Part shown: positions 1-64,000 of the stretch, one piece after another
Layout: each line of letters begins with the position of its first letter
How positions within the stretch are numbered: position 1 is the first letter of the stretch
Source of the DNA: a virus
IMG/VR virus record: IMGVR_UViG_3300008108_007904
Direction: 5' to 3' (one strand)
Length of the DNA stretch: 64,000 nt
The notes under the pieces: model-generated
The model's database searches: none
Seen by the model: the letters and a program-made list of their open reading frames with translations, nothing else
What the model was told of the DNA's origin: nothing
Made by a program: the position numbers and the translations under genes

Positions 1-2711
1 GGTGCTTTAAGAATATTCGGGGCTTTTAGTATTTCTTTCGCTTCTGCAACGTATTGCTGTACATTAGCTGCAGGTAAACCACGAAGTGCAAGATTGTTTT
101 GATATGTTCCATTATTTGTACCTCTTATATACATACCCTGACCGATATTATCAGGTGCACCATCGGGAAATGTCATACCTGCCTGCGCTGCCGCAAAATT
201 GTCCGACGTCACAACGCCGCCGGGGTCACAACTTATAACCTCAATACTTGCAGCATCAAAGGTAAACGTAGCGTTGGTGATAGCGAAGGGAAGCCCGTTT
301 ACAAGACCTGCAGCTGAGCCTGTTGCCGTTATCTTACTTGTTATTTTACACCCTACATCGAGTTCACCAATCGGGGTGAGCTTTGGCAACCAGCCTGCAA
401 ATCTATTCATATCGGTATACCCCATATAGGCATTTTCACCGCCGCTACCAGGAACTAATTCACCTGTAGTATCGTTAATAGCATGAGACTTATCACACGT
501 AAGCATTGTACCGCCAATAATACCTTTGCGACCACCCCCGCTAAGATTCATAGCATCACCTGTTTGCTTTTGTGTCACCATAGTGAGTGATTGCAATCCA
601 CAATCTCCTTCAACATAAAGACCACCGCGTATAATAACATTACCGTTAATACCGAGACCGCTATCTATAATAACCTGCTCACCGTTGCGTTGTCTGATGC
701 TAACGACATCGCCAACAATCGAAGTACGCTTACCGCCGTCGATATTAACTTCATTAGCACTACCGATGTTAACTTGCTCACCAGCAATATTTGCCATAGC
801 ACCTGATATATTAATTACGCCGTATGACTTAAGGTTGACGCCACCTGCACCAACGAGAATACTATATCTATTGCATACGTTAAGTGTATATGTACCACCA
901 GGTAAATCATCTACTTGTACTTGTTCTATCAAGGGTGTAGGTGTATTAACAACAATAGTACTATAATCCGTAGGCAACACGTACCCTGGTTCCATTTTAC
1001 CTTGCGGGTCAACACGTACAGCACCGAAGTCATTCATCACCATGCCGATTGTTTCAACTTTATGTTTTGTAATCTCAACAATCTCGCTGCCACCCATACC
1101 CATTTGTGCTTCAAGCTTAGCAAGCTCAGGCATCACAGCAGCTATCTGTGTTGGTAAAAGCAACTTTTGTGGTTCAGGCAGCCATACACCACCAAAAGAA
1201 CTCTGACTAAACCCAGCTATTGAAGTTATTGAACCACCGCCTAGTACATTATTGCATGACGGGCATTTTATGCCACCTATTTCGCCAGGAGGCTGAGCAA
1301 GTACATTACCGAACATATCAGTATACGTACCATTATTTGACATTAAGTAACTGCTACCAGCAGGACCTACGGCAGGGCGACCATCTTGATATGTTACTTG
1401 ATATCCAATACCTTCATCAGATATTGTATATGATGCAGTGCAATCACCGTCTTCAGGTGTTGATGTCGCGGGTTTCGTAGTTTTTTTAAATCCCGGTGGA
1501 TCGAAACTATTATTGACAGAGAAGTCAAGACGTATATCAGCCGAACACACAGGACATAAAGCCGGAGAACCTGATTGTGTTTGGCCTGTACCATTAAGCT
1601 TAATAAATGATCCTGCAGCACCTAACTCTCCCTGTACACCAAAAGTTCTCTGTGTATCAAACAGTTGTTTTATATCAGCTATAGGAGCCCATAATTCTTT
1701 CCATTTTTCATATAGGCTTGCCTCGAGATTACCTACCTTTCTATAATGATCGCCGCGTATGACATTATCATAATCACGTTGCGTAAATTCATTACGCATA
1801 CCTCTCACTGTTAAAAATGAATCGTTGAGAACAAGCTTCTGATCATTATTAGTGGCTAACTCTATATTAGCCATGTTATTAAACTCTTTAAAAGACCCAG
1901 AGAAATGCGTTAGCTTAAGCATCTCCCTGTTATCAGTGTTAACGAATGCTAATGTACCGCCTTTTTGATTTATTATGTATTTGTTACGATAAGTATCAGT
2001 GTTTATGTCTTTACCGCCAATAGTGTTTTCGTATTTGCCAGGGTAATCCATACCTGGAGATGCACTCGTCGAATCAAAAATACTACACCATTCATGGCTA
2101 CCAAATGAAGATGCAAAAATAACTGGCTTAAGAGGATCACCACCATTAAAAAACACCCAGACATGCGCACCTACATTAAGTACCGGGAAAGCACCTTTAG
2201 CACTATTACTATAACACTCTGGAACATAGTTGTAGCTTAATTTATTAACGTAGTTAATATTAGTAGCAGCAGGGTCGTTAAAGGCATCACATAACCTATA
2301 ATTCATCATGTCAAAAACATTACCTGGTTTTTCACCAACATTATCGATGTTTTGATTACCTGCTCCTATATCAGAGGAATACGCTTTAGTATAATCTATA
2401 TTACTACTATCGCTCGTGGTTGCGTAATTAGATTGTGCGTTATACCGCCCGCTACTTGATTCACCTGCAAGCGGTGTTGCTACTTCCGCCCATGGTAGTA
2501 TTTCTTTTAGATCAGTAATAATTTGCGTGAGATCGCTTTCAATATTTGATCCCATAAATCGAAAGCGTTTGTCTTTTTTGTCTTCAACCCACGATTTATA
2601 AACTGTAGGTGAAATATGTGGTACAAAAATTTTAACTCTACCTCTATGCAACGGGTCGTTATTTTGGACGACTATGCCAAGATAATTGCCATGATATTTC
2701 GGATACTCCAT
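1..2711 (-). CDS. gp5: Baseplate hub/spike protein, gp5/VgrG-like (3'-partial, >900 aa; missed by the ORF track)
   Basis: Partly translated by hand from ATG at 2711: MEYPKYHGNYLGIVVQNNDPLHRGRVKIFVP...LPWAEVATP...VGAHVWVFFNGGDPLKPVIF, which are gp5 OB-fold motifs. The same frame is open at 1200-1620 and at the left window edge. Confidence 0.85.
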   Translation of the reverse strand, partial: MEYPKYHGNYLGIVVQNNDPLHRGRVKIFVPHISPTVYKSWVEDKKDKRFRFMGSNIESDLTQIITDLKEILPWAEVATPLAGESSSGRYNAQSNYATTSDSSNIDYTKAYSSDIGAGNQNIDNVGEKPGNVFDMMNYRLCDAFNDPAATNINYVNKLSYNYVPECYSNSAKGAFPVLNVGAHVWVFFNGGDPLKPVIFASSFGSHEWCSIFDSTSASPGMDYPGKYENTIGGKDINTDTYRNKYIINQKGGTLAFVNTDNREMLKLTHFSGSFKEFNNMANIELATNNDQKLVLNDSFLTVRGMRNEFTQRDYDNVIRGDHYRKVGNLEASLYEKWKELWAPIADIKQLFDTQRTFGVQGELGAAGSFIKLNGTGQTQSGSPALCPVCSADIRLDFSVNNSFDPPGFKKTTKPATSTPEDGDCTASYTISDEGIGYQVTYQDGRPAVGPAGSSYLMSNNGTYTDMFGNVLAQPPGEIGGIKCPSCNNVLGGGSITSIAGFSQSSFGGVWLPEPQKLLLPTQIAAVMPELAKLEAQMGMGGSEIVEITKHKVETIGMVMNDFGAVRVDPQGKMEPGYVLPTDYSTIVVNTPTPLIEQVQVDDLPGGTYTLNVCNRYSILVGAGGVNLKSYGVINISGAMANIAGEQVNIGSANEVNIDGGKRTSIVGDVVSIRQRNGEQVIIDSGLGINGNVIIRGGLYVEGDCGLQSLTMVTQKQTGDAMNLSGGGRKGIIGGTMLTCDKSHAINDTTGELVPGSGGENAYMGYTDMNRFAGWLPKLTPIGELDVGCKITSKITATGSAAGLVNGLPFAITNATFTFDAASIEVISCDPGGVVTSDNFAAAQAGMTFPDGAPDNIGQGMYIRGTNNGTYQNNLALRGLPAANVQQYVAEAKEILKAPNILKA

Positions 2712-2713
2712 AG

Positions 2714-2741
2714 TTGATTCAATATTATTTACGTCTATACT
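2714..2741 (+). promoter_or_regulatory. sigma70-like early promoter of the dpdA-like operon
   Basis: TTGATT-N16-TATACT, then 6 nt to ATG at 2748. Confidence 0.7.
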
Positions 2742-2747
2742 CGTGAT

Positions 2748-3566
2748 ATGCTAATGAAAGTTTCACATGAATCTCCTATCTCCATACTCAAAGAATCACA
2801 GACATATAATGATTTCGATTATGCGTTAGTACATTTATTCGAAAAATTTCCTGAATATAGACATTATTTTAAAGCAGCGCGCGAGCATTATAACCGCGAA
2901 GTATTGCTTGATAATTCTATCTTCGAACTCGGTACGGCATTTGATAAAGATCTTTTCTATAAAGAAGTGATGTGGTTACAGCCAAACATGTTTATTATAC
3001 CTGATGTTCTCGAAGATACAAACGGTACAATACATAGCTTTATTGAGTGGCAAAAAAACGGGATGATTAATAATATTAAAAACAGTTTTAATACAAAAAC
3101 AATTGGTGCTATTCAGGGCAAGACATGGAGCGATATCAAGACGTGTTACAAATTTATGTCTGACAGTGCAGATATGATTGCTATTAGCTTTGATTTTAGC
3201 TACTACCATATTACAGGTGAAGGCAATAATCAACTTGAGCGCTTCTGTTCTGGTCGCCAGCGCTTAATTAGACAACTTATTGACGATGGTGTCTGGAATT
3301 GGAATAAACCGCATCACTTACTTGGATGTTCTCTTGCTAAAGAGTTTAGATATTATGTTGATAATAATATTCATAATATCGTAAGCTGCGATACAAGTAA
3401 TCCTGTTGTTGCAGCAATTCGTGGGTTGAAGTATGATGCTGATTACGGTCTGGCTACTAAGCCGCATACAAAACTGGCAGACCTTATCGAATATGAATTT
3501 AATGAAGATGGTCTTGCATTACTTGAATATAATACTAATATGTTTAAGAGAATTATACGCCGATGA
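2748..3566 (+). CDS. dpdA: TGT-fold guanine transglycosylase-like protein (divergent DpdA family)
   Basis: TIM-barrel TGT-like motifs LLDNS, IIPDV, AIQG, HHLLG, SCDTS. First gene of an operon ending in queF. Confidence 0.7.
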   Translation: MLMKVSHESPISILKESQTYNDFDYALVHLFEKFPEYRHYFKAAREHYNREVLLDNSIFELGTAFDKDLFYKEVMWLQPNMFIIPDVLEDTNGTIHSFIEWQKNGMINNIKNSFNTKTIGAIQGKTWSDIKTCYKFMSDSADMIAISFDFSYYHITGEGNNQLERFCSGRQRLIRQLIDDGVWNWNKPHHLLGCSLAKEFRYYVDNNIHNIVSCDTSNPVVAAIRGLKYDADYGLATKPHTKLADLIEYEFNEDGLALLEYNTNMFKRIIRR

Positions 3567-4108
3567 AACGAGATTGGATAACATTTTTTTCACAAACTGG
3601 TTCCGAGATTACAAATATATCCGCATTTTATAAAACAGTACCTAAGTGTATAGCGCATAATAAAAAACACTTTGAACGTGTTAATCCATGGATAAAGCAG
3701 CAAATGGGTAAACAGACAACGCGATTTGTTCAGCTTCCACCCAAGCCAACAGTTGACGATTACCTCGCAGTTCTTAAAGAATACAAAAATCCTTTAATCA
3801 CCTTACATGGTTATTTACGTATTATCCCAAAAGAGATATGTGAGAAATATGAGATATACAACTTACATCCAGGTCTTATTACAAAGTACCCTGACTTAAA
3901 AGGTAAGGATCCACAAGATCGTGCGTTTCAAAAGCAGTACGAGACCGCGGGATGTGTTATTCATAGAGTTATTCCTGAAGTTGACAGCGGGGAGATAATG
4001 CTCGAACATGAAATTAATATCAGGTATAAAGACCTTGATAGGGTGTATGCTGAGCTACATGCTCTCGCATCAGCAATGTGGATAAAATTTTTTAAACAAT
4101 ATGTGTGA
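3563..4108 (+). CDS. PurN-like formyltransferase (DpdN-like, putative preQ1 formyltransferase)
   Basis: NLHPG...GCVIHRV...VDSGEI formyltransferase signature. ATGA overlap with the dpdA-like gene. Confidence 0.8.
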   Translation: MKRDWITFFSQTGSEITNISAFYKTVPKCIAHNKKHFERVNPWIKQQMGKQTTRFVQLPPKPTVDDYLAVLKEYKNPLITLHGYLRIIPKEICEKYEIYNLHPGLITKYPDLKGKDPQDRAFQKQYETAGCVIHRVIPEVDSGEIMLEHEINIRYKDLDRVYAELHALASAMWIKFFKQYV

Positions 4109-4448
4109 CGACGAAGTTATTAATATAATAGAAACAAAGTATCCTGAAACATGTCAGGAGTTTAAACGTATACAAAAGTATCAGTATCTTACATTCTGTA
4201 AAAAACAACTTGATTATGGCCCTGGTAATATTTCACTTGGTAGCACGCTTGAGACTTTCGAAGAAAGAAAAGCATCCATATCTGCTATTGTCGTCCGGTT
4301 AAATGATAAGCTTCAACGTCTTATTAATATTGTATTGCGCAGAGGATTGAGTGAGACAGCCAACGAATCCGTTCTTGATACTTTTCTCGATACATCTGTA
4401 TATTGTATTATTGCTGAAATTGTCAATAATAAAAAGTGGGCAAAATAG
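4101..4448 (+). CDS. Nucleotide-modification-associated MazG-like protein (DUF1599/Nmad1-like)
   Basis: KKQLDYG...VRLNDKLQRL...ESVLDTFLD..VY pattern. Confidence 0.7.
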   Translation: MCDDEVINIIETKYPETCQEFKRIQKYQYLTFCKKQLDYGPGNISLGSTLETFEERKASISAIVVRLNDKLQRLINIVLRRGLSETANESVLDTFLDTSVYCIIAEIVNNKKWAK

Positions 4449-4450
4449 GT

Positions 4451-4478
4451 TTGACATTCCTATTCTTTCATATACTAT
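4451..4478 (+). promoter_or_regulatory. sigma70-like early promoter
   Basis: TTGACA-N16-TACTAT, then 6 nt to ATG at 4485. Confidence 0.75.
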
Positions 4479-4484
4479 CGTTGT

Positions 4485-5039
4485 ATGATTATATCGTTTA
4501 CAGGGGCGCAGAGTACTGGTAAAACTACTTTACTTACAAAGTGTAAAGAATTATATCCTGATTATGAATTTGTAGATGAGGTCACAAGGCTCGTAAAGCG
4601 GGAATATAATGTTGATATTAACGAAGGTGGTACTGATATAACGCAGTTGTTGATTATTAATCAACATATTCAGAATGCATTTAGACATATACCAGAAAAC
4701 AAGAAAGGTGTTATTATGGATAGATGTATCGTCGATGGGTTAGTTTATACAACGTATCTCGCTGTTGAAGATAAGGTTTCACGGTGGGTTGCTGAATATG
4801 CACGTAATGTATTCAATTTACTCATAAACCGTGTTGATAAGATATTCTATACATGGCCTGGTGATGTACCTTTAGTTGATGATGGTGAGCGTAGTGCAAA
4901 TAACGAATTTCGTGATAAAATTATTACAACATTTGATCTTCTTTTTGAGACTTACAAGGATACTATGAAAGATAAGTTAATTATCTTAAAGGGTACAGTT
5001 GATGAGAGATTAAATTTAATTAAAGAAACTTTATGCTAA
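4485..5039 (+). CDS. P-loop nucleotide kinase (AAA_28/thymidylate kinase-like)
   Basis: GAQSTGKTT Walker A, IMDRCIVDGLVY, DDGER motifs. Confidence 0.8.
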   Translation: MIISFTGAQSTGKTTLLTKCKELYPDYEFVDEVTRLVKREYNVDINEGGTDITQLLIINQHIQNAFRHIPENKKGVIMDRCIVDGLVYTTYLAVEDKVSRWVAEYARNVFNLLINRVDKIFYTWPGDVPLVDDGERSANNEFRDKIITTFDLLFETYKDTMKDKLIILKGTVDERLNLIKETLC

Positions 5040-5935
5040 CAGAACTAGACAACACAAACATATCAGTACACTTAGGTAAGAGTAGTGAATATAAATCCAC
5101 ATATGATCCTTCTCTTCTCGTAAGAGAGCCACGCCAATCAAATCGTAAGCATCTCAATATCGATGATGATAATCTCCCTTTTACGGGATATGATATCTGG
5201 AACGCATATGAGTTTTCATGCTTATGCGAGAACGGTACGCCTCTTACAGGTATTGCAAAAGTGGTATATCCTGCTTCAAATAAATATATTGTTGAGTCGA
5301 AGTCTATTAAACTATATTTTAATTCTTTTAATATGCAAAAATATTCCGGTAATATTGATGATATTATGCTTACTGTTACCGGTATTGTAGAAAACGATCT
5401 CTCGACGTTACTTGAGACTGAAGTACAGGCCCATATCTTTCTCTGTAAGGATGTTGATGCCGCAAATACACCATTTGGTCAAGATTATCTCACGATCGAG
5501 AATACCGTCGATACATCTATGCTCAAGTGTTCTGTATATAAAGAGTCACCCTGGATTCTCAAGGGTACTAAAACAGAAGCAATTTATGAAGTAAAGTATC
5601 ACTCTAGTCTTCTTAAGAGTAACTGCAGAGTCACATCACAACCCGATTGGGGCGACGTATATATCTACTATAAAGGTGAGTATGATATCTGTAAAGAGTC
5701 ATTATTGAAGTATATTGTTTCGTTTAGAGATGAATGCCATTTTCATGAAGAGATTTGTGAGACAATTTATAAAAGAATTTGGGATCTCTTCTCACCACTT
5801 GAGCTGTGTGTAACATGCTTATATGTCAGAAGAGGTGGTATTGATATTAACCCCACACGTGCAAGTCATCCAGGGTTGATAGATAAAGTGCTGATTGATT
5901 CATCGGCTCAATTTACTAAGACACTCAGGCAATAG
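5033..5935 (+). CDS. queF: NADPH-dependent 7-cyano-7-deazaguanine reductase, bimodular QueF
   Basis: LGK..Y...YDPSLL, DIWNAYE, VESKSIKLYFNS, LLKSNCRVTSQPDWG, FHEEICE, RRGGIDINP. Confidence 0.95.
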   Translation: MLTELDNTNISVHLGKSSEYKSTYDPSLLVREPRQSNRKHLNIDDDNLPFTGYDIWNAYEFSCLCENGTPLTGIAKVVYPASNKYIVESKSIKLYFNSFNMQKYSGNIDDIMLTVTGIVENDLSTLLETEVQAHIFLCKDVDAANTPFGQDYLTIENTVDTSMLKCSVYKESPWILKGTKTEAIYEVKYHSSLLKSNCRVTSQPDWGDVYIYYKGEYDICKESLLKYIVSFRDECHFHEEICETIYKRIWDLFSPLELCVTCLYVRRGGIDINPTRASHPGLIDKVLIDSSAQFTKTLRQ

Positions 5936-5951
5936 TAAGCTTTTAAAAAGC

Positions 5952-5991
5952 AAAAAAAAAAGAGAAGCATTTCTGCTTCTCTTTTTTTTTT
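5952..5991. terminator. Bidirectional intrinsic terminator between convergent queF and gp23
   Basis: A-tract, AGAGAAGCA-tttc-TGCTTCTCT, T-tract. Confidence 0.9.
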
Positions 5992-6005
5992 GAACTGCGT
6001 AATTC

Positions 6006-7490
6006 TTAGAAGTACACGGAAGTTCTTCCTGGCTCGAAGGCGACTCCAAGGCCCTGAAGAATAATGACGTGGTAATAAAGATTTGCACCGAAGATGTTAT
6101 CAACGACGCCGTAGCGGGTTAATAAACCGACTCTTGGTGAGAAATCGTTAGGACCGATGGTTCTCTGCACCATTACAGGGATGTAAGGGCAGTAGATGAT
6201 ACCAGTGTCATAGAATTCAGGTCCTTTGTAACCGAGAAGAGCATATTCAAGGCGAGCAGCGCGGGTTGATGCAGCAGCACCGTTACCTGCGTAATTACCA
6301 CCTCTAGAAGCTTCAAATTGAGCTTCAGTGCGTGTATCACGGTATACATTAAAGCGACCAGCGAGTGAACCAACTTTCGCAACACCAACAGGCTGTGTAT
6401 TAACATTGCCTTGAACCGGTACCCACTGGAACTCTGGTAACATTTCAAGGATTGCGCACACACGTGGTGTGGCAACGATGAAGTTAGCGGAGCCGCGGCG
6501 GTTACGGACGGCAATGCGGTTAGCCTCGATGATGAGTCTCTGATAGAAGTCGCGGTTGCGCTCAACGAGCCAGCGGCCGTCTGCTGAAGCAGGTGACCAA
6601 ACGGAGAACCCAGTACCGAAACCGGCATTGAGAGCTGTTTGAATCATTCTGATGATCATTTCACGGTCGATTTCGGCCTGTAACTCATACGACATAGCGT
6701 TTGTGAGTTCAGTATCGATATCGATACCATTCATGTTCTTAAGATCCTGCTCGAGCTCAACTGACCAACGAGCTGCGAGACGACGGGTTCCTGCTTCAAC
6801 TGCTGTCTTCTCGAAAGAAACAACGATCTGTGGGATCTGACTTGTTAATTCGAAGTTAGCGAGAAGTTGAGCAACACCTTGATCGGATGCGATCATCGCG
6901 AAATCACTGTTACCAGACAACGCCGCAGCGGATGTGCCAGTAAAGCGAGTATCGAGATACTGATAGCCTAACTCAGCCCCATCGGACTGACGTTGAGGAC
7001 CACCAGCATATGCACCGTTGGCGAGTGAGCCATCAAGACCCTTGCCATTCGTTGCACCAAGTGCTGAACCTTCGTACTTATAACGGAGAGCGAAAGCAAG
7101 TCCGACAGGACCACTCATTGGTTGAACGCCGACGATTTCGTTGGTGATCAACTCAGGGAATGTACGTCTAATCATCGGGATGAGGATCTTAGGAAGACGG
7201 GAATCACCTTGCGCGTAAGCACTGTCGTTCTGTGATGGGAACTGATTGCCGTAGCCACCATTATTAATGGTTGAGCCAAAGACACCAGTAGAACCACCAG
7301 CAGTGTTCGAGGCTTCAAAGCACCACTTCTCTTGGTTTTCCAAAAGGATAGCGGTGTTTAAGCGTGTATGATCATCTTCAATCGCTTGAACGTTATTGGA
7401 GGTGTAATCCAATACTGGAGCCCACTTCTCAATAAGGAGTTTAGCGCGATTTTCATCGATGTAAGACTGTGAAGGACGTATGTTTGACAT
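6006..7490 (-). CDS. gp23: Major capsid protein
   Basis: EKWAPVLD, TAILLENQ, GVQPMSGPVGLAFALR, EIDREMI, YCPYIP, TRYG. ATG at 7490 preferred; an alternative GTG lies at 7505. Confidence 0.97.
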   Translation of the reverse strand: MSNIRPSQSYIDENRAKLLIEKWAPVLDYTSNNVQAIEDDHTRLNTAILLENQEKWCFEASNTAGGSTGVFGSTINNGGYGNQFPSQNDSAYAQGDSRLPKILIPMIRRTFPELITNEIVGVQPMSGPVGLAFALRYKYEGSALGATNGKGLDGSLANGAYAGGPQRQSDGAELGYQYLDTRFTGTSAAALSGNSDFAMIASDQGVAQLLANFELTSQIPQIVVSFEKTAVEAGTRRLAARWSVELEQDLKNMNGIDIDTELTNAMSYELQAEIDREMIIRMIQTALNAGFGTGFSVWSPASADGRWLVERNRDFYQRLIIEANRIAVRNRRGSANFIVATPRVCAILEMLPEFQWVPVQGNVNTQPVGVAKVGSLAGRFNVYRDTRTEAQFEASRGGNYAGNGAAASTRAARLEYALLGYKGPEFYDTGIIYCPYIPVMVQRTIGPNDFSPRVGLLTRYGVVDNIFGANLYYHVIILQGLGVAFEPGRTSVYF

Positions 7491-7599
7491 ATTATTTTGT
7501 TTCACTTTCTATTTCATGTGACTATGTCTAATATCAGACTCGTATCTCTTTACAGAGATATATAGACATTTCTATTCAGGTATTAACCTCATCAAAAAA

Positions 7600-8478
7600 T
7601 TAATATTTCTTGAGTTCTGAAAGGTAGAGGTTAAAAGATGGATCTGCCTCGTCTTGCTCGGCAACTGATTCCTCAATTACCGGTCTATCGACTTTTGTTG
7701 CGATAGTCTCAGTAATTGCCTCTTCTTTCAATGTTTTGAGACGTGCTTCTTCAGATTTATTGAATAAGCTCAATGTATAGTCGAAATTTTCAACAATAAA
7801 TTTAGCTGACTTACCTGAAAGCATTTTCTTCATATATGCTCTTTCAGCGTCATCGAGAGAAGATACTTTCTTCTCGAGTACTAATTGTGACTCGGTAAGA
7901 GAGAGCTTGCTCTTTAATTCATTAACCTGCTTATTAGCAGTCTCAAGCTGCGTTGCAGCTTCATCTAATCTTGATCTACCATCAACGATGGCTTCTTTTA
8001 TGCTTTCTTTTGCAAGTGCCATATCAACAGAGAGCATGTTGCGTATTTCATTTAATGTAGCAACGGCTCTTTTATTATTAACTGCTTCTTGGACCTCAGC
8101 AAGAGGAAGTTTTTCTTCAAGATAAAGTTCTAAATAATTACTCACTTGATCAACGAGTGAGGATTTAAAATCTGCAGCTTCTTTGACGAGTGCTGCTTCA
8201 TATTTTTCGACAATTTTTTTAAGCTTCTCAGCACGATCGGTATCGATTGCTTCAACAACCATTTTTAATTTAGCGGTGTGATCTGCGTCAATGGCTTTAA
8301 TAAGACTATCAAGCTTTGATGCATAATCTTCATCTTGCTCATTAAGAGCTTTTTCAACATGAATAGCAACTTTATTTTCAACTGCAGTATTAAACGCTGT
8401 TTCAATATCTTTTAAGACATCCTCTGTGAGAATATCTTTTGCTGCTTCTTTGAGAACTTGTGTTATGTCTTTATCCAT
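7600..8478 (-). CDS. gp22: Prohead core scaffolding protein
   Basis: Acidic coiled-coil with LVDQVSNYLELYLEE, directly upstream of gp23. Confidence 0.85.
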   Translation of the reverse strand: MDKDITQVLKEAAKDILTEDVLKDIETAFNTAVENKVAIHVEKALNEQDEDYASKLDSLIKAIDADHTAKLKMVVEAIDTDRAEKLKKIVEKYEAALVKEAADFKSSLVDQVSNYLELYLEEKLPLAEVQEAVNNKRAVATLNEIRNMLSVDMALAKESIKEAIVDGRSRLDEAATQLETANKQVNELKSKLSLTESQLVLEKKVSSLDDAERAYMKKMLSGKSAKFIVENFDYTLSLFNKSEEARLKTLKEEAITETIATKVDRPVIEESVAEQDEADPSFNLYLSELKKY

Positions 8479-8481
8479 AAA

Positions 8482-9627
8482 TTATTTTTTATTGTCGGCT
8501 GCCTTACCAATTACTTTTTTAATCTTTTCATTGACGAGGCTGCCTAAATATTTATTAGCCTCGGAGTAGTTTTTTTGTAAAATAGCTTTTAAAAAGTTTT
8601 TTGTTTCAGTACTTTCTTTTCTCATTGCACTAAAGTCTGCACCAGTTATTTTATCATATGGTGGTGCTGCTTTAGCAATTATTTGTTGCTTTTTAGTTAA
8701 AACTCTCTCTTCATTTTCTTCACTACCAAAAAATTCTTTTAATGACATGCCGTTAATAGAGCCATCAGGTGCAACTTCTGCGTAACGTGTTGAATATTTA
8801 TTCGGGCGTTTGCTCATATAGACTGTTGGTCCGCCTTCTTCATCTGCGTACTGATGCGATACTTTATTAATGTGATATCTTTTACGTGCAAGAGCGCTAA
8901 CGACTTCGTCTTGAATAGGTGTTAATTGCCCTGGTGTCTCTTCATCTTCGCCACCAAGAACACCAGTCGTTACATCCCCTGCAAGATCCGCTGCAGCTTT
9001 TACAGGGCCACCAACTACAGGTACCATACCTGCAACATTACCAACTGTCTTAACTGCTGTACTTGCTGCTTTGCCAACTGCTGGCAATATTCCTTCTTTT
9101 ATGTTTTGTTTCTTAGATACGCGCATATCTTTATTATTATTTATACCCGTGGTGTTACTTTTTTTACCTTCAAGACCTAAAAATTTACTCATCTTACCTG
9201 CAGTATATTCACCCATTTTACCAAGCGCAGCACCTGCACCTGGTACACCTGAACGTGCACCGATAGCTTGTCCGGTCATGTTTGCTACTGCCTTGTACCC
9301 TTTTACAGCTTTTTTCTTTAAGCTACCCTCTTCATTTTCTGAAGTCGTGAGCGCTTGAAGTTGTTTTTGAAGCAATCCAATTGTTTGTACGAGCTTTTGT
9401 TGATCACCTTGACCAGATTGTGCAGCTTTTTGTTTTGCAGAAGCAATTTTGTTTGTAATGTCGTTAATTTGTTTTGTTAAGAGCGCTGTTGACTTAGCAA
9501 TGGCTTGTGTTTTCGATCCCGGTGTGTTCATTCCTGTTGTACCTGTACCGGTTGTACCTGTTGTACGCTGTACACCACCGAGACCTAAATTAGGTAATAA
9601 ACTCAACTCATTAATAGGCTTCTTCAT
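8482..9627 (-). CDS. Putative prohead core/internal protein (mosaic, low complexity)
   Basis: Lies between gp21 and gp22. G/A/T-rich segments separated by acidic ENEE/EDEE motifs, with a helical C-terminus. Confidence 0.55.
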   Translation of the reverse strand: MKKPINELSLLPNLGLGGVQRTTGTTGTGTTGMNTPGSKTQAIAKSTALLTKQINDITNKIASAKQKAAQSGQGDQQKLVQTIGLLQKQLQALTTSENEEGSLKKKAVKGYKAVANMTGQAIGARSGVPGAGAALGKMGEYTAGKMSKFLGLEGKKSNTTGINNNKDMRVSKKQNIKEGILPAVGKAASTAVKTVGNVAGMVPVVGGPVKAAADLAGDVTTGVLGGEDEETPGQLTPIQDEVVSALARKRYHINKVSHQYADEEGGPTVYMSKRPNKYSTRYAEVAPDGSINGMSLKEFFGSEENEERVLTKKQQIIAKAAPPYDKITGADFSAMRKESTETKNFLKAILQKNYSEANKYLGSLVNEKIKKVIGKAADNKK

Positions 9628-9631
9628 GTTA

Positions 9632-10300
9632 TTACTTAGTTAAAAAGCTAAGAAATGACATAACTTGCTCTTTGAGGTATGCTTGTACATCTCTTGATGG
9701 TAAATTTTTAAGACTCTTTTCAAATCTTTCATATATTTCTTCTAATCTACCGTCATTGCGTAACACATACTGCTTACTTTCGAGAATACCGTTAACAAAT
9801 GCTTTTGGACAGCTAGGATCGGCAACACAATCAACAGCAATTAACCGCATATCATGTACTCTATTTATACCATTAGATTCCTCTGTTAATTGACCGAGTG
9901 CACGACTTGACATACCTACCTTAACACCGTCATTAATAAGAGAACGAACAATCTGACCTGTTGGTGTTGAAAGTACTGTTGATGTACCTATTACTGCTTT
10001 ACCTTCCCAATGTAAATCTGTTACAAGATGGCATGCGCGCTCAAGATCTACTTCTGCAGATGCAGGGTGGTTTAATTCACCGAGTGCGCGCTGTGTATTA
10101 ATAAGCTCTTCTGTATAGCGATTAACTTCACGTCTCATGTCATCATAAGTGTAGCAACGGCGATTTTTATTAACTGCTTCTGACTCCATATATACACCCT
10201 TTATCTTTAAAACTGAAGGTCCTTTTGAGTTTTTTTCCTCAATAATATATTCGAATTGATCGAGTGATGGAGGTGTTTCTACTAATAAGCGTAATGACAT
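9632..10300 (-). CDS. gp21: Prohead core protease
   Basis: NKNRRCY, ALGELNHP, GMSSRALG, DCVADPS. Confidence 0.95.
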   Translation of the reverse strand: MSLRLLVETPPSLDQFEYIIEEKNSKGPSVLKIKGVYMESEAVNKNRRCYTYDDMRREVNRYTEELINTQRALGELNHPASAEVDLERACHLVTDLHWEGKAVIGTSTVLSTPTGQIVRSLINDGVKVGMSSRALGQLTEESNGINRVHDMRLIAVDCVADPSCPKAFVNGILESKQYVLRNDGRLEEIYERFEKSLKNLPSRDVQAYLKEQVMSFLSFLTK

Positions 10301-10323
10301 AAAAATATTTATTAAATTTGGCT

Positions 10324-10785
10324 CTATTTATTTAATCCAAGCTCCTTTTCTGTCAAGATCCAAAAATTGAAATTTTTTTTCTTGCACCACTCGCGAGCTG
10401 CATCCCATTTTGCCATATTTTGTACATATCTTTGATTTTCGTAAATGACAGTAGTCTTTTTTTTCTTACCAGGCTTTGGTGGTAATACTTGTGAGATAGG
10501 TTTTATTTCTATTATATATCTCTTTATTTCACTGCCCTCTTTTAACGCTATAACACCATCTGTATAATAACGATGTACTTTTCTATCTAACGGATTAATA
10601 TAAGGTATAATAACAGATTCACTAGCCCACTCAACCACATTAACATTGTCGTCGCACCATCTAAAAAATTTTAATTCCCATCCAGATCTGTAAACTGGCT
10701 TACCTTTACCAATATACTTTGCAGGATTTTTTGGTGTAAAAATACCTTGACGGAATTTACTGTTTTTCTGCAGCGGTATAGCCAT
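10324..10785 (-). CDS. gp4: Head completion nuclease (TnsA-like)
   Basis: PKNPAKYIG, YRSGWE, WASE, HRYYTD, IEIKP, KWDAA, ILTEKEL. Confidence 0.9.
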   Translation of the reverse strand: MAIPLQKNSKFRQGIFTPKNPAKYIGKGKPVYRSGWELKFFRWCDDNVNVVEWASESVIIPYINPLDRKVHRYYTDGVIALKEGSEIKRYIIEIKPISQVLPPKPGKKKKTTVIYENQRYVQNMAKWDAAREWCKKKNFNFWILTEKELGLNK

Positions 10786-10792
10786 ACACTAA

Positions 10793-11872
10793 TTAACCTA
10801 AGAAAAACATCGGCGGATCCGCATCACCAAATCCCGGTGATGCACCTGTAAAGAGCTTATCTTCTAGATTCTTTTTCTCTTCTAACCCTTGTGAAAGAAT
10901 GTCATTGAAGTTAATAGAACCACCGCCAAACATAGTTACATTTTGATATTTACCACGGTTATTTCCAAGTGTAATTTTGCTTAAAGCGAGTGCGTATTGG
11001 TATACCCATGGTTCTTTTATTATATCGCGTAACGGTCTTTCAACGTTACATGCCACTACACCGTAAAACCTGCTACCAGACCCCGGTGTACGCGGTGGTG
11101 GATACATAACCATATACTGTGTACGCGGGTCAAACGTTAAGTGCCTCTTTGTTGCAAGTAGCTTCTCTCTTTGTTCTATCCAGTCTTTCAGGATATACCA
11201 ACTAATAAGATCAAAACCATAGTTACCCATTGCATAGCTAAAATATGTTTGTTGTGCAAGGGTTTGCTCGATTGTAAACAGGGTGTTTATACCCGTACTT
11301 GTACCTTCTTCAAAATCGACAATATCAATTACTTTTCTGTAATCCATAGTATCATAGTCAAAGCTGTTTACTATTTGCTGTTGCGAATTCTCTGATGGTT
11401 TAAAAGTATCAACTACAGTACTATTAAAATTAATGACGCTTAAAAAATCGCTTGTTGTGAGTATTTGGTTCGGGAATATACCATCAACATACACGCTTGA
11501 TAGTGTTGATGACGAAGCAAAATATGAAGCTGGTATAGCAGACGTCGCAACATAAACAGTATTTGAAGGCTTGGTGGTTTTGTTAAAATAAGGCGTAATA
11601 CTAAAGAGTTCGTCAAGCTTTACACCCTTACCGTCAATATATAAATCTGAATCAAATACAAGAAATTCTTCGGTGTAACCAGCGTATTTTGTAAATAGTT
11701 CGCAAGCGATCGATAAGTTTTCAAATAATTGATCATGATGTATCTCGACGTTTATCATTGGAGCACCAAGTGCACGTGATATTCTGTTACCTAATCTCTT
11801 AAAAGAATCAATTTTTGAGCTTAAGTTAGTACTCTGAAATGCAGTAATAGGTGTGATTGTGGAGCAATCCAT
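10793..11872 (-). CDS. gp13: Neck protein
   Basis: RALGAPMINVEI, WVYQYALAL..G..RGKY..V..GG motifs. Confidence 0.85.
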   Translation of the reverse strand: MDCSTITPITAFQSTNLSSKIDSFKRLGNRISRALGAPMINVEIHHDQLFENLSIACELFTKYAGYTEEFLVFDSDLYIDGKGVKLDELFSITPYFNKTTKPSNTVYVATSAIPASYFASSSTLSSVYVDGIFPNQILTTSDFLSVINFNSTVVDTFKPSENSQQQIVNSFDYDTMDYRKVIDIVDFEEGTSTGINTLFTIEQTLAQQTYFSYAMGNYGFDLISWYILKDWIEQREKLLATKRHLTFDPRTQYMVMYPPPRTPGSGSRFYGVVACNVERPLRDIIKEPWVYQYALALSKITLGNNRGKYQNVTMFGGGSINFNDILSQGLEEKKNLEDKLFTGASPGFGDADPPMFFLG

Positions 11873-11884
11873 ACTAGTTATTTA

Positions 11885-13663
11885 TTACGCGGGTGGTGGT
11901 GTAGCTCCTCCTCCGCCTGCTGCAGGTGGTGGTGCCTCCGCCCCAGGAGCCGTCTCTGCTGGCGGTGCTTCAGCTCCGGTCGGTGCTGGTCCAAATGCTG
12001 GCGGTGTACCTGATGGAGCGCCTCCTCCTGCTCCGCCTTCCGGTGCTTCACCTTGCGCCATCGCACCCATCTCTGCCCAGTTAGGCCCACCATTCGATAT
12101 TTGATCGAGCTCCCACATAAGTTCACGATCTTTTCTTAAAAATTCTCTATTCGCCATAACATCAGAATCAGTCCAGCCAAGATACCTCTTTTGTGCATAT
12201 GTCTTTGATACAAAGTCGCTCTGTGTTATTGCGTTAAAATTTTCTGCTTTTAATTGTAATTTTTGATTTTCGCGTAACTCGTAGAAATTTGTTGGTGGAT
12301 TAAATCTTAAGTCAATTTCCATCTCTGTTAAGTTTAATTCTTCCCAAAGACCTCTTAATTTTAAATGTGTTACAAAGCCGTTTTTTAATCCTTCTGCAAA
12401 ATGCTGTTGTTGTCTTATAATAAATCGTGCAAATTTTAATTCTTCACGAAGAATATCGAGACCGTCTTTAAACTGTTCTTCAGGGTTTAATCGCGAAGCA
12501 GGTACTTTAAGTGATTTGTAAAGTTTTTTAACAAAATACATTAAATCTGTTAATTCACCGAGATTAGCGCCGCCCGCAAGTTGTTGTACACTTGTGCCTT
12601 CTGATCCTTGTCGCTTTGCAAACCAAAAGCTATCGAGCATTGATTGGGGGTTAAATTTTTGTACTGTGGCGCCTTGGTTGGCATCGTAAGTGCGTTTCGA
12701 CCAATAATTTGACATTAATTTGCGAAGATATGCTTCAGCTTTAGCAGGAGGCATGTTGCCTACATCAACGTTAAAAACTAATCTCTCCGGTGCACGTACT
12801 AGGCGATATATGACAATCGAATCCTCAATTAAACTTAATTGTCTGTAAGCACGTCTCGCATTTTCAATAAACGGCAGTCTTAATGTCTTTGTTTCATTCC
12901 AAATTCCGGAATTTATATATGTAACTTGGTTAATATCAAGCGGTATTAATTCAGTTTTTGCAACCTTTCCAGGATTTTTAGAATCAAAAATAGGTTTACG
13001 AAGCAAGTAACCTTTCGCAACCATATTTTGTACATTTTCAAAAATCGGATCAACAATATCTGACGGTATCATCACAATGCCGAGTATACCTTCTTTTGTA
13101 TATTTTTTATGTACAATATGTTCAAAATAGATTTCTGCGTCTACTAAGAGTTGGCGTATATATTCCCAACCTTTATTCTCTAAGTCAAAATAGCCTATAT
13201 ATTTTTTAAATTCTTTTTTTACTTTGTTTTTCTGCTCTTCCGATATATCAGTATCTACGAAGCGTAATCTTACTATATCACCGTTTTCATCTTTGTTAAT
13301 AAATTCATCGCATATTTCATCAAGTGCATCAGCAACTTCCGAGAATGCTGCCATAACACGGTAATCCATGAGACGTCTGCCTTTATCCGGCTGGATATTA
13401 GCATACATGAAGTTATGATAATCTTTATTCTGTAAGATGGTAGCATAAGCATCATCAGTTACTGATATAGAAGAAGCTATCGATTGTCGTATTAACGCTT
13501 CTTGGCGATGTGTGCCTTTGTTGTAAAAAAGATCATATTTAGGGTTAAGCTGTTCGATTTTATCTGCAACACTTACCGACTGGTATGGTAATTTTGAAGA
13601 AATATACTTAACCAGATCACGTCCAAACGTGCTTTCTCTATTAGGGTCCGCTTGATCAGCCAT
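11885..13663 (-). CDS. gp20: Portal protein
   Basis: IEDSIVIYRLVRAPERLVFNVDVGNMP..KAE.Y, LYKSLKVPASRL, REELKF. Start set at ATG 13663 behind a late promoter. Confidence 0.97.
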   Translation of the reverse strand: MADQADPNRESTFGRDLVKYISSKLPYQSVSVADKIEQLNPKYDLFYNKGTHRQEALIRQSIASSISVTDDAYATILQNKDYHNFMYANIQPDKGRRLMDYRVMAAFSEVADALDEICDEFINKDENGDIVRLRFVDTDISEEQKNKVKKEFKKYIGYFDLENKGWEYIRQLLVDAEIYFEHIVHKKYTKEGILGIVMIPSDIVDPIFENVQNMVAKGYLLRKPIFDSKNPGKVAKTELIPLDINQVTYINSGIWNETKTLRLPFIENARRAYRQLSLIEDSIVIYRLVRAPERLVFNVDVGNMPPAKAEAYLRKLMSNYWSKRTYDANQGATVQKFNPQSMLDSFWFAKRQGSEGTSVQQLAGGANLGELTDLMYFVKKLYKSLKVPASRLNPEEQFKDGLDILREELKFARFIIRQQQHFAEGLKNGFVTHLKLRGLWEELNLTEMEIDLRFNPPTNFYELRENQKLQLKAENFNAITQSDFVSKTYAQKRYLGWTDSDVMANREFLRKDRELMWELDQISNGGPNWAEMGAMAQGEAPEGGAGGGAPSGTPPAFGPAPTGAEAPPAETAPGAEAPPPAAGGGGATPPPA

Positions 13664-13668
13664 AGGAG

Positions 13669-13676
13669 TATTTATA
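13669..13676 (-). promoter_or_regulatory. gp55-type late promoter
   Basis: TATAAATA, 5 nt before the portal ATG. Confidence 0.8.
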
Positions 13677-13699
13677 TTAGTATAATTATTTAACAAGCA

Positions 13700-15169
13700 C
13701 TACATCACTAATATTTGATTTGAATCAAGCTTTTCTCCCTGGATAAACGGTATACCGTCGAGTCTTTGTGACAGCGGTACATAACCTGCTGGTATGCCGC
13801 CGCTTGGTATAATGCGCGCGAATCCTAATATCGATATCCATTCTGTCTTACCGTCATAGATTTGGTAAATGTGCTTGTTTTGATATGTACTGTATTTTGG
13901 ATGTGTTGGAGGATATGGATTTGTAAATGGGGATTTACCACAAACAGCGTAGGGGTCTGTTGATATAAAATAATTACCTGTAACAGTGTTTTTCATTAAA
14001 AGTAAAGGCAGCGAATCCTTAACTGGTACAGGGTGAGAATATGCAACCGGTGAACCGGTTGGTGTTAATGTTAAAACAGGCTGACCGTTTATCGCAGTAC
14101 GATAAAGAGGCATTTTACCAGAAAAATCCTCTGTAAACTCAATCATACCTGAGTACGCATGTTGATTAAGTTTACTACATATATCAGAAACAGTAGCCAA
14201 CTTACCAAATACCGCATAACGTTTATATATAATACCGGTACCATACGGCATATTAATGCTATTAATTGACGGGGCAATTAATGACATATCTCTTACACCT
14301 CGATCCACAAATCCAAAGTTAACAGCCATACTCATACCAGCAGTACCCCAAACATGTGCGCAAGTTATAGAGTTAGGATCGCTTGGGTTTACTGTATGTG
14401 CACCCCACCCACCACTTCTCGATATAGCACCGCTCTGAAAGGTTTTATTATTAATCTTAAATGTAGATGTACCACCTATGCCCTCGATCATATTTGGAAA
14501 TTTGCTCGGTCTTACAGCCCACCATGGTGTCTCTGCAAAATTATAGTTTCTTTGACCGAAATTATAACAATAAAATGTCATCTCTAGAACACCGTTGCCT
14601 ATATCCCTATACCTTGAATAAAATAACACATCACCGCGATTGATATTTGGTTTAGGAACTAACCCCCAATTAATAATTGAATAACTTCTATCTGTTAAAT
14701 TAAAATTTTCTGCTAATATAGGATTATAAAATGGCTTATTATTGAGAGGATCCATTTGCGGTTTTATATACATGCCAGAGCCATGTATATAGCCATTTGC
14801 CCATGAGTCGTTTCCTATTTTCATTTCAGGATCATTATTAACTACATCAGCACTGTATACTGTAGTAGTCATGCAGTCGTCATTCCATGCTGAAAATGAT
14901 CTTTGAGGACATATTATTTGACCAAAATTGTCAATATCGATATAGTAAATGTGACCGCCTTTACCAATTCGTATTGTCCATCCTATATCATGTGTCGGAC
15001 CAGGGGTATGTGTTAATTGTGTGTGGTATACATCTTGTTCGGTGTAGGGTATTTGTAATGGAAAATCAGACCACTTAATTGTTCCGTTAGTTGCGGACCA
15101 TAATGATGTGTTAAATGATACAGTATTTTGCTTAGAAAAGGTTCCTGTATTATTTGATTGTAATTTCAT
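13700..15169 (-). CDS. Hypothetical 489-aa beta-rich protein (possible virion or carbohydrate-interacting protein)
   Basis: Long ORF inside the structural operon, rich in aromatic residues, G and N. No family recognised. Confidence 0.5.
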   Translation of the reverse strand: MKLQSNNTGTFSKQNTVSFNTSLWSATNGTIKWSDFPLQIPYTEQDVYHTQLTHTPGPTHDIGWTIRIGKGGHIYYIDIDNFGQIICPQRSFSAWNDDCMTTTVYSADVVNNDPEMKIGNDSWANGYIHGSGMYIKPQMDPLNNKPFYNPILAENFNLTDRSYSIINWGLVPKPNINRGDVLFYSRYRDIGNGVLEMTFYCYNFGQRNYNFAETPWWAVRPSKFPNMIEGIGGTSTFKINNKTFQSGAISRSGGWGAHTVNPSDPNSITCAHVWGTAGMSMAVNFGFVDRGVRDMSLIAPSINSINMPYGTGIIYKRYAVFGKLATVSDICSKLNQHAYSGMIEFTEDFSGKMPLYRTAINGQPVLTLTPTGSPVAYSHPVPVKDSLPLLLMKNTVTGNYFISTDPYAVCGKSPFTNPYPPTHPKYSTYQNKHIYQIYDGKTEWISILGFARIIPSGGIPAGYVPLSQRLDGIPFIQGEKLDSNQILVM

Positions 15170-15708
15170 ATATTGTTAAATGTGTTGAACAGTGATATTG
15201 GAAAATCAGTCGGGTCGTTTATATCTGTACCTGCAACTGTTTCATCATTATCCGTATAACCATCACCATCAGTATCATCGTTTGGTAGTAAAATAAAAGT
15301 TACTTCACCAGGATCAGGTGAAGGTGTTGGTGTTATTATTACCTCTTCTCCAGCACTGTATACTAGTATATTATTAATATCAGATAACTTGGTATACCCC
15401 GCCACATTTTCAAAAATAACATCAATGTAACCGCTGTCTATAAAATTAATAGTACTTAAATTTAAGCGAAGTGTATTTTTGTTTACTATTTCATACGATG
15501 AAATAGGTAGTAAATAACCTTCAAATGCAGGGCATATGGCAGATACACGTCTGATGTTTGTATGTCTGTCAACTGATGTAAGAGAAGGAAAACCTACACT
15601 ATACGAGCTTAAGAATAAATTTTGTAACCAATCATAATTATAACCTGCGTTAACTATTGTGACCGATTGTGCAGAACCATATACAGGTATTTCTTTTTCG
15701 TAGCTCAT
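15166..15708 (-). CDS. Putative virion protein with a C-terminal TSP3-like Ca-binding repeat
   Basis: PTPSP linker followed by DDTDGDGYTDNDETVAGTDINDP. Confidence 0.55.
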   Translation of the reverse strand: MSYEKEIPVYGSAQSVTIVNAGYNYDWLQNLFLSSYSVGFPSLTSVDRHTNIRRVSAICPAFEGYLLPISSYEIVNKNTLRLNLSTINFIDSGYIDVIFENVAGYTKLSDINNILVYSAGEEVIITPTPSPDPGEVTFILLPNDDTDGDGYTDNDETVAGTDINDPTDFPISLFNTFNNI

Positions 15709-15712
15709 ATTA

Positions 15713-16519
15713 TTACAAATCCTGATCAACTACCCGTGTTACTTGCGGGTACCCGTTTACAGTAACAACATCTTTATCATTTACTAGCATGGATGTAAGC
15801 GGGTATGCAAAGGTATCACCGCTTAAGTCTTCATACAGCGTTACATTACGTGAATTGTGGAAGTTGCTGTCAATGTAGAAAATATTGCCAATTGGATTGC
15901 TTGGTGCAGCGAATAACCATGCTTTAATTGTAAATGTTGTATCACCTATTACTTTATATTTTTCCGATGCATTTATGTCTGTAGGGTAGGTGAGATTCAT
16001 TGTGCCATCCCACAATACTTCGCTGCGTATTTCTTGCGGGACTTTAAATCCCGAGCTTACTACTGTATCTGGTGTTTTCCATGATATTACGATATAAGGA
16101 TTATTATAAGGTATAAAATTTGATAGTATTTGATCCATATCAGACTGATATCGTGTAACTATAGACATTGATATATTAATGTTTATCGGTACTGGCGTCC
16201 TGTAATGAACGGAATCACGCTGATGGTCACTGTCGAGTTCTCCATGCGTATAATAAAAGCCTTCGATTTTGTTAAATACTCTGCTTTCATCTCTCTGTAC
16301 GCTGTTAATAGAAACTGCAACGACAGGTATAGTTATATTTTGAGCTCTATTAACCAAATCAAACAAAACACGCTGTTTCGGCGAATACACATACCTCACA
16401 TGTACATTGGTTTCAGGTATTCTACTCTTGTTAAATCGTTTTATTACAATATCATCAAAGGCTGCAATAAATTGAGTTAGTACATCTTTTATTTCAAAGT
16501 GGTATGCCTGGCTTATCAC
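15713..16519 (-). CDS. gp15: Tail sheath stabiliser/terminator
   Basis: FIAAFDDIVIKR, YSPKQR, RDESR, PVPINI, DQILSNFIPY, FTIKAWLF. Confidence 0.85.
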   Translation of the reverse strand: MISQAYHFEIKDVLTQFIAAFDDIVIKRFNKSRIPETNVHVRYVYSPKQRVLFDLVNRAQNITIPVVAVSINSVQRDESRVFNKIEGFYYTHGELDSDHQRDSVHYRTPVPININISMSIVTRYQSDMDQILSNFIPYNNPYIVISWKTPDTVVSSGFKVPQEIRSEVLWDGTMNLTYPTDINASEKYKVIGDTTFTIKAWLFAAPSNPIGNIFYIDSNFHNSRNVTLYEDLSGDTFAYPLTSMLVNDKDVVTVNGYPQVTRVVDQDL

Positions 16520-16531
16520 AGTAATTATTTA

Positions 16532-18163
16532 TTACTGTATCCTATCTATAAAGTGCTTAGGTAGTTTGCTTCTCGATCTTTTAACAACATTAATAAAATT
16601 GCTGTCGAGTATATACGTCACAGAATAGTCGTCTTTGTTACGCGTTGCTCTACCCGCTGCTTGTACTGTAGCGCTAAGCATTTTGTTTTCGTACCAATCT
16701 TTATCAGTATCAAAGAGTTTTTTAATTCGCTTTGATGAAAGCGGTAAAAACGGTAATTTCACTATAATTTGAAACCGTGCAAGCTCATCTTTCAGATCTA
16801 CACCATATACTAGAGATGGTGAAACGAGAACCGTAGGATCCTGTGTTTCGCAGTGCTCTTTAAGAATATTCTCATTTGTTGCCGTTGCATCTCTAAACAA
16901 AAAACGTTTATTCTTACCTATTTTATCCTGTATAATATTTGCAATTTCTTGAGTGTGTGTGTGAATGATACCTTTTTCATTTTTATGGTGATTAACTATT
17001 TGCTCTATCTGTGTACATATTTTAGGTAAAACATTTTTTAATGTTTTATAATTAATTTTATTAGTTGATGAAACATATATAGGTGATTTAGATGGCTCAA
17101 AATCACTTTCACACTCTACATAACTGTAATCTGTAATACCTAGAGACTTAGCAAAATGTTCTGGATCAATAATGGTCGCTGACATAAGAACGATTTTATC
17201 AGCGAAATTAAAAATATATTTGGCGAGTGTATGTGCGTGTAACGGTGTAAAAGTAACACGTGTAGCACTTACGTCTATTATATATTCACATTCCGACCAC
17301 ATACTATCAATTGCTGTAAGCGAGTTATGTAAATTCTTTAAATACTGAAAACGTGCAATATCGCTTTTTGAGAGCATCTCTAGTTTCTTAGACCCAATCT
17401 GTGTTATACTCTCAATAGCTGTAGTTATTTTCTCAATGAGTTCGTATAGCCAAGCACGTGCTCGCGTATGATTATCACTCACTAACATTTTTACGCTTAT
17501 GTCATACTGCTTGAGTTTTTCATAATCTATTTCTGCAGAAAATTGTCTTACTAGCTCCTCCTCAAGTTCAGATGCTTCGTCACAAATTATAATATTTTTG
17601 CGCTTTACATGCTCAGGTAACGCTAAAAACATCTTGTAATTTAATACTGCAAACCTCGATAAAAGTGCATTATTTCTTGCTGTATAATACGCACATATGC
17701 CCTTCTCCCAGCATGACTCTTTTAACTTTGAAACAAATGTGCAAGGTGCAAAATCAACACTATAGCTGTCATCAAGATTGCATGTGTAATTCATCTTCCC
17801 TTTTAAAATATCACTTTTTACAAACAATGTATTATATTGATCTTGTAGTGTTTTAGTAATAGTAAGAGCAAATGCACCTGACGGTGGTTCATCATTACAC
17901 TCTTCACTATTAGTATAATTTCCTGTAAAGTCTTGCTTAAATGCTTCATATGACTGAATTAATCTGCGCTTCTCAGCAGAAGGCTCTGAAGAAAGACTTG
18001 CAAGTGTACGTGCAATAAGACTTTTACCTGATCCAGTCGGAGCACTACATATTACAAATTTGCTTTTAGTAAGACCATCTTCAATTTTCTCTAAAAGTGA
18101 AAGTTGCTTTTTTGTAGGTGTATATTCCTCTGGAAATAATGTCGCTAATTTTGGTATTTGCAC
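16532..18163 (-). CDS. DinG/XPD-family SF2 helicase
   Basis: APTGSGKS, DEA, MSAT, GVDL, QAAGR..R.KDDY, ILD, and four Cys after KGKMNY. Confidence 0.9.
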   Translation of the reverse strand: MQIPKLATLFPEEYTPTKKQLSLLEKIEDGLTKSKFVICSAPTGSGKSLIARTLASLSSEPSAEKRRLIQSYEAFKQDFTGNYTNSEECNDEPPSGAFALTITKTLQDQYNTLFVKSDILKGKMNYTCNLDDSYSVDFAPCTFVSKLKESCWEKGICAYYTARNNALLSRFAVLNYKMFLALPEHVKRKNIIICDEASELEEELVRQFSAEIDYEKLKQYDISVKMLVSDNHTRARAWLYELIEKITTAIESITQIGSKKLEMLSKSDIARFQYLKNLHNSLTAIDSMWSECEYIIDVSATRVTFTPLHAHTLAKYIFNFADKIVLMSATIIDPEHFAKSLGITDYSYVECESDFEPSKSPIYVSSTNKINYKTLKNVLPKICTQIEQIVNHHKNEKGIIHTHTQEIANIIQDKIGKNKRFLFRDATATNENILKEHCETQDPTVLVSPSLVYGVDLKDELARFQIIVKLPFLPLSSKRIKKLFDTDKDWYENKMLSATVQAAGRATRNKDDYSVTYILDSNFINVVKRSRSKLPKHFIDRIQ

Positions 18164-18169
18164 ACACAG

Positions 18170-18197
18170 ATTATAGCTGATTATTGTGTTAAAACAA
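18170..18197 (-). promoter_or_regulatory. sigma70-like promoter of the DinG-like gene
   Basis: TTGTTT-N16-TATAAT, 6 nt to GTG at 18163. Confidence 0.6.
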
Positions 18198-18525
18198 ATA
18201 ACTTTTTATTAAAAAGTTTTGAAGGTTTTTTGCCACTATGCTTTATAATATGTGTTGTAGTATCGAGATTTTTTTCACAAAAAGTGTTAACAGTATAATC
18301 AAAAATAACACCGCCTTTTGTTTTGTGTGCATTAAAGGGATACGGTATTTCGTAAATTACTTTTTTATTTTTCTGCATATCGTGAAAAGTAAATACACAG
18401 AAAAAATCACGCACTGAAAACAATATAAATTTACCGCTCTTTATCTTCTTATTTTCAAGCAAAAAATCAATATGAGTAAGAAGTAAGGGTTTAATTAAAT
18501 CTTCTATTTCTTCAGGAGACGTCAT
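18181..18525 (-). CDS. Hypothetical protein
   Basis: ORF coupled to the upstream gene by an ATGA overlap. Confidence 0.6.
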   Translation of the reverse strand: MTSPEEIEDLIKPLLLTHIDFLLENKKIKSGKFILFSVRDFFCVFTFHDMQKNKKVIYEIPYPFNAHKTKGGVIFDYTVNTFCEKNLDTTTHIIKHSGKKPSKLFNKKLFVLTQ

Positions 18526-18899
18526 GAGTTCATAAAATTTATCTTTTGCTGTGCAGAAAGCAAAGCGAGCTTTTCGTTAAAGAATTTCCAAAATTGTTGA
18601 TTTGCAGGTATTATTTGAATTAGTTCGCAGGCTGCCATATTTATACATCTATAATCCTGCATAAAAATATCCCATGTAATGAGTAGGTTTTTAGTGTTAG
18701 GATCAAAGTGAGGAGATGTAATTGCTCGTCTGTAGTTTAATGCAAGTCTACCTTCAGTGCTATTGAGTAGTTGAAGTGAATTAGTGCATAGCATTCTACG
18801 CGTTGTAGGTGCACCAAATTTTATTCTCCTCCTCGAGAATTTTATCTCCGCAACATTACTGAGTAGCAGATTTTTTAAGTTGGGCAGCGACACTTTCAT
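18522..18899 (-). CDS. WYL_2/SH3-like small protein
   Basis: IKF.R....RRMLCT...L..WD....YR pattern. Confidence 0.5.
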   Translation of the reverse strand: MKVSLPNLKNLLLSNVAEIKFSRRRIKFGAPTTRRMLCTNSLQLLNSTEGRLALNYRRAITSPHFDPNTKNLLITWDIFMQDYRCINMAACELIQIIPANQQFWKFFNEKLALLSAQQKINFMNS

Positions 18900-19305
18900 T
18901 ATCGTCAGACCTTACAGAGCATATACCAAAAATTCTTTGCTCGTTTAAGAATATGCCTTTTTTAAGTGTACCATATTCTTCAATATCAATATTAGCGACA
19001 GGTACCCCAAGATTATTCGGAAAACATACATAGTCACCCACCTTTGTAAATCGAACATTAGGACCTGCAAGTATAACTTCACCTATACGCCATGCTTTTG
19101 TATCAGCATTAATAGGTACATGTAGACCATTTCTTATAATAGTAGAGCCGTCGTCTGTTTCATCAGTGTATTTTACCAATAAAACATCATCGAGTACCAT
19201 CTTAAGGTTATAACCGTAAAAGACAGAATTAAATGAATTTTTTGGTAATTCTGAAAAATCAATAAGGCTTTTTTGTGTTGGTAAGGAGTCAATAGATGCA
19301 GTCAT
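18856..19305 (-). CDS. GroES-like co-chaperonin (gp31 analogue)
   Basis: DDVLLVK, GLHVP, GEVILAGP..V..TKVGDYV, FLNEQRIFG. Confidence 0.85.
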   Translation of the reverse strand: MTASIDSLPTQKSLIDFSELPKNSFNSVFYGYNLKMVLDDVLLVKYTDETDDGSTIIRNGLHVPINADTKAWRIGEVILAGPNVRFTKVGDYVCFPNNLGVPVANIDIEEYGTLKKGIFLNEQRIFGICSVRSDDNESVAAQLKKSATQ

Positions 19306-19317
19306 AGAATGACTTAT

Positions 19318-19674
19318 TCATGATTTTAATAAATCAATATAGTTTTTTATTTCCCGTACAGAAAGCTCCTTGTTTTTCGCGAGCAATAAAAAATTTGCAT
19401 CGTCTTCTTCTGTCTTTTTTTTCTTTATATATTCAATTTTCTTTTGTGTTACTTTAGGAAAAATGACACTCAAAAATTTATAACACTCTGCTTTATTGCT
19501 AAAGACTTGTGTATATTTGTTTGCGATATCGCAAGCTGAGATAGTACTCTTACCGTACATACTCAGCCACCTATTAATTAGGTATGGTGAAAACTGCTTC
19601 TCATCATCAACTGTAGAGAAGCAGTTTTCTTTTTTAGTAAAAAGAATATTTGAAATATAATCAAATATAGTCAC
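19318..19674 (-). CDS. gp62: Clamp loader small subunit
   Basis: IFDYISNILFTK, FSPYLINRWLS. Confidence 0.75.
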   Translation of the reverse strand: MTIFDYISNILFTKKENCFSTVDDEKQFSPYLINRWLSMYGKSTISACDIANKYTQVFSNKAECYKFLSVIFPKVTQKKIEYIKKKKTEEDDANFLLLAKNKELSVREIKNYIDLLKS

Positions 19675-20258
19675 GATATAACTTTCGTAGTCGCGATAAA
19701 AATATCTTCATTCATCTTGTAAAATAACTCAATTACATCTTTCATAAAACTCTCAGCATTACTATCATCGAGATTAGTAGAATATGCAAACGCAGGAGCC
19801 TTCTTACCTGCAGTTATATTAATACCCGTATGGCCGAGCGCTACATTATTTTTAGAGTATGTAATACTTACACTGCATTTACCCTTCATCTGTGTTACGC
19901 CACCTTGAGCATGCTCTTTATGTACAATTAAATCATCACCATCTACTTCGATAGGAGCTTTAATATATTTAAAGCTTAAAATATTTGCTATCTGTGTATT
20001 GAACAATCTCTGCCAAGAAACAGCACCAAACGGATCAAGATTCGGTATCTCCCATAAAAAATTTATAGCATCCTGACTATAGATAAAATCATTATTGAGT
20101 ACATCTTCAGTATCAATCATACCTTCAGCTTCTACGTGCATCGGTGCCCTAAAAGCAATGATATTGCCAATTGGAAGAGTTCTTTCTCTAAAATATTTGT
20201 AAGCAAATCTATTATGAAGGATCTTACCGTCGTAATTTTTAATATCAGTTATAATCAT
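19671..20258 (-). CDS. DUF366-like protein (biotin/lipoate-ligase fold)
   Basis: YDG..LH..FAY, IIAFRAPM, MID.ED, QRL, DGDDL, K.SVSI, HTGINI. Confidence 0.7.
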   Translation of the reverse strand: MIITDIKNYDGKILHNRFAYKYFRERTLPIGNIIAFRAPMHVEAEGMIDTEDVLNNDFIYSQDAINFLWEIPNLDPFGAVSWQRLFNTQIANILSFKYIKAPIEVDGDDLIVHKEHAQGGVTQMKGKCSVSITYSKNNVALGHTGINITAGKKAPAFAYSTNLDDSNAESFMKDVIELFYKMNEDIFIATTKVIS

Positions 20259-20297
20259 ACAAGCGATAGTATAGCTGATACTAATACAAATTCAAGC

Positions 20298-21053
20298 TTA
20301 TCTACCGTGAATAAGCAATTGTCCCCACTCTTTTTCCTCGCCTTGTCGGTAATTGTTACCGTGTTGTGTGAGATCAGTATAGGCTTTAAATTTATATTTT
20401 TTAATTAATAAACTATATACAGATTGATCATGTCTATGACAAACAAATGCCGGATAATTCGGTAATCCTTGTGTGTTGTCACGCTCGGTAATAATGCGAT
20501 CATCTTGACAGAATGCTAGCCATTCTTCAACAAACTTTACAGATACAGAATCTTTTCTTAAAAAAAGAAATCCTGCATGAAGTTGACCTGAAAGCTCCCC
20601 AGTCCAGAACTGCTCTTCATTGCATCCCATAAGCACAAAGGCGTCTCTTTTTGTTGCATCACGTTCATCACCTTTACCGTCGTTAATTTTAAACGGTACG
20701 ATACTTTGTGTTTTAAGTTTTTGAAAAATAGGATTTAAACTTTCTTTCTGCGTAATCGTTACATCGACATAACCGAGAATATCACCTTCCGACATTCTAT
20801 CTAAACACCGTTTTATTAAGTAAGGTTTCCATACCCAAAAATTAGCTCTTAAAGCACCCGATCCACCATGTACACTATCAAATATATGTTTATTTTTTTC
20901 TCTAAACTCTGGTAATATATTTGTCTCGTTGCATTGATATATAATATCAAATTCTTTGCACTTTACAAAAGATTGTATACATAGCTGTTGATACAAAGAA
21001 TAGTGATTATTCGTTGTCGCGTATGTAAGTAATATTTTTTTAGAATCAGCCAT
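20298..21053 (-). CDS. Putative glycosyltransferase
   Basis: FWVWKPYLI, YVD, HRHDQSV.SLL. Confidence 0.65.
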   Translation of the reverse strand: MADSKKILLTYATTNNHYSLYQQLCIQSFVKCKEFDIIYQCNETNILPEFREKNKHIFDSVHGGSGALRANFWVWKPYLIKRCLDRMSEGDILGYVDVTITQKESLNPIFQKLKTQSIVPFKINDGKGDERDATKRDAFVLMGCNEEQFWTGELSGQLHAGFLFLRKDSVSVKFVEEWLAFCQDDRIITERDNTQGLPNYPAFVCHRHDQSVYSLLIKKYKFKAYTDLTQHGNNYRQGEEKEWGQLLIHGR

Positions 21054-22047
21054 TTAGCTGACCATTTATCCATTCATATGTTTTTGCAATACCGCTTTCG
21101 AGTGGTAGCGAAGGTTCCCAATTAAGCGTACTACGTAAAAGTTTATTATCAGAATTACGTCCTCTAACACCTGTTGGGCCAGGTATGTGTTTTATGCTAA
21201 TCTGTTTACCTGCGACTTTTGCAGCGATCTCTACAAGCTGATCAATAGTAACCATTTCCTCAGAACCGATGTTTACCGGTCCACTAAAGTCAGAATTCAT
21301 CAATCTTCTTACTGCTTCAACACATTCATCAACATATAAAAAGCTACGTGTCTGTTTTCCGTCACCCCAAATTTCGACCTCACCACCTGTGACAGCTTGT
21401 GCTACCTTTCTACATACTGCAGCCGGTGCTTTTTCTTTTCCATTATTCCACGACCCTAATGGGCCAAAGATATTATGAAATCTTGCAATTCTTACATCTA
21501 GACCATGGTTTCTCTTGTAAGCGAGATAAAGCCGTTCGCTGAAAAGCTTTTCCCAGCCGTATTCCGAATCGGGGTTAGCAGGGTATGCAGAACTTTCTTC
21601 ACAATTAGGGTTGTTCGGATCGAGCTGATTATGCTCCGGGTACATACATGCACTGCTACTGTAAAATATTTTACGTACACCATGTGTGCGCGCTATTTCT
21701 GCAACGTTTAGGTTTATTAAAGCCGAATTATGCATTACACTCGCATCATTTTCACCTGAAAAGATGTAACCTGCACCACCCATATCCGCTGCTAACTGAT
21801 ACACTTCATCAATAGGGTAGATACTATCTTTTCCACTCACTGATCGTTGCTCAGGACCATAAAGTACCTGGCTTACTATCTTTACATCACGTAAATCTCC
21901 TACAGTAAAAACATCTGCCTGTGTTGTAGAAAATTCTGGTAATTTAAGATCAACACCATGTACCCAGTATCCTTCACTTTTTAACCGATTAACCAGATGG
22001 TTACCTATAAATCCACCTGCACCTAAAACTACTGCTGTTTTCTTCAT
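21046..22047 (-). CDS. NAD-dependent epimerase, GDP-mannose 3,5-epimerase-like
   Basis: GAGGFIG, QLAADMGGAGYI, YSSSACMYP, YGWEK, RFHNIFGP, EKAPAA, GVRGRNSDN. Confidence 0.88.
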   Translation of the reverse strand: MKKTAVVLGAGGFIGNHLVNRLKSEGYWVHGVDLKLPEFSTTQADVFTVGDLRDVKIVSQVLYGPEQRSVSGKDSIYPIDEVYQLAADMGGAGYIFSGENDASVMHNSALINLNVAEIARTHGVRKIFYSSSACMYPEHNQLDPNNPNCEESSAYPANPDSEYGWEKLFSERLYLAYKRNHGLDVRIARFHNIFGPLGSWNNGKEKAPAAVCRKVAQAVTGGEVEIWGDGKQTRSFLYVDECVEAVRRLMNSDFSGPVNIGSEEMVTIDQLVEIAAKVAGKQISIKHIPGPTGVRGRNSDNKLLRSTLNWEPSLPLESGIAKTYEWINGQLNG

Positions 22048-22077
22048 ATAACTAATTTATTAAAGATATAAAAAAAT

Positions 22078-23439
22078 TCAATTAATTGTTTTTATCCACG
22101 AAAAATCATCGAATGTAAAGTCGGGCTCCCCTATAGTATCATAGACAGCACGTCTTACATCACTATTGTTTATATCGTGGCCACCGAGAATACCACCCCC
22201 TTTTAAGCATCGACGCCACGCATTAATATCTGCAACTACATCATCATATTTGTGTGATGCATCGATATAAATAAAGTCGAGCTTTTGAGGTGTAAATAGC
22301 TTACTTACATCAACACTGCTACCTTTAATTTTTTCAATCTTACTATTACCTTTAATGTTAGCGTCAAACATACGCTCCACTTCTTTCATATTACCGCGTT
22401 CAGAAGCTAAATCACTTTTATCATAAAAATCCATCCATCTATCTACTGCAACAATTTTATCAATTTTATCACTACTAGCCCATATCAATGTTGATTCACC
22501 GTAATAGCAACCTACCTCAACCATTACAGTACCAGGTTTAAGTTTCTCGATAATGTCTCGCATACCTTTATCGTGTTCAGGTCTCATCTCTGTACCTCTT
22601 ATTAATTGTATATTGTGTTCCATTTTATAATTTCTATCTGTTATCTTATATAGCCATTCCTTTACTTCACCAGTAAAAAACCGATCGAAATCTTGCTTAG
22701 GGTAACCTGTCGAAGACCCGCCAGCTACATGTAAAATTTTTGTAAGTAAAGGTATACCGAAGCCATTATCAATGAATAACTGATCGTTACATAAATAGCT
22801 CTCTCTCCAACTATCCCAATGTGTATGTTTGCCCCATGCATTACATAAACCATAAGAAATACCGGAACCTACAGGATCTAAATATCTTACTTTATATTTG
22901 TCGCTATTAACTATACAGTTAAGTATATCTTGCTCAATACTAGGAAAATTGTTACCGTATTTCTTATTAGCTTTCGTCCAATCATCCCATAATTCTTTAT
23001 TTTTTATAACATATAACCCTGCATTGATATATTTCATTAAAGGTATATCCTCATGTTTAAACGGGTCGTGTATTGTTATGCCTTTATGCATTCCTGCAGA
23101 TCCGATATCGGTGTTATTTCTAACTACAGCAATATCATAATCACCTTCAAAAATATCACTAAGATCACCTGTAATTGTGCTATCGGCATCAATAAATGCG
23201 ATTGCTTCATATTCATTGTATAATCCGCGACCAATTATTGATTTATAATAATATGCTTTATGCCTCTCATCTGAAGCAGGCCAGCCGTCATCATCTAACA
23301 ACGCTTTTAATTTCTCACTATCAAAAATAATAAGCGGTATATCAGGGTGAAAGTAGTTGAGACTATTAATGAGATAATCGATACGAACGTTTTTACCATA
23401 GTTTTCATCAGTGCAGACGGTAACAAAACACTTTTTCAT
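22078..23439 (-). CDS. GT8-like glycosyltransferase fused to a class I methyltransferase
   Basis: FIDAD, INAG, EQDILN in the N-terminal part; VEVGCYYGES, IYIDASH.Y, GGHD in the C-terminal part. Confidence 0.8.
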   Translation of the reverse strand: MKKCFVTVCTDENYGKNVRIDYLINSLNYFHPDIPLIIFDSEKLKALLDDDGWPASDERHKAYYYKSIIGRGLYNEYEAIAFIDADSTITGDLSDIFEGDYDIAVVRNNTDIGSAGMHKGITIHDPFKHEDIPLMKYINAGLYVIKNKELWDDWTKANKKYGNNFPSIEQDILNCIVNSDKYKVRYLDPVGSGISYGLCNAWGKHTHWDSWRESYLCNDQLFIDNGFGIPLLTKILHVAGGSSTGYPKQDFDRFFTGEVKEWLYKITDRNYKMEHNIQLIRGTEMRPEHDKGMRDIIEKLKPGTVMVEVGCYYGESTLIWASSDKIDKIVAVDRWMDFYDKSDLASERGNMKEVERMFDANIKGNSKIEKIKGSSVDVSKLFTPQKLDFIYIDASHKYDDVVADINAWRRCLKGGGILGGHDINNSDVRRAVYDTIGEPDFTFDDFSWIKTIN

Positions 23440-23930
23440 ATTTTTTCTCCTACCGCAATAAATGCACTGTTTAAATCCTTTTCACTTACAAAAATATTTG
23501 TATATCCGTTATCATTCATATAGTCGCGTAAAAACATAGGTAAGAATATAGACTTATGCTTGGTGTTATGCCATGGTCTCCAATATTCCTGATCATAGTG
23601 AGGTAAATAAAGAAATAGTACACCACCGCTTTTAAGCTTACTTTTCCAATATTCAAGTACTTGCACCCAATTATCAAGATGTTCTAAACAATGACTCGAA
23701 AAAATATAGTCAACAGGTTCATCAGGTAAATTAGTAGCACTATAACCATCATTATAACATAAATCAATGCCACGTGCACCAGGTAATTTCCATTCTTCTC
23801 TATTACATCCGATATCATACCCTTTACCGCGACATAGCCATCTAGCGAAAGGTATTGCAAATTGTGCTGCATTTCCTTGAGCTTGAAAATAAGGGTATTT
23901 TTTATCTTTAAATGTTATTGTCTCTATCAT
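23436..23930 (-). CDS. SAM-dependent methyltransferase
   Basis: DIGC, DYIFSSHCLEH, LKSGGVLFLYLP. Confidence 0.85.
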   Translation of the reverse strand: MIETITFKDKKYPYFQAQGNAAQFAIPFARWLCRGKGYDIGCNREEWKLPGARGIDLCYNDGYSATNLPDEPVDYIFSSHCLEHLDNWVQVLEYWKSKLKSGGVLFLYLPHYDQEYWRPWHNTKHKSIFLPMFLRDYMNDNGYTNIFVSEKDLNSAFIAVGEKI

Positions 23931-24661
23931 ACTTGTTTATACTGCCATGGTTTTCTCCAAATAAATTTTGTTTGAAGATATGACGGTGGTTGTGGTTTTT
24001 GTGTTCTCGAGTATAAGAATAAATTTTTTGCATGTAAATCTAACGTTTCGCAAATATATGTAAAGCTGGTGTCCACAAGGTGAATATTTTCTGCTTGCTC
24101 TAATACCTTACACCAATCAAATATAGTAAATCCTTTTTTAATATCAATAAAAACGATACGTGAATTATCTTGTGGTAACTCGATATGCCCGGATTTCATA
24201 TCGGGCGGTGAACCGTAAGTAGTTCCTACTAAAGTATATTTTTCGTTATCTTTAAGATTAAGAATCTTATAATATAATTCATTTTCTTTTTGTTTATTTC
24301 TCTGGTATGCAAAAAAGTTATACCAATCGCCCCACTTCGCGTCTATAATATTATATTTTGATTTTAATATAAGATCATCATCCATTTCATCAGCGCGCTG
24401 TAATGGTAAATATAATAGATCTGGTTGATGTATTATATTTCTCGGGTCATTAATGTATACATCCTTAAAAGGAAAATCCTCATTTACGTTACAAAATACC
24501 AGTTTGTCTTGCTTAATATAATCCTTAATAAACAAAAATTCAGGAATAACAGGCCAATATACGATATCCGCAACATGTCCTTGAATTATCTTTTTTGCTA
24601 TTTTTAAAGTAAAAAAGATATCACCAAGCCCTGCAGGTTGTCTTATTAGACATGTTTTCAT
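23927..24661 (-). CDS. Putative GT-B glycosyltransferase-like protein
   Basis: QPAGLGD N-terminal motif, IHLVDTSF. Confidence 0.5.
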   Translation of the reverse strand: MKTCLIRQPAGLGDIFFTLKIAKKIIQGHVADIVYWPVIPEFLFIKDYIKQDKLVFCNVNEDFPFKDVYINDPRNIIHQPDLLYLPLQRADEMDDDLILKSKYNIIDAKWGDWYNFFAYQRNKQKENELYYKILNLKDNEKYTLVGTTYGSPPDMKSGHIELPQDNSRIVFIDIKKGFTIFDWCKVLEQAENIHLVDTSFTYICETLDLHAKNLFLYSRTQKPQPPSYLQTKFIWRKPWQYKQV

Positions 24662-25275
24662 AACAGCGCAATATGAATACCACGCCCATATGCCGTTTCG
24701 GTTAATCTATAACCTGGGTTTATTTCATGAAGCGCATTAACAATTTGTTCGTGATTAGGGAAATTTTGATGTCCCATATCAGGGCCATCGTCAATACATA
24801 TGATATGATCTTTTCTCGTGGAAAATGTGTTAATTGAATTTAATTCCTGTATTAAAGGTACTTCACTTGTACCATTATGTGCATCTAACCAGATAAAAAA
24901 CCGCTCTGTTGGGCTTTGTGTGAGAATATGTTCAATAAAAGAAGGTGAATTGCCGTTGTAGAAATGTATATTGGGGAATTGCTTTTTAATAGCTGAATAG
25001 TGTTCAAAGCCGTGATATTGCGGGTATTTTTCTACGGTATGCACATTTTCAAATAAACCGGCTAAGTGCATGGATGTAGCTCCTGAAAAAGTACCTGTCT
25101 CTATAGCAGAGGTGACATCGCTGTGGTCTTTAATCTCACCGCTTTTGCAATAATGCAGCAAACACTTTACAACAGTTGGCGTGGTATCGACATGACCGTT
25201 CTGACAATAATTTATTTTTTGAAGATGTGAAGGGTAAAGATTTTCTTCATATTGTTCGTACGTATTATATTTCAT
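24658..25275 (-). CDS. Methyltransferase-like protein
   Basis: IETGTFSG, GNS, FIWLDAH, ICIDD. Confidence 0.7.
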   Translation of the reverse strand: MKYNTYEQYEENLYPSHLQKINYCQNGHVDTTPTVVKCLLHYCKSGEIKDHSDVTSAIETGTFSGATSMHLAGLFENVHTVEKYPQYHGFEHYSAIKKQFPNIHFYNGNSPSFIEHILTQSPTERFFIWLDAHNGTSEVPLIQELNSINTFSTRKDHIICIDDGPDMGHQNFPNHEQIVNALHEINPGYRLTETAYGRGIHIALL

Positions 25276-25283
25276 ATTATAAG

Positions 25284-26096
25284 TCAGTTAAAAAGGAAGG
25301 GATACTTTTCAAATAACCAATCTTCAGGTATCTCATATTTTTCTTTTTTAATTAAGTCGAAATTATTCTCAATATAAGGTATAAGCTCGTTATATTTCTC
25401 AACTGTTAAGTTATTAATGATACTCTCGAGATCCTCCATTGTATCAAAAGTAATAATACCTTTCATATCAAAAAAGCTCGATACATTACTACCCCAATAT
25501 ATTGGCACTGTGCGACAAGCAAAACAATCGAGAATTTTTTCAGAAAAATAATAGTCTGTTCTTGAATTTTCAAGAACAATAGAAAAATAATAATCTCTTA
25601 ATCCCTCTTCTTTATGTTCAACAAACTTAAATCCGCGACCAAAATGATCTACTTTGTTATTAAACTTGCGTATTACTTCTTGTCTAAATGCATGTCCCGG
25701 TGTAAATTGTTTATCCGATGCAATCATTGAACACATTTTAGACTTTTCAGGCTTTGAGAAGTCCTTTATCCAGCACGCACCGAATGGATAGAAGAGAAAA
25801 TTTCTACCTGAGTCAAGTAATTCCTTATCAAAGGTAAGAATGTAATCAAATTTCTTATAATTTTCATCAACAAATTTATATATGTCTGGTAAAATTGCAG
25901 GTGGTTCGATGAGCATGCCAATCTTACGTTTTGCATTGCATTTATCTACGAGATGTAAATATCTATCTGTAATAAAACAGCTATTACTAGCTATTCTATT
26001 TTCACGACACCACTTAAAGTGTGATGCTTTTTTTTCATGAGTCATTGACTCGGGATGATGTTGAAAATTAAAGTCTCGTATATTTATTTCTTTCAT
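25284..26096 (-). CDS. GT10 (alpha-1,3-fucosyltransferase-like) glycosyltransferase
   Basis: YYFSIVLENS..DYYFSEKILDCF...VPIYWG. Confidence 0.85.
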   Translation of the reverse strand: MKEINIRDFNFQHHPESMTHEKKASHFKWCRENRIASNSCFITDRYLHLVDKCNAKRKIGMLIEPPAILPDIYKFVDENYKKFDYILTFDKELLDSGRNFLFYPFGACWIKDFSKPEKSKMCSMIASDKQFTPGHAFRQEVIRKFNNKVDHFGRGFKFVEHKEEGLRDYYFSIVLENSRTDYYFSEKILDCFACRTVPIYWGSNVSSFFDMKGIITFDTMEDLESIINNLTVEKYNELIPYIENNFDLIKKEKYEIPEDWLFEKYPFLFN

Positions 26097-26911
26097 TTAG
26101 CATTAATAATTTGTTGTATACCACTACGAATATCGGTTTTAGGTTGCCAGTAATTTAGAATACTACCGTTTGGTTCATTCTTTATACCATTTTGCACTTT
26201 ATCACTTGTCTTTCCAGGTATTATTTTAGTGCCCGGGAAGAACGATGCAACTATTTCTGCAATATCTTTAATCTTTGTCCAAGTAAAGCTTGTTATATGT
26301 AACGGAATCGAGGAGTCAATAGCGTCATAGCATTGCGCTAGTTTGTATAGACATTGTGAACAGTCGTCAGCAAATAGAAATTGTCTCTCTTCTTCACCGT
26401 CAGTGAGCATACTAATAGTTTTTGTGTCACGTGCTTTTTTAATAAAATCTGTTACGACGTGAAATTTTTCTTCATCGTGCTCTACCCCGTAAACGTTCCA
26501 GAACTTCACTGTCTTACCACCAAGTATCTCTGTATAGTGCTCACCAAGCAATTTGCATGCACCGTAAGGTGAATGCCCCATTGACGCCATCTGTGAGGAC
26601 GCAAAAATAAATTTTTTATTGTATTTTTGTAAAAGGCTAAATACAGTATCCATCATTCTCGAATTATTAAGAATTAATTGAATAGACCTTTGATTCTTTG
26701 CAAGGTATCTCGAACCACCAACATCGTAAGCAAGAAAGTATACAAAATCAGATTGACGTATTTTTTGTTCAATAATAGAAGATGTATATCGTAAGTCTTC
26801 TTGTTCGCCTCTCACAATATCAATCTCTTCAACATCGACATTTATACTGTTTAAGTATGTTGTAAGTGATGCACCGATTTGACCACAAGAGCCGAGTACT
26901 AAATATTTCAT
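26093..26911 (-). CDS. NAD-dependent nucleotide-sugar epimerase/dehydratase
   Basis: GSCGQIG, FASS, YGACK, NVYG, RQFLFADD. Start set at ATG 26911 (ATGA overlap). Confidence 0.85.
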   Translation of the reverse strand: MKYLVLGSCGQIGASLTTYLNSINVDVEEIDIVRGEQEDLRYTSSIIEQKIRQSDFVYFLAYDVGGSRYLAKNQRSIQLILNNSRMMDTVFSLLQKYNKKFIFASSQMASMGHSPYGACKLLGEHYTEILGGKTVKFWNVYGVEHDEEKFHVVTDFIKKARDTKTISMLTDGEEERQFLFADDCSQCLYKLAQCYDAIDSSIPLHITSFTWTKIKDIAEIVASFFPGTKIIPGKTSDKVQNGIKNEPNGSILNYWQPKTDIRSGIQQIINAK

Positions 26912-27753
26912 AATATTATTTTTGTCCATGACTGAGGTAAGAAGGTTGATAAGTTTAAATTCAAGTTTCTACCAAACCACATATTTTCTTCCATTGCTAT
27001 AACACGTTTATCCTTATTACTGTTTAGCCATGCACCCCACCACCCGAACGTTGATGAAGTAAGTATATTATGCTTACATCTTGACATTAAAAATAACTCT
27101 ATTACATTAGGATAATATGGTTTATCGGTTACAAGACCGGCATGTAGGTTGTCACAAGCTTGCTCGTTATCAATAAATGTAAAATCATAATCCTTAAACC
27201 ATTTTTTTACAAGTTGTATGTTGTCTGAAAAAACTACATATCGATAATTTTTACCAAACTCTTTAAATGCTTTTTGCAAATATTCAGTAGGAGGCGGTGT
27301 ATGGTTCACTGGATCATCATCTTTTGATCTCGTTTGCGTTCTTACATGTACTGCTACTGTATCATTTGCAGACAATATATCTTTATACTGTGTATTCAGT
27401 ATATTACTAATCTCATCTGAGGGTGCAAAAAGTTCATTTCGAACATAATCCTCGCAATCTTTAAAATATAATTCAGATTGAAAATACCCTTCAATAGACA
27501 TATTTTCTTGAAAAGGAATTTCTTCATAATTATGTGCTTTTTCTTTAAAAACATAACTTACTTCCTGTGTATTAAGTGTCTCTTGTATAGGGTTTTTAAG
27601 TATACGAGAGTATGTCTTAAGTTGTTTACCGCAAATCCATTTCGGAAAAACAGCACTAGTATTATTGCGCTTTGCAAGAGCAGTTGTAGTAGCTATTTGA
27701 AATAGTTGATTACCTAGTTCACCGTAGCGACCCAGCATGTGAAATGTTACCAT
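26908..27753 (-). CDS. GT11 alpha-1,2-fucosyltransferase-like protein
   Basis: GELGNQLFQ, GYFQSE.YF, AVHVR, FSD, STFGWWGAWL. Confidence 0.9.
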   Translation of the reverse strand: MVTFHMLGRYGELGNQLFQIATTTALAKRNNTSAVFPKWICGKQLKTYSRILKNPIQETLNTQEVSYVFKEKAHNYEEIPFQENMSIEGYFQSELYFKDCEDYVRNELFAPSDEISNILNTQYKDILSANDTVAVHVRTQTRSKDDDPVNHTPPPTEYLQKAFKEFGKNYRYVVFSDNIQLVKKWFKDYDFTFIDNEQACDNLHAGLVTDKPYYPNVIELFLMSRCKHNILTSSTFGWWGAWLNSNKDKRVIAMEENMWFGRNLNLNLSTFLPQSWTKIIL

Positions 27754-27758
27754 ATATT

Positions 27759-28565
27759 TTATATATCCCAGGTCTTTATATAATCCTCTAAAATATGTCT
27801 CGGCTGAGTCTCAACCCAGCCGCAGAGCAATCTGTTTCTTTCGTAATGTTCATGATTATCTTTTGCGCTTGCTCCTTCACCATCATGAGGTAGATGCCAC
27901 ATTGGTCTATCATTAATACGCTCTACATCATAACCAAGAATATGAACACGCTTTGCTATCTCATCATCCTCATACCCCCATCCACGAAAGTTTGGATTGT
28001 ATCCTTTAAACTTATTAAAGATGTCTTTTCTCGACATAACACAACCACCAACAGAGTGGTTGTGTACTATCCATATATTTTCATTTTGAAAATATACCTG
28101 TCTTGTATTAGGTAAGTGTACTGCTAGATCATTATAATCTAGTGTTTGCTCAAATCGATTCTTTACCGGTAATTTCGTATAAATAAAGAGTCCGTCATAC
28201 GGATAGACGAGCCCTGTGTTATCTGATTCTAGCAGTCTGTTGCGTCCTTGTAAGATTTGTTCGGGGTGAAGAATAATATCTGTGTCGTGAAATATAAGAA
28301 TATTATTGTCGCTTAATTTCGCGCCTGCGTTAAAACCGCGTGCCTTTATCCACTCACCGGTGTTTATCATGTGTACATATTTGTCATTATCATGCAATTT
28401 TACATGCTCGAGCAAAACGGGTTTGGTTGTATCCTCAAAAAAGATGTATTGGAAATTAGTACAGTGCTTACGGTAGTATTCAGTAACTATTTTAATATTA
28501 CGTAAGCGTTCGTATGTATCAATACGGACATGAAAACAGAATGTGGTTCCTTGTAGATCAAACAT
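27759..28565 (-). CDS. GT2/GT7-like glycosyltransferase
   Basis: FHDTD, GG, GYNPNFRGWGYEDDE, HLPH. Confidence 0.85.
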   Translation of the reverse strand: MFDLQGTTFCFHVRIDTYERLRNIKIVTEYYRKHCTNFQYIFFEDTTKPVLLEHVKLHDNDKYVHMINTGEWIKARGFNAGAKLSDNNILIFHDTDIILHPEQILQGRNRLLESDNTGLVYPYDGLFIYTKLPVKNRFEQTLDYNDLAVHLPNTRQVYFQNENIWIVHNHSVGGCVMSRKDIFNKFKGYNPNFRGWGYEDDEIAKRVHILGYDVERINDRPMWHLPHDGEGASAKDNHEHYERNRLLCGWVETQPRHILEDYIKTWDI

Positions 28566-28566
28566 A

Positions 28567-30030
28567 TCACTTAATAATAACGCCGATTCCCATCTTACCT
28601 TCTGGTGATTTGAGTATTTCCTTATACTCGTAATTGTTTTTTATTTCATTCCAAAACTTACTACCTCCACCCTCCTCGTTGACAGCGATATCGTGGAATG
28701 CTACTACTCCACCCTTACGCACCAAGGAGCCGTATGTATTAAAATCATGCTTGATAGCGTCATACATATGATTACCATCAATAAACAAGAAATCGAGTTC
28801 AGGTGTTATTGTGCGTGTAATACCTGAAGTATATTGCTCAAAACTTGAGAACGGTAATACATGTAAATTGACGTTATTCTGTCTAGCCCATCTCTTCCAA
28901 AGAATAAGATGACCGTATTCTTGTTGATTAACTCTCGGATCCTGTGACCCGGTAAAAAAGCGTACCGGTAAATCTATTGAAACTATTGTTGTACCAGGCG
29001 ATGATGCCTTGATATAACGACCGAGAGTCCAGCCAAGTAGAGATCCTATTTCACATACATTTTTTGGGTTTAATTTTTTATATATTTTTAATAATTCGTT
29101 AAACTCCTCTTCAACCTGTGAACCAGGTGGTATTTCATCAACAACTTGACCCTCTGCAGCAAGCTGTAATAATTTTTCACGACGTTTAGATATAGAGAGC
29201 TGGTTAATTACAAGATGGTCACTAGCGATAGGTGGTTGATTCGGATAATGGCCGTGTTTTTTGAGATATTTCTCTCTGCCTCCGTAAACATTCTTTTGCC
29301 ATTCTTCTGATTTAGAAGCGATACTACTTTTATCGATAGCGCCAGGTGCTTCGGTTAAGTAGAGTTCCGAATCTGCTATATCCGCAAACCACCAGAACGG
29401 TGGATGGTATCCCGCCTTTGCAATGCGATAAGTCAGGTCGACGTGTTCCCAGGCGTTATAAAACTGTTCATCATGTAACCCTACCTCTTCAATAACATCA
29501 CGATGAAAATATGAAAACATCGCTACAGTGTGCTCATAAAGAGCAATTCTTACCCCGTTTGGATATTCAATAATTTTTTTTGGATTCGGTTCTGAATCTT
29601 GCTTACATTCGTGTCGATTATGTAAATCGAATTGAAAATCTTGTTTTCGGTTAAATGGGCTACCCGGACCATAGTTAAAATGCAAAATACCTGTGGTTTT
29701 TGATGCATTAATATATGCTTCAAATATTTCAGGTTTTAAAATAATAATATCATCTTCAAGAATAAAAATATGTTCAACATCTTTTGCGAGAAGAGTTTTA
29801 ATGCAGTCATTTTTTGAGATGCCTACACCTCTGTTGATTGGGTGATTGACAATATGTACATTTTGCTTTTTTGTATAAATCGTTTCATCAATTTTATTTT
29901 TTCCATCATTAACTATAACAAGAGGTACGTCGTTACCAACGTTTTCCGGTAGCGAGTCAATACATAATTTTAAAAAATCCGGTCTATCGCATGTTACTAT
30001 ACCAACACCAAAGTTTATCGAGTTCATCAT
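28567..30030 (-). CDS. GT2 glycosyltransferase fused to a methyltransferase
   Basis: GIVTCDR, VNDG, ILEDD, EHVD in the N-terminal part; EIGS, FIDGNH.Y, FHD in the C-terminal part. Confidence 0.85.
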   Translation of the reverse strand: MMNSINFGVGIVTCDRPDFLKLCIDSLPENVGNDVPLVIVNDGKNKIDETIYTKKQNVHIVNHPINRGVGISKNDCIKTLLAKDVEHIFILEDDIIILKPEIFEAYINASKTTGILHFNYGPGSPFNRKQDFQFDLHNRHECKQDSEPNPKKIIEYPNGVRIALYEHTVAMFSYFHRDVIEEVGLHDEQFYNAWEHVDLTYRIAKAGYHPPFWWFADIADSELYLTEAPGAIDKSSIASKSEEWQKNVYGGREKYLKKHGHYPNQPPIASDHLVINQLSISKRREKLLQLAAEGQVVDEIPPGSQVEEEFNELLKIYKKLNPKNVCEIGSLLGWTLGRYIKASSPGTTIVSIDLPVRFFTGSQDPRVNQQEYGHLILWKRWARQNNVNLHVLPFSSFEQYTSGITRTITPELDFLFIDGNHMYDAIKHDFNTYGSLVRKGGVVAFHDIAVNEEGGGSKFWNEIKNNYEYKEILKSPEGKMGIGVIIK

Positions 30031-30050
30031 TGAATAATATGGTATTTTAA

Positions 30051-30058
30051 TATAAATA
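30051..30058 (+). promoter_or_regulatory. gp55-type late promoter
   Basis: TATAAATA, 6 nt before ATG at 30065. Confidence 0.75.
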
Positions 30059-30064
30059 ATGATA

Positions 30065-30760
30065 ATGGCAATCAACCCGTCAAACAGTAATGCAATTAAT
30101 ATTGTTAATTTACCATCAGCTCAACTCGCTGTGGCAGGTGACTATTTAATTTTACAGACAAATAACGGTACACAAAAAATTAACTTCAATGACTTTAATG
30201 TTGTTCGAACAGATATCTTCGGTAATGCTACCGTCCTCGGTAATCTTACCGGTAATGATGTAATTGTTGATAATGTTATCACAGCGAATATTACTGCGAG
30301 TAATTTCTTTACAACAAACGGTCAGGGCATTAATGGTGCAAATGGTTTTTATGATAGATTTACCATACAAGACGGTCTCATATTAAGTGCTGACTTAAAT
30401 ACAAAAAATAACCCGGTATACACCGAAATAACACAAACTATACTACCAGCTGCTACAGCATCACTAGCAAATTTGTTTTATAAAATATACGATTACAGCA
30501 GTAGCGCTACTATAATTGCTGGATCAAATGCAACATCAACCATTGCCATCAATCAATTTTTTACAAACTACCCTATAACAATTACACAAATAACTCGCGA
30601 TAAATTTACTGTAGTCCCGACTGTTGGAACACTTACGCAGGTACCTACAATAACGAATATACAGCAAATAGGACAAAACTTACAATTTCAGATAGCTGTT
30701 GGATCAAACGTTGCGAGTAATGTTCAGTTTAACTGGAGACTGCTCGTAACTTACACTTAA
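30065..30760 (+). CDS. Putative virion structural/fibre protein
   Basis: N/T/I-rich, INIVNLPSA...GDYLIL fibre-like N-terminus, late promoter. Confidence 0.55.
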   Translation: MAINPSNSNAINIVNLPSAQLAVAGDYLILQTNNGTQKINFNDFNVVRTDIFGNATVLGNLTGNDVIVDNVITANITASNFFTTNGQGINGANGFYDRFTIQDGLILSADLNTKNNPVYTEITQTILPAATASLANLFYKIYDYSSSATIIAGSNATSTIAINQFFTNYPITITQITRDKFTVVPTVGTLTQVPTITNIQQIGQNLQFQIAVGSNVASNVQFNWRLLVTYT

Positions 30761-30972
30761 TCACGAGCGTGAAACAATAAAGCTTTAGTAATTCTCCCGA
30801 GAGCTTTATTAGGATGTACACCCTCATCAACCAGCCTTTTATATTCACGCTTAAAGGAACCTACAAACTCTTCTGAGAGTTGAAAATTACGTGGATAAAA
30901 ACTCTTCTTTACGGTTTTGATAGGCGTAAAGTTTTCTTTAATTTGTGATATAATTTTATCAAACGCATTCAT
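30757..30972 (-). CDS. Small late protein (putative internal head protein)
   Basis: TATAAATA at 30978-30985; N-terminus MNAFDKIISQIKE. Confidence 0.6.
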   Translation of the reverse strand: MNAFDKIISQIKENFTPIKTVKKSFYPRNFQLSEEFVGSFKREYKRLVDEGVHPNKALGRITKALLFHARD

Positions 30973-31000
30973 ATTAGTATTTATACATTATAGCGTATTG

Positions 31001-31672
31001 TTAGTATAAAATGTTTTGATAGTATAGAACTGGTACACTGTCTTTTACTCTTGTATAATTTTTAATATTAATGTCTTGTAGCTTTTTTATATATGACATG
31101 TCTACAAGATCAGGATATACGTACCAATCTTCAAATGGACCTGATTTCAAATTACCAACATCAGAGAATACTCTTAAATAGCCTGCGTCAGCAAATATTT
31201 TTCTTGACCGTGCTCTCGTAATGACATATTGCCAATCTTGTCGATATATATCATGCTCAAACGTTATAGTGGTAAATTTGTATGTGCTCATAACATGAGT
31301 CTTAAGAGATAAAAGTGTGTTTATTGTCGAATTATCGCTCACTTCAAGATCTATCTGCAAATAATCAATAATTGGAGGTGCTTTAGAATTGCTAAGCAGT
31401 GTGCTATAATCTATTGTTGATGCATCATGTATAATATGTACACTCTCTTGTCTATCTTTCTTATATAAAGGTAAAAAATTAATATTAGAGTCTATCATGA
31501 TACCTTTCCATCCATACTTTTTCTCGAGTAAAAAGGTGTTACTTCTTTTTTTAGGGTGATTAGAGCCTAACTCTAAAAAATAGCCGTTGTGTTTTTTTGC
31601 AAGAACACTGACGATAAATTTATCTTGCTCTAGCTGACCATAAAAAATATTATCTATTTCTTGCTTTATCAA
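31001..31672 (-). CDS. FkbM-like methyltransferase
   Basis: GQLEQD, FLELGS, SNT..LE...GWKG, IDYLQID.E, FEH, EDWY. Confidence 0.8.
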   Translation of the reverse strand: MIKQEIDNIFYGQLEQDKFIVSVLAKKHNGYFLELGSNHPKKRSNTFLLEKKYGWKGIMIDSNINFLPLYKKDRQESVHIIHDASTIDYSTLLSNSKAPPIIDYLQIDLEVSDNSTINTLLSLKTHVMSTYKFTTITFEHDIYRQDWQYVITRARSRKIFADAGYLRVFSDVGNLKSGPFEDWYVYPDLVDMSYIKKLQDINIKNYTRVKDSVPVLYYQNILY

Positions 31673-32396
31673 GAATTATATCTTTCATTATTTTTTGCTT
31701 ATGATCTTCTTCTTTAGTTATATCCTTCTGTACCTTGAGCAGTTGCTCCATCATGTCAATATTTTCTGTACTAAAGATAGAATTATCTTCAACAAGATTA
31801 CCGGTATCGTTAATATAGAGCTTTACCATCTCTATACGCTCTGCGGGAGAGCCAAATATCTCAATAATCGGTGGCCTGTCGTCATCAGGGAAAAATGGCG
31901 ATTTACCGGTATGGTATAATCCGTGTGATATAACTTTAAATATATTGTCAATCTCCGCAATATATGCTGGATCTGTCTCTCTATTATCTTTATGTATTAT
32001 CGGTACAGGAGATACATTCGTAATAGGTAGGAAGAATATAATATCAAGATAATTCATACTCTCCTTGACTAGTGGTATACACTCGCGTATAAAGTCATCA
32101 TCGATATCTGAAGTGTTCTTTGCATTACTCCAGAGTGAATAAACAATATTATCTAAACAACATCTATCAAATATAATATTATCACTTTTTGAGGTAGATT
32201 TAATATCAGTTAAAATTAACTTCAATATTTCAAGTTGTGATTCTTTAGTTACCTCTTTATTGAGTTTAATATTATTTTCTTTTATATACGCTCTATATGA
32301 CTCTGTCGACCGCTTATACATCGGCCACCTGTTAATAATATCGTTGACAAGAGTGGATTTTCCTTGACACGCTGATCCTGATATGGCAATTCTCAT
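31650..32396 (-). CDS. P-loop NTPase/nucleotide kinase (AAA_28-like)
   Basis: GSACQGKST, FDRCCLDNIVY. Confidence 0.8.
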   Translation of the reverse strand: MRIAISGSACQGKSTLVNDIINRWPMYKRSTESYRAYIKENNIKLNKEVTKESQLEILKLILTDIKSTSKSDNIIFDRCCLDNIVYSLWSNAKNTSDIDDDFIRECIPLVKESMNYLDIIFFLPITNVSPVPIIHKDNRETDPAYIAEIDNIFKVISHGLYHTGKSPFFPDDDRPPIIEIFGSPAERIEMVKLYINDTGNLVEDNSIFSTENIDMMEQLLKVQKDITKEEDHKQKIMKDIILDKARNR

Positions 32397-32457
32397 TTTT
32401 ATTCTATTTATATATTATACACTATACTTTTAATATCTATACATCTTTATAAACATT

Positions 32458-33645
32458 ATGCTTTTCGCTAAAGACCACATTTCCCCGGAAAATAAACATA
32501 CAACTATTTTCTCACATCTAAACTACAGCCGTATGTGTGCTAATTTTATAGCAAATACGCACAGCGTAACACAAGATAATTTATGTGATACGAGTAAATG
32601 TATTTATGTTTATAATTTGCGTAATTCATGGCATGCAACTTGCGAGCATGTAAATGATTTGACAGATATTATTGATATATCTATAATTAACCGCGCAATT
32701 AACGGCAAAGCTCTTATTATATTAAGTCAGGCACATGAATTTCATAGTGTTACTAACAAAGGTATTGAAAAAATATATACTCTGCTTGACAAATATAAAA
32801 TACCTCTAAAGCAATTAATTTTATTCTCTAACAACTTTGAACGCGAGCCTATCTTATATAAAGTTAATGGTATAAAGGTATGTGAGTTTAATTATTTTGA
32901 ACTAGTAGTAAAACATTCTATAGAGCAAATCGATATGCACGCCTCGCACAAGCGTCGTATTACTAATATACACACAGAGTCAGACATAAAAAGATTTCTA
33001 TGTCTCAACAGACAACCAAAAGACTCACGATATGAAACCGTTTTTAGTTTGTGGAAACATAATATACTTCCAAACACACTCTGTAGTTTACAACTGTTCA
33101 ATGAAAATGACACGTTGTATACCTTACCGCATACAGAAAAACTCTTTAAGCAACCAGAGTTTCAAAAATTTACAAAAGTTTTACCTCTTAGTGCAGATAA
33201 TGTTGAATTAAAATTTAATCAGTGGGATACTTATAACAGCAATTTTATCGAAAACGTAGGTATTAATATTATTACTGAAACACTTGTTCATCACTGCTTT
33301 GCTAACAGTGTTTTTTTTACAGAAAAAATATATAAATGTATGCTTTACTCTATGCCGTTCATTACTGTAGCACAGCCTAATTTTTTAACGTTTTTAAAGC
33401 GTTGCGGCTATCGCACTTTTTCATCTTTTTGGGATGAAAGTTATGATGTTGTTATAGACTGGTCGGATAGATTACGATATCTAATTAATACACTTAAATA
33501 CTTAAACGAATTAAGTGTAACAGAATTTAATAACATTCTTAGGAGAGCGATACCTATTACAACACACAACTATATACACATGATGCAATCTAATAGTGAT
33601 AGTCTCATATTTAAACTGCTTTACGATGCTTATAGTGAGCTTTAA
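32458..33645 (+). CDS. Glycosyltransferase-like protein of phage glycan islands
   Basis: FLCLNR, IITET, FFTEKIYK, PFI, GYRTF..FWDESYD. Confidence 0.6.
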   Translation: MLFAKDHISPENKHTTIFSHLNYSRMCANFIANTHSVTQDNLCDTSKCIYVYNLRNSWHATCEHVNDLTDIIDISIINRAINGKALIILSQAHEFHSVTNKGIEKIYTLLDKYKIPLKQLILFSNNFEREPILYKVNGIKVCEFNYFELVVKHSIEQIDMHASHKRRITNIHTESDIKRFLCLNRQPKDSRYETVFSLWKHNILPNTLCSLQLFNENDTLYTLPHTEKLFKQPEFQKFTKVLPLSADNVELKFNQWDTYNSNFIENVGINIITETLVHHCFANSVFFTEKIYKCMLYSMPFITVAQPNFLTFLKRCGYRTFSSFWDESYDVVIDWSDRLRYLINTLKYLNELSVTEFNNILRRAIPITTHNYIHMMQSNSDSLIFKLLYDAYSEL

Positions 33646-34400
33646 ACCTTTAAAGCTTTGTCCCAGATAACCAATTGTAAGCGTGGGCTGAATTTTACGC
33701 CCATACACTTTGCATATTCTGCAACTGCAGCAGCTCTTTGAGAGTGCTCTTCACGTGAACCGCAGCAAGGCATAAACCATATACGCTTTGTTGGTATATT
33801 TATGCCTTCGTCATCACGTACATACTTGTTCCATATTTCCTCTATATCACTATCAGTAGTTATTACGAACTTAAATCCAGAGTTATTCAATACATGCCAT
33901 TTAAGAACTTCAGGCTTATACGTCTTCTCCACTGGATCACCGTTCGTCGACAGCTTAGGTGAAGTTGTGAATGTAGCTCTATAATGTGCTACCCATTCGT
34001 TATCGGGCATAATAGTAGCGTTTGTTTCAAAGTCAATTCTCGGTAAGAATCCATATCGCTCAATAAAGCAGTTTATAAACTTTAAAAGCTGCTTTTGCTG
34101 TACAAGCGGTTCACCACCTGTAATTTTTAAAATACTACCGTCTTGAAGATAGTTAATGTGAAAGCTTTTTTCCATCATTGTAAAAATCTCTTGAAAAGTC
34201 ATTTTATTCTTTACAGACCAAGAGACGTAAGAATCACAACCATGCGGAGAGTCATCTGATATAAACTTATTACATGTAAGATTACACATTGACAGTCTCA
34301 TAAAGACAGACGGTGTTCCGATATATTCACCTTCACCCTCAATTGTGTAAAATATTTTATCATCACTTAAGAAAAGCGTCTCTTCATCAATGTTTATCAT
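33642..34400 (-). CDS. queE: 7-carboxy-7-deazaguanine synthase (radical SAM)
   Basis: FYTIEGEG...G.PSVF.R...CNLTC, ITGGEP, ETN, SPKL, KFVI, RLQ. Confidence 0.92.
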   Translation of the reverse strand: MINIDEETLFLSDDKIFYTIEGEGEYIGTPSVFMRLSMCNLTCNKFISDDSPHGCDSYVSWSVKNKMTFQEIFTMMEKSFHINYLQDGSILKITGGEPLVQQKQLLKFINCFIERYGFLPRIDFETNATIMPDNEWVAHYRATFTTSPKLSTNGDPVEKTYKPEVLKWHVLNNSGFKFVITTDSDIEEIWNKYVRDDEGINIPTKRIWFMPCCGSREEHSQRAAAVAEYAKCMGVKFSPRLQLVIWDKALKV

Positions 34401-34461
34401 ACAGTAATGATTGTAAGGGTTAATTATGGTTAATCAAGAGAAATGTAATAAGTACTTGTAC

Positions 34462-35244
34462 ATGAGTAAATCCAAGAAAAACAACGTTGCTGTTGTAAAT
34501 GTTGAGCCGCCAACTGACAATTCACCTTATATAGCACAACGTGATAAAATCGATTTTGAGTTAAAGGTCAAAGAGCTTCCGTGGACAGAAAAGCAAAAAG
34601 AAATTATAAATCTTTTTCTCAATAAGAAAACAAAATTAATGTTATTAAAGGGCCCGGCGGGCACAAGTAAGACAATTTTGTCAATGTATCTTGGGTTACA
34701 GTTGTTAAATGCAAAAAAAGTCTCAGATATCGTACTTGTACGCTCTGCTGTTGAGAGCTCTGAATCTAAACTTGGGTATCTTCCTGGAGATATGATGGAG
34801 AAGTTCGGTGTATATCTCACACCGTTTAACGAAAAATTTAACGAGTTAATTACTGATATGCAGATTAAGCGTCTCGAGAAAGATAACCGAATTGCCGTTT
34901 GCCCTATAAATTTCGCTCGTGGTTTACATTTTTCAGTAAAGTTTGTATGCTGCGATGAAAGTCAAAATTTAACTATACGTGAATTGCAAACCTTGTTTAC
35001 ACGTATTGGTGAATTTAGCAAAGTAATGATTTGCGGTGACCCGGATCAAAGCGATTTACCACCCGGTAAATCTGGCTTCAATGCGGTTTATAATGCTTTT
35101 AATAATGATGACGCAAAAGCTCATGGTATACACTGTATAGAACTTACTGAGGATCATATTGTGAGATCAGAGTTGTGTAAATATGTTACACATATATTCA
35201 AGCAGATACCTTGCGGAACTACGAAGCAGCTCCTAAATTCTTGA
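34462..35244 (+). CDS. phoH: PhoH-like ATPase
   Basis: GPAGTSKT, LGYLPG, RG, DESQN, TRIG, GD..QSD, IVRS. Start set at ATG 34462. Confidence 0.92.
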   Translation: MSKSKKNNVAVVNVEPPTDNSPYIAQRDKIDFELKVKELPWTEKQKEIINLFLNKKTKLMLLKGPAGTSKTILSMYLGLQLLNAKKVSDIVLVRSAVESSESKLGYLPGDMMEKFGVYLTPFNEKFNELITDMQIKRLEKDNRIAVCPINFARGLHFSVKFVCCDESQNLTIRELQTLFTRIGEFSKVMICGDPDQSDLPPGKSGFNAVYNAFNNDDAKAHGIHCIELTEDHIVRSELCKYVTHIFKQIPCGTTKQLLNS

Positions 35245-35632
35245 GTTCTTCAAGAGCTTTAAGTACATTATTGTTTGCTGCAGTCAAATCATCAGTTGTT
35301 TGATCTTTGAGATCAACTGATCCAGAGCGTAATGTCTTTACACCATCATTGTCGCTTAGACCTATTTGTTGAGCAATAATATTAAGTGTATCTTTTAAAT
35401 TATTCTCTATGTGCTGAAAATGAGGATCACGCTCAAAAGGTGGTAAAATATTGCCTGAAGAAACGAGACCTGTTGTATCGATACTTGGCTTACCCTTTAT
35501 TTGTCTATCGTAAATATTAGATAGATCATCTTGTGTTTGAAGAAAAGGTAATTGTGTTTCTTTTTGTTTTTGCGGTACAATATAATCAGATATATCTCCG
35601 CCGTATATCTGATGTCTATGCTCAGGTGACAT
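35219..35632 (-). CDS. Hypothetical protein
   Basis: ATG at 35632 overlaps the queD stop (TGATG). Confidence 0.55.
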   Translation of the reverse strand: MSPEHRHQIYGGDISDYIVPQKQKETQLPFLQTQDDLSNIYDRQIKGKPSIDTTGLVSSGNILPPFERDPHFQHIENNLKDTLNIIAQQIGLSDNDGVKTLRSGSVDLKDQTTDDLTAANNNVLKALEELKNLGAAS

Positions 35633-36255
35633 CAGACACCCCAACTTGTACCTGCAAAAGGGTTTGACCACCCGGAGCTAACCTGATTACCTACTCGTGC
35701 AGGTATCGGCTCATTTTGATGCTGCGGATTTACTTGTGTCGTAATCGACTGTTCTTGTGATTGTGTAGTATCCTTCACTTCTTTCTGCACTATTCTATCA
35801 TTGTAGCAGGTATCGTTATTAACGAATAAGGCTGAATTTTTCTCATGCTCCCAAACTTCGACTTTGTTGACCCAACATCTATTATTTGTTTGTGATCGAA
35901 TAATTCTATTAGCTGTTTTGAAGCACCATTCTGCAGTTCTTTCAATACCTACACCGTCAGGCATGACCCTTAAATCACAAGCACCGAGCTCATGTAGTTG
36001 CTTAAAATGACTCAGTAAAGGATCATCAGCAGCTACACAGAAGGTATGATCAAATTGTTTCTCAAGAGCTACCTTTAATTCCTTCAAACCACCAAAGTCG
36101 ACAACCCAGTTCTTATTATCCAACTCATTACAACAAAACCAGAATTTAGCAACTAGTCTATAACCATGAATAAACTTACAGTGACTGTGATCTGCTCTCC
36201 ATTGACGAAATGCGCAGCTACCTAAATCAATTACTTTTGTGCTCTCAAAACTCAT
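35632..36255 (-). CDS. queD: 6-carboxytetrahydropterin synthase
   Basis: HCKFIHGY, WVVDFG.LK, FDH, VWEHEKN. Start at ATG 36255 behind a TTGAAC-N16-TATAAT promoter. Confidence 0.92.
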   Translation of the reverse strand: MSFESTKVIDLGSCAFRQWRADHSHCKFIHGYRLVAKFWFCCNELDNKNWVVDFGGLKELKVALEKQFDHTFCVAADDPLLSHFKQLHELGACDLRVMPDGVGIERTAEWCFKTANRIIRSQTNNRCWVNKVEVWEHEKNSALFVNNDTCYNDRIVQKEVKDTTQSQEQSITTQVNPQHQNEPIPARVGNQVSSGWSNPFAGTSWGV

Positions 36256-36361
36256 AAAAGGTATTATAACATCAATTCCACCGCGTTCAACTATTTTATT
36301 AACTTTTTCTAAATTCTTATATCTATACCTAAGAATATTATAACCAACGTTGGTCAGGAAA

Positions 36362-36604
36362 TCAACTATTTTTTTGCAAATTTTCAATACTTTCAAGAAT
36401 ATTAATAACGTATTGATTAAAAGATTCGTTGGTTTTTTTAGACTTACCAGCGGTTTGTAGAGCTATTGCAACTGCTTGTTTTTGCGCAGCTTTCTTAGAT
36501 TTTGGATGCGATGTACCGATTTTACCGGTTTTTTTATACTTGCTCATTTCTTTCTTTATATTAGAAGAAATAGCCTTACTTGATGTTCCCTTTTTTAATG
36601 GCAT
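36362..36604 (-). CDS. Small basic protein (KQAVAIAL motif, DUF6496-like)
   Basis: MPLKKGTSSKAISSNI...KQAVAIAL. Confidence 0.65.
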   Translation of the reverse strand: MPLKKGTSSKAISSNIKKEMSKYKKTGKIGTSHPKSKKAAQKQAVAIALQTAGKSKKTNESFNQYVINILESIENLQKNS

Positions 36605-36609
36605 AAAAT

Positions 36610-37173
36610 TTACTTAGTCATAGCTACCCAGTGTCTTTTTTTATTATTGTATGTAATAGTAGCCTTTGCACTATCAATATAGCGCGATTTACCTTTAGGT
36701 ATTTTTTCTTTATAGAAAAATAATTCCGGTACACGCTGTTTTACAAGTGCTACAGCACTGCCATACTGTGGATGCTTAAACAACTTAACAAATACATACT
36801 CACCAGCGACTTTAATTATTTTACCAGCAAATACCTTTCCATTCATGACAATATTAAAGTAATCGCGATCATTAAATTTTGGGACAACTTCTTTTTTATT
36901 AGTTTGCTTTAGAGTTGCAGGCTCTTCAGGTTTTGCCCATGCCGTACTTGGATCAGGACTTATAATGTTTGCAGCACCTTTAAGAGCTCTTGAGACAGCC
37001 TCCGGGCCTGCGGGTTTATAAGGATCTTTAAGCGCACCTGCCACTGTGCCAGCACCGTGTAATGTTTTAGCAATACCTCGGCGCCAGCTCGACGGCGATA
37101 CCACGCGCTTAGCATATGTACCTAGAGACGCTTCATTTAACACTAATTTCGCTAATTCATCAAATTTACTCAT
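36610..37173 (-). CDS. Hypothetical late protein (putative internal head protein)
   Basis: N-terminus MSKFDELAKLVLNE. Confidence 0.6.
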   Translation of the reverse strand: MSKFDELAKLVLNEASLGTYAKRVVSPSSWRRGIAKTLHGAGTVAGALKDPYKPAGPEAVSRALKGAANIISPDPSTAWAKPEEPATLKQTNKKEVVPKFNDRDYFNIVMNGKVFAGKIIKVAGEYVFVKLFKHPQYGSAVALVKQRVPELFFYKEKIPKGKSRYIDSAKATITYNNKKRHWVAMTK

Positions 37174-37592
37174 AATGTTATAAAATCTTTATACAATTCC
37201 ATCATATCCCCTTCGCTGCAGCCAGATTGTTGTAGAAATGTCTCAACTTCATCAAGACTCGTACAATTTATAATTTGTGTAAATAAAGGGTCACATTCCT
37301 GTAACTGTAATCGCTGTAAAATAAATTTTTTAAGCTCATCAAGGGTATTTGACTCACAATCATTATCCGTGGGCTCTATACTCGATGCAGGTAGTGTTTC
37401 GATACCTACTGTCGGTTGTACCATTAAAATCTTGACAATACCATCATTCTCTTCCAGTACATAACCTTCATAAGACGGGCACTCACTTAAATCATCAGCA
37501 TGTGGTATTGTAGATGGATCGACTTTAATCCGTACGCGCTGCAATGCGGTAAGCTTATTAAAGCATGTCTCAAGCAATAAATCAAATTTCAC
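37170..37592 (-). CDS. Hypothetical late protein
   Basis: GTG at 37592 lies 5 nt after TATAAATA (37598-37605); begins MKFDLLLE. Confidence 0.6.
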   Translation of the reverse strand: MKFDLLLETCFNKLTALQRVRIKVDPSTIPHADDLSECPSYEGYVLEENDGIVKILMVQPTVGIETLPASSIEPTDNDCESNTLDELKKFILQRLQLQECDPLFTQIINCTSLDEVETFLQQSGCSEGDMMELYKDFITL

Positions 37593-37650
37593 AATAATAT
37601 TTATAGTTGAAAACACCGTATTCAGGTAATATAATGTAACAACAATTATT

Positions 37651-38304
37651 ATGGAAGAATATACGAAAGAAGTACGCATTAAATACGCAAATGGTAATCA
37701 TCCTCATACTGACGAGGAAAAGAGAACAATTATAGAGAGAGCCGCAAAGGCATATGAGAGCTATTTAGATGCTCTCGGCTTTGATTGGAGAAATGATCCG
37801 AATAGTACTAACACACCTCTTCGTGTTGCAAAAGCTTTTGTAAATGACCTCGCTGCAGGTTGCTATAATGAACCACCGAAAGTTACTTCGTTTCCGAGTA
37901 ATGGTTATGATGGCATTGTATTTCAAGGCGGCATTCCTGTAAAGAGCATGTGTAGTCATCATCACCTCGCGTTTACAGGTGTAGCTCATGTGGCATATAT
38001 ACCATCATTAGATGGTCGTGTTATCGGTCTCTCAAAATTAAACAGAATTGTTGAATTTTACGCGCGTCGTCCGCAAATTCAAGAAGGTCTCACTATACAG
38101 ATTCACGATGCAATTAACGAAGTATGCGAGAAAAATCGCGGTGTTGCTGTTGTAGTTAGCGCTACACATACATGTGCATGTAATCGCGGCGTTAAACACG
38201 ACGGGTGTGAGATGAAGACAAGCAAGCTTAGTGGTGATTTTATGGCAGATGCAGCAACACGGGCTGAATTTTATACATTTGTAGCAAACATGAAGAAGCT
38301 ATAA
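37651..38304 (+). CDS. folE: GTP cyclohydrolase I
   Basis: TPLRVAKA, SMCSHH, GLSKLNR, RPQIQE, HTC...RG. Confidence 0.95.
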   Translation: MEEYTKEVRIKYANGNHPHTDEEKRTIIERAAKAYESYLDALGFDWRNDPNSTNTPLRVAKAFVNDLAAGCYNEPPKVTSFPSNGYDGIVFQGGIPVKSMCSHHHLAFTGVAHVAYIPSLDGRVIGLSKLNRIVEFYARRPQIQEGLTIQIHDAINEVCEKNRGVAVVVSATHTCACNRGVKHDGCEMKTSKLSGDFMADAATRAEFYTFVANMKKL

Positions 38305-38793
38305 GCTCACATCGATAAGTGCGCCGATATCGCGTATAAACGGCTCACCTATCAATACCGGTTCATCATTTTCAGAGCGGTCTGCAAGACTGAAAGGTAT
38401 GTTGCGGTAAACTTTATCCTTTAGCTTAATATCAAGAGCAACAACAGGTCTTTCTTCCTTTACACCACTGCCGATATGTATAACTGTCGTATCAACAAGT
38501 GGTGCTGACATTTTTTTATCATTTACAGTTGTAAATGTAACGACATCGCCGTCAATATTAGTGTTTAGCCCGTGTAATACATTATACGCCTCATTACCGC
38601 TATCTATTTTTGCGGCAACCACTCCGATGCCATTAATGAAAATATTTTCTACTACTGGTAAAATTAACTTTGCATCAGCATCTTCCTTAACACAATTGTT
38701 AACAAGCTTGCCGTTTTTTTTCTTAAGACCCCTCTTAACATACCCCTTCCAGCACTTTTTTTCATTAAAAAATTCTTTAAACGTTAATTGCAC
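38299..38793 (-). CDS. Retropepsin-like (RimK-associated) protease with an N-terminal CWKGY module
   Basis: AKIDSG, ERPVV, FSLADRS..VLIG. Late promoter at 38799-38806. Confidence 0.7.
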   Translation of the reverse strand: MQLTFKEFFNEKKCWKGYVKRGLKKKNGKLVNNCVKEDADAKLILPVVENIFINGIGVVAAKIDSGNEAYNVLHGLNTNIDGDVVTFTTVNDKKMSAPLVDTTVIHIGSGVKEERPVVALDIKLKDKVYRNIPFSLADRSENDEPVLIGEPFIRDIGALIDVSL

Positions 38794-38854
38794 ACAATTA
38801 TTTATAATATAAATTGTAATATTTTAGTAGCCTAGAAATTAAATATAAATAGCT

Positions 38855-39403
38855 ATGTTCGCAAAAGATATTGAATTACTGAACGAAATCTACGTACAAA
38901 AAATAACCGAAATGGGTATCGGGCCGAGAGGTGATAATGACAGTATGCAACCATCAGTATCTAAGGTTAATCATGTTGAAATGCCTCCTCACAGACAGTG
39001 CGGTCAATGTAGTGATGAAGAATGTGAAGGTTCAGTAAATCATGAAGATACAAACGCGGGAATGGTTAAGCAAAGTTTATTTAGGCTTGTAAAGCTTTCA
39101 GCAATGTTACATGATTTAGTTGCAAAACATAGCAGCGCAGAGCCGTGGGTATTAAGTAAAGTGACAGAAGCTCTTAATCACATCGAATCTGTTTATGGCT
39201 ATATGGACTATGAAACATATCGTCAACAGGTCGATACGGATATAGAGAATATTGAAGAAGAAACAGAGCAAGATCTTTATAATTCTATAGCCAATGGCGG
39301 TGAGACGATTATTAATAAGATCCGTACAGTACTTTCAAGAGAATCTAAAGAGCAAATAGAAGATTTTTTATATGAAGCTATTACAGCTCTCGAAAGCCGA
39401 TAG
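38855..39403 (+). CDS. Hypothetical late protein
   Basis: TATAAATA at 38844-38851; begins MFAKDIELLNEIY. Confidence 0.65.
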   Translation: MFAKDIELLNEIYVQKITEMGIGPRGDNDSMQPSVSKVNHVEMPPHRQCGQCSDEECEGSVNHEDTNAGMVKQSLFRLVKLSAMLHDLVAKHSSAEPWVLSKVTEALNHIESVYGYMDYETYRQQVDTDIENIEEETEQDLYNSIANGGETIINKIRTVLSRESKEQIEDFLYEAITALESR

Positions 39404-39844
39404 TTATTGAACGTACGGGCTCTTTTTCTTCATACTGTTAACAATAACATTATATTTTTGCATAAAATTATTCTCGTTAACAGAGTTAACAAACTTTTTA
39501 AAATTGGGGTTGTTGAGTCTCTCGATATTATCTGATTTCACTTCATTTTCGTTCATTACAAACTTAAGTTTATTTTGTATATCGAATGCATTTTCTTTTG
39601 TGATATTGTCACCGGTGAAAATTGCGTCAATTTCACCAGCAGGTATATCCATCACTAATGCTTTAGCGAGCATTTTAACAAGACTTACATATCCCTCAGG
39701 AGCAACAGCTTGTGGAGTATTATCAGTAGCAGGCTTAGGTTGCGCATTAGGATCAGGTGTAGTGGCGTCCTGTGGACTACCTTGCTCTACATCTTGCTCT
39801 ATTAATGTTGTAATATATTCATTATACTTTGTTAAAAAGGCCAT
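39404..39844 (-). CDS. Hypothetical late protein
   Basis: CATAAATA 5 nt before ATG. Confidence 0.65.
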   Translation of the reverse strand: MAFLTKYNEYITTLIEQDVEQGSPQDATTPDPNAQPKPATDNTPQAVAPEGYVSLVKMLAKALVMDIPAGEIDAIFTGDNITKENAFDIQNKLKFVMNENEVKSDNIERLNNPNFKKFVNSVNENNFMQKYNVIVNSMKKKSPYVQ

Positions 39845-39860
39845 ATAGTTATTTATGTTA

Positions 39861-40412
39861 CTATGCTAATAGAAGCTGTTTTGCTTTAAGATCGGTTAAC
39901 AATTGTTTATCGAGCAAGTAAAGGTCATGTCTTTTTATAAAAGAAATCGTCTTACTGAACGTGAAAGAACTAAAATCAATTTTGTTAGTATATTCAACAA
40001 GCTTTAAAATATACTCTCGTCTATTGCCACACTTATTATCTAAAAATTTTACATAATCGGCATACGAAACATTATCAATATTATACAACTTCATTGGTAG
40101 GAGTGAAGCAATTTTTTTAATACATTTTTGTAAAAAACCGTGAGGCAGAATACTATGCAAAGATGAAGATGTGTAAGTTGTATCATAATAAAATATAACC
40201 TTTACACCTAATTTCTGTGATACAGTAAATTTACATATGTTATATATCATGTAATGTAAACATATATTTTTAACATCGCTGGAAATTTTCGTTTTGACTT
40301 CAATATTATATTGAATAAAATTTGTACATATATCATCATAACATTCATTAAGAATTGACCATATATCTACCGCACAAATATTATACTCTTTAATAAAGAC
40401 AGTACTACTCAC
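39861..40412 (-). CDS. Hypothetical protein
   Basis: ORF overlapping the upstream gene's stop. Confidence 0.6.
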   Translation of the reverse strand: MSSTVFIKEYNICAVDIWSILNECYDDICTNFIQYNIEVKTKISSDVKNICLHYMIYNICKFTVSQKLGVKVIFYYDTTYTSSSLHSILPHGFLQKCIKKIASLLPMKLYNIDNVSYADYVKFLDNKCGNRREYILKLVEYTNKIDFSSFTFSKTISFIKRHDLYLLDKQLLTDLKAKQLLLA

Positions 40413-40854
40413 TACCTACTATTGTAGCTTCTTTTTTTAGTTTTTCAAACTCACTTTTTGGCGGTCTGCCGATTCTTACGTTTAGTATGCCGTTATAATA
40501 ATCATCTCTTACGATAACATCTTGTTTTATTTGCTCTTTTATTTCATAATAAGCAAGAGCCCATTTTGAGTCACAAACTTTAATAATAGTAAAAATGAAT
40601 GATTCTTTACCGTATTTTTCAATATCAATATTAAGATCTGTAGATGAACCGGTATATTCACGCCAATCAGATTCTCTATAATCAATCCGATTACGCTTTT
40701 TTCCCTTTAGCGGCCGTCGTTTTATTCTTGAATTACACTGCTTTTTACCAATATATTTCTTACCGGTAACAGTATTCTTTATTTCATATATAAAGCCAAA
40801 AGAATGGTCAGTAAAGATAACCCCCTCACTTAAAATCCAATGACCTAAATTCAT
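40405..40854 (-). CDS. GIY-YIG nuclease family protein
   Basis: GFIYEI.N..TGKKYIGKK, WREYTGSS, YYN. Confidence 0.85.
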   Translation of the reverse strand: MNLGHWILSEGVIFTDHSFGFIYEIKNTVTGKKYIGKKQCNSRIKRRPLKGKKRNRIDYRESDWREYTGSSTDLNIDIEKYGKESFIFTIIKVCDSKWALAYYEIKEQIKQDVIVRDDYYNGILNVRIGRPPKSEFEKLKKEATIVGSE

Positions 40855-40855
40855 A

Positions 40856-41098
40856 CTACATTACAGCAGGCGTACGTCTTGCGATTTTGAATTTTACTCG
40901 CTTTTTGCTTTTTTTACGGCCTAAAATTGCATCAACAGGGTTTATTGGTCTATTATCATTAGGGTTATAAGCTTTGCTGTTTTGACTAGGGAACTGATTA
41001 CCAAATTCTCCTGTAGCATTTGGACCAAATGCACTACTTGCTGTCACATCTTCACTAAGTAAAGACTCAAAAATTCTATGAAAAATACTCATTTGCAA
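40856..41098 (-). CDS. Small late protein carrying a copy of the major capsid N-arm motif
   Basis: GNQFPSQN shared with gp23; TATAAATA at 41106-41113. Confidence 0.65.
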   Translation of the reverse strand: MQMSIFHRIFESLLSEDVTASSAFGPNATGEFGNQFPSQNSKAYNPNDNRPINPVDAILGRKKSKKRVKFKIARRTPAVM

Positions 41099-41131
41099 AT
41101 TTGTATATTTATACTATTATTTAGTAAAATA

Positions 41132-41521
41132 ATGCTTGAAGACTACATAAAAGAGCTTGAGAATGATTTAAAAATTGATGAACTTAATCTCAAAGATTAT
41201 CAATTAAGATTACCTGCTTTAAAACATAAATGGGCAGGTAGAATGATACGTCTTAAACTTGAAGTAGCTAATGATATTAAAGATAGTGAGAGTTTAAAAA
41301 AACTTCTAACTAATGAGATACAGAAAAATGCACCTGTAAAACTATCATTACCAGCTATTAGTTCTGCAGTTGAAAAACATACACAATACAAACAATTAGT
41401 AGAAAAAATAAGTCATAAAAAATTGGTTATAGAATTGCTAGAAAAAACAGAGAAGACGCTGAGCAGTGCTACATATGATATTAAAAATCTCATAGAGATT
41501 ATGAAATTAGAAATAACGTAA
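41132..41521 (+). CDS. uvsY: Recombination mediator, UvsY-like
   Basis: DLKIDE.NL...LP.LKHKW...DIKN.IE helical pattern, adjacent to uvsW. Confidence 0.75.
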   Translation: MLEDYIKELENDLKIDELNLKDYQLRLPALKHKWAGRMIRLKLEVANDIKDSESLKKLLTNEIQKNAPVKLSLPAISSAVEKHTQYKQLVEKISHKKLVIELLEKTEKTLSSATYDIKNLIEIMKLEIT

Positions 41522-42969
41522 TGATAAACGTTGGCTTTGACAAAGCGAAAAGACTCGGTATAATATCAGGTGATCTGTTTCAGGAGATGCGCGAGTACTT
41601 TTCTGTTAAAAATGACGCAGCACGCTTTGCAAAACGTTACAATAGATTCATACCGTCGCGTATATATGCTATAACACCAAACGGTCGATTCGAGCCAGGT
41701 ATGTATAATGATATACGTCAATTTATTTTAAGTAAAAATTATGTAGGTGATATAGTAGTAGATAAAGAATTTACAGATTTCTTAATACCGGCATTATCTA
41801 CATGGCATACATCACCTAAATTTACTAATGAACCGTTACCGTTACTATTACCGCTGCGAGATTATCAGCGCGAAATAGTAAAGCGTAGCTTGGAGTACGG
41901 CAGAGGCACTATATTGCTTGCGACAGCAGGCGGTAAAACACTAACAGCTGCCTCCATACTCACAAATATTTTTCATATATACGGCAGTAAGTTTAAATGT
42001 CTTTTTATTGTTCCTGATAGAGGTCTTGTAGAGCAGACGAGCTCAGATTTTGATCAATACGGTGTATCATTTACAGTCTCAAAATGGACAGGCGACGATC
42101 CTCTTGATAAAACCGCGAATGTTATTGTAGCAAATATCGGTATAATGCAAAGCAAGAATACTGATCTTTCTTGGTTATGTGAGGTTGATGTATTGTTTAT
42201 AGACGAGTGCCATAGATTGAGAAAAGGAAATGAAATAAACAATATTTTTAAAATATTAAAAACACCACACCGTTACGGTTTAACTGGTACAATGCCAGAA
42301 GGCCCTCTCGATCAATGGAATATAACAGGTAAAATAGGTCCTGTTATTTATAAAAAAGAGAGTATTGATTTGCGTAATGAAAGTTACATCTCCGGTGTTG
42401 AGATACAAATATTAAAGCTTAAACATAACAATCACAAACATAATCTCACGTATAGAGAAGAAATAGAGACATTAATAACAAGTGATTACAGAAATAACAC
42501 AATAAGCACTATCTCCTCGAAATTACAAAAGAACACTTTAGTATTGGTGGATTACATTGAGCACGGCAAACGTTTATATGATTCAATAACAAAAGCAGCA
42601 CCTGCTAAACGTGTTTTTTTCATACACGGGGATATAGATGTCTCTGAGAGAGATAAAGTAAGACAGTTAATGGAAGAAGCAGACGATATTGTTGTAGTTG
42701 CTATCTCTAAAATATTCTCCACCGGTATTAACATTAAAAATTTACACTATATTATTTTTGCTTGTGGTGGAAAAGCAAAGGTGAAGATAGTACAATCAAT
42801 AGGTCGCGGTTTGAGACTGCACAAGGATAAGGATAAGCTGATTATTTTTGATATTGCAGATGCTTACCACTACAGTTTAAGTCACCTTGAAAAACGAATT
42901 TTATTATATGAAAAAGAGCACATTAAATTCTCAATCAAAGAAATTGAAGAAAAAAAATCAGGAAATTAA
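41521..42969 (+). CDS. uvsW: DNA helicase
   Basis: LRDYQ, ATAGGKT, DECH, GLTGT, FSTGINIKNLH, QSIGRGLR. Confidence 0.93.
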   Translation: MINVGFDKAKRLGIISGDLFQEMREYFSVKNDAARFAKRYNRFIPSRIYAITPNGRFEPGMYNDIRQFILSKNYVGDIVVDKEFTDFLIPALSTWHTSPKFTNEPLPLLLPLRDYQREIVKRSLEYGRGTILLATAGGKTLTAASILTNIFHIYGSKFKCLFIVPDRGLVEQTSSDFDQYGVSFTVSKWTGDDPLDKTANVIVANIGIMQSKNTDLSWLCEVDVLFIDECHRLRKGNEINNIFKILKTPHRYGLTGTMPEGPLDQWNITGKIGPVIYKKESIDLRNESYISGVEIQILKLKHNNHKHNLTYREEIETLITSDYRNNTISTISSKLQKNTLVLVDYIEHGKRLYDSITKAAPAKRVFFIHGDIDVSERDKVRQLMEEADDIVVVAISKIFSTGINIKNLHYIIFACGGKAKVKIVQSIGRGLRLHKDKDKLIIFDIADAYHYSLSHLEKRILLYEKEHIKFSIKEIEEKKSGN

Positions 42970-43525
42970 AGCACCAAAAAACAAAAAACCTAAAGTAAAA
43001 AGTATTAGTGCAACACGCAGTGATAACAAAGAGGTCGTATTGAGGGGTGTTGATGCTGAGAAGATATCTGTGCAAGAGCCTGTAAGGAAGATTAAGCCGC
43101 GTGATAAGGAGCATTATGTTAATGGTAAGGAGTTTGAAGAAGAAATACGTCAATATTATAGTACCGGTGTAATTACTGTGAAGCTCGGTGAAAGTATTAA
43201 TAAAATAGCGAGCGGTCTTTCTTACGCAACAAATTTCATCAATTATTCATACAAGGAGGATATGATAGGTGATGCTATTGTAAAAATGTTCTCTGCACTA
43301 AAAAACAAAAGCTTCAAGCTTGACTCGGGGTTTAGCCCGTTTTCATATTTTACTACCATTGCATTCCACGCTTTTATTAATAGAATTAAAAAAGAAAAAA
43401 AACATCACGAAGCTCTCAACGACTATAGAGATAAGGTCTATACGGAGCTGATGATTGATAATAATGAAGTTAACGGGACACATGTATATGTTGATCCCAC
43501 ATACGCCAACGATGACGATTACTGA
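42908..43525 (+). CDS. gp55: Late-transcription sigma factor (start uncertain)
   Basis: HYVN..EF, NFINYSYKEDMI.DA, PFSYFTTIAFHAFINRIKKEKK. Confidence 0.9.
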   Translation: MKKSTLNSQSKKLKKKNQEIKAPKNKKPKVKSISATRSDNKEVVLRGVDAEKISVQEPVRKIKPRDKEHYVNGKEFEEEIRQYYSTGVITVKLGESINKIASGLSYATNFINYSYKEDMIGDAIVKMFSALKNKSFKLDSGFSPFSYFTTIAFHAFINRIKKEKKHHEALNDYRDKVYTELMIDNNEVNGTHVYVDPTYANDDDY

Positions 43526-44570
43526 CCTTAGCACCAATACATCGAAAATTTGCTGTATTGCCGATTTACACATCGGTGTTCATCAAAATAATACACTATG
43601 GCATGATATAGCACTCAAATGGGCGAACTGGCTTAAAGGTGAACTAGAGAAGAAGAATATATATGATATATTCATACTTGGAGATGTTTATCATTATCGT
43701 GATGAAGTTGCTGTTAATACCATGCACGTTGTTAATCAGATATTTTCGCTCTGGAAAGATTTTAATATTACTGTGCTGGTTGGTAATCATGACGCATATT
43801 ATAAAGATAATTCTACAGTTAGCTCACTATCACTGCTTGACGGCAAAAACAAAATACGCGTCATAGATACAACACAAACCTTTACACTTTACGGTAAAAC
43901 GGTTACTTTTCTGCCGTGGGGTGCACCATTATCTGATGTACCGAAATCCGACATATTGTTCGGACATCTTGAAGTTGAGAGCTTTAAGATGAATAGCTAC
44001 AAGCTTTGTGAGCATGGTATCAAAACACAATCTTTATTTGATAAAGCAAAGCTTGTAATGACAGGTCACTTTCATTTGCGTGAAGAACGGTCATATGATA
44101 AGGGCACAGTGATATACGTTGGCAATCCATATGAGATGGATTATGGTGATTATAACTCTAAAAAAGGATACTATATTCTTGACATTAATGCGCTAACTTA
44201 TGATTTTTGTGAAAATACATTATCACCGCGTCACAGTAAAATAACTGTAACAGAACTGCAACAGTACTGTGATACAAAGAGAGATATTTCAGAACTATTT
44301 GCAAATAATATTGTGCGGGTGGTAGTCGATGGTAAGCATGGTGTAGATGATATAGATAAAGTTATAAAATATGCATCGGGATTAAATCCAGTTAATTTAT
44401 CAATTGACTATTCATTACATGACACCACAATAGGTGTGAATGAAGCATTATCCGTTTCTGATAGTGTTGATTTAGATCAGACACTGAGAGATTTTATTGC
44501 TACTTTAGATATTGAAGACAAGAGCGAAATAGAAGCATATTGCATTGACGTATTGAAGAAAGTAAAATGA
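43512..44570 (+). CDS. gp47: Recombination endonuclease, Mre11/SbcD-like
   Basis: ADLHIG, LGD, GNHD, GHFH, YVGNP. Confidence 0.93.
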   Translation: MTITDLSTNTSKICCIADLHIGVHQNNTLWHDIALKWANWLKGELEKKNIYDIFILGDVYHYRDEVAVNTMHVVNQIFSLWKDFNITVLVGNHDAYYKDNSTVSSLSLLDGKNKIRVIDTTQTFTLYGKTVTFLPWGAPLSDVPKSDILFGHLEVESFKMNSYKLCEHGIKTQSLFDKAKLVMTGHFHLREERSYDKGTVIYVGNPYEMDYGDYNSKKGYYILDINALTYDFCENTLSPRHSKITVTELQQYCDTKRDISELFANNIVRVVVDGKHGVDDIDKVIKYASGLNPVNLSIDYSLHDTTIGVNEALSVSDSVDLDQTLRDFIATLDIEDKSEIEAYCIDVLKKVK

Positions 44571-46378
44571 AAAATATTATTTTTAATCGAGTTAAAATAC
44601 AAAATTTTCTTTCAGTTGGCAGTGAGCCTGTAGTTATTGATTTTAACCCCGGCTTACACATTATTACAGGCGTTAATAGAGATAAAGAAGATAGGCGTAA
44701 TGGTGTCGGCAAATCTACAATTGCTGACGCGATATATTTTGCAGTATTTGGTGAGACTTTACGCGATGTTAAAAAAGAGCATATTGTAAATAGTACCACA
44801 AAAAAAGGTTGTACCGTAGAATTAGAAATACAAGTTAAGACTCTTACAGGTACTACAGGTGTCAGGATTGTCAGGACAATCGAGCCATCAAAGTGTTATA
44901 TTCATATCGACGGAGAGGATAAGACACTTGACAGCATTTCAAGTACCAACACATTTATAAGAGAATTATTATCCTGCACTCCAGAAATTTTTCAAAATTG
45001 TGTTATAATGACGATTAATAACACAACGCCGTTTATGGCGAAAAAGAAACAAGAAAAGAGAGAATTTATTGAGAATATTTTTAATTTAAGTATCTTTAGT
45101 GATGCACTTGTTTATCTTAAAAGTGATCTGAGTGAGAAGAGAAAAGTATATGATATAGAGTTAGCGAAATATGAAGAAAATGATCGCTCTTTAAAGAGAC
45201 AAGAAAAACAACACCTTGAAATGAGTTCTGAAAGAGAGCGCAAAAAAAATTCATTAATAGAAAGAAAAAAGCAAAACATAGCAGACATAGCAAAGTTACA
45301 AAAAGCAGCAGAAGACATAGTTTTGGAGTCTACAGATAGCATTAAAAAGACAGTAACAGAGCTTGAAAATGGTATTATTAAAATAGATAGTATTGTACAT
45401 AATCTTAATCAGGACAGAGCTGTACACAGCGCGAGTGCACAACAGCTTAATAAGCAATTAAAACAAATCGGTACCGATGAATATACGTGTCCTGTATGCT
45501 TGAGAGCAATAGAAAAGCACGATAAGGAGCATATAGAGTCTGAAAAAGAAAAAATAACGGTATCAGTTACCGAGCATCTTCATAACATTCAAGATTGTGA
45601 TAAAAAAATTACTGACTACCGTTCAAAGCGTAATAAAATAGAGACAAAGATCGCTGAGTTAAAGAACAATATACATAAAGTTGAATTAAAGATACAGGAA
45701 AAAAATAATTTTAGCATGCGTATAAAGCAGCTATCAGATATACTTTTAACTATAGAGAGCGATATAAATGATGTAGAGAACTCCATCGTCAGTGTTAATC
45801 TTAATCTCGATGAGCAGAGAGCTGAACTTGTGCAAGCTCAAGATAAAATTAAAATTTTAAAAAGAGAGATATCAGTGATTGAAGCTGCAAAATTCGTTTT
45901 TTCAGAGGAGGGTGTAAAGTCAGTTGTTATTAAGAAGGTCCTGCAACTCTTTAACAGTAAACTTGCATATTATTTGAAAAAAATGGATGCAAATTGCACC
46001 TGTACGTTTAATGAATATTTTGAAGAAGAAATAAAAGATATTAAGGGCAAAACATGCTCATATTTTAATTTTAGTGGTGCTGAGCGTAAAAATGTTGACC
46101 TAGCATGTTTATTCACCTTTATGGATATGCGCAGATTACAAGGCGACGTTTGTTTTAATTTCAGTATATATGATGAATTGTTTGACTCGAGTCTGGATGA
46201 ACGTGGTGTAGATCTGGTGATAGGTATATTAAACGAAAGAGTTGAGCAGTTTAATGAAAGTATTATGGTAATAAGTCACCGCAAGGAAAGTATAAAAGCT
46301 GCTACCGGGGAAATTATTTTCCTTGAAAAGAAAAACAATATTACCCGTAAAGTTGATTTTACGGGTACAACAACATAA
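44567..46378 (+). CDS. gp46: Recombination ATPase, Rad50/SbcC-like
   Basis: NFLSVG, NGVGKST, CPVC hook, FSGAE, DELFDSSLD, ISH. Confidence 0.95.
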   Translation: MKNIIFNRVKIQNFLSVGSEPVVIDFNPGLHIITGVNRDKEDRRNGVGKSTIADAIYFAVFGETLRDVKKEHIVNSTTKKGCTVELEIQVKTLTGTTGVRIVRTIEPSKCYIHIDGEDKTLDSISSTNTFIRELLSCTPEIFQNCVIMTINNTTPFMAKKKQEKREFIENIFNLSIFSDALVYLKSDLSEKRKVYDIELAKYEENDRSLKRQEKQHLEMSSERERKKNSLIERKKQNIADIAKLQKAAEDIVLESTDSIKKTVTELENGIIKIDSIVHNLNQDRAVHSASAQQLNKQLKQIGTDEYTCPVCLRAIEKHDKEHIESEKEKITVSVTEHLHNIQDCDKKITDYRSKRNKIETKIAELKNNIHKVELKIQEKNNFSMRIKQLSDILLTIESDINDVENSIVSVNLNLDEQRAELVQAQDKIKILKREISVIEAAKFVFSEEGVKSVVIKKVLQLFNSKLAYYLKKMDANCTCTFNEYFEEEIKDIKGKTCSYFNFSGAERKNVDLACLFTFMDMRRLQGDVCFNFSIYDELFDSSLDERGVDLVIGILNERVEQFNESIMVISHRKESIKAATGEIIFLEKKNNITRKVDFTGTTT

Positions 46379-46392
46379 CTACAAACAGTATC

Positions 46393-47601
46393 ATGATCGT
46401 TTCACCATTTGTATCACCTTTTCCAAGCCCTTTCGGCGGCTATACGTCTCCAGCGCCACAAGCGCAAAATTCACTTCCACCGCCACCAGAGTTAAGCCTT
46501 CAACGTGCTTTAAACTATTATGCGGATTATAGTGGATGTGGTTTTTGGCGTATGATCTGGCCAGAACATTTATTAAATGCACATCAAAAAATGACTGTAC
46601 ACGGTAGTACTGTTATGTGTTTTGATCCTAATTATTTTAGAAATGTAACAGCTGTACGTATTCAAAGACAAGCTACTGCACATCAACTTAGATTTATTCA
46701 ATTTCTTAAAGATTTGAGCAGAGAGCATAAATTCCGCATAATTTATGAAATTGATGATCTTGTCTTTAGTGAAGACATACCTGAATATAACAAATATAAA
46801 CCCGCTTTTACAGATCCCGAAATAAGAAGAGTAGCGCAGTCAATTATGGAATTATGTGATGAGATAACTGTCACAAATAATTTCATGAAAGATTATTATA
46901 TGAGTAAGACAGGTAATAAGAATATTACTGTTATACCAAATTACCCACCAAAATTCTGGATGGGTAATTATTATAATGAAAAGAAAATTTCAGAAAATTA
47001 CGATAAGTATCAAAAAAGACCGAGAGTACTCTATGCCGGCTCAGGTGCACACTTTGATGTAGAAAACCGTGTTGGTCAAAATGATGATTTCGCACATGTC
47101 TGTCGTGTCATTGAAGCGACAAAGCACAAGTACCAATGGGTATTCCTAGGAGCATACCCACTACCCCTTACACCTCTCGTACGCAGCGGTGAAGTTGAAT
47201 TCCACCCATGGGAGAGGCTTTACACATACCCTGAAAAAATATTTAAGCTTAACGTTAATGCGATGGTAGCACCATTACAAGATAATACCTTTAATAAAGC
47301 AAAAAGCGATCTCAAGCTTATTGAAGCGAGTTGCTACGGTATACCTATTGCATGTCAAGATCTCGTTACATATGAGAACGCACCGTTTAAGTTTAAGACA
47401 GGTGATGAGATGATCGATCAACTCGATGACATTCTCGGTAAAAAAGGTAAATACATGAATCTTTCTGCAAAGTTTAGAAAGATAGCTGAGACGCGGTGGT
47501 TGGAGCTTGATGAAAATATTGACAAGTATAGAGAGCTTTATACATTGCCTTATGCACACCCTGATCGCAAGCTTCTTAATACCTTAAATCAAATTAGATA
47601 G
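46393..47601 (+). CDS. GT-B glycosyltransferase (possibly DNA-directed)
   Basis: SGCGFWRM, YEIDD, VIPN, APLQDN.FN.AKSDLK.IE. Confidence 0.75.
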   Translation: MIVSPFVSPFPSPFGGYTSPAPQAQNSLPPPPELSLQRALNYYADYSGCGFWRMIWPEHLLNAHQKMTVHGSTVMCFDPNYFRNVTAVRIQRQATAHQLRFIQFLKDLSREHKFRIIYEIDDLVFSEDIPEYNKYKPAFTDPEIRRVAQSIMELCDEITVTNNFMKDYYMSKTGNKNITVIPNYPPKFWMGNYYNEKKISENYDKYQKRPRVLYAGSGAHFDVENRVGQNDDFAHVCRVIEATKHKYQWVFLGAYPLPLTPLVRSGEVEFHPWERLYTYPEKIFKLNVNAMVAPLQDNTFNKAKSDLKLIEASCYGIPIACQDLVTYENAPFKFKTGDEMIDQLDDILGKKGKYMNLSAKFRKIAETRWLELDENIDKYRELYTLPYAHPDRKLLNTLNQIR

Positions 47602-47641
47602 TATTTGATTTCATACTTATTTTCCTATACCATAACGGTAT

Positions 47642-50233
47642 ATGTTTAGAAATTGTGCTTATCTGCCAAAGGACCAGGCAATGCGTCTCTATACGTGGGA
47701 CGAGAACGGTCAGCGAATCATAATTGATTCAACGTATGAGCCATACGTTTATTTAGAGACAACTCACAATGAAGATTGTATGAGTATCTTTAATACAAAG
47801 CTAAAAAAGAGGCGGTTTCGCAATCAATCAGACAGAGCTCAATATTTTAAAGACAATAACATTGTACGTGTCTTTGAGAATTTTGGTGTGCAGCAGCAAT
47901 TTTTAATTGATTACTTCGGAGACCGTAATGAAGAGCCGGATTTTGCTAAGCATCCATTGAAAGTATTCTTCTTAGATATAGAGACATATAGTCTAGATAG
48001 TTTTCCTAATATTGACGAAGCAAATCACGCAATTAATGTCATAACGATATATGATACATTGCTTAAAAAATTTAAAACGTTTGGTACAAAGCAGTATACA
48101 GGCGGCGATGAGAATGTCGAATATGTGTATTGTAAGACAGAGAAAGAACTTCTTAGTAAATTTATTGATTTTTTTGTTAGTGATTATCCCGATATTCTCT
48201 CAGGATGGAACAGCGAATTCTTTGATGTACCCTATATTATTAATAGAATAGTAAGATTGTTCGGGGAGAGTGAAGCAAACAGGCTATCACCGATAGGTCG
48301 TGTGAGATCAAGAATGTTTCTTGGTAAATTCGGTAAGGAGCAGAAGAGATGGTATATAGAGGGAATATCGTGCGTCGACTATCTACAAATTTATAAAAGG
48401 TTTTGCCCTGTATTACGAGAGCGATATAAACTTGGGTACATTGGTGAAGTAGAATTAGGGGAGAGCAAGATTGATTACGGTGATATAGATCTTGCAACAC
48501 TTGCGGATACAGATTGGAATTTATTTGTAAAATACAACATTCAAGACGTTAACCTTCTCGTAGAGCTTGAGAAGAAATTACAATACATACAACTGCTGCG
48601 TATGATTGCGTACGCTGGTCTTACTACGTTTGAAGGTGCTCTTGGCTCGTTAAGCGTCATTACCGGTCTTTGTGCGATTCGTGCACGGTCACGTAATCAA
48701 CGCATACCAACCTTTAACAAAGGTAAAGTTAATGAGGACGGCGAGCAGAACGCAGGTGCATATGTCGGTGAACCGCAGCAAGGATTTCAAGAACATATAG
48801 TGTCGTTTGATGCTAACAGTCTGTATCCAAACGTAATGATCACACTTAATCTATCACCAGAAACAAAGATAGGTACAATAACAGATATAACTGATGATGA
48901 GATTACAATAAAGCATGTTAACGGATCACACTTTACACTTACAAAAGAAAAGTTTTCTTCATTTGTGAAACAGGAAGAAATAGCCATATCAAAAGCTAAA
49001 GTTTTATTCTCACAAAAGACAAAAGGTATTATACCTGAAGCAGTAGATCACTATTACAAGAAACGCGTCGAGATTAAAAAGCTACTTACTGCAGCTAAGC
49101 GTGAGCAATTAAACTGTGAGAAAGATACTAAAGAATATAATGAAATGCAAAAGAAGGTTGAGAACCTCAATATTACGCAGCATACAATCAAGATTCTAAT
49201 TAATACGATTTACGGGTATTTTGGTAACAAGCATAGTCCGCTCGGTGATGATGAGTTAGCAGAATCTATTACCTTAACTGGCCAAGCAACCATTAAGCAA
49301 TCAAATCAATTATTGATGGATTACATTTGTGAACAAACTGGTCTGAAGCCTGAAGAATTAGAGAAAGACACCCCCATCATCTATAACGATACGGATAGTT
49401 CGTATATCTCTATTAAACATCTCATTAAGCATAAAAATATAAAAATGTTTAATAAAGACGGTAAAATAACAAAGGAGTATTATGATGCAGTTAGGAATAT
49501 TGAAGATTACTTGAACAAAGGTATTCAGGAATGGGGGTGTAAATCTCTCGGCTCAAAAGACTGTAGATTAAATTTTAAGAGAGAACGCATAGCAGATACA
49601 GGTTTATTTTTACAGAAGAAAAGATATGTATTGCATGTTTTAGACGAGGAAGGTATACCGTGCAGTAAATTTAAATATACCGGCGTAGAGGTGGTGAGAA
49701 CGACGATGCCTGCCACTATTAAAGAGCATGTTAAGAAGATTATCGAGACAATGCTAACAACAAAATCAAGAGCTGAAACTGATAAAGTATTCATTGAGAC
49801 ATACGATATATTCAAGACATTGAGCGTCGATGATATCTCTTCAGTAATGGGCATAAAGAATTACGAGAAGTATGCATCGCAGTGTGATCAGTTTAAAACT
49901 GTGAAAGGAATGCCTATTCACGTGAAAGCGGCATACTACTATAATATGTTCGTTAAAAAACTTAATATCGAGAGAAAATATGAAACGATATCATCCGGTG
50001 ATCATATTCGTTATTTTTATGTTAGAAAACCTAATAGGTACGGTCTGTCGGTAATAGGATACAAGTACGAATATCCTAAGGAATTTGAAGGTATTTTCGA
50101 GCCAGATTACGAAATGATTTTTGAGAAGATTATACACTCAGTAATACAGCGTTTTTACGAAGCAGTAAAGTGGAAGCTTAAGACACCGAGTCAACAAGGT
50201 CAAACAGATTTATTTGATTTATTAGGTGTATAG
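47642..50233 (+). CDS. gp43: Family B DNA polymerase
   Basis: DIET, GWNS..FD, YN..D, SFDANSLYP, K..IN..YG, YNDTDS, KKRY. Confidence 0.97.
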   Translation: MFRNCAYLPKDQAMRLYTWDENGQRIIIDSTYEPYVYLETTHNEDCMSIFNTKLKKRRFRNQSDRAQYFKDNNIVRVFENFGVQQQFLIDYFGDRNEEPDFAKHPLKVFFLDIETYSLDSFPNIDEANHAINVITIYDTLLKKFKTFGTKQYTGGDENVEYVYCKTEKELLSKFIDFFVSDYPDILSGWNSEFFDVPYIINRIVRLFGESEANRLSPIGRVRSRMFLGKFGKEQKRWYIEGISCVDYLQIYKRFCPVLRERYKLGYIGEVELGESKIDYGDIDLATLADTDWNLFVKYNIQDVNLLVELEKKLQYIQLLRMIAYAGLTTFEGALGSLSVITGLCAIRARSRNQRIPTFNKGKVNEDGEQNAGAYVGEPQQGFQEHIVSFDANSLYPNVMITLNLSPETKIGTITDITDDEITIKHVNGSHFTLTKEKFSSFVKQEEIAISKAKVLFSQKTKGIIPEAVDHYYKKRVEIKKLLTAAKREQLNCEKDTKEYNEMQKKVENLNITQHTIKILINTIYGYFGNKHSPLGDDELAESITLTGQATIKQSNQLLMDYICEQTGLKPEELEKDTPIIYNDTDSSYISIKHLIKHKNIKMFNKDGKITKEYYDAVRNIEDYLNKGIQEWGCKSLGSKDCRLNFKRERIADTGLFLQKKRYVLHVLDEEGIPCSKFKYTGVEVVRTTMPATIKEHVKKIIETMLTTKSRAETDKVFIETYDIFKTLSVDDISSVMGIKNYEKYASQCDQFKTVKGMPIHVKAAYYYNMFVKKLNIERKYETISSGDHIRYFYVRKPNRYGLSVIGYKYEYPKEFEGIFEPDYEMIFEKIIHSVIQRFYEAVKWKLKTPSQQGQTDLFDLLGV

Positions 50234-50274
50234 TTGATTTTGCTACAAATATATGTAAAATACTATTTGAAATT

Positions 50275-50640
50275 ATGGAACAACAACTCATCACCTTCGT
50301 CGATCATATCGGCAGAACACTTATCGGTCTCCACCAAGGAGATACAGAGGACAAGCAGTCATTTTTAGTAAAAAATCCTGCAATAATTCACGTACAACCT
50401 ACGCAGAATGGTCAACTCAACGTACAGACAATACCTCTTTATTTTAGAGAATTTGTAGGTGAGAAGAGTAAAGTCGAGGGTACTACATGGAAGTTCCATT
50501 ATTCATCTGTTGTACTCGGTGTAAACGTTGATAATGACGCTCGTCTCGTAGAGCAGTATCATAGATTGTTTGCTGCTGCACCAACTGCTGCAGCTGCGAC
50601 AAATTCAGGTGATAAGGTCGTTAAGCTGTTTGACGAATAA
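50275..50640 (+). CDS. Hypothetical protein (Sm-like pattern)
   Basis: VKNPAII...Y..LF; has its own promoter and terminator. Confidence 0.65.
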   Translation: MEQQLITFVDHIGRTLIGLHQGDTEDKQSFLVKNPAIIHVQPTQNGQLNVQTIPLYFREFVGEKSKVEGTTWKFHYSSVVLGVNVDNDARLVEQYHRLFAAAPTAAAATNSGDKVVKLFDE

Positions 50641-50661
50641 TCAACTGACAGTCTAACTTTT

Positions 50662-50694
50662 AAAAAAGCGAAGATTAACCTCTTCGCTTTTTTT
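50662..50694 (+). terminator. Intrinsic terminator
   Basis: A6-GCGAAGA-ttaacc-TCTTCGC-T7. Confidence 0.85.
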
Positions 50695-50731
50695 ATTTGA
50701 TAAGCCGTGTATTTCATATATACTACTATGT

Positions 50732-51868
50732 ATGGAAAAAGAAATCGATAATATATTCAAGAAGCTAGATTCACTTAACAGCGAGGCAACATTCCTAGAC
50801 GAGAATGCCCTATCAAATGTCGATACTTGGTATGACACAGGATGTTATGCACTGAATGCTATCCTTGGCGGTAGTTGTAGAAAAGGCGGTGTACCAAAGG
50901 GTAGAATTGTGGGATTCTCCGGTGAATCAATGACTGGAAAAACATTTATTGTGAATAAAATTTTAGCTAATGCTCAGAAGCAAGGCGTATATCCGGTCAT
51001 TTTTGACACTGAATTTGCCATCGATGAAGGTTCAACAAAAGGCGTCGGTCTCGACCCTTCGAAAACGAAATATGTACCTGTTTATACGGTAGATCAGTGC
51101 AGGAATCAGCTATCTGCATTCTTGGATAGTGTTATTGAAAATAAGCAAGAAGGTAAGTTTATTATTAGTATTGACAGTCTTGGCAATCTTTCCTCACAGA
51201 AAGAAATCGATGACATTGCAAAGGATAAATCTGCAGCAGATATGGGGTTGAGAGCGAAATCTTTGAAGAGTTTACTACGCACTCTTACCTATAAGGCAGG
51301 GCGTGCTGGCGTGACGATTCTGTTTACCAACCATACGTATGCTGATCCTGGTGCAATGTATCCATCGCTCATAAAAAACCAAGCAGGTGGGTCTGGACCG
51401 GTGTATATGGCGAGTATTCTAGTACAGCTCGCTAAACGCAACGAGAAGGAAGGTGAGGGTGATGCAGGTGCAGTTAACACAACAAAACTTGCTGAAGCGA
51501 ACAAATACTCAGGAACTACACTACGAGCATTGACTGTTAAAAATCGCTTTGTTCCACCGTTTCTTGAAGCAGAAATGTACCTCTCATTCAAGTCGGGTCT
51601 TAACAAGTATAGCGGGTTACTACAGATGGCAGCAGCACGAGGTATCGTTGAACAAACTGGTTCGACATATGTTGTAGGTGTTGATAGTGGTAAGTATAAA
51701 AAAGGTGAAAAACTGGGATATGCTAAGAATTTCGTGAAGGATATCTCTTTCTTTGAAGACTTCTTGATACCAGAACTCGACAAGAGACTTACTGAAGATT
51801 ACAAATACAACAGTAATGACGGTGAAACACAACCGAAGATTGAAGAAGAATTTGTAGACAATGAATAA
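50732..51868 (+). CDS. uvsX: RecA-like recombinase
   Basis: DTGCYALN, GESMTGKT, FDTE, IDSLGNL, DMGLRAK, NHTY, KNRF. Confidence 0.95.
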   Translation: MEKEIDNIFKKLDSLNSEATFLDENALSNVDTWYDTGCYALNAILGGSCRKGGVPKGRIVGFSGESMTGKTFIVNKILANAQKQGVYPVIFDTEFAIDEGSTKGVGLDPSKTKYVPVYTVDQCRNQLSAFLDSVIENKQEGKFIISIDSLGNLSSQKEIDDIAKDKSAADMGLRAKSLKSLLRTLTYKAGRAGVTILFTNHTYADPGAMYPSLIKNQAGGSGPVYMASILVQLAKRNEKEGEGDAGAVNTTKLAEANKYSGTTLRALTVKNRFVPPFLEAEMYLSFKSGLNKYSGLLQMAAARGIVEQTGSTYVVGVDSGKYKKGEKLGYAKNFVKDISFFEDFLIPELDKRLTEDYKYNSNDGETQPKIEEEFVDNE

Positions 51869-52571
51869 GGTAGTTTTATCGTATTCTGGTGGTATGGACT
51901 CAACTGTCCTACTATATAAAGCACTACATGACTTTGACGTTGTACACACAGTTACCTTTAACTACGGTCAAAGGCACCACAAAGAGATTGAAATAGTAAA
52001 GAGTCAAATAGAACGTCATTCTAGCAAGAAATTAACGAATGTTATACTTGATTTACCGTTCTTTCAGCAATTCAAAGGTTCATCATTACTCGATAATACC
52101 ATTGACGTAGCCAAGGCAAAAGACGTTATGGGTGACCCACAAACAGTAAACTATGTACCGTTCAGAAACACTATATTTTTGTCAATTTTGGCAGGGTATG
52201 CGGAAAGTGTAGGTGCTAAGACAGTATGGTACGGAGCAGCGCAAGCTGATAGTGTCGCGGGCTTCTACGACGGGAGCATTGAGTTTCTCGATCAAATCAA
52301 CGATATTACAAAACTCAATAGGAGACACGTAATATCCATAGAAGCACCACTTATCGACCTATCTAAGAAAGAAATAATCAAACTCGGTCAACAGTATGAT
52401 GTTGACTATACTGACACATGGACATGTTATGAAGGTAAGGACGTGGCGTGTGGTGAATGCACGGCATGCGCACTACGTTTGAAAGGGTTTGTTGATGCAG
52501 GCATACCAGATCCTGTTCCGTACTCAAAAGTTATACCATGGGATAAGCTTATTAAGCTCCCTGCCAGATAG
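51861..52571 (+). CDS. queC: 7-cyano-7-deazaguanine synthase
   Basis: SGGMDST, YGQRH..E, VPFRN, TWTCY, CGECTAC. Confidence 0.95.
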   Translation: MNKVVLSYSGGMDSTVLLYKALHDFDVVHTVTFNYGQRHHKEIEIVKSQIERHSSKKLTNVILDLPFFQQFKGSSLLDNTIDVAKAKDVMGDPQTVNYVPFRNTIFLSILAGYAESVGAKTVWYGAAQADSVAGFYDGSIEFLDQINDITKLNRRHVISIEAPLIDLSKKEIIKLGQQYDVDYTDTWTCYEGKDVACGECTACALRLKGFVDAGIPDPVPYSKVIPWDKLIKLPAR

Positions 52572-53052
52572 CAGTAATTTGCTGCTGCAACGGCTTTGGT
52601 GCGTACTTGCTTGCCTTCTTAGTTGTAGGGTTATATTTAGCCCAACCGGTGCCTGACCATATATACGGCTCGTTTTTAAACATTACTGTATCGCCGTTCT
52701 CTGGACTGTCTTTGCTAGTAAGCTCACCGGATTGCAACAACTCACCGAGTGCAGTTTGTACCTTAGTTATTGTTGACTGTCTCACCTCACCTTTCGGTAT
52801 TAATCCGAGCTTTTGTAAATCTTTAATTAAATTTGTCGAAGCAGATTTGACGATGTAGTTTAACTTGCCTGATGCATATGCATCACCAGAGCCTGTTGTA
52901 GCTTTACCGATTAGTGACTTACCAATATTTTTTGCATATGTACCAGCTGCAGTACTTGCACCAGCGACGCGTGCTCCAGCTCGCGACAGTATACCTTCAT
53001 TAACGATTTGAGATTCGTAAAGCAAAGCAAGCTTGTTGGTATCGTCAGTCAT
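52552..53052 (-). CDS. Hypothetical protein (putative internal head protein)
   Basis: MTDDTNKLALLYE...VNEG. Confidence 0.6.
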   Translation of the reverse strand: MTDDTNKLALLYESQIVNEGILSRAGARVAGASTAAGTYAKNIGKSLIGKATTGSGDAYASGKLNYIVKSASTNLIKDLQKLGLIPKGEVRQSTITKVQTALGELLQSGELTSKDSPENGDTVMFKNEPYIWSGTGWAKYNPTTKKASKYAPKPLQQQITAIWQGA

Positions 53053-53057
53053 TAATA

Positions 53058-54005
53058 TTAATTTTGCTGTGCCCAGTAAGATCTACCGGTCTGTGGCATA
53101 AAGTGCTTTGATGCATACTCTTCAGGATCGAGATTTACATCTGTAGTGTCGCCTGCATCTTCTAAATCGTCGCCAGACTCACCAGGGACAACTTTTGACC
53201 CATCGGTATCAAATATACCTCTATTAATAAGGCCTTTTATTAAACCTGTGGCTCGAGTTTCAGCGCTCTTGCTTGAGATTTCTGGATCACTCTGAACATA
53301 AAGTTGACCGATTTCTCTTGCAAGCTCAGACATCTCCATACCACCTTCAACAGAATACACAAGCTTCTTAGCTGCTTCAATGTATTTGTTGCTTGTTGGC
53401 TCAGTGCTCGCAGCAGGGGCACCTGCTGCAGGCTCACTTACTGCAGGTTCACCTTCTGGTGCTGCAACAGGTGCAGGTTTGTCAGCAGTTTGCTGTACTG
53501 CAGTAGCGACAGCACTTTGTACTTCACCTTCTGAAGGCGGCTCATCACCCTGTACTTCATCTTCAAGAGCCTGAACAACATCTTGTATAAAACCTCTAAA
53601 AATACGAGCAGTGTATCCATGAATAGCGCTAGAAGTTAAACCTTTTACATTTTCAAGCTCAGGGTATGATGACTTAAGCTGTTGTATTACAGCAGGTAAT
53701 TTTTGCTGAATAGCATTTTGCAATTTACCGAGCTGCTCTCTTTTATCACCAGAAGCAGCAAATTTTCCGCCGGGAAATAACTCATCATATATTGGTTTTG
53801 CAAGAATGTCAGCGACTTCTTCCGTCGATTTGTTTAATGCTGCTTTTAAAATCTTAAAAACATATGTATCATTTGTCTTTTCACGTTCACCGACACCTTT
53901 TGATACTGCAGATCCGAATGTCCCATATTCCGCACCGAGGTCGAGCTCATTCAATATAACACGGTTTTTATATTGTTCAAAAATTAAATTACAATCCTTA
54001 TTCAT
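53058..54005 (-). CDS. Hypothetical acidic protein (putative internal head protein)
   Basis: MNKDCNLIFEQY...LNE, PA-rich linker, AATAAATA upstream. Confidence 0.65.
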   Translation of the reverse strand: MNKDCNLIFEQYKNRVILNELDLGAEYGTFGSAVSKGVGEREKTNDTYVFKILKAALNKSTEEVADILAKPIYDELFPGGKFAASGDKREQLGKLQNAIQQKLPAVIQQLKSSYPELENVKGLTSSAIHGYTARIFRGFIQDVVQALEDEVQGDEPPSEGEVQSAVATAVQQTADKPAPVAAPEGEPAVSEPAAGAPAASTEPTSNKYIEAAKKLVYSVEGGMEMSELAREIGQLYVQSDPEISSKSAETRATGLIKGLINRGIFDTDGSKVVPGESGDDLEDAGDTTDVNLDPEEYASKHFMPQTGRSYWAQQN

Positions 54006-54059
54006 GGCTTGAAATATTTATTCTCTCGTATATATTTATTACAGGGAGGCACGAAACTT

Positions 54060-54746
54060 ATTTGCTCGATATTTGGCTCAACAAAATTTACAACATATAA
54101 AAAATTATACGAAAAAGGAAGAACTAGAGGTGATTTCTCATATGGAGGTCTTTTTGTTCGGAATAAAAATCTTGTTGTAACTATTAAAACAGAAGGCACA
54201 ATAAATCTCGAAAAGACAGATCTATTAGTTAGTGAAAGTCATGAGATACAGGTTAAAGATTTTAATTTATATCTCGGGCATACACAGGCACCTACAAGCT
54301 GTCAGCGAGAATATAATGCTGACACTACTCATCCTTTCTGCTGCAACGAGTGGTTAGTAGCGCATAATGGTGTATTAACGAACTGCGATAAAATAAAAAA
54401 GCGAATAAACGACGACACTTTGTACAACGTTGTAGATACATCTCTTATACCTGCTCTTTTGTATACTCTTAGTGATGAAGGGTACGACGAGATTGAGTCA
54501 ATAATAGAGACATTATCTTATATAGAAGGTACATACGGTCTCTGGATACATAATAAGCTGTCATGCAATACGTATATAGCGCGATGCGGTAGTACACTTT
54601 ATAGTAATTTTCTAACAAACGACTTCTCATCCGTTGAGACTAAAGGAATGCAACCTCTCACTGAGGGTACACTCTATCTTCTAACTCCGGAAGGTGTGAC
54701 GGAAGTCGGTGGTTTTGATACAAATTCACCGTTTCTTGTAATATGA
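54060..54746 (+). CDS. Class II (Ntn) glutamine amidotransferase
   Basis: CSIFG, RG..S.G, GHTQAPT, HPF, AHNGVL.N, VDT. Start proposed at ATT 54060; the alternative is TTG 54009. Confidence 0.85.
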   Translation: MCSIFGSTKFTTYKKLYEKGRTRGDFSYGGLFVRNKNLVVTIKTEGTINLEKTDLLVSESHEIQVKDFNLYLGHTQAPTSCQREYNADTTHPFCCNEWLVAHNGVLTNCDKIKKRINDDTLYNVVDTSLIPALLYTLSDEGYDEIESIIETLSYIEGTYGLWIHNKLSCNTYIARCGSTLYSNFLTNDFSSVETKGMQPLTEGTLYLLTPEGVTEVGGFDTNSPFLVI

Positions 54747-55429
54747 AAAAAGTAAAAATAGTTTCTTGCACGCAGCAAAGCGATTACAAAAAAACTACCT
54801 TGTATAAAAGCTTACAACAAATACAATCTGCTACCGAGGTATATTTTGATGATATACATTTTTATACGGAAAATAAAGAAAGCTTAAGTAAGAGATACAA
54901 TCAGTACTTAGAGCGCAACAAGGATAAAGATTCAATAGTTGTCTTTGCTCACGATGATGCGTGTATAGAGGATGGATTAATAGTAAAAAAACTACGCCAA
55001 TATCACGAACAATATGATATAATTGGTGTTGCTGGTGGTGTCAATTTGCAAATAAAAGCACCAGCACTATGGCACATTATGTGTGGTGGATTCGGACCAA
55101 ATTTAAGAGGATTTGCAGGTCATTATATAGAAAATACTAACCAGAGTTTTATAACCAATTTCGGTCCAACACCAGCAAGAGTCACAGTCATCGACGGTCT
55201 TTTTATGTCTGTGAATACCGAAACGGCAAGCAAAACAGGTTGGAAATTTAACGAAAATTATTCTTTTCATCATTATGATATTGCAAGCTGCCTGGATGCA
55301 AATACTAAAAAATTAAAAATAGGTGTAGTGCCGATATGGGTTACACATCATTCACACGGGCTACGCGAATACAATAAAGTATTTACAACGAGCCAAGAAA
55401 CATTCCTTGAAGAGTATAAGAGTTATTGA
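54743..55429 (+). CDS. GT2-like glycosyltransferase
   Basis: VFAHDD, IIGVAG, IDGLFM, FHHYD, H.SHG. Confidence 0.75.
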   Translation: MKKVKIVSCTQQSDYKKTTLYKSLQQIQSATEVYFDDIHFYTENKESLSKRYNQYLERNKDKDSIVVFAHDDACIEDGLIVKKLRQYHEQYDIIGVAGGVNLQIKAPALWHIMCGGFGPNLRGFAGHYIENTNQSFITNFGPTPARVTVIDGLFMSVNTETASKTGWKFNENYSFHHYDIASCLDANTKKLKIGVVPIWVTHHSHGLREYNKVFTTSQETFLEEYKSY

Positions 55430-55462
55430 TTGCTATCAATAATGATCATATAATAATAATAC

Positions 55463-56785
55463 ATGTCGAAGATTGACTTAAATTTTTTTGAAACTATTGT
55501 TGCATATAAATCGCTTACTGATGAATCCTATTTGTCCTCCATTATTGATCACGTTAAGCCAATATACTTTAAAGATAAAGATATAAGAGCTGTTTTTCTC
55601 TTAATACGTGACTTTTTTGAGAAGAGAGGTACCACACCAACATTGACTGAACTTAAAGCTCATCTACTGACAGATGAGACGAAAGAATCTTTTAAAACAG
55701 TAGTAAAACGTTTTGCAGATATAGATACTAATTTTAATAATGATGAATTAACTGCAAATACAGAGACATTTTTAAAAGAGAAGGCAGTATTTCATACAAT
55801 GATGGATATTGCTGATAATATCAATAAAGAAGCAGTTGACACCTCAGCAATTCTCGACAAGTTTGAATCAGCATGTAATATTTCACTTACAACCGATACA
55901 GGATTAGATCTTTTTAATGATGTTGACACGATCATTGAAGAAATAAATTCTGAAACACGGTTTATTCCATCAAAATGGAACTGGTTTGATGAGAAGATTA
56001 GTGGTGGTTTCATTGAGTCAGGTAGAGCTTTGTATGTTTTTACCGGTGAAACAAATATCGGTAAAAGTATTTTTCTCGGCAACGTCGCGACAAATATTGC
56101 TAATCAAGGTAAGACTGTCTTGCTAATTTCTCTTGAAATGCCTGAATTAGTATACGCTCAAAGATTGAGTTCAAGTATTACAAAAATACCATTGAGTAAG
56201 CTTAAGTCAGAATCATCTACACTCAGGCAACAACTTAACGAGCATGCTGAAGCTAACCCCAAAGCAAAGATTTTAATTAAAGAGTTTCCGCCATCCACTA
56301 TAACGTTACCGTACCTCAAGGCTTATATTAAGAAAATGTGTAGCAATGGATTAAAATTTGACGCTATTGTTGTTGATTATGTAAATTTATTGCATTCTAC
56401 TACCGGTAACAATAGCTATGAAAGAGTTAAGCACGCTACAGAGCAGTTACGCGCTCTCTCTTACCATTTCAATTGCCCGATAATAACCGCTACACAGCTA
56501 AACCGATCTGGATTTTCAATATCTGACCCAGGTATGAATACTATCTCAGAGAGTATGGGTCTTGCGATGACCGCAGATGTAATTGTTAGTATATGGCAGG
56601 AAGATACGGATCGTGAGCTCGGTGTAATCCGAATGGGTATGATGAAAAACCGATTCGGGCCTGCTTTTGGTAATTGTTTATTGCGGATTGATTATTCTAC
56701 ACTTACGATAACTGAAGACGAGCATGTAAATGATACAGAGGCGAGCTCTTCTTCGGCAAATTTACTAGCAACCCTATCAAGGTAA
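55463..56785 (+). CDS. gp41: Replicative DnaB-like helicase
   Basis: GETNIGKS, SLEM, IKEFP, VDY, TATQLNR, SES, KNRFG. Confidence 0.95.
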   Translation: MSKIDLNFFETIVAYKSLTDESYLSSIIDHVKPIYFKDKDIRAVFLLIRDFFEKRGTTPTLTELKAHLLTDETKESFKTVVKRFADIDTNFNNDELTANTETFLKEKAVFHTMMDIADNINKEAVDTSAILDKFESACNISLTTDTGLDLFNDVDTIIEEINSETRFIPSKWNWFDEKISGGFIESGRALYVFTGETNIGKSIFLGNVATNIANQGKTVLLISLEMPELVYAQRLSSSITKIPLSKLKSESSTLRQQLNEHAEANPKAKILIKEFPPSTITLPYLKAYIKKMCSNGLKFDAIVVDYVNLLHSTTGNNSYERVKHATEQLRALSYHFNCPIITATQLNRSGFSISDPGMNTISESMGLAMTADVIVSIWQEDTDRELGVIRMGMMKNRFGPAFGNCLLRIDYSTLTITEDEHVNDTEASSSSANLLATLSR

Positions 56786-56831
56786 TGTATTGATTTATCC
56801 GGTCAGTCAATAATTAATAATATTGACCGGA

Positions 56832-57116
56832 ATGAACAAACATTGCAGCAGTGCATTACTTGAATACGAATTAAACCATCTGTTTCTCTCGTTCTGTACT
56901 TTTATTACACTTACACATACTAAAAAGCTTAATCTAGCAAACATATTTCTTCTTTTGTTGCAAGATAAAGAGTTGCGGTCATTTTTTAAAACTTATTGCG
57001 ATATATCGAGTGATTTTGCAGTTGTACAGACATTTCTTAAGTTTGACCCCAGCCTTCACAAAAGTAAATATATTATGAAGTTCTTGAATAGTACAAAAAA
57101 GAAGATTATTATATAA
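56832..57116 (+). CDS. Hypothetical protein
   Basis: ORF within the replication operon. Confidence 0.55.
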   Translation: MNKHCSSALLEYELNHLFLSFCTFITLTHTKKLNLANIFLLLLQDKELRSFFKTYCDISSDFAVVQTFLKFDPSLHKSKYIMKFLNSTKKKIII

Positions 57117-57122
57117 CCTGTA

Positions 57123-57788
57123 ATGGAATTACAGGTATCAGAATTTGAAGAGCATATATACAATTTACATCTCAAGACTACGAGACAGAAAAACAAGCAG
57201 CCGTACAAGCTAAGAAAAAACTTTGTATCCCTAGATGACACTTCAAAGATATATTTGAAAAAGCTTTCAACCTTTTTTGCAAAACATAAACATATAGATA
57301 TAGAAGATTTTTTTGTTGCACCATTTACTATCTATCCTGATGAAACTTTTTTTGATCTACAATATTTTACAACACTAAAAGCTGTAAAATCATATACGTT
57401 ATATCAAAAATATCTACAAAATCTTGCACCTGATAGCCCCGACCAGCTATTACGCATTCAAAAGTCAATAAAATTTATTCTTAATTTTTGCAAAGAAAAT
57501 AAAATTAAAATAGACGACTATATTAGTCATAAGGAAGATAATGTACCGTCATTTCTTATACATCTTAAAGAACATAAAATCAATACGTATACCCTCCACG
57601 GATTTAACAATTTCGAACAAATGTTTAGAAAAGTCGACACAGAAATTATAAAATTTATGTTTGATGAACAAATATACGAGCAAGTACGGGTGACAAAAAT
57701 AAAACTACATGGGTCAACAAAAGCAAAAGCGTTTGTTGAGTTAGGATTACAGAAAGCATCAGAAATTTTGAAAAAAACAGTTGATTAA
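57123..57788 (+). CDS. Putative helicase loader (gp59-like)
   Basis: Basic ~220-aa helical protein directly upstream of gp32, as in T4. Confidence 0.5.
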   Translation: MELQVSEFEEHIYNLHLKTTRQKNKQPYKLRKNFVSLDDTSKIYLKKLSTFFAKHKHIDIEDFFVAPFTIYPDETFFDLQYFTTLKAVKSYTLYQKYLQNLAPDSPDQLLRIQKSIKFILNFCKENKIKIDDYISHKEDNVPSFLIHLKEHKINTYTLHGFNNFEQMFRKVDTEIIKFMFDEQIYEQVRVTKIKLHGSTKAKAFVELGLQKASEILKKTVD

Positions 57789-57820
57789 TGACCTATACTT
57801 TCTTACTATAAAGACTAAAT

Positions 57821-58687
57821 ATGAGCACAACAGCATTTACATCCAATATGTTCGAAAGCATTAAATCCGCCCTTACTAAAGAAACGGCACCAACAACAAA
57901 CAAGTATAAAGATATCCTCAAGACAGAAGCAGGTAATACATACACCGTACGCCTACTTCCTAATGTTAAGGATCCTGCTAAGACTTTCTTTCATTATTAT
58001 GCATATACATGGAAGAGTTTTGCAAACGGTCAGCTTATTAATATTACAAGCCCTGCTACCTGGGGTAAGCGTGATTTGATCGCGGAAGAGCGTTATCGTA
58101 TTCTTCGAACCGGTACTGAGGAAGAAAAAGCAAAAGCTGTTGCTTTGACGCGACGTGAAAGCTGGTATGTGAATGTTTATGTAGTTAATGATCCTGTAAA
58201 TGAAGAAAATAATGGACAAGTTAAAGTTCTTCGCTTCGGTAAACAGCTCCATAAAATTATTATGGATGCTATGCAGGGTGAAGAAGCAGTTGACTTCGGA
58301 CCAAGAATCTTTGATCTTTCTCCTAAGGGATGTAGCTTTAGAATTAAAGTAGAGAAGCAAGGTGATTACCCTACATACGTATCATCAAAATTCGCTCTAC
58401 CGAAAGAAATACCTGGAGTTGAAGAGGATGATATTAAAGAAATCTATAACAAAGCATTTGATCTTGAGTCTTTTGTTACAATGAAAGATAATGATGAGAT
58501 TAAACAGCTCCTCGATGAACATTACTACGGAATTGAAACAAGCGATGATGTCACAGAAGAGAGTAAGGATATAGAAGTGCCGCAACCTGTCAAGAGCGTA
58601 CCTACACCAACACAACCGACACCACAGCAAACATCTTCAACATTTGCTGATGATACAATCGAAGACCTTCTCAAGGGGCTTGAATAA
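57821..58687 (+). CDS. gp32: Single-stranded DNA-binding protein
   Basis: VRLLP, NVYVVNDP.N.ENNG.V...FGK, FD...G..F, Y..SKF, acidic tail. Confidence 0.9.
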   Translation: MSTTAFTSNMFESIKSALTKETAPTTNKYKDILKTEAGNTYTVRLLPNVKDPAKTFFHYYAYTWKSFANGQLINITSPATWGKRDLIAEERYRILRTGTEEEKAKAVALTRRESWYVNVYVVNDPVNEENNGQVKVLRFGKQLHKIIMDAMQGEEAVDFGPRIFDLSPKGCSFRIKVEKQGDYPTYVSSKFALPKEIPGVEEDDIKEIYNKAFDLESFVTMKDNDEIKQLLDEHYYGIETSDDVTEESKDIEVPQPVKSVPTPTQPTPQQTSSTFADDTIEDLLKGLE

Positions 58688-58689
58688 TA

Positions 58690-59121
58690 ATGGATGATGC
58701 ATTTAGAGAGCCAACGCCCGCTGAAATTCAGCGGGCGGTACTCCAATTCATGGGAGAGAATATAGGTGAATTAAAGACACTTGATTCACATATTATTAAT
58801 AAAACTAATACACTTAACGGGATGATGCTTCAACCGGAAGCAGTACTAAGAAGCATCCCGCAACCGCAGAGTGTTATACAACCACCACCACAACCAGTTC
58901 CTCAGCAGCCTATCACAGCACCTGCAATACAACAATCACTACCGCAGCCTGCACCAGAACAAGTAACAGATAATGGTCAGTTAGAGTTTGATTTTAATCC
59001 GAGCTATTACGAGGAGATAATGAAAGTCCTCAATTCACATACACGCGAATTGAGAGATCTTCACACATCCGTTCGCGAACTTACCGATATTATTACGTCA
59101 GCCAATAAAAAAAAGGACTGA
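58690..59121 (+). CDS. Hypothetical protein (P/Q-rich linker, QLEFDF motif)
   Basis: ORF between gp32 and gp45. Confidence 0.6.
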   Translation: MDDAFREPTPAEIQRAVLQFMGENIGELKTLDSHIINKTNTLNGMMLQPEAVLRSIPQPQSVIQPPPQPVPQQPITAPAIQQSLPQPAPEQVTDNGQLEFDFNPSYYEEIMKVLNSHTRELRDLHTSVRELTDIITSANKKKD

Positions 59122-59129
59122 TACAGACG

Positions 59130-59157
59130 TTGCTTAGTCTGTTTAAATGTATATAAT
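59130..59157 (+). promoter_or_regulatory. sigma70-like promoter
   Basis: TTGCTT-N16-TATAAT, 6 nt to ATG at 59164. Confidence 0.7.
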
Positions 59158-59163
59158 AATGGT

Positions 59164-59895
59164 ATGAAATTAACAATTCCTAATAAGGATATATTTCTTA
59201 ATAATTTTCTTATTTCAATAGGTAAGATAGCAGAAAGTGCTACTCTTAAGATTACACCGGGCAGAATCGATAGCTTGGTAAGCACAGCAGATAATACGAG
59301 TATTATTTCTATTAGCTATGAAGATGAAAGCATAGATTGTGAAGCTACTCTTAATATACCTGACGTAAAGAAATTATGTAGAGTAATTCAGTGTATTGAA
59401 ACACCGGGTTTCGAATTAACATTAAGCAGTAATAATATAAGTTATAGCTCAAAAACGATACGTTTTAAATATCATTTATATGATGACGGTATTATTACTG
59501 TACCCAAGATAGATCTTAAAAAGCTTGAGACTATCGATTTTGATAGCAAATTTACTCTAGCATATGCATCAATATCATCCCTCGTAAAGGGTAGTACAAT
59601 AGCTACTGATACAAATAAGATCTACTTGTCTTTTATTGATAAAGAAGTACACGGTGAATTAACAGATCATGCAAGAGCGAACACTGACTCTTATGGGTTA
59701 CTTATTTCATCAGATTATACAGGTAAACCAAACACCAAGCCACTACCATTGAATTTTGAGATATTTAGAATAATTTCTTCTATGAAATTTAATACATCAG
59801 TATGTAATATAGCATCGTCGCTAGGTGTTATGACTTTTAACATTGAGCTTGAGAAAACGAAGATTAAATTTATTATATCAGCATTAGCAAATTAG
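59164..59895 (+). CDS. gp45: Sliding clamp
   Basis: 243 aa, alternating beta/alpha clamp pattern, I.D..K, FKY....I..P, replication context. Confidence 0.7.
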   Translation: MKLTIPNKDIFLNNFLISIGKIAESATLKITPGRIDSLVSTADNTSIISISYEDESIDCEATLNIPDVKKLCRVIQCIETPGFELTLSSNNISYSSKTIRFKYHLYDDGIITVPKIDLKKLETIDFDSKFTLAYASISSLVKGSTIATDTNKIYLSFIDKEVHGELTDHARANTDSYGLLISSDYTGKPNTKPLPLNFEIFRIISSMKFNTSVCNIASSLGVMTFNIELEKTKIKFIISALAN

Positions 59896-59896
59896 T

Positions 59897-60286
59897 ATGA
59901 GTAAGAACAAACTTAAAACACCGAGTTATTTTATAAAAAGATTGCGTGATAACGGGTTTATAGCAATCAAGCTTTTCACAATGTATGATAAAGCTGATCC
60001 AAGACGATGGACAGCAATTGTTAATCCTGGTGAAAGATCTGTGTTTATTACTTGTTACAATAATAAAGATAGTCTCGGTGATGTTATGTTTGAATTTAAC
60101 GACGGTGGTGTAAGTATGCCTAAAAATATTTTTCTTAACACAAGCAGTATCGAAGTGATTATTGACTACTTGATAACCAAGGGTGTATCTAATACTCATT
60201 ATCAAGGCAGATCACGATTTGTATCAAAAGAGATAAATAATAATGATGAAGGACAAGAACAATCACAAGAAGCCTCAGGATCCTGA
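59897..60286 (+). CDS. Hypothetical protein
   Basis: ORF in operon. Confidence 0.6.
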   Translation: MSKNKLKTPSYFIKRLRDNGFIAIKLFTMYDKADPRRWTAIVNPGERSVFITCYNNKDSLGDVMFEFNDGGVSMPKNIFLNTSSIEVIIDYLITKGVSNTHYQGRSRFVSKEINNNDEGQEQSQEASGS

Positions 60287-60587
60287 TAACAATAATTCGT
60301 TTACACCGAATAAAGATGCATCAGCAAAAGAGGTTATCCAATCTGCTCTTTCTAGCTTTTTGAAAGAAAAGATTCAGGAAAAAAATATTACTAAAAAAAA
60401 TCTTGAATCGCTTATTGGTGTTATAGAAGAATTTTTAAACTGCTTTATTGTTCTTGGTTATACTTTCGATGGTACACCAATTCAATACATTTGTGCACAT
60501 ACACAGCAAGAAGCTGATTCACTCGCTACACTCGTAAACAAGTTCTTTCAAAATGCTTCACTATCTGACGAAGATACTGACGAGTAA
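60243..60587 (+). CDS. Hypothetical protein
   Basis: ORF in operon. Confidence 0.55.
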   Translation: MMKDKNNHKKPQDPDNNNSFTPNKDASAKEVIQSALSSFLKEKIQEKNITKKNLESLIGVIEEFLNCFIVLGYTFDGTPIQYICAHTQQEADSLATLVNKFFQNASLSDEDTDE

Positions 60588-60855
60588 GCTTTCGTCAGTA
60601 CACCCTAAGAAAAGATACATATATGCGGTTACCGGTGGTGTATATCTAGGAGAACTCCTTGTCTACATCTCTACAAAAAAAGGTCAAAACGTTCACTCAT
60701 TTCTTGTTTTACCGGAAATGAAGATACGTGAAATACCTATTGATAAGTTTAATCTCGGGGTAAAAGAGCGTATAGTTGATGTTGTAGAGAAATTACCTAA
60801 ATACGCTTATAAGGCTTGTGTGGCACAATATTTTAAAAATACCGCACAAGCATAA
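60553..60855 (+). CDS. Hypothetical protein
   Basis: ORF in operon. Confidence 0.5.
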   Translation: MLHYLTKILTSKLSSVHPKKRYIYAVTGGVYLGELLVYISTKKGQNVHSFLVLPEMKIREIPIDKFNLGVKERIVDVVEKLPKYAYKACVAQYFKNTAQA

Positions 60856-60863
60856 ATAATAAC

Positions 60864-61040
60864 ATGGATATAATTCAACCAAAGATCATCACATCACCTA
60901 TAAGTGGACAGCCTTCTCGCCCTATTCTTAAAAAATATATCCGAGAGGGTAAAGAAATTGTAGAAGCAGAGTATTACGATCCTGCTTCAGGTGCATTTAT
61001 TCGTAAGGGTGTCGTTTCTGTAACAGATATACAAAAATAA
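60864..61040 (+). CDS. Small hypothetical late protein, 58 aa (not in the ORF track)
   Basis: MDIIQPKIITSPISGQPSRP...YYDPASGAFIRKGVVSVTDIQK*; CATAAATA 5 nt upstream. Confidence 0.7.
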   Translation: MDIIQPKIITSPISGQPSRPILKKYIREGKEIVEAEYYDPASGAFIRKGVVSVTDIQK

Positions 61041-61077
61041 AGCTTGTAAATTCCCAGCAGTCATATATAGTTAATAT

Positions 61078-62115
61078 GTGATATTACCGTTAGAGTATAT
61101 TGTACAGAAATTCTATCAATATGCAGGGTTTCCGAAGTACAAGAAGCTTTCTAAAGCTCATGAAGCGTGCTGTCCTATATGTCGTGAAGGTCGTTCATGG
61201 GGACGAAAAAAACGTTGTTACTATCTAATAGATAAAAATGCCATTTGCTGTCACAATTGTGGCTGGTATTCCAATCCCCTCGAATGGATAATGCAGGTAT
61301 CAGGTCTCACTAGAGAAGAAATTTACAAAGAATCTCAGCATTTCGATGTACTGCCGCTCGACATCTTACACTATGAAAGTGATATTGAGCCTACGAAGAC
61401 CTATCAACACGTGTTGCCGCTTGATAGCATTAACCTATATGATGAGAGTCAGCTACACTTTTATAACAAGAATAAAGTAGTAACTGATGCATTAAAGCTT
61501 ATAAAGGAGAGACGTATTGATAAGGCAGTAAACAGACCTGATACTCTTTGGCTCTCTTTAACAGATAAAGTACATAAGAACCGCATCATTATACCATTTT
61601 ACAACGAAGATGGTGATATTATCTTTTACCAGACAAGAGCTATATATGAAAAAGATACATACCTCAGACCAAAGTATCTCGGTAAAATAAACGGGGAAAG
61701 ATCTTTATTCAATATTAATAAAATTGACCCATCATTAGATTATATTTTTATTTTTGAAGGACCTATCGATGCTTTCTTTGTACGTAATGCAACAGCCGTT
61801 GCAGGCATCCAAGAGAAAAGCAGCAAGACATTCACTGTTCTACAAGAACAACAATTGTCACTTTTTAGACTGTATAAAAAGATATGGGTCTTAGATAGTC
61901 AGTGGTTAGATAATGCTAGTCACAAAAAAACAGAAATTTTAATTGATCAAGGTGAAACAGTATTTATATGGCCTGAGCAGATAGGGAGACAATTTAAAGA
62001 CATAAACGATCTTTGTATTGCCTGTGACAGGTATGAAATACAACCATCACTTTTTATTAAGAACAGTTTTTCAGGTATAAAAGCAAAATTAATGCTCAGT
62101 AATATTAATCGTTAG
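61078..62115 (+). CDS. gp61: DNA primase
   Basis: CPIC...CHNCG zinc finger, IIIPFY, FEGPIDA TOPRIM, KDIND. Confidence 0.93.
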   Translation: MILPLEYIVQKFYQYAGFPKYKKLSKAHEACCPICREGRSWGRKKRCYYLIDKNAICCHNCGWYSNPLEWIMQVSGLTREEIYKESQHFDVLPLDILHYESDIEPTKTYQHVLPLDSINLYDESQLHFYNKNKVVTDALKLIKERRIDKAVNRPDTLWLSLTDKVHKNRIIIPFYNEDGDIIFYQTRAIYEKDTYLRPKYLGKINGERSLFNINKIDPSLDYIFIFEGPIDAFFVRNATAVAGIQEKSSKTFTVLQEQQLSLFRLYKKIWVLDSQWLDNASHKKTEILIDQGETVFIWPEQIGRQFKDINDLCIACDRYEIQPSLFIKNSFSGIKAKLMLSNINR

Positions 62116-62503
62116 CGGATATTTTGTATCCTTTGAATGATTCACTTAACGAGCTTAATTCAGCAGCAAGACGTGAGATTTTTTTCTTTTCACTACGTGC
62201 AATGTCTTGAAAGATAGTTTCGCAAGGAGCTTCATGTAATTTTGACTGAATAGACTCTGGCGATGTACCGTTTAAAAATTCAATAAAGGAATCGAGCTGC
62301 GCAATCCATTCATCGAGTTGCTTAATTTGATTAGCTTTATGTTGATCTACTAATTGCGCTCTTCCTGCTTGCTGTACATCAAAATCACTTGGTCTTGCTG
62401 TATCAAGTTGTTGAGCCATCGCTTCACGATCACTAGCAGGCGCTGGTTGTGGCTCTTCATCAGCTTCGAGTATATAATTAAATTTTTTGCTAAACAAACT
62501 CAT
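62105..62503 (-). CDS. Hypothetical late protein
   Basis: TATAAATA at 62509-62516; begins MSLFSKKFNYILE. Confidence 0.65.
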   Translation of the reverse strand: MSLFSKKFNYILEADEEPQPAPASDREAMAQQLDTARPSDFDVQQAGRAQLVDQHKANQIKQLDEWIAQLDSFIEFLNGTSPESIQSKLHEAPCETIFQDIARSEKKKISRLAAELSSLSESFKGYKISAND

Positions 62504-62535
62504 ATAATTATTTATACAACGTATTAAATATTTTT

Positions 62536-62937
62536 GTGAAAAATAAGCTGTTATTTGAAGATGCTACAATGTACTATAATAAATGGGTACAAGGTATTGC
62601 TGGAAAAGAGTTTGGCACACAGCAGTTAAAATTTAAAGATATAGTAAATGCGAATAAAGACCACGAGTCGCAAAGCCCTAACACTGCAAAAGCGGGTAAT
62701 GTTATGCCATACCCGCTTCCAAACACTGTCTCAATTTTTGGTGACTTAATTATCGGTACATCAAATGCACTTACAATGTTTAAAAATGCTCTTAAAAATC
62801 CTGCAATAAAGCAAAATAAACAAATGGAGGAAGAAATTACTGAGATTATTACCGCTTTAAAAAAATCACTTTTTGAGTTAAATTCTTATTTTGCTAAAGC
62901 AAAAGAAAGAGTTGAAAAAGCGCCACCTGTTTCTTAA
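62536..62937 (+). CDS. Hypothetical late protein
   Basis: ATTAAATA 5 nt before GTG; begins MKNKLLFE. Confidence 0.6.
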   Translation: MKNKLLFEDATMYYNKWVQGIAGKEFGTQQLKFKDIVNANKDHESQSPNTAKAGNVMPYPLPNTVSIFGDLIIGTSNALTMFKNALKNPAIKQNKQMEEEITEIITALKKSLFELNSYFAKAKERVEKAPPVS

Positions 62938-62946
62938 GTTAATTGT

Positions 62947-63369
62947 GTGAAAACACTTATAAAGCAGCTTTTACTGCTTATTACAATAACATCGGCTATT
63001 ACACTTTTCTTTGTAACTGTTGGTGTAAATATATTTGTATCAGTAATTACTAGTCTTGTTATACAATTTGCATTATATAACGGGTTTAATTATATTGTCG
63101 ATAGTATTACTATTTTACGGGTACGTAAAATAGAACTCGAGCAGCTCAAAGAACTTAGCTTCCAGACAACCGAGGTAACGTGTCCATGTTCTGCGAATCA
63201 CAAGCAAATCGTTCCACTAAGATTTAACACTGACAATCAGTATACATGCGTTACTTGCCAAAAACTTATTAAAGTATATATTAATATTGACACGGCTCTT
63301 GCAACTCAACCTATACTTGAGACAAGTACACAAAAAATTAGCATACCGAAAATAGATGATACCAAATAG
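62947..63369 (+). CDS. Membrane protein with a C-terminal Cys cluster
   Basis: Two N-terminal hydrophobic segments; CPC...CVTC. Confidence 0.6.
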   Translation: MKTLIKQLLLLITITSAITLFFVTVGVNIFVSVITSLVIQFALYNGFNYIVDSITILRVRKIELEQLKELSFQTTEVTCPCSANHKQIVPLRFNTDNQYTCVTCQKLIKVYINIDTALATQPILETSTQKISIPKIDDTK

Positions 63370-63820
63370 TATAGCTAATATTACGACGGAAAAACCTAAC
63401 GATATTTTTTCGCAAAAATTGCAGCCTGAAGCTGTCGACTACGATCGACTCACAATGCAATTGAAGCAATTTTTAACTATTGATCAAGCAAAAAAATTTG
63501 ATGAAGGTTATACATTTTATAAAGCATCAACAACGTACAACTTATTTTTAAAAAATATTATTTTATTGTATATTAATACTATAATTTCAGCATTTAAAAA
63601 AAATATAACTGATGATAAAGAAAGATTACTAGCTATTTCAATATATGAAAATGCTCAAAAAACAATAATATCTTTTTTTGAAACTCTATATGTAGCGACA
63701 GAAACTTTATCTGTCGACGAAAAAAATATTGACGTACAGGATATTTCATGTATATTACTCGGGTATGCAACAGAAACACTCAAACGAGCACATAACAATA
63801 AATACATCAAAGGGCAGTGA
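63356..63820 (+). CDS. Hypothetical protein
   Basis: ORF overlapping the upstream gene. Confidence 0.55.
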   Translation: MIPNSIANITTEKPNDIFSQKLQPEAVDYDRLTMQLKQFLTIDQAKKFDEGYTFYKASTTYNLFLKNIILLYINTIISAFKKNITDDKERLLAISIYENAQKTIISFFETLYVATETLSVDEKNIDVQDISCILLGYATETLKRAHNNKYIKGQ

Positions 63821-63824
63821 GACA

Positions 63825-64000
63825 ATGTCGAAAAATGAATATACACGTTGGCTTTGTCTACTTGAAGCTGTCGACATTGTTTCAGGTAAAATGAAACAGC
63901 TCGGTCACCGCTTGCAGAATGAAGATATGGATTGGATTAAGCCGCTTGCTTTTCAAAAATATATTACAGAACGATATGAATCTATGAAGTGTGAACTTGA
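63825..64000 (+). CDS. Hypothetical protein (3'-partial)
   Basis: MSKNEYTRWLCLLEAVD...WIKPLAFQKYITERY, open to the window edge. Confidence 0.6.
   Translation, partial: MSKNEYTRWLCLLEAVDIVSGKMKQLGHRLQNEDMDWIKPLAFQKYITERYESMKCEL

What the first reader, a model, noticed from the sequence alone, without database searches (positions are those of the whole stretch)
2748..5935. 7-deazaguanine operon that looks built to work on nucleotides, not only on finished DNA
Seen: five tightly packed co-oriented genes encoding a TGT/DpdA-like barrel, a PurN-like formyltransferase, a MazG-like (DUF1599/Nmad1) protein, a P-loop nucleotide kinase and QueF. Known: FolE-QueD-QueE-QueC-QueF make preQ1, and a DpdA plus a PurN paralogue (DpdN) has been linked to formylated dPreQ1 in phage DNA, with insertion generally assumed to be post-replicative. 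Inference: a kinase plus a pyrophosphatase-fold protein is the usual toolkit of pre-replicative base substitution (make the modified dNTP, remove the canonical one). This phage may therefore exchange the base on dGMP/dGTP and let gp43 incorporate it, which would allow full G replacement.
Basis: partly seen in the sequence, partly recalled or inferred. Interest (0 to 1): 0.85.

Follow-up and report, generated by a model that had tools for sequence, protein, structure and literature searches.

The report
Phage deazaguanine cassette with linked kinase
An uncultured T4-like phage carries the known gene set for replacing guanine in its DNA by a formylated 7-deazaguanine, and the base-swapping enzyme is almost always encoded next to a small nucleotide-type kinase, which suggests the swap may happen on free nucleotides rather than on finished DNA as the literature currently assumes.

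Summary
The five co-oriented, overlapping genes are real. They are DpdA3 (a TGT-fold barrel), a DpdN-type PurN paralogue, a small DUF1599-like helical protein, an AAA_28 kinase and QueF. FolE, QueD, QueE, QueC and a gp43-type polymerase lie elsewhere in the window. The gene order matches the published fdPreQ1 cluster of Flavobacterium phage immuto, so the cassette is a new member of a known kind.

What the papers I could search do not mention is the kinase. In non-redundant DpdA3 loci it sits on the same strand within 8 kb in 84 of 86 cases. It is adjacent in all five distant lineages looked up, and also in CP220 and immuto. It is absent from 9g, CAjan and Rosebush, which modify only part of their G.

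MazG, PRA-PH, dUTPase or DCD genes recur inside these clusters. DpdN keeps PurN's phosphate-binding loop. DpdA3 is a minimal, acidic barrel without a conserved zinc site.

I rate it about 0.5, against about 0.35 for exchange on finished DNA. The "MazG-like" label for the 115-aa protein was not confirmed. No substrate was tested here.

The parts
2748..3566 (+). DpdA3-type guanine transglycosylase (TGT-fold TIM barrel, 272 aa; likely true start 2754)
   Evidence: 48% and 44% identity to immuto gp206 and CP220 gp056. AF2 model pLDDT 96.7. TGT fold: Z 17.9, 234 residues aligned, rmsd 3.0. Invariant D55, E60, D86, R170, H190, G193, D215, P219.
3563..4108 (+). DpdN-type formyltransferase (PurN paralogue, 181 aa)
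   Evidence: PF00551 1.6e-15. The profile's best PDB matches are GAR transformylases (7e-18). N100/H102/D141 triad and an N-terminal S-x-T-G-S-E loop are conserved. 42% identity to immuto DpdN.
4101..4448 (+). 115-aa four-helix protein, DUF1599/Nmad1-like; function unknown
   Evidence: PF07659 is sub-threshold, but 11 of 13 relatives match it. Atlas feature score 0.96 and TM 0.85 to DUF1599 clusters. Present in 65 of 104 related loci.
4485..5039 (+). AAA_28 P-loop kinase of the NMP/nucleoside-kinase type (184 aa), the conserved partner of DpdA3
   Evidence: PF13521 1.2e-15. Profile hits: TMPK 2pbr 6e-6, NadR ribosylnicotinamide kinase 6gye 1e-5, dNK 8puu 4e-4. Invariant P-loop, R35, Q54, D79-R80, D133-G134-x-R136, R175. 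Synteny.
5033..5935 (+). QueF, NADPH-dependent preQ0 reductase (bimodular type, 300 aa)
   Evidence: QueF_N 9e-32 and QueF 8e-21. TIGR03138 3e-77. QueF motif and catalytic Cys present.
5951..5992 (.). Bidirectional terminator hairpin between QueF (+) and gp23 (-)
   Evidence: 19-pair stem flanked by A and T runs.
31650..32396 (-). Second AAA_28 kinase paralogue (248 aa) beside the QueE/QueD/FolE region
   Evidence: Kinase-profile E 1.6e-21. PF13521 3.7e-12. Best PDB match is deoxyguanosine kinase 2jaq, 9e-4. CP220 and the record of L017 also carry two paralogues.
33642..34400 (-). QueE-like radical SAM (CDG synthase)
   Evidence: tblastn to immuto QueE 6e-9. Fer4_12 weak hit.
35632..36396 (-). 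QueD (PTPS family)
   Evidence: PF01242 3.3e-16. 41% identity to immuto QueD.
37651..38304 (+). FolE, GTP cyclohydrolase I
   Evidence: PF01227 6.9e-48. 60% identity to immuto FolE.
51861..52571 (+). QueC (preQ0 synthase)
   Evidence: PF06508 1.1e-60.
47642..50233 (+). gp43-type family B DNA polymerase, the enzyme that would incorporate a modified dNTP
   Evidence: DNA_pol_B 1.4e-32 and exonuclease domain 3e-18.

Best explanation
This is the 7-deazaguanine DNA-modification cassette of an uncultured T4-like phage, of the DpdA3/DpdN/QueF type that gives complete G-to-fdPreQ1 replacement in Flavobacterium phage immuto.

Proposed working:
1. [quoted passage not shown]
2. DpdA3, a minimal TGT-fold barrel, swaps guanine for the deazaguanine base on a free deoxyguanosine nucleotide or nucleoside rather than on polymeric DNA (inferred).
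3. The DpdN formyltransferase formylates the aminomethyl group, probably on the 5'-phosphorylated product, which resembles PurN's substrate GAR (inferred).
4. The obligatorily linked AAA_28 kinase, and possibly its paralogue at 31650-32396, phosphorylates the modified nucleoside or nucleotide, and host enzymes finish it to the dNTP (inferred).
5. The phage polymerase incorporates it, giving full replacement (inferred).

The phosphorylation state of the DpdA3 substrate (dG, dGMP or dGTP) and the role of the DUF1599 protein are unresolved.
For: Cassette identity: same order DpdA3-DpdN-kinase-QueF as immuto. TGT fold with Z 17.9. All pathway genes are in the window.

Nucleotide-level reading:
1. 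The kinase is on the same strand within 8 kb of DpdA3 in 84 of 86 loci non-redundant at 98% identity, and in 45 of 47 at 80%.
2. It persists in loci that lack DpdN, DUF1599 and QueF, CP220 included.
3. All five distant DpdA3 (32-45% identity) that I looked up have an AAA_28 gene next to or near DpdA3, sometimes upstream and sometimes downstream. The phages have different backbones: PolIII-alpha, PolA or PolB.
4. phiST, which lacks this kinase family, has another P-loop kinase-like gene (AAA_18, 9.4e-7) directly beside DpdA3.
5. The kinase keeps small-molecule kinase motifs and matches TMPK, NadR ribosylnicotinamide kinase and dNK.
6. The partial-modification phages 9g, CAjan and Rosebush have no member of this kinase family.
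7. Nucleotide pyrophosphatase genes lie inside the clusters: PRA-PH in immuto, MazG in phiST, dUTPase plus MazG in L143, dUTPase in L140, DCD in L142.
8. DpdN aligns full-length to GAR transformylase, including the loop that corresponds to the PurN segment known to bind the GAR phosphate. DpdA3-DpdN fusions exist.
9. The DpdA3 family is acidic (median pI 5.5). It has only five conserved basic positions, no conserved Cys/His zinc cluster, and no accessory domain.
10. Literature: replacement is 100% in all three tested DpdA3 phages, and free ADG nucleoside was seen in CP220-infected cells (PMC10516641).
11. From established knowledge: known complete base replacements in phages are made at the nucleotide-pool level, and 7-deaza-dGTPs are accepted by family A and B polymerases.
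Against: - Every characterised member of the TGT/DpdA superfamily acts on a polynucleotide.
- DpdA3 keeps the same catalytic layout: D55, D86, Q123, G193 and D215 fall in motif order like TGT D102, D156, Q203, G230 and D280.
- Cui et al. 2023 conclude a post-replicative route, though by inference only, since DpdA3 could not be assayed.
- No substrate was tested here.
- One lineage (L059) has DpdA3 with no kinase within 10 kb.
- The window's own candidate dGTPase (ORF3) is not demonstrably a pyrophosphatase.
- CP220 gp055 (HD + AAA_33) could be an RNA-repair type kinase-phosphatase rather than a dGTPase.
- A type I phosphoribosyltransferase in many of these phages allows a different role for the kinase: salvage of the released guanine.
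- Synteny shows functional linkage, not the substrate.
Confidence: 0.5

Rival explanations
1. Post-replicative model, the current literature view. DpdA3 is a very efficient, sequence-independent DNA-guanine transglycosylase that swaps G for preQ1 (or fpreQ1) in polymeric phage DNA. The kinase has an auxiliary role: together with the phage phosphoribosyltransferase it recycles the released guanine (guanine to GMP to GDP to GTP) to feed FolE, or it manages nucleotide pools in general.
For: TGT fold and conserved catalytic Asp residues. All characterised relatives act on RNA or DNA (PMC10164549; PMC10516641). A type I PRTase occurs in immuto, phiST and 30 related loci, which fits a guanine-salvage loop. 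L059 has DpdA3 without the kinase.
Against: The kinase is linked to DpdA3 itself, not to the PRTase (several kb away and not universal) nor to FolE. The host already has guanylate kinase. DpdA1/2 phages, which also release guanine, lack this kinase. The model does not explain MazG, dUTPase or DCD genes inside the clusters, the PurN-type phosphate loop of DpdN, or the minimal acidic barrel without a nucleic-acid-binding module. From established knowledge, complete replacement by a post-replicative enzyme has no precedent.
Confidence: 0.35
2. ATPase-cofactor model. The P-loop protein is not a kinase of small molecules but an NTPase that DpdA3 needs to work on DNA, analogous to the ATPase DpdB required by bacterial DpdA.
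For: Bacterial DpdA is inactive without the ATPase DpdB (PMC10164549). The strict DpdA3/P-loop pairing would fit an obligate two-protein machine.
Against: DpdB is a ParB-fold protein, unrelated to AAA_28. The family keeps the substrate-side motifs of NMP/nucleoside kinases (R35, Q54, DR, DDGxR lid) and matches TMPK, NadR-RNK and dNK. It is a 184-aa acidic single domain (pI about 5.6) with no DNA-binding module.
Confidence: 0.08
3. De novo ribonucleotide route. A phosphoribosyltransferase couples the deazaguanine base to PRPP (as in toyocamycin-type pathways), the kinase and ribonucleotide reductase lead to the dNTP, and DpdA3 only proof-reads residual G in DNA.
For: PF00156 PRTase genes occur in immuto, phiST and many related loci. 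Ribonucleotide reductase is present in immuto and phiST.
Against: No PRTase was found in this 64-kb window. The PRTase is not universal and not adjacent to DpdA3, whereas DpdA3 is the universal signature gene (PMC10516641).
Confidence: 0.05

Closest known systems
[quoted passage not shown] 2023, PMC10516641)
   Same: Same genes in the same order: DpdA3, DpdN, AAA_28 kinase, QueF. Identities are 48, 42, 33 and 47%. FolE, QueD and QueE are also shared.
   Different: The window has a DUF1599 gene between DpdN and the kinase, where immuto has none. Immuto has a PRA-PH/MazG-type hydrolase two genes upstream and a PRTase. The backbone differs (T4-like PolB here, PolA in immuto). The virion DNA of this phage has not been analysed.
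Campylobacter phage CP220 / Firehammervirus dADG system (DpdA3)
   Same: DpdA3 (44% identity) is directly followed by the same kinase family. A second kinase paralogue lies elsewhere in the genome, as in the window. G replacement is 100% according to the literature.
   Different: No QueF or DpdN, and the end product is dADG. The upstream gene is an HD + AAA_33 fusion.
Bacterial DpdA/DpdB and phage DpdA1/DpdA2 DNA-guanine transglycosylases
   Same: Same superfamily and fold. The only PDB sequence hit of the DpdA3 profile is DpdA 7ui4, aligned over the HLLG and DTSxP motifs.
   Different: The sequence relation is marginal (E 0.44). DpdA3 is about 270 aa, with no conserved zinc ligands. The partner is a kinase-fold protein rather than a ParB-fold ATPase. 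Modification is partial and sequence-specific in DpdA/DpdA1/2 but complete in DpdA3 phages. The DpdA1/2 phages tested lack the kinase.
Pre-replicative replacement toolkits: T4 hmC (gp42, gp1 kinase, gp56 dCTPase) and S-2L-type dZ (PurZ, MazZ, DatZ)
   Same: The gene logic matches: a base-altering enzyme, a dedicated nucleotide kinase, and an NTP (pyro)phosphohydrolase encoded together. The outcome in both is complete replacement.
   Different: No homology between the base-altering enzymes. The activity of DpdA3 on nucleotides is unproven. The window's own hydrolase candidate is uncertain.

Membership tests
DpdA3 subfamily of TGT/DpdA transglycosylases (Cui et al. 2023) | Sequence homology to the named members (CP220, phiST CGPG_00065, immuto gp206) | tested here: met
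   48% identity to immuto and 44% to CP220. The family profile A3 hits phiST CGPG_00065 at 2.9e-23, CP220 at 1.3e-85 and immuto at 6e-112.
DpdA3 subfamily of TGT/DpdA transglycosylases (Cui et al. 2023) | TGT-type TIM-barrel fold | tested here: met
   Model pLDDT 96.7. Foldseek E 2.7e-9, TM 0.68. VIA Z 17.9, rmsd 3.0, 234 residues aligned.
DpdA3 subfamily of TGT/DpdA transglycosylases (Cui et al. 2023) | Conserved catalytic and base-pocket residues (nucleophile Asp in D-T/C-x-x-P, second Asp, Q-G, L-G) | tested here: met
   D55, D86, G193, D215 and P219 are invariant and Q123 is 87% conserved in 99 sequences. The D215 motif aligns to SIDSTTP of DpdA 7ui4. Equivalence to TGT D102/D156/Q203/G230/D280 is inferred from motif order.
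DpdA3 subfamily of TGT/DpdA transglycosylases (Cui et al. 2023) | Co-encoded with 7-deazaguanine synthesis genes | tested here: met
DpdA3 subfamily of TGT/DpdA transglycosylases (Cui et al. 2023) | Complete replacement of dG in virion DNA; exchange on DNA | not testable with these tools
   Needs LC-MS of virion DNA and enzyme assays. The paper itself could not assay DpdA3.
DpdN (dPreQ1/preQ1 formyltransferase, PurN paralogue) | Formyl_trans_N domain with the Asn/His/Asp triad, co-encoded with DpdA and FolE to QueF | tested here: met
   PF00551 1.6e-15. N100, H102 and D141 are invariant. 42% identity to immuto DpdN. Pathway genes present.
DpdN (dPreQ1/preQ1 formyltransferase, PurN paralogue) | Formylation of preQ1 or dPreQ1 | not testable with these tools
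   Activity has never been shown, even for the immuto protein.
QueF (preQ0 reductase) | QueF_N + QueF domains, QueF motif E-S-K-S-x-K-x-Y, catalytic Cys | tested here: met
   The TIGR03138 score of 259.9 is below its equivalog cut-off of 293.
NMP / nucleoside kinase fold (AAA_28; TMPK, NadR-RNK, dNK relatives) | P-loop, substrate-side Arg, D-R motif, Arg-bearing lid | tested here: met
   PF13521 1.2e-15. Invariant G7, G12-K13, R35, D79-R80, D133-G134-x-R136 and R175. PDB profile hits 2pbr, 6gye and 8puu.
NMP / nucleoside kinase fold (AAA_28; TMPK, NadR-RNK, dNK relatives) | Phosphorylates a guanine or deazaguanine nucleoside or nucleotide | not testable with these tools
   Substrate specificity cannot be read from the sequence. 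Only linkage to DpdA3 is shown.
DUF1599 / Nmad1 (PF07659) | Match to the Pfam model at its gathering score | tested here: inconclusive
   The window protein scores 14 bits against a cut-off of 25. 11 of 13 relatives match, best E 1.4e-4. Atlas feature score 0.96 and TM 0.85 to DUF1599-labelled clusters.
MazG-like all-alpha NTP pyrophosphatase (for ORF3) | Four-helix bundle related to MazG/PRA-PH/AF0060, with acidic metal-binding motifs | tested here: inconclusive
   The model is a four-helix protein. The best whole-length match is AF_0060 (2p06) at Z 7.5, rmsd 3.5, 87 residues aligned, which is within helical noise. iMazG and YpjD appear only at Foldseek E about 3. hhalign against MazG and PRA-PH gives no signal.
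Pre-replicative base-replacement toolkit (T4 hmC, S-2L dZ type) | Base-altering enzyme acts on a mononucleotide | not testable with these tools
   Indirect support only.
Pre-replicative base-replacement toolkit (T4 hmC, S-2L dZ type) | Dedicated kinase and canonical-dNTP hydrolase encoded with it | tested here: inconclusive
   A kinase candidate is present and strictly linked. Genuine MazG, PRA-PH, dUTPase or DCD genes occur in sister clusters. In this window only the uncertain DUF1599 protein is present.

The most novel reading that the evidence does not exclude
DpdA3 is the first member of the TGT superfamily that exchanges the base on a free deoxyguanosine nucleotide or nucleoside. Together with its dedicated kinase(s) and a dGTP-removing hydrolase, it forms a pre-replicative pathway that supplies 7-deaza-dGTP derivatives to the phage polymerase. 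[quoted passage not shown]
Probability: 0.5. Interest if true: 0.85.

Novelty: new member of a known kind. Interest (0 to 1): 0.7.

Why it matters
The cassette itself is a further example of the published DpdA3/DpdN system. It belongs to a very large environmental family: 3376 clusters at 90% identity and 1211 at 50%.

What is of value is the rule that emerged. The transglycosylase that gives complete G replacement is almost never encoded without a nucleotide-type kinase beside it. The main DpdA3 paper does not contain the word "kinase".

If base exchange takes place on nucleotides, three things follow:
- The accepted post-replicative picture of phage 7-deazaguanine DNA would need revising.
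- A new enzyme activity would be defined: a nucleotide transglycosylase useful for making 7-deaza-dNTPs.
- It would explain why DpdA3 could not be reconstituted in the E. coli DNA-modification assay.

The question can be tested directly with four purified proteins.

Tried and rejected
- Near-identical DNA in the phage collection: none found. No whole genome is held for the window.
- ORF1 alone against the PDB by sequence: nothing meaningful. The profile gave only DpdA 7ui4 at E 0.44.
- ORF3 as MazG. A PDB sequence profile search returned only non-significant, unrelated hits. Foldseek had no hit at E <= 0.001. The wide VIA search reached at most Z 7.5, within noise for helical proteins. hhalign against a MazG and a PRA-PH protein gave probability below 1%. 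The MazG label is therefore not adopted.
- P0221 (361 aa) as a possible DpdA3-Nmad1 fusion: hhalign probability only 12.6% and no Pfam hit, so not claimed.
- phiST as a counter-example to the kinase rule. It truly lacks the AAA_28 family, but its DpdA3 neighbour CGPG_00066 is an AAA_18 P-loop protein. hhalign to the AAA_28 profile aligns only the P-loop, and its PDB hits are not significant.
- L059's 242-aa neighbour as a divergent kinase: rejected.
- CP220 gp055 (HD + AAA_33) as a dGTPase: left open, because the architecture also fits a polynucleotide kinase-phosphatase.
- Crippen et al. 2019 (J Virol) could not be read: not held.
- Literature searches for a biochemical test of DpdA3 or a nucleotide-level route after 2023 found none.
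- No complex prediction was run, because binding of DpdA3 to the kinase would not discriminate between the models.

Full report
OBSERVATION

The window carries five + strand ORFs at 2748-3566, 3563-4108, 4101-4448, 4485-5039 and 5033-5935. Three junctions overlap by 4, 8 and 7 bases, and one gap is 36 bases. The unit lies between two - strand late genes: a gp5-like baseplate gene (3-2711, Phage_base_V) and the gp23 major capsid gene (6006-7505). It ends in a 19-pair bidirectional terminator hairpin at 5951-5992.

Pfam, NCBIfam and PHROGs identify ORF2 as a PurN-like formyltransferase, ORF4 as AAA_28 ('thymidylate kinase' phrog_2107) and ORF5 as QueF. ORF1 and ORF3 have no Pfam hit at default thresholds. 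The QueF motif and the catalytic cysteine are intact.

ORF1 IS A DpdA3

By tblastn, ORF1 matches only Flavobacterium 'immuto' phages (48% identity, annotated 'DNA guanine transglycosylase') and Campylobacter Firehammervirus phages such as CP220 (42-44%). These, with Cellulophaga phage phiST, are the members of the DpdA3 subfamily named by Cui et al. 2023. All three replace 100% of dG (PMC10516641). A 99-sequence family profile (A3) also hits phiST CGPG_00065 at 2.9e-23.

The AlphaFold model is confident (pLDDT 96.7). It superposes on tRNA-guanine transglycosylases: Foldseek E 2.7e-9, TM 0.68; VIA Z 17.9, rmsd 3.0, 234 residues aligned. The only PDB sequence match of the profile is bacterial DpdA 7ui4 (E 0.44), aligned over HLLG and the D-T-S-x-P motif.

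D55, E60, D86, R170, H190, G193, D215 and P219 are invariant. By motif order they correspond to the TGT catalytic and base-pocket residues; this mapping is an inference.

The family is large in metagenomes: 3376 clusters at 90% identity and 1211 at 50%.

THE REST OF THE PATHWAY

The window also holds QueE (33642-34400), QueD (35632-36396), FolE (37651-38304) and QueC (51861-52571). It has a gp43-type PolB (47642-50233) and other T4-like replication genes.

The gene content therefore equals that of phage immuto, whose DNA carries fdPreQ1 in place of G. The local gene order DpdA3-DpdN-kinase-QueF is the same. On identity alone, this is a new member of a known system.

THE KINASE LINKAGE

I compared 137 related loci: IMG/VR contigs, plus immuto and CP220.

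- After removing redundancy at 98% DpdA3 identity, 86 loci have at least 4.5 kb downstream of DpdA3. Of these, 81 carry the AAA_28 kinase on the same strand within 5 kb and 84 within 8 kb.
- At 80% identity the numbers are 43 and 45 of 47 (raw counts).
- The kinase stays next to DpdA3 in loci that lack DpdN, DUF1599 and QueF (L048-type loci and CP220).
- Five distant DpdA3 representatives (32-45% identity), looked up in their contigs, all have an AAA_28 gene next to or near DpdA3. It lies upstream in two (L140, L142) and downstream in three. The phages have different replication modules, for example a split PolIII-alpha in L140.
- Within 10 kb of DpdA3, no locus had a second kinase copy.

There are two exceptions.

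- phiST has no member of this kinase family anywhere. However, the gene directly beside its DpdA3 (CGPG_00066) is a different P-loop protein (AAA_18 9.4e-7).
- L059 has the arrangement gp23, radical SAM, DpdA3, a 242-aa unknown, gp5-like, with no kinase nearby.

As a control, the partially modified DpdA1/2 phages 9g, CAjan and Rosebush have no member of this kinase family. nt-1 has only a 20-bit hit.

The main DpdA3 paper does not contain the word 'kinase'.

WHAT KIND OF KINASE

The family alignment (A1) has these invariant features: a P-loop, R35, N46, T53-Q54, D79-R80, Y88, P125, D133-G134-x-R136 and R175. These are the hallmarks of NMP and nucleoside kinases.

The profile matches thymidylate kinase (2pbr, 5.9e-6), the ribosylnicotinamide kinase domain of NadR (6gye, 1.1e-5, sharing the P...DDGxR lid) and deoxynucleoside kinase (8puu, 3.8e-4).

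A second paralogue lies at 31650-32396, next to the Que genes. Its best PDB match is deoxyguanosine kinase (9e-4). CP220 and a window-like 131-kb contig also carry two paralogues.

Whether the substrate is a nucleoside or a monophosphate cannot be read from the sequence.

PHOSPHOHYDROLASES

The window's ORF3 is a confident four-helix protein (pLDDT 89.8). It belongs, at sub-threshold level, to DUF1599/Nmad1. Its relation to MazG is unproven:

- The only whole-length structural match is AF_0060 (2p06), at Z 7.5, rmsd 3.5 and 87 residues aligned. This is not above helical noise.
- Profile comparison with MazG and PRA-PH proteins gave nothing.

Sister clusters, however, contain clear nucleotide pyrophosphatase genes close to DpdA3:

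- a PRA-PH family protein in immuto (gp208, 3.1e-10);
- MazG in phiST;
- dUTPase plus MazG immediately upstream in L143;
- dUTPase in L140;
- DCD immediately downstream in L142.

CP220 has an HD + AAA_33 fusion upstream. Its role is ambiguous.

DpdN

The formyltransferase family (A4) keeps the PurN triad (N100, H102, D141). It also keeps an N-terminal S-x-T-G-S-E loop that aligns with the SGTGSN loop of GAR transformylases. From established knowledge of PurN, that loop holds the 5'-phosphate of GAR. This fits a 5'-phosphorylated substrate such as dPreQ1-MP, but the link is an inference.

Two metagenomic clusters encode DpdA3-DpdN fusion proteins.

DpdA3 AS A MINIMAL BARREL

The family is acidic: median pI 5.5, median net charge -8. 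Only five positions carry a conserved basic residue. There is no conserved Cys/His zinc cluster and no accessory domain. This is weak evidence, but it is not what one expects of an enzyme that must process every G of a large dsDNA genome.

INTERPRETATION

Shown here: the cassette is a DpdA3/DpdN/QueF system, and DpdA3 is functionally linked to a small-molecule-type kinase across divergent phages.

Inferred: the link exists because the DpdA3 product is a nucleoside or nucleotide that must be phosphorylated. On this view modification is pre-replicative and the polymerase incorporates the modified dNTP.

Supporting context:
- Replacement is 100% in DpdA3 phages, against 30% or less in other DpdA subfamilies.
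- Free ADG nucleoside was reported in CP220-infected cells.
- A 'modified dGTP plus polymerase' route was proposed earlier for Campylobacter phages (PMC6884629).
- From general knowledge, complete base replacements in phages are made at the pool level, and 7-deaza-dGTPs are good polymerase substrates.

Against:
- All characterised TGT/DpdA enzymes act on polynucleotides.
- Cui et al. infer a post-replicative route.
- The field still states this route as of December 2025 (PMC12783734).
- Nothing here measures a substrate.

A serious alternative role for the kinase is recycling of the released guanine, together with the type I phosphoribosyltransferase found in immuto, phiST and 30 related loci. 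An ATPase-cofactor role, by analogy with DpdB, is less likely given the kinase motifs.

I put the nucleotide-level model at about 0.5, the DNA-level model at about 0.35, and the rest at about 0.15.

VERDICT

- Observation: confirmed, apart from the MazG label.
- Interpretation: partly supported.
- Novelty: the cassette is a new member of a known kind.
- Main new result: the DpdA3-kinase rule, which makes the pre- versus post-replicative question directly testable.

Noticed in passing
window 31650-32396 (-): A second AAA_28 kinase paralogue (248 aa) lies next to the QueE/QueD/FolE region. Its best PDB match is deoxyguanosine kinase. CP220 and a related 131-kb contig also carry two paralogues, which hints at two successive phosphorylation steps.
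   Followed up: partly
L142:1149-2408 (protein P0136): A DpdA3 is fused to a C-terminal GNAT-like domain (Acetyltransf_1, E 0.01). It is flanked by AAA_28, a DCD-type dCTP deaminase/dUTPase and a Vut_1/YhhQ-type transporter. This may be an acetylated preQ1 derivative made from an imported base.
   Followed up: partly
proteins P0125 and P0184: Single polypeptides join DpdA3 (residues 1-266) to the DpdN formyltransferase. Assembly or frameshift artefacts were not excluded.
   Followed up: partly
L059:8869-11555: A T4-like contig has DpdA3 in the same genomic slot (between gp23 and the gp5-like gene). It is paired with a 346-aa radical SAM protein and a 242-aa unknown instead of the kinase, DpdN and QueF. 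This may be a different deazaguanine chemistry.
   Followed up: partly
L001:5843-6238, L061:28218-28646, L017:2035-2517 and 27 other loci: Small type I phosphoribosyltransferase genes (PF00156) recur in DpdA3 phages. They are candidates for salvage of the released guanine or for making a deazaguanine ribonucleotide. None was found in this window.
   Followed up: partly
window 19671-20258 (-): A DUF366 family protein (PF04017, 4.7e-24) sits within the late gene block.
   Followed up: partly
window 54009-55429 (+): A 245-aa protein with a weak class II glutamine amidotransferase match (GATase_6, 1.1e-4) is followed by a glycosyltransferase-like gene, about 1.5 kb downstream of QueC. Any relation to deazaguanine chemistry is unknown.
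   Followed up: no
L143:8001-9761 (protein P0164): A 586-aa protein carries DpdA3 at its C-terminus and an unassigned 317-residue N-terminal part. It is preceded by dUTPase and MazG genes and followed by a CxxCxxCC-domain protein, AAA_28 and QueF.
   Followed up: no
window 2714-2754: A sigma-70-like promoter match (TTGATT-16-TATACT) ends only 6 bases before the annotated ATG at 2748. Homologues start at the second ATG (2754), so the transcript may have a very short leader or none.
   Followed up: no

Follow-up and report, generated by a model that had tools for sequence, protein, structure and literature searches.

A 78-codon gene of a T4-like virus encodes a free-standing protein homologous to the N-terminal arm of that virus's own major capsid protein, gp23, and we judge the chances to be slightly better than even (roughly 55%) that the product is a minor head protein of the T4 gene 61.1 type, which would be loaded into the prohead by its leader, cut by the gp21 protease and bound to a partner of the gp23 arm. 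In the mechanism that we infer, from late expression through packaging, cleavage and final location to DNA contact, the small protein would be made late in infection and its 14-residue N-terminal helix, acting as a T4 capsid targeting sequence, would direct it to the prohead core. The gp21 protease would cut after Glu14, where the sequence has its homologue in the maturation site of gp23, yielding a peptide of about 64 residues that copies the mature gp23 N-fist and N-arm and carries a Lys-rich loop. The arm copy would then engage the partner of the gp23 arm, which would keep the two arms matched over evolution, and the Lys-rich loop would contact DNA.

The small gene and its genomic context

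The small gene lies in a 64,000-nt stretch of DNA from a T4-like phage (referred to as the window in the rest of the text) that encodes gp23, the gp21 protease, a portal protein, uvsY and a uvsW-like helicase. Comparisons with GenBank phages returned no cultured relative of this phage and nothing closely related to the locus or the small protein, the best gp23 identity being 34%. Metagenomes contain thousands of gp23 relatives at 66-95% identity. The initial annotation placed the start of the small gene at a TTG (position 41098), giving an 80-aa product. Since all relatives begin at the Met encoded by the ATG at 41092, this ATG is the likelier start, and it gives a product of 78 aa (Table 1). 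The promoter box that had been claimed for the gene is indeed present on the minus strand and is late-promoter-like by sequence, and a TAAATA box upstream of the gene is retained in nearly all relatives.

The GIY-YIG gene begins 1 nt past the stop codon of the small gene and the two are likely co-transcribed. Although its product matches SegE, it is only the size of a catalytic domain, and the gene is a syntenic core gene rather than a roaming homing endonuclease. The first ten residues of this GIY-YIG protein are almost invariant and end in L-x-E, resembling a 10-residue targeting leader; it may also be loaded into heads.

Table 1. Coordinates of the small gene, its parts and associated features in the window.
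Feature	Coordinates	Strand	Basis or remark
Small gene P0002	40856..41092	-	78 codons plus stop
Leader, residues 1-14	41051..41092	-	predicted amphipathic helix ending L-S-E
Copy of gp23 N-terminal arm, residues 15-58	40919..41050	-	hhalign, BLASTP, DNA pattern
Lys/Arg-rich insertion, residues 59-69	40886..40918	-	insertion relative to gp23 in hhalign
C-terminal piece, residues 70-78	40859..40885	-	aligns with gp23 residues 109-119 (hhalign)
Putative T4-type late-promoter-like box TATAAATA	41106..41113	-	13 nt before the ATG
GIY-YIG gene, 149 aa	40405..40854	-	Pfam SegE_GIY-YIG, E=5e-28; directly downstream in nearly all relatives
uvsY	41132..41521	+	Pfam UvsY; divergent from the small gene; neighbour kept by synteny
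gp23 major capsid protein P0001	6006..7505	-	Pfam Gp23, E=8e-89
gp23 arm segment copied by the small gene, residues 65-119	7149..7313	-	within P0001
gp21-type prohead protease, presumed processing enzyme	9632..10300	-	phrog_207 head maturation protease, E=9e-56

The small protein is homologous to the mobile arm of gp23

The small ORF had been described as a mimic of the capsid arm that shares an 8-mer, GNQFPSQN, with gp23. Its two coding sites are both on the minus strand, one within the small ORF (40979-41002) and the other within gp23 (7227-7250), and a degenerate DNA pattern for the 8-mer matches exactly these two sites in the 64 kb, compared to 0 expected from 100 shuffles. BLASTP of the small protein against gp23 aligned 13 identities over 21 positions (E=5e-7), thereby confirming the shared motif. 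The two genes are 33.7 kb apart, and 4 of the 8 codons of the shared motif differ, every change being synonymous. Alignment of the whole family with gp23 by hhalign (probability 99%, E=5e-18) covered gp23 residues 67-119, which supports the description as an arm mimic and extends it to the whole mobile arm.

In the unexpanded T4 head, gp23 residues 66-105 are disordered and lie inside; when the head expands, they shift outwards and become the N-fist and the N-arm, which contact four subunits (PMC9546572; PMC9958956). Leu119 of the gp23 encoded in the window aligns with Leu106 of T4 gp23. Given the span of the hhalign match and its correspondence with the T4 residues that are mobile during expansion, the small protein corresponds, as judged by alignment, to the entire mobile N-terminal segment, equivalent to residues 66-106 of T4 gp23*. 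The homology includes the residues around the maturation site. Unlike gp23, the small protein has no HK97-fold capsid body (it has 78 aa, no Pfam match and a structural model consisting of a single helix), a short leader replaces the propeptide of about 64 residues, and a Lys-rich loop interrupts the sequence close to the point equivalent to T4 residues 96-97.

Typical members of the family are far closer to gp23 than is the copy found in the window, and the 8-mer in gp23 is limited to one subclade, other subclades differing at that position. Within gp23 itself, residues 65-85 (7251-7313, minus strand), from the presumed cut site to the motif, are hypervariable in both sequence and length across relatives, in contrast to the rest of the protein, which is 81-95% identical.

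Leader, presumed cut site and Lys-rich insertion

In the AlphaFold2 prediction for the small protein, residues 3-14 form a helix (pLDDT about 81) and the remainder lacks regular structure. Phe4 is at least 90% conserved, Leu12 is conserved and Glu14 is invariant among close relatives. In T4, targeting is governed by positions 4 and 7 of the capsid targeting sequence and processing by positions 8 and 10, and a 10-residue leader suffices for targeting (PMC9026906). The leader of the small protein satisfies the rules for such sequences, namely a length of 10-19 residues, an aromatic residue at position 4 and a hydrophobic-x-Glu end (PMC9026906). The presumed gp21 cut sites are after Glu14 in the small protein and after Glu64 in gp23. 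The leader pattern, the gp21 homologue, the homologous cut site and the occurrence of other leader-bearing late genes in the window thus point to entry into the prohead, with removal of the leader after Glu14. Asp at P1' is not known to be among the classical T4 gp21 sites, which counts against this cleavage. Since targeting in T4 requires no more than these 10 residues, the conserved arm copy has to serve another purpose, and its match to gp23 points to a shared partner. Candidates for this partner are adjacent gp23 subunits, once the shell has expanded, or the prohead's scaffold core.

The initial annotation also read the K/R-rich stretch as the tail of the protein. Instead, it is an internal insertion, of about 6 to 30 residues across relatives, followed by a conserved C-terminal piece that matches gp23 just before its ordered core and in which Arg72 and Arg73 are nearly invariant or invariant.

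The small gene belongs to a conserved family under purifying selection

The product had been labelled an orphan, a label which no longer holds, as it belongs to a conserved family with a counterpart in T4, gene 61.1. More than 60 distinct relatives were found in a large uncultured T4-like clade, with 17 protein clusters closely related to the small protein, 41 family representatives recovered by an exhaustive HMM search and about 55 loci carrying the gene in IMG/VR. The small protein has no match in Pfam, and neither it nor two relatives searched alongside it have a match in PHROG. Nearly all loci share one gene order, uvsW-uvsY followed by the divergent small gene and then by the 149-aa GIY-YIG gene. 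It is unchanged even where uvsY is just 33-45% identical, and it is also found in a complete 230-kb genome. The GIY-YIG neighbour is 50-82% identical among relatives.

The ratio dN/dS ranges from 0.08 to 0.30 with saturated dS, and the small gene is under purifying selection. The protein is small, predicted to be largely unstructured and without family match, as would be expected of a functionless remnant left by a partial duplication of gp23, yet such a remnant would not be held at these dN/dS values, nor would invariant motifs persist in more than 60 sequences at a locus conserved over deep divergence, nor would the same design recur in relatives of T4. We therefore give this explanation almost no credence.

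Some relatives (P0147, P0151, P0156, P0160, P0163 and locus L055) are longer, with 160-200 aa, and consist of the leader-arm-Lys module followed by an extra C-terminal domain. These extra domains match no Pfam family. The module may carry cargo as well in these cases, or the long forms may be read-through gene calls.

Relationship to T4 gene 61.1

When the T4 genome was searched with residues 59-113 of its own gp23, the sole match besides gp23 was gene 61.1 (E=2.4e-5). The two T4 proteins align without gaps at 17 identities out of 45 (E=2e-10), Glu10 of 61.1 being aligned to the maturation residue Glu65 of gp23, and the leader of 61.1 is shared by just three T4 genes, ipII, ipIII and 61.1. Gene 61.1 is a conserved ORF of T4-like phages whose function is not known (PMC1524935). 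It is present in 1432 phage records, some of which are automatically annotated as major capsid protein. In KVP40, RB43, MIZ6, Ac42 and CC2, the 61.1-like region resembles the gp23 arm of that same phage.

The 61.1 protein of T4 (54 aa; phrog_1823, long form phrog_2086) thus has the same design as the small protein, with a leader ending in hydrophobic-x-Glu, a copy of the gp23 of its own phage that starts at the cut site and a charged, Lys-rich stretch, and this architecture is present in the small-gene family, in T4 and in five other Straboviridae. The two differ in extent, as the copy in T4 is confined to approximately the N-fist and finishes with a mixed Lys/Glu tail, whereas the small protein copies the entire arm and has its Lys run internally. 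They also differ in location, since 61.1 adjoins the primase gene whereas the small gene adjoins uvsY. In the window, the primase gene is found at 61078-62115, and the small gene was beside uvsY rather than upstream of primase in all relatives. Direct comparison of the small-gene family with 61.1 by hhalign gave no significant match (E=0.0025, probability 12%), the alignment being restricted to the leader and cut site. From these sequence comparisons, common descent of 61.1 and the small-gene family is plausible. Given the weak direct similarity, the lack of a PHROG or Pfam match and the different locus, the link may instead be one of convergence.

A 58-aa ORF (60864-61040, plus strand) directly precedes the primase gene in the window, the position held by 61.1 in T4, and bears no resemblance to the capsid arm. 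In T4, the capsid targeting leader (residues 2-10 of 61.1) aligns with the end of the gp23 propeptide (residues 57-65) before the cut, and, by this alignment, the capsid targeting sequence itself may be derived from gp23.

The small protein co-varies with the gp23 of its own phage

We compared the small protein with gp23 in 18 non-redundant pairs, both members of each pair coming from a single contig (the IMG/VR contigs with the P0150-type variant do not extend to gp23). The summed score of cognate arm-arm comparisons was 1844, compared to 1454 +/- 75 for permuted pairs (p<=2e-5), a difference behind which lie few independent motif changes, roughly 4 to 6, and the cognate gp23 had a mean rank of 5.8 against 9.5 expected. 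Tracking was observed among the 7 divergent lineages (p=0.008). It was not observed on a fine scale among the 11 pairs of the GNQFPSQN subclade to which the window belongs (p=0.26), and the copy in the window, at rank 10 of 18 for similarity to its own gp23, is among the poorer mimics. The prediction made in the initial annotation, that homologues would follow the N-arm of their own gp23, therefore holds where the motif type changes but not on a fine scale within the subclade of the window. G038, G037 and G025 each have a non-canonical arm variant that is common to both proteins. In G038 the agreement between the two extends to the residues that flank the presumed cut.

Recent gene conversion between the two genes was rejected as a source of the similarity, since identical residues used the same codon in 139 of 328 cases, no more than the 143.5 expected from codon usage. 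With synonymous sites thus randomised, the similarity is maintained at the protein level, in agreement with the earlier claim that it is the peptide that is conserved and not the DNA. Shared phylogeny alone was also rejected. For independent paralogues, cross-similarity should not depend on the pairing, and an additive rate model yields no excess on the diagonal.

Co-variation is also what would be expected of a decoy directed at a host defence that recognises the capsid protein's N-terminal part, an abundant free peptide soaking up the sensor, as a mimic must follow its model. In the Lit/Gol system, host defence can be set off by a stretch of gp23 located just downstream of the arm, which counts in favour of this explanation, but the copy ends before the Gol-equivalent stretch. 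A conserved leader, a conserved cut site and strict core-gene synteny over a deep clade are atypical of anti-defence genes, and T4 61.1 itself carries a head-targeting leader. We thus consider a decoy very unlikely. Among the roles that had been proposed for the arm mimic (filling of vacant arm sites, tethering of DNA and decoy), it fits least, owing to the conserved leader and cut site.

The small protein could alternatively regulate assembly or maturation without being retained in the virion, as a substrate-like copy that competes for gp21 or for contacts with the scaffold and that could time cleavage or expansion before leaving or being degraded. Its copy does include the context of the cut site, co-varying with that of gp23, and T4 possesses a protease inhibitor, inh, annotated as a minor head protein. 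The arm region of the T4 prohead is also thought to touch the scaffold core, and mutations there alter head length (PMC9546572). Competition, however, would require neither the Lys-rich insertion nor the C-terminal Arg-Arg piece, both of which are conserved, and other gp21 substrates do without an arm. We regard this kind of regulation as unlikely.

Possible location in the head and comparison with known head proteins

Our preferred reading, a leader-loaded and gp21-trimmed minor head protein, finds its closest precedents in IPII and IPIII of T4, small basic proteins that are brought to the prohead core by a propeptide of 10-19 residues which gp21 removes after a Glu (PMC9026906; PMC3012670). 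The leader of the small protein follows the same pattern, and the protein would be packaged and cleaved in like manner. The mature parts of the internal proteins are unrelated to gp23 and vary widely, whereas that of the small protein is a conserved copy of the arm. The T4 vertex protein gp24 is likewise a paralogue derived from gp23 with a short cleaved propeptide, of 10 residues (PMC9546572), but it is a full HK97-fold protein, whereas the small protein is the arm alone. Densities that have not been assigned are reported beneath gp24 in the T4 head (PMC9546572).

The window and 11 related gp23-carrying contigs of up to 157 kb (G004-G015) revealed no second, gp24-like capsid paralogue, and the vertices are probably built from gp23. 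A separate vertex protein that would leave arm sites vacant was also sought and not found, the interval between gp21 and gp23 being occupied by scaffold-like and low-complexity basic proteins. One of these, P0180 (7600-8478), is an acidic, helical, gp22-like scaffold-like protein. The other, P0179 (8482-9627, minus strand), lies between it and the gp21 protease gene and has 381 aa of low-complexity, Gly/Lys-rich sequence; it has no family match and is a candidate for a core protein or an internal protein of the head.

As to its final position, we lean, at clearly less than even odds, towards the idea that the trimmed peptide docks on the gp23 lattice where an arm is lacking in cis, for example around the portal. 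Since every gp23 subunit has its own arm, vacant sites would be few, which argues against docking. The alternative is a mobile internal protein embedded in the DNA, like the internal proteins of T4. A complex prediction for two copies of gp23 residues 120-499 with peptide residues 15-78, run with alignments, gave a score of 0.00 and was used neither for nor against docking.

T4 head assembly is a textbook system, and 61.1 and its relatives are without an assigned role despite the standing of the T4 head. A conserved free-standing arm copy, matched to its own capsid and equipped with a head-targeting leader, would point to an unrecognised step or component of capsid maturation. The window adds to the T4 case the most complete copy, comprising the whole arm and the Lys-rich insertion, a quantitative test of co-variation with a codon-level control, and evidence that the design persists after the gene's move to another locus. 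As a doubtful generalisation, we raise the idea that throughout the T4 superfamily, T4 with its gene 61.1 included, a protease-trimmed peptide supplies the capsid N-arm in trans, completing or locking the gp23 lattice, for instance around the portal, and co-evolving with gp23. If true, this arm would be a structural part, so far missed, of a virus capsid that ranks among the best studied. The role can be tested directly in T4 through the counterpart 61.1.

Similar short amphipathic leaders ending in hydrophobic-x-Glu are encoded by six other genes of the window, at 36610-37173, 30757-30972, 39404-39844, 62105-62503 and 53058-54005 on the minus strand and at 38855-39403 on the plus strand. None of the six products has a Pfam match. 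A TAAATA box lies no more than 30 nt upstream of each of these genes except 36610-37173, and the leaders make their products candidate prohead-targeted cargo.
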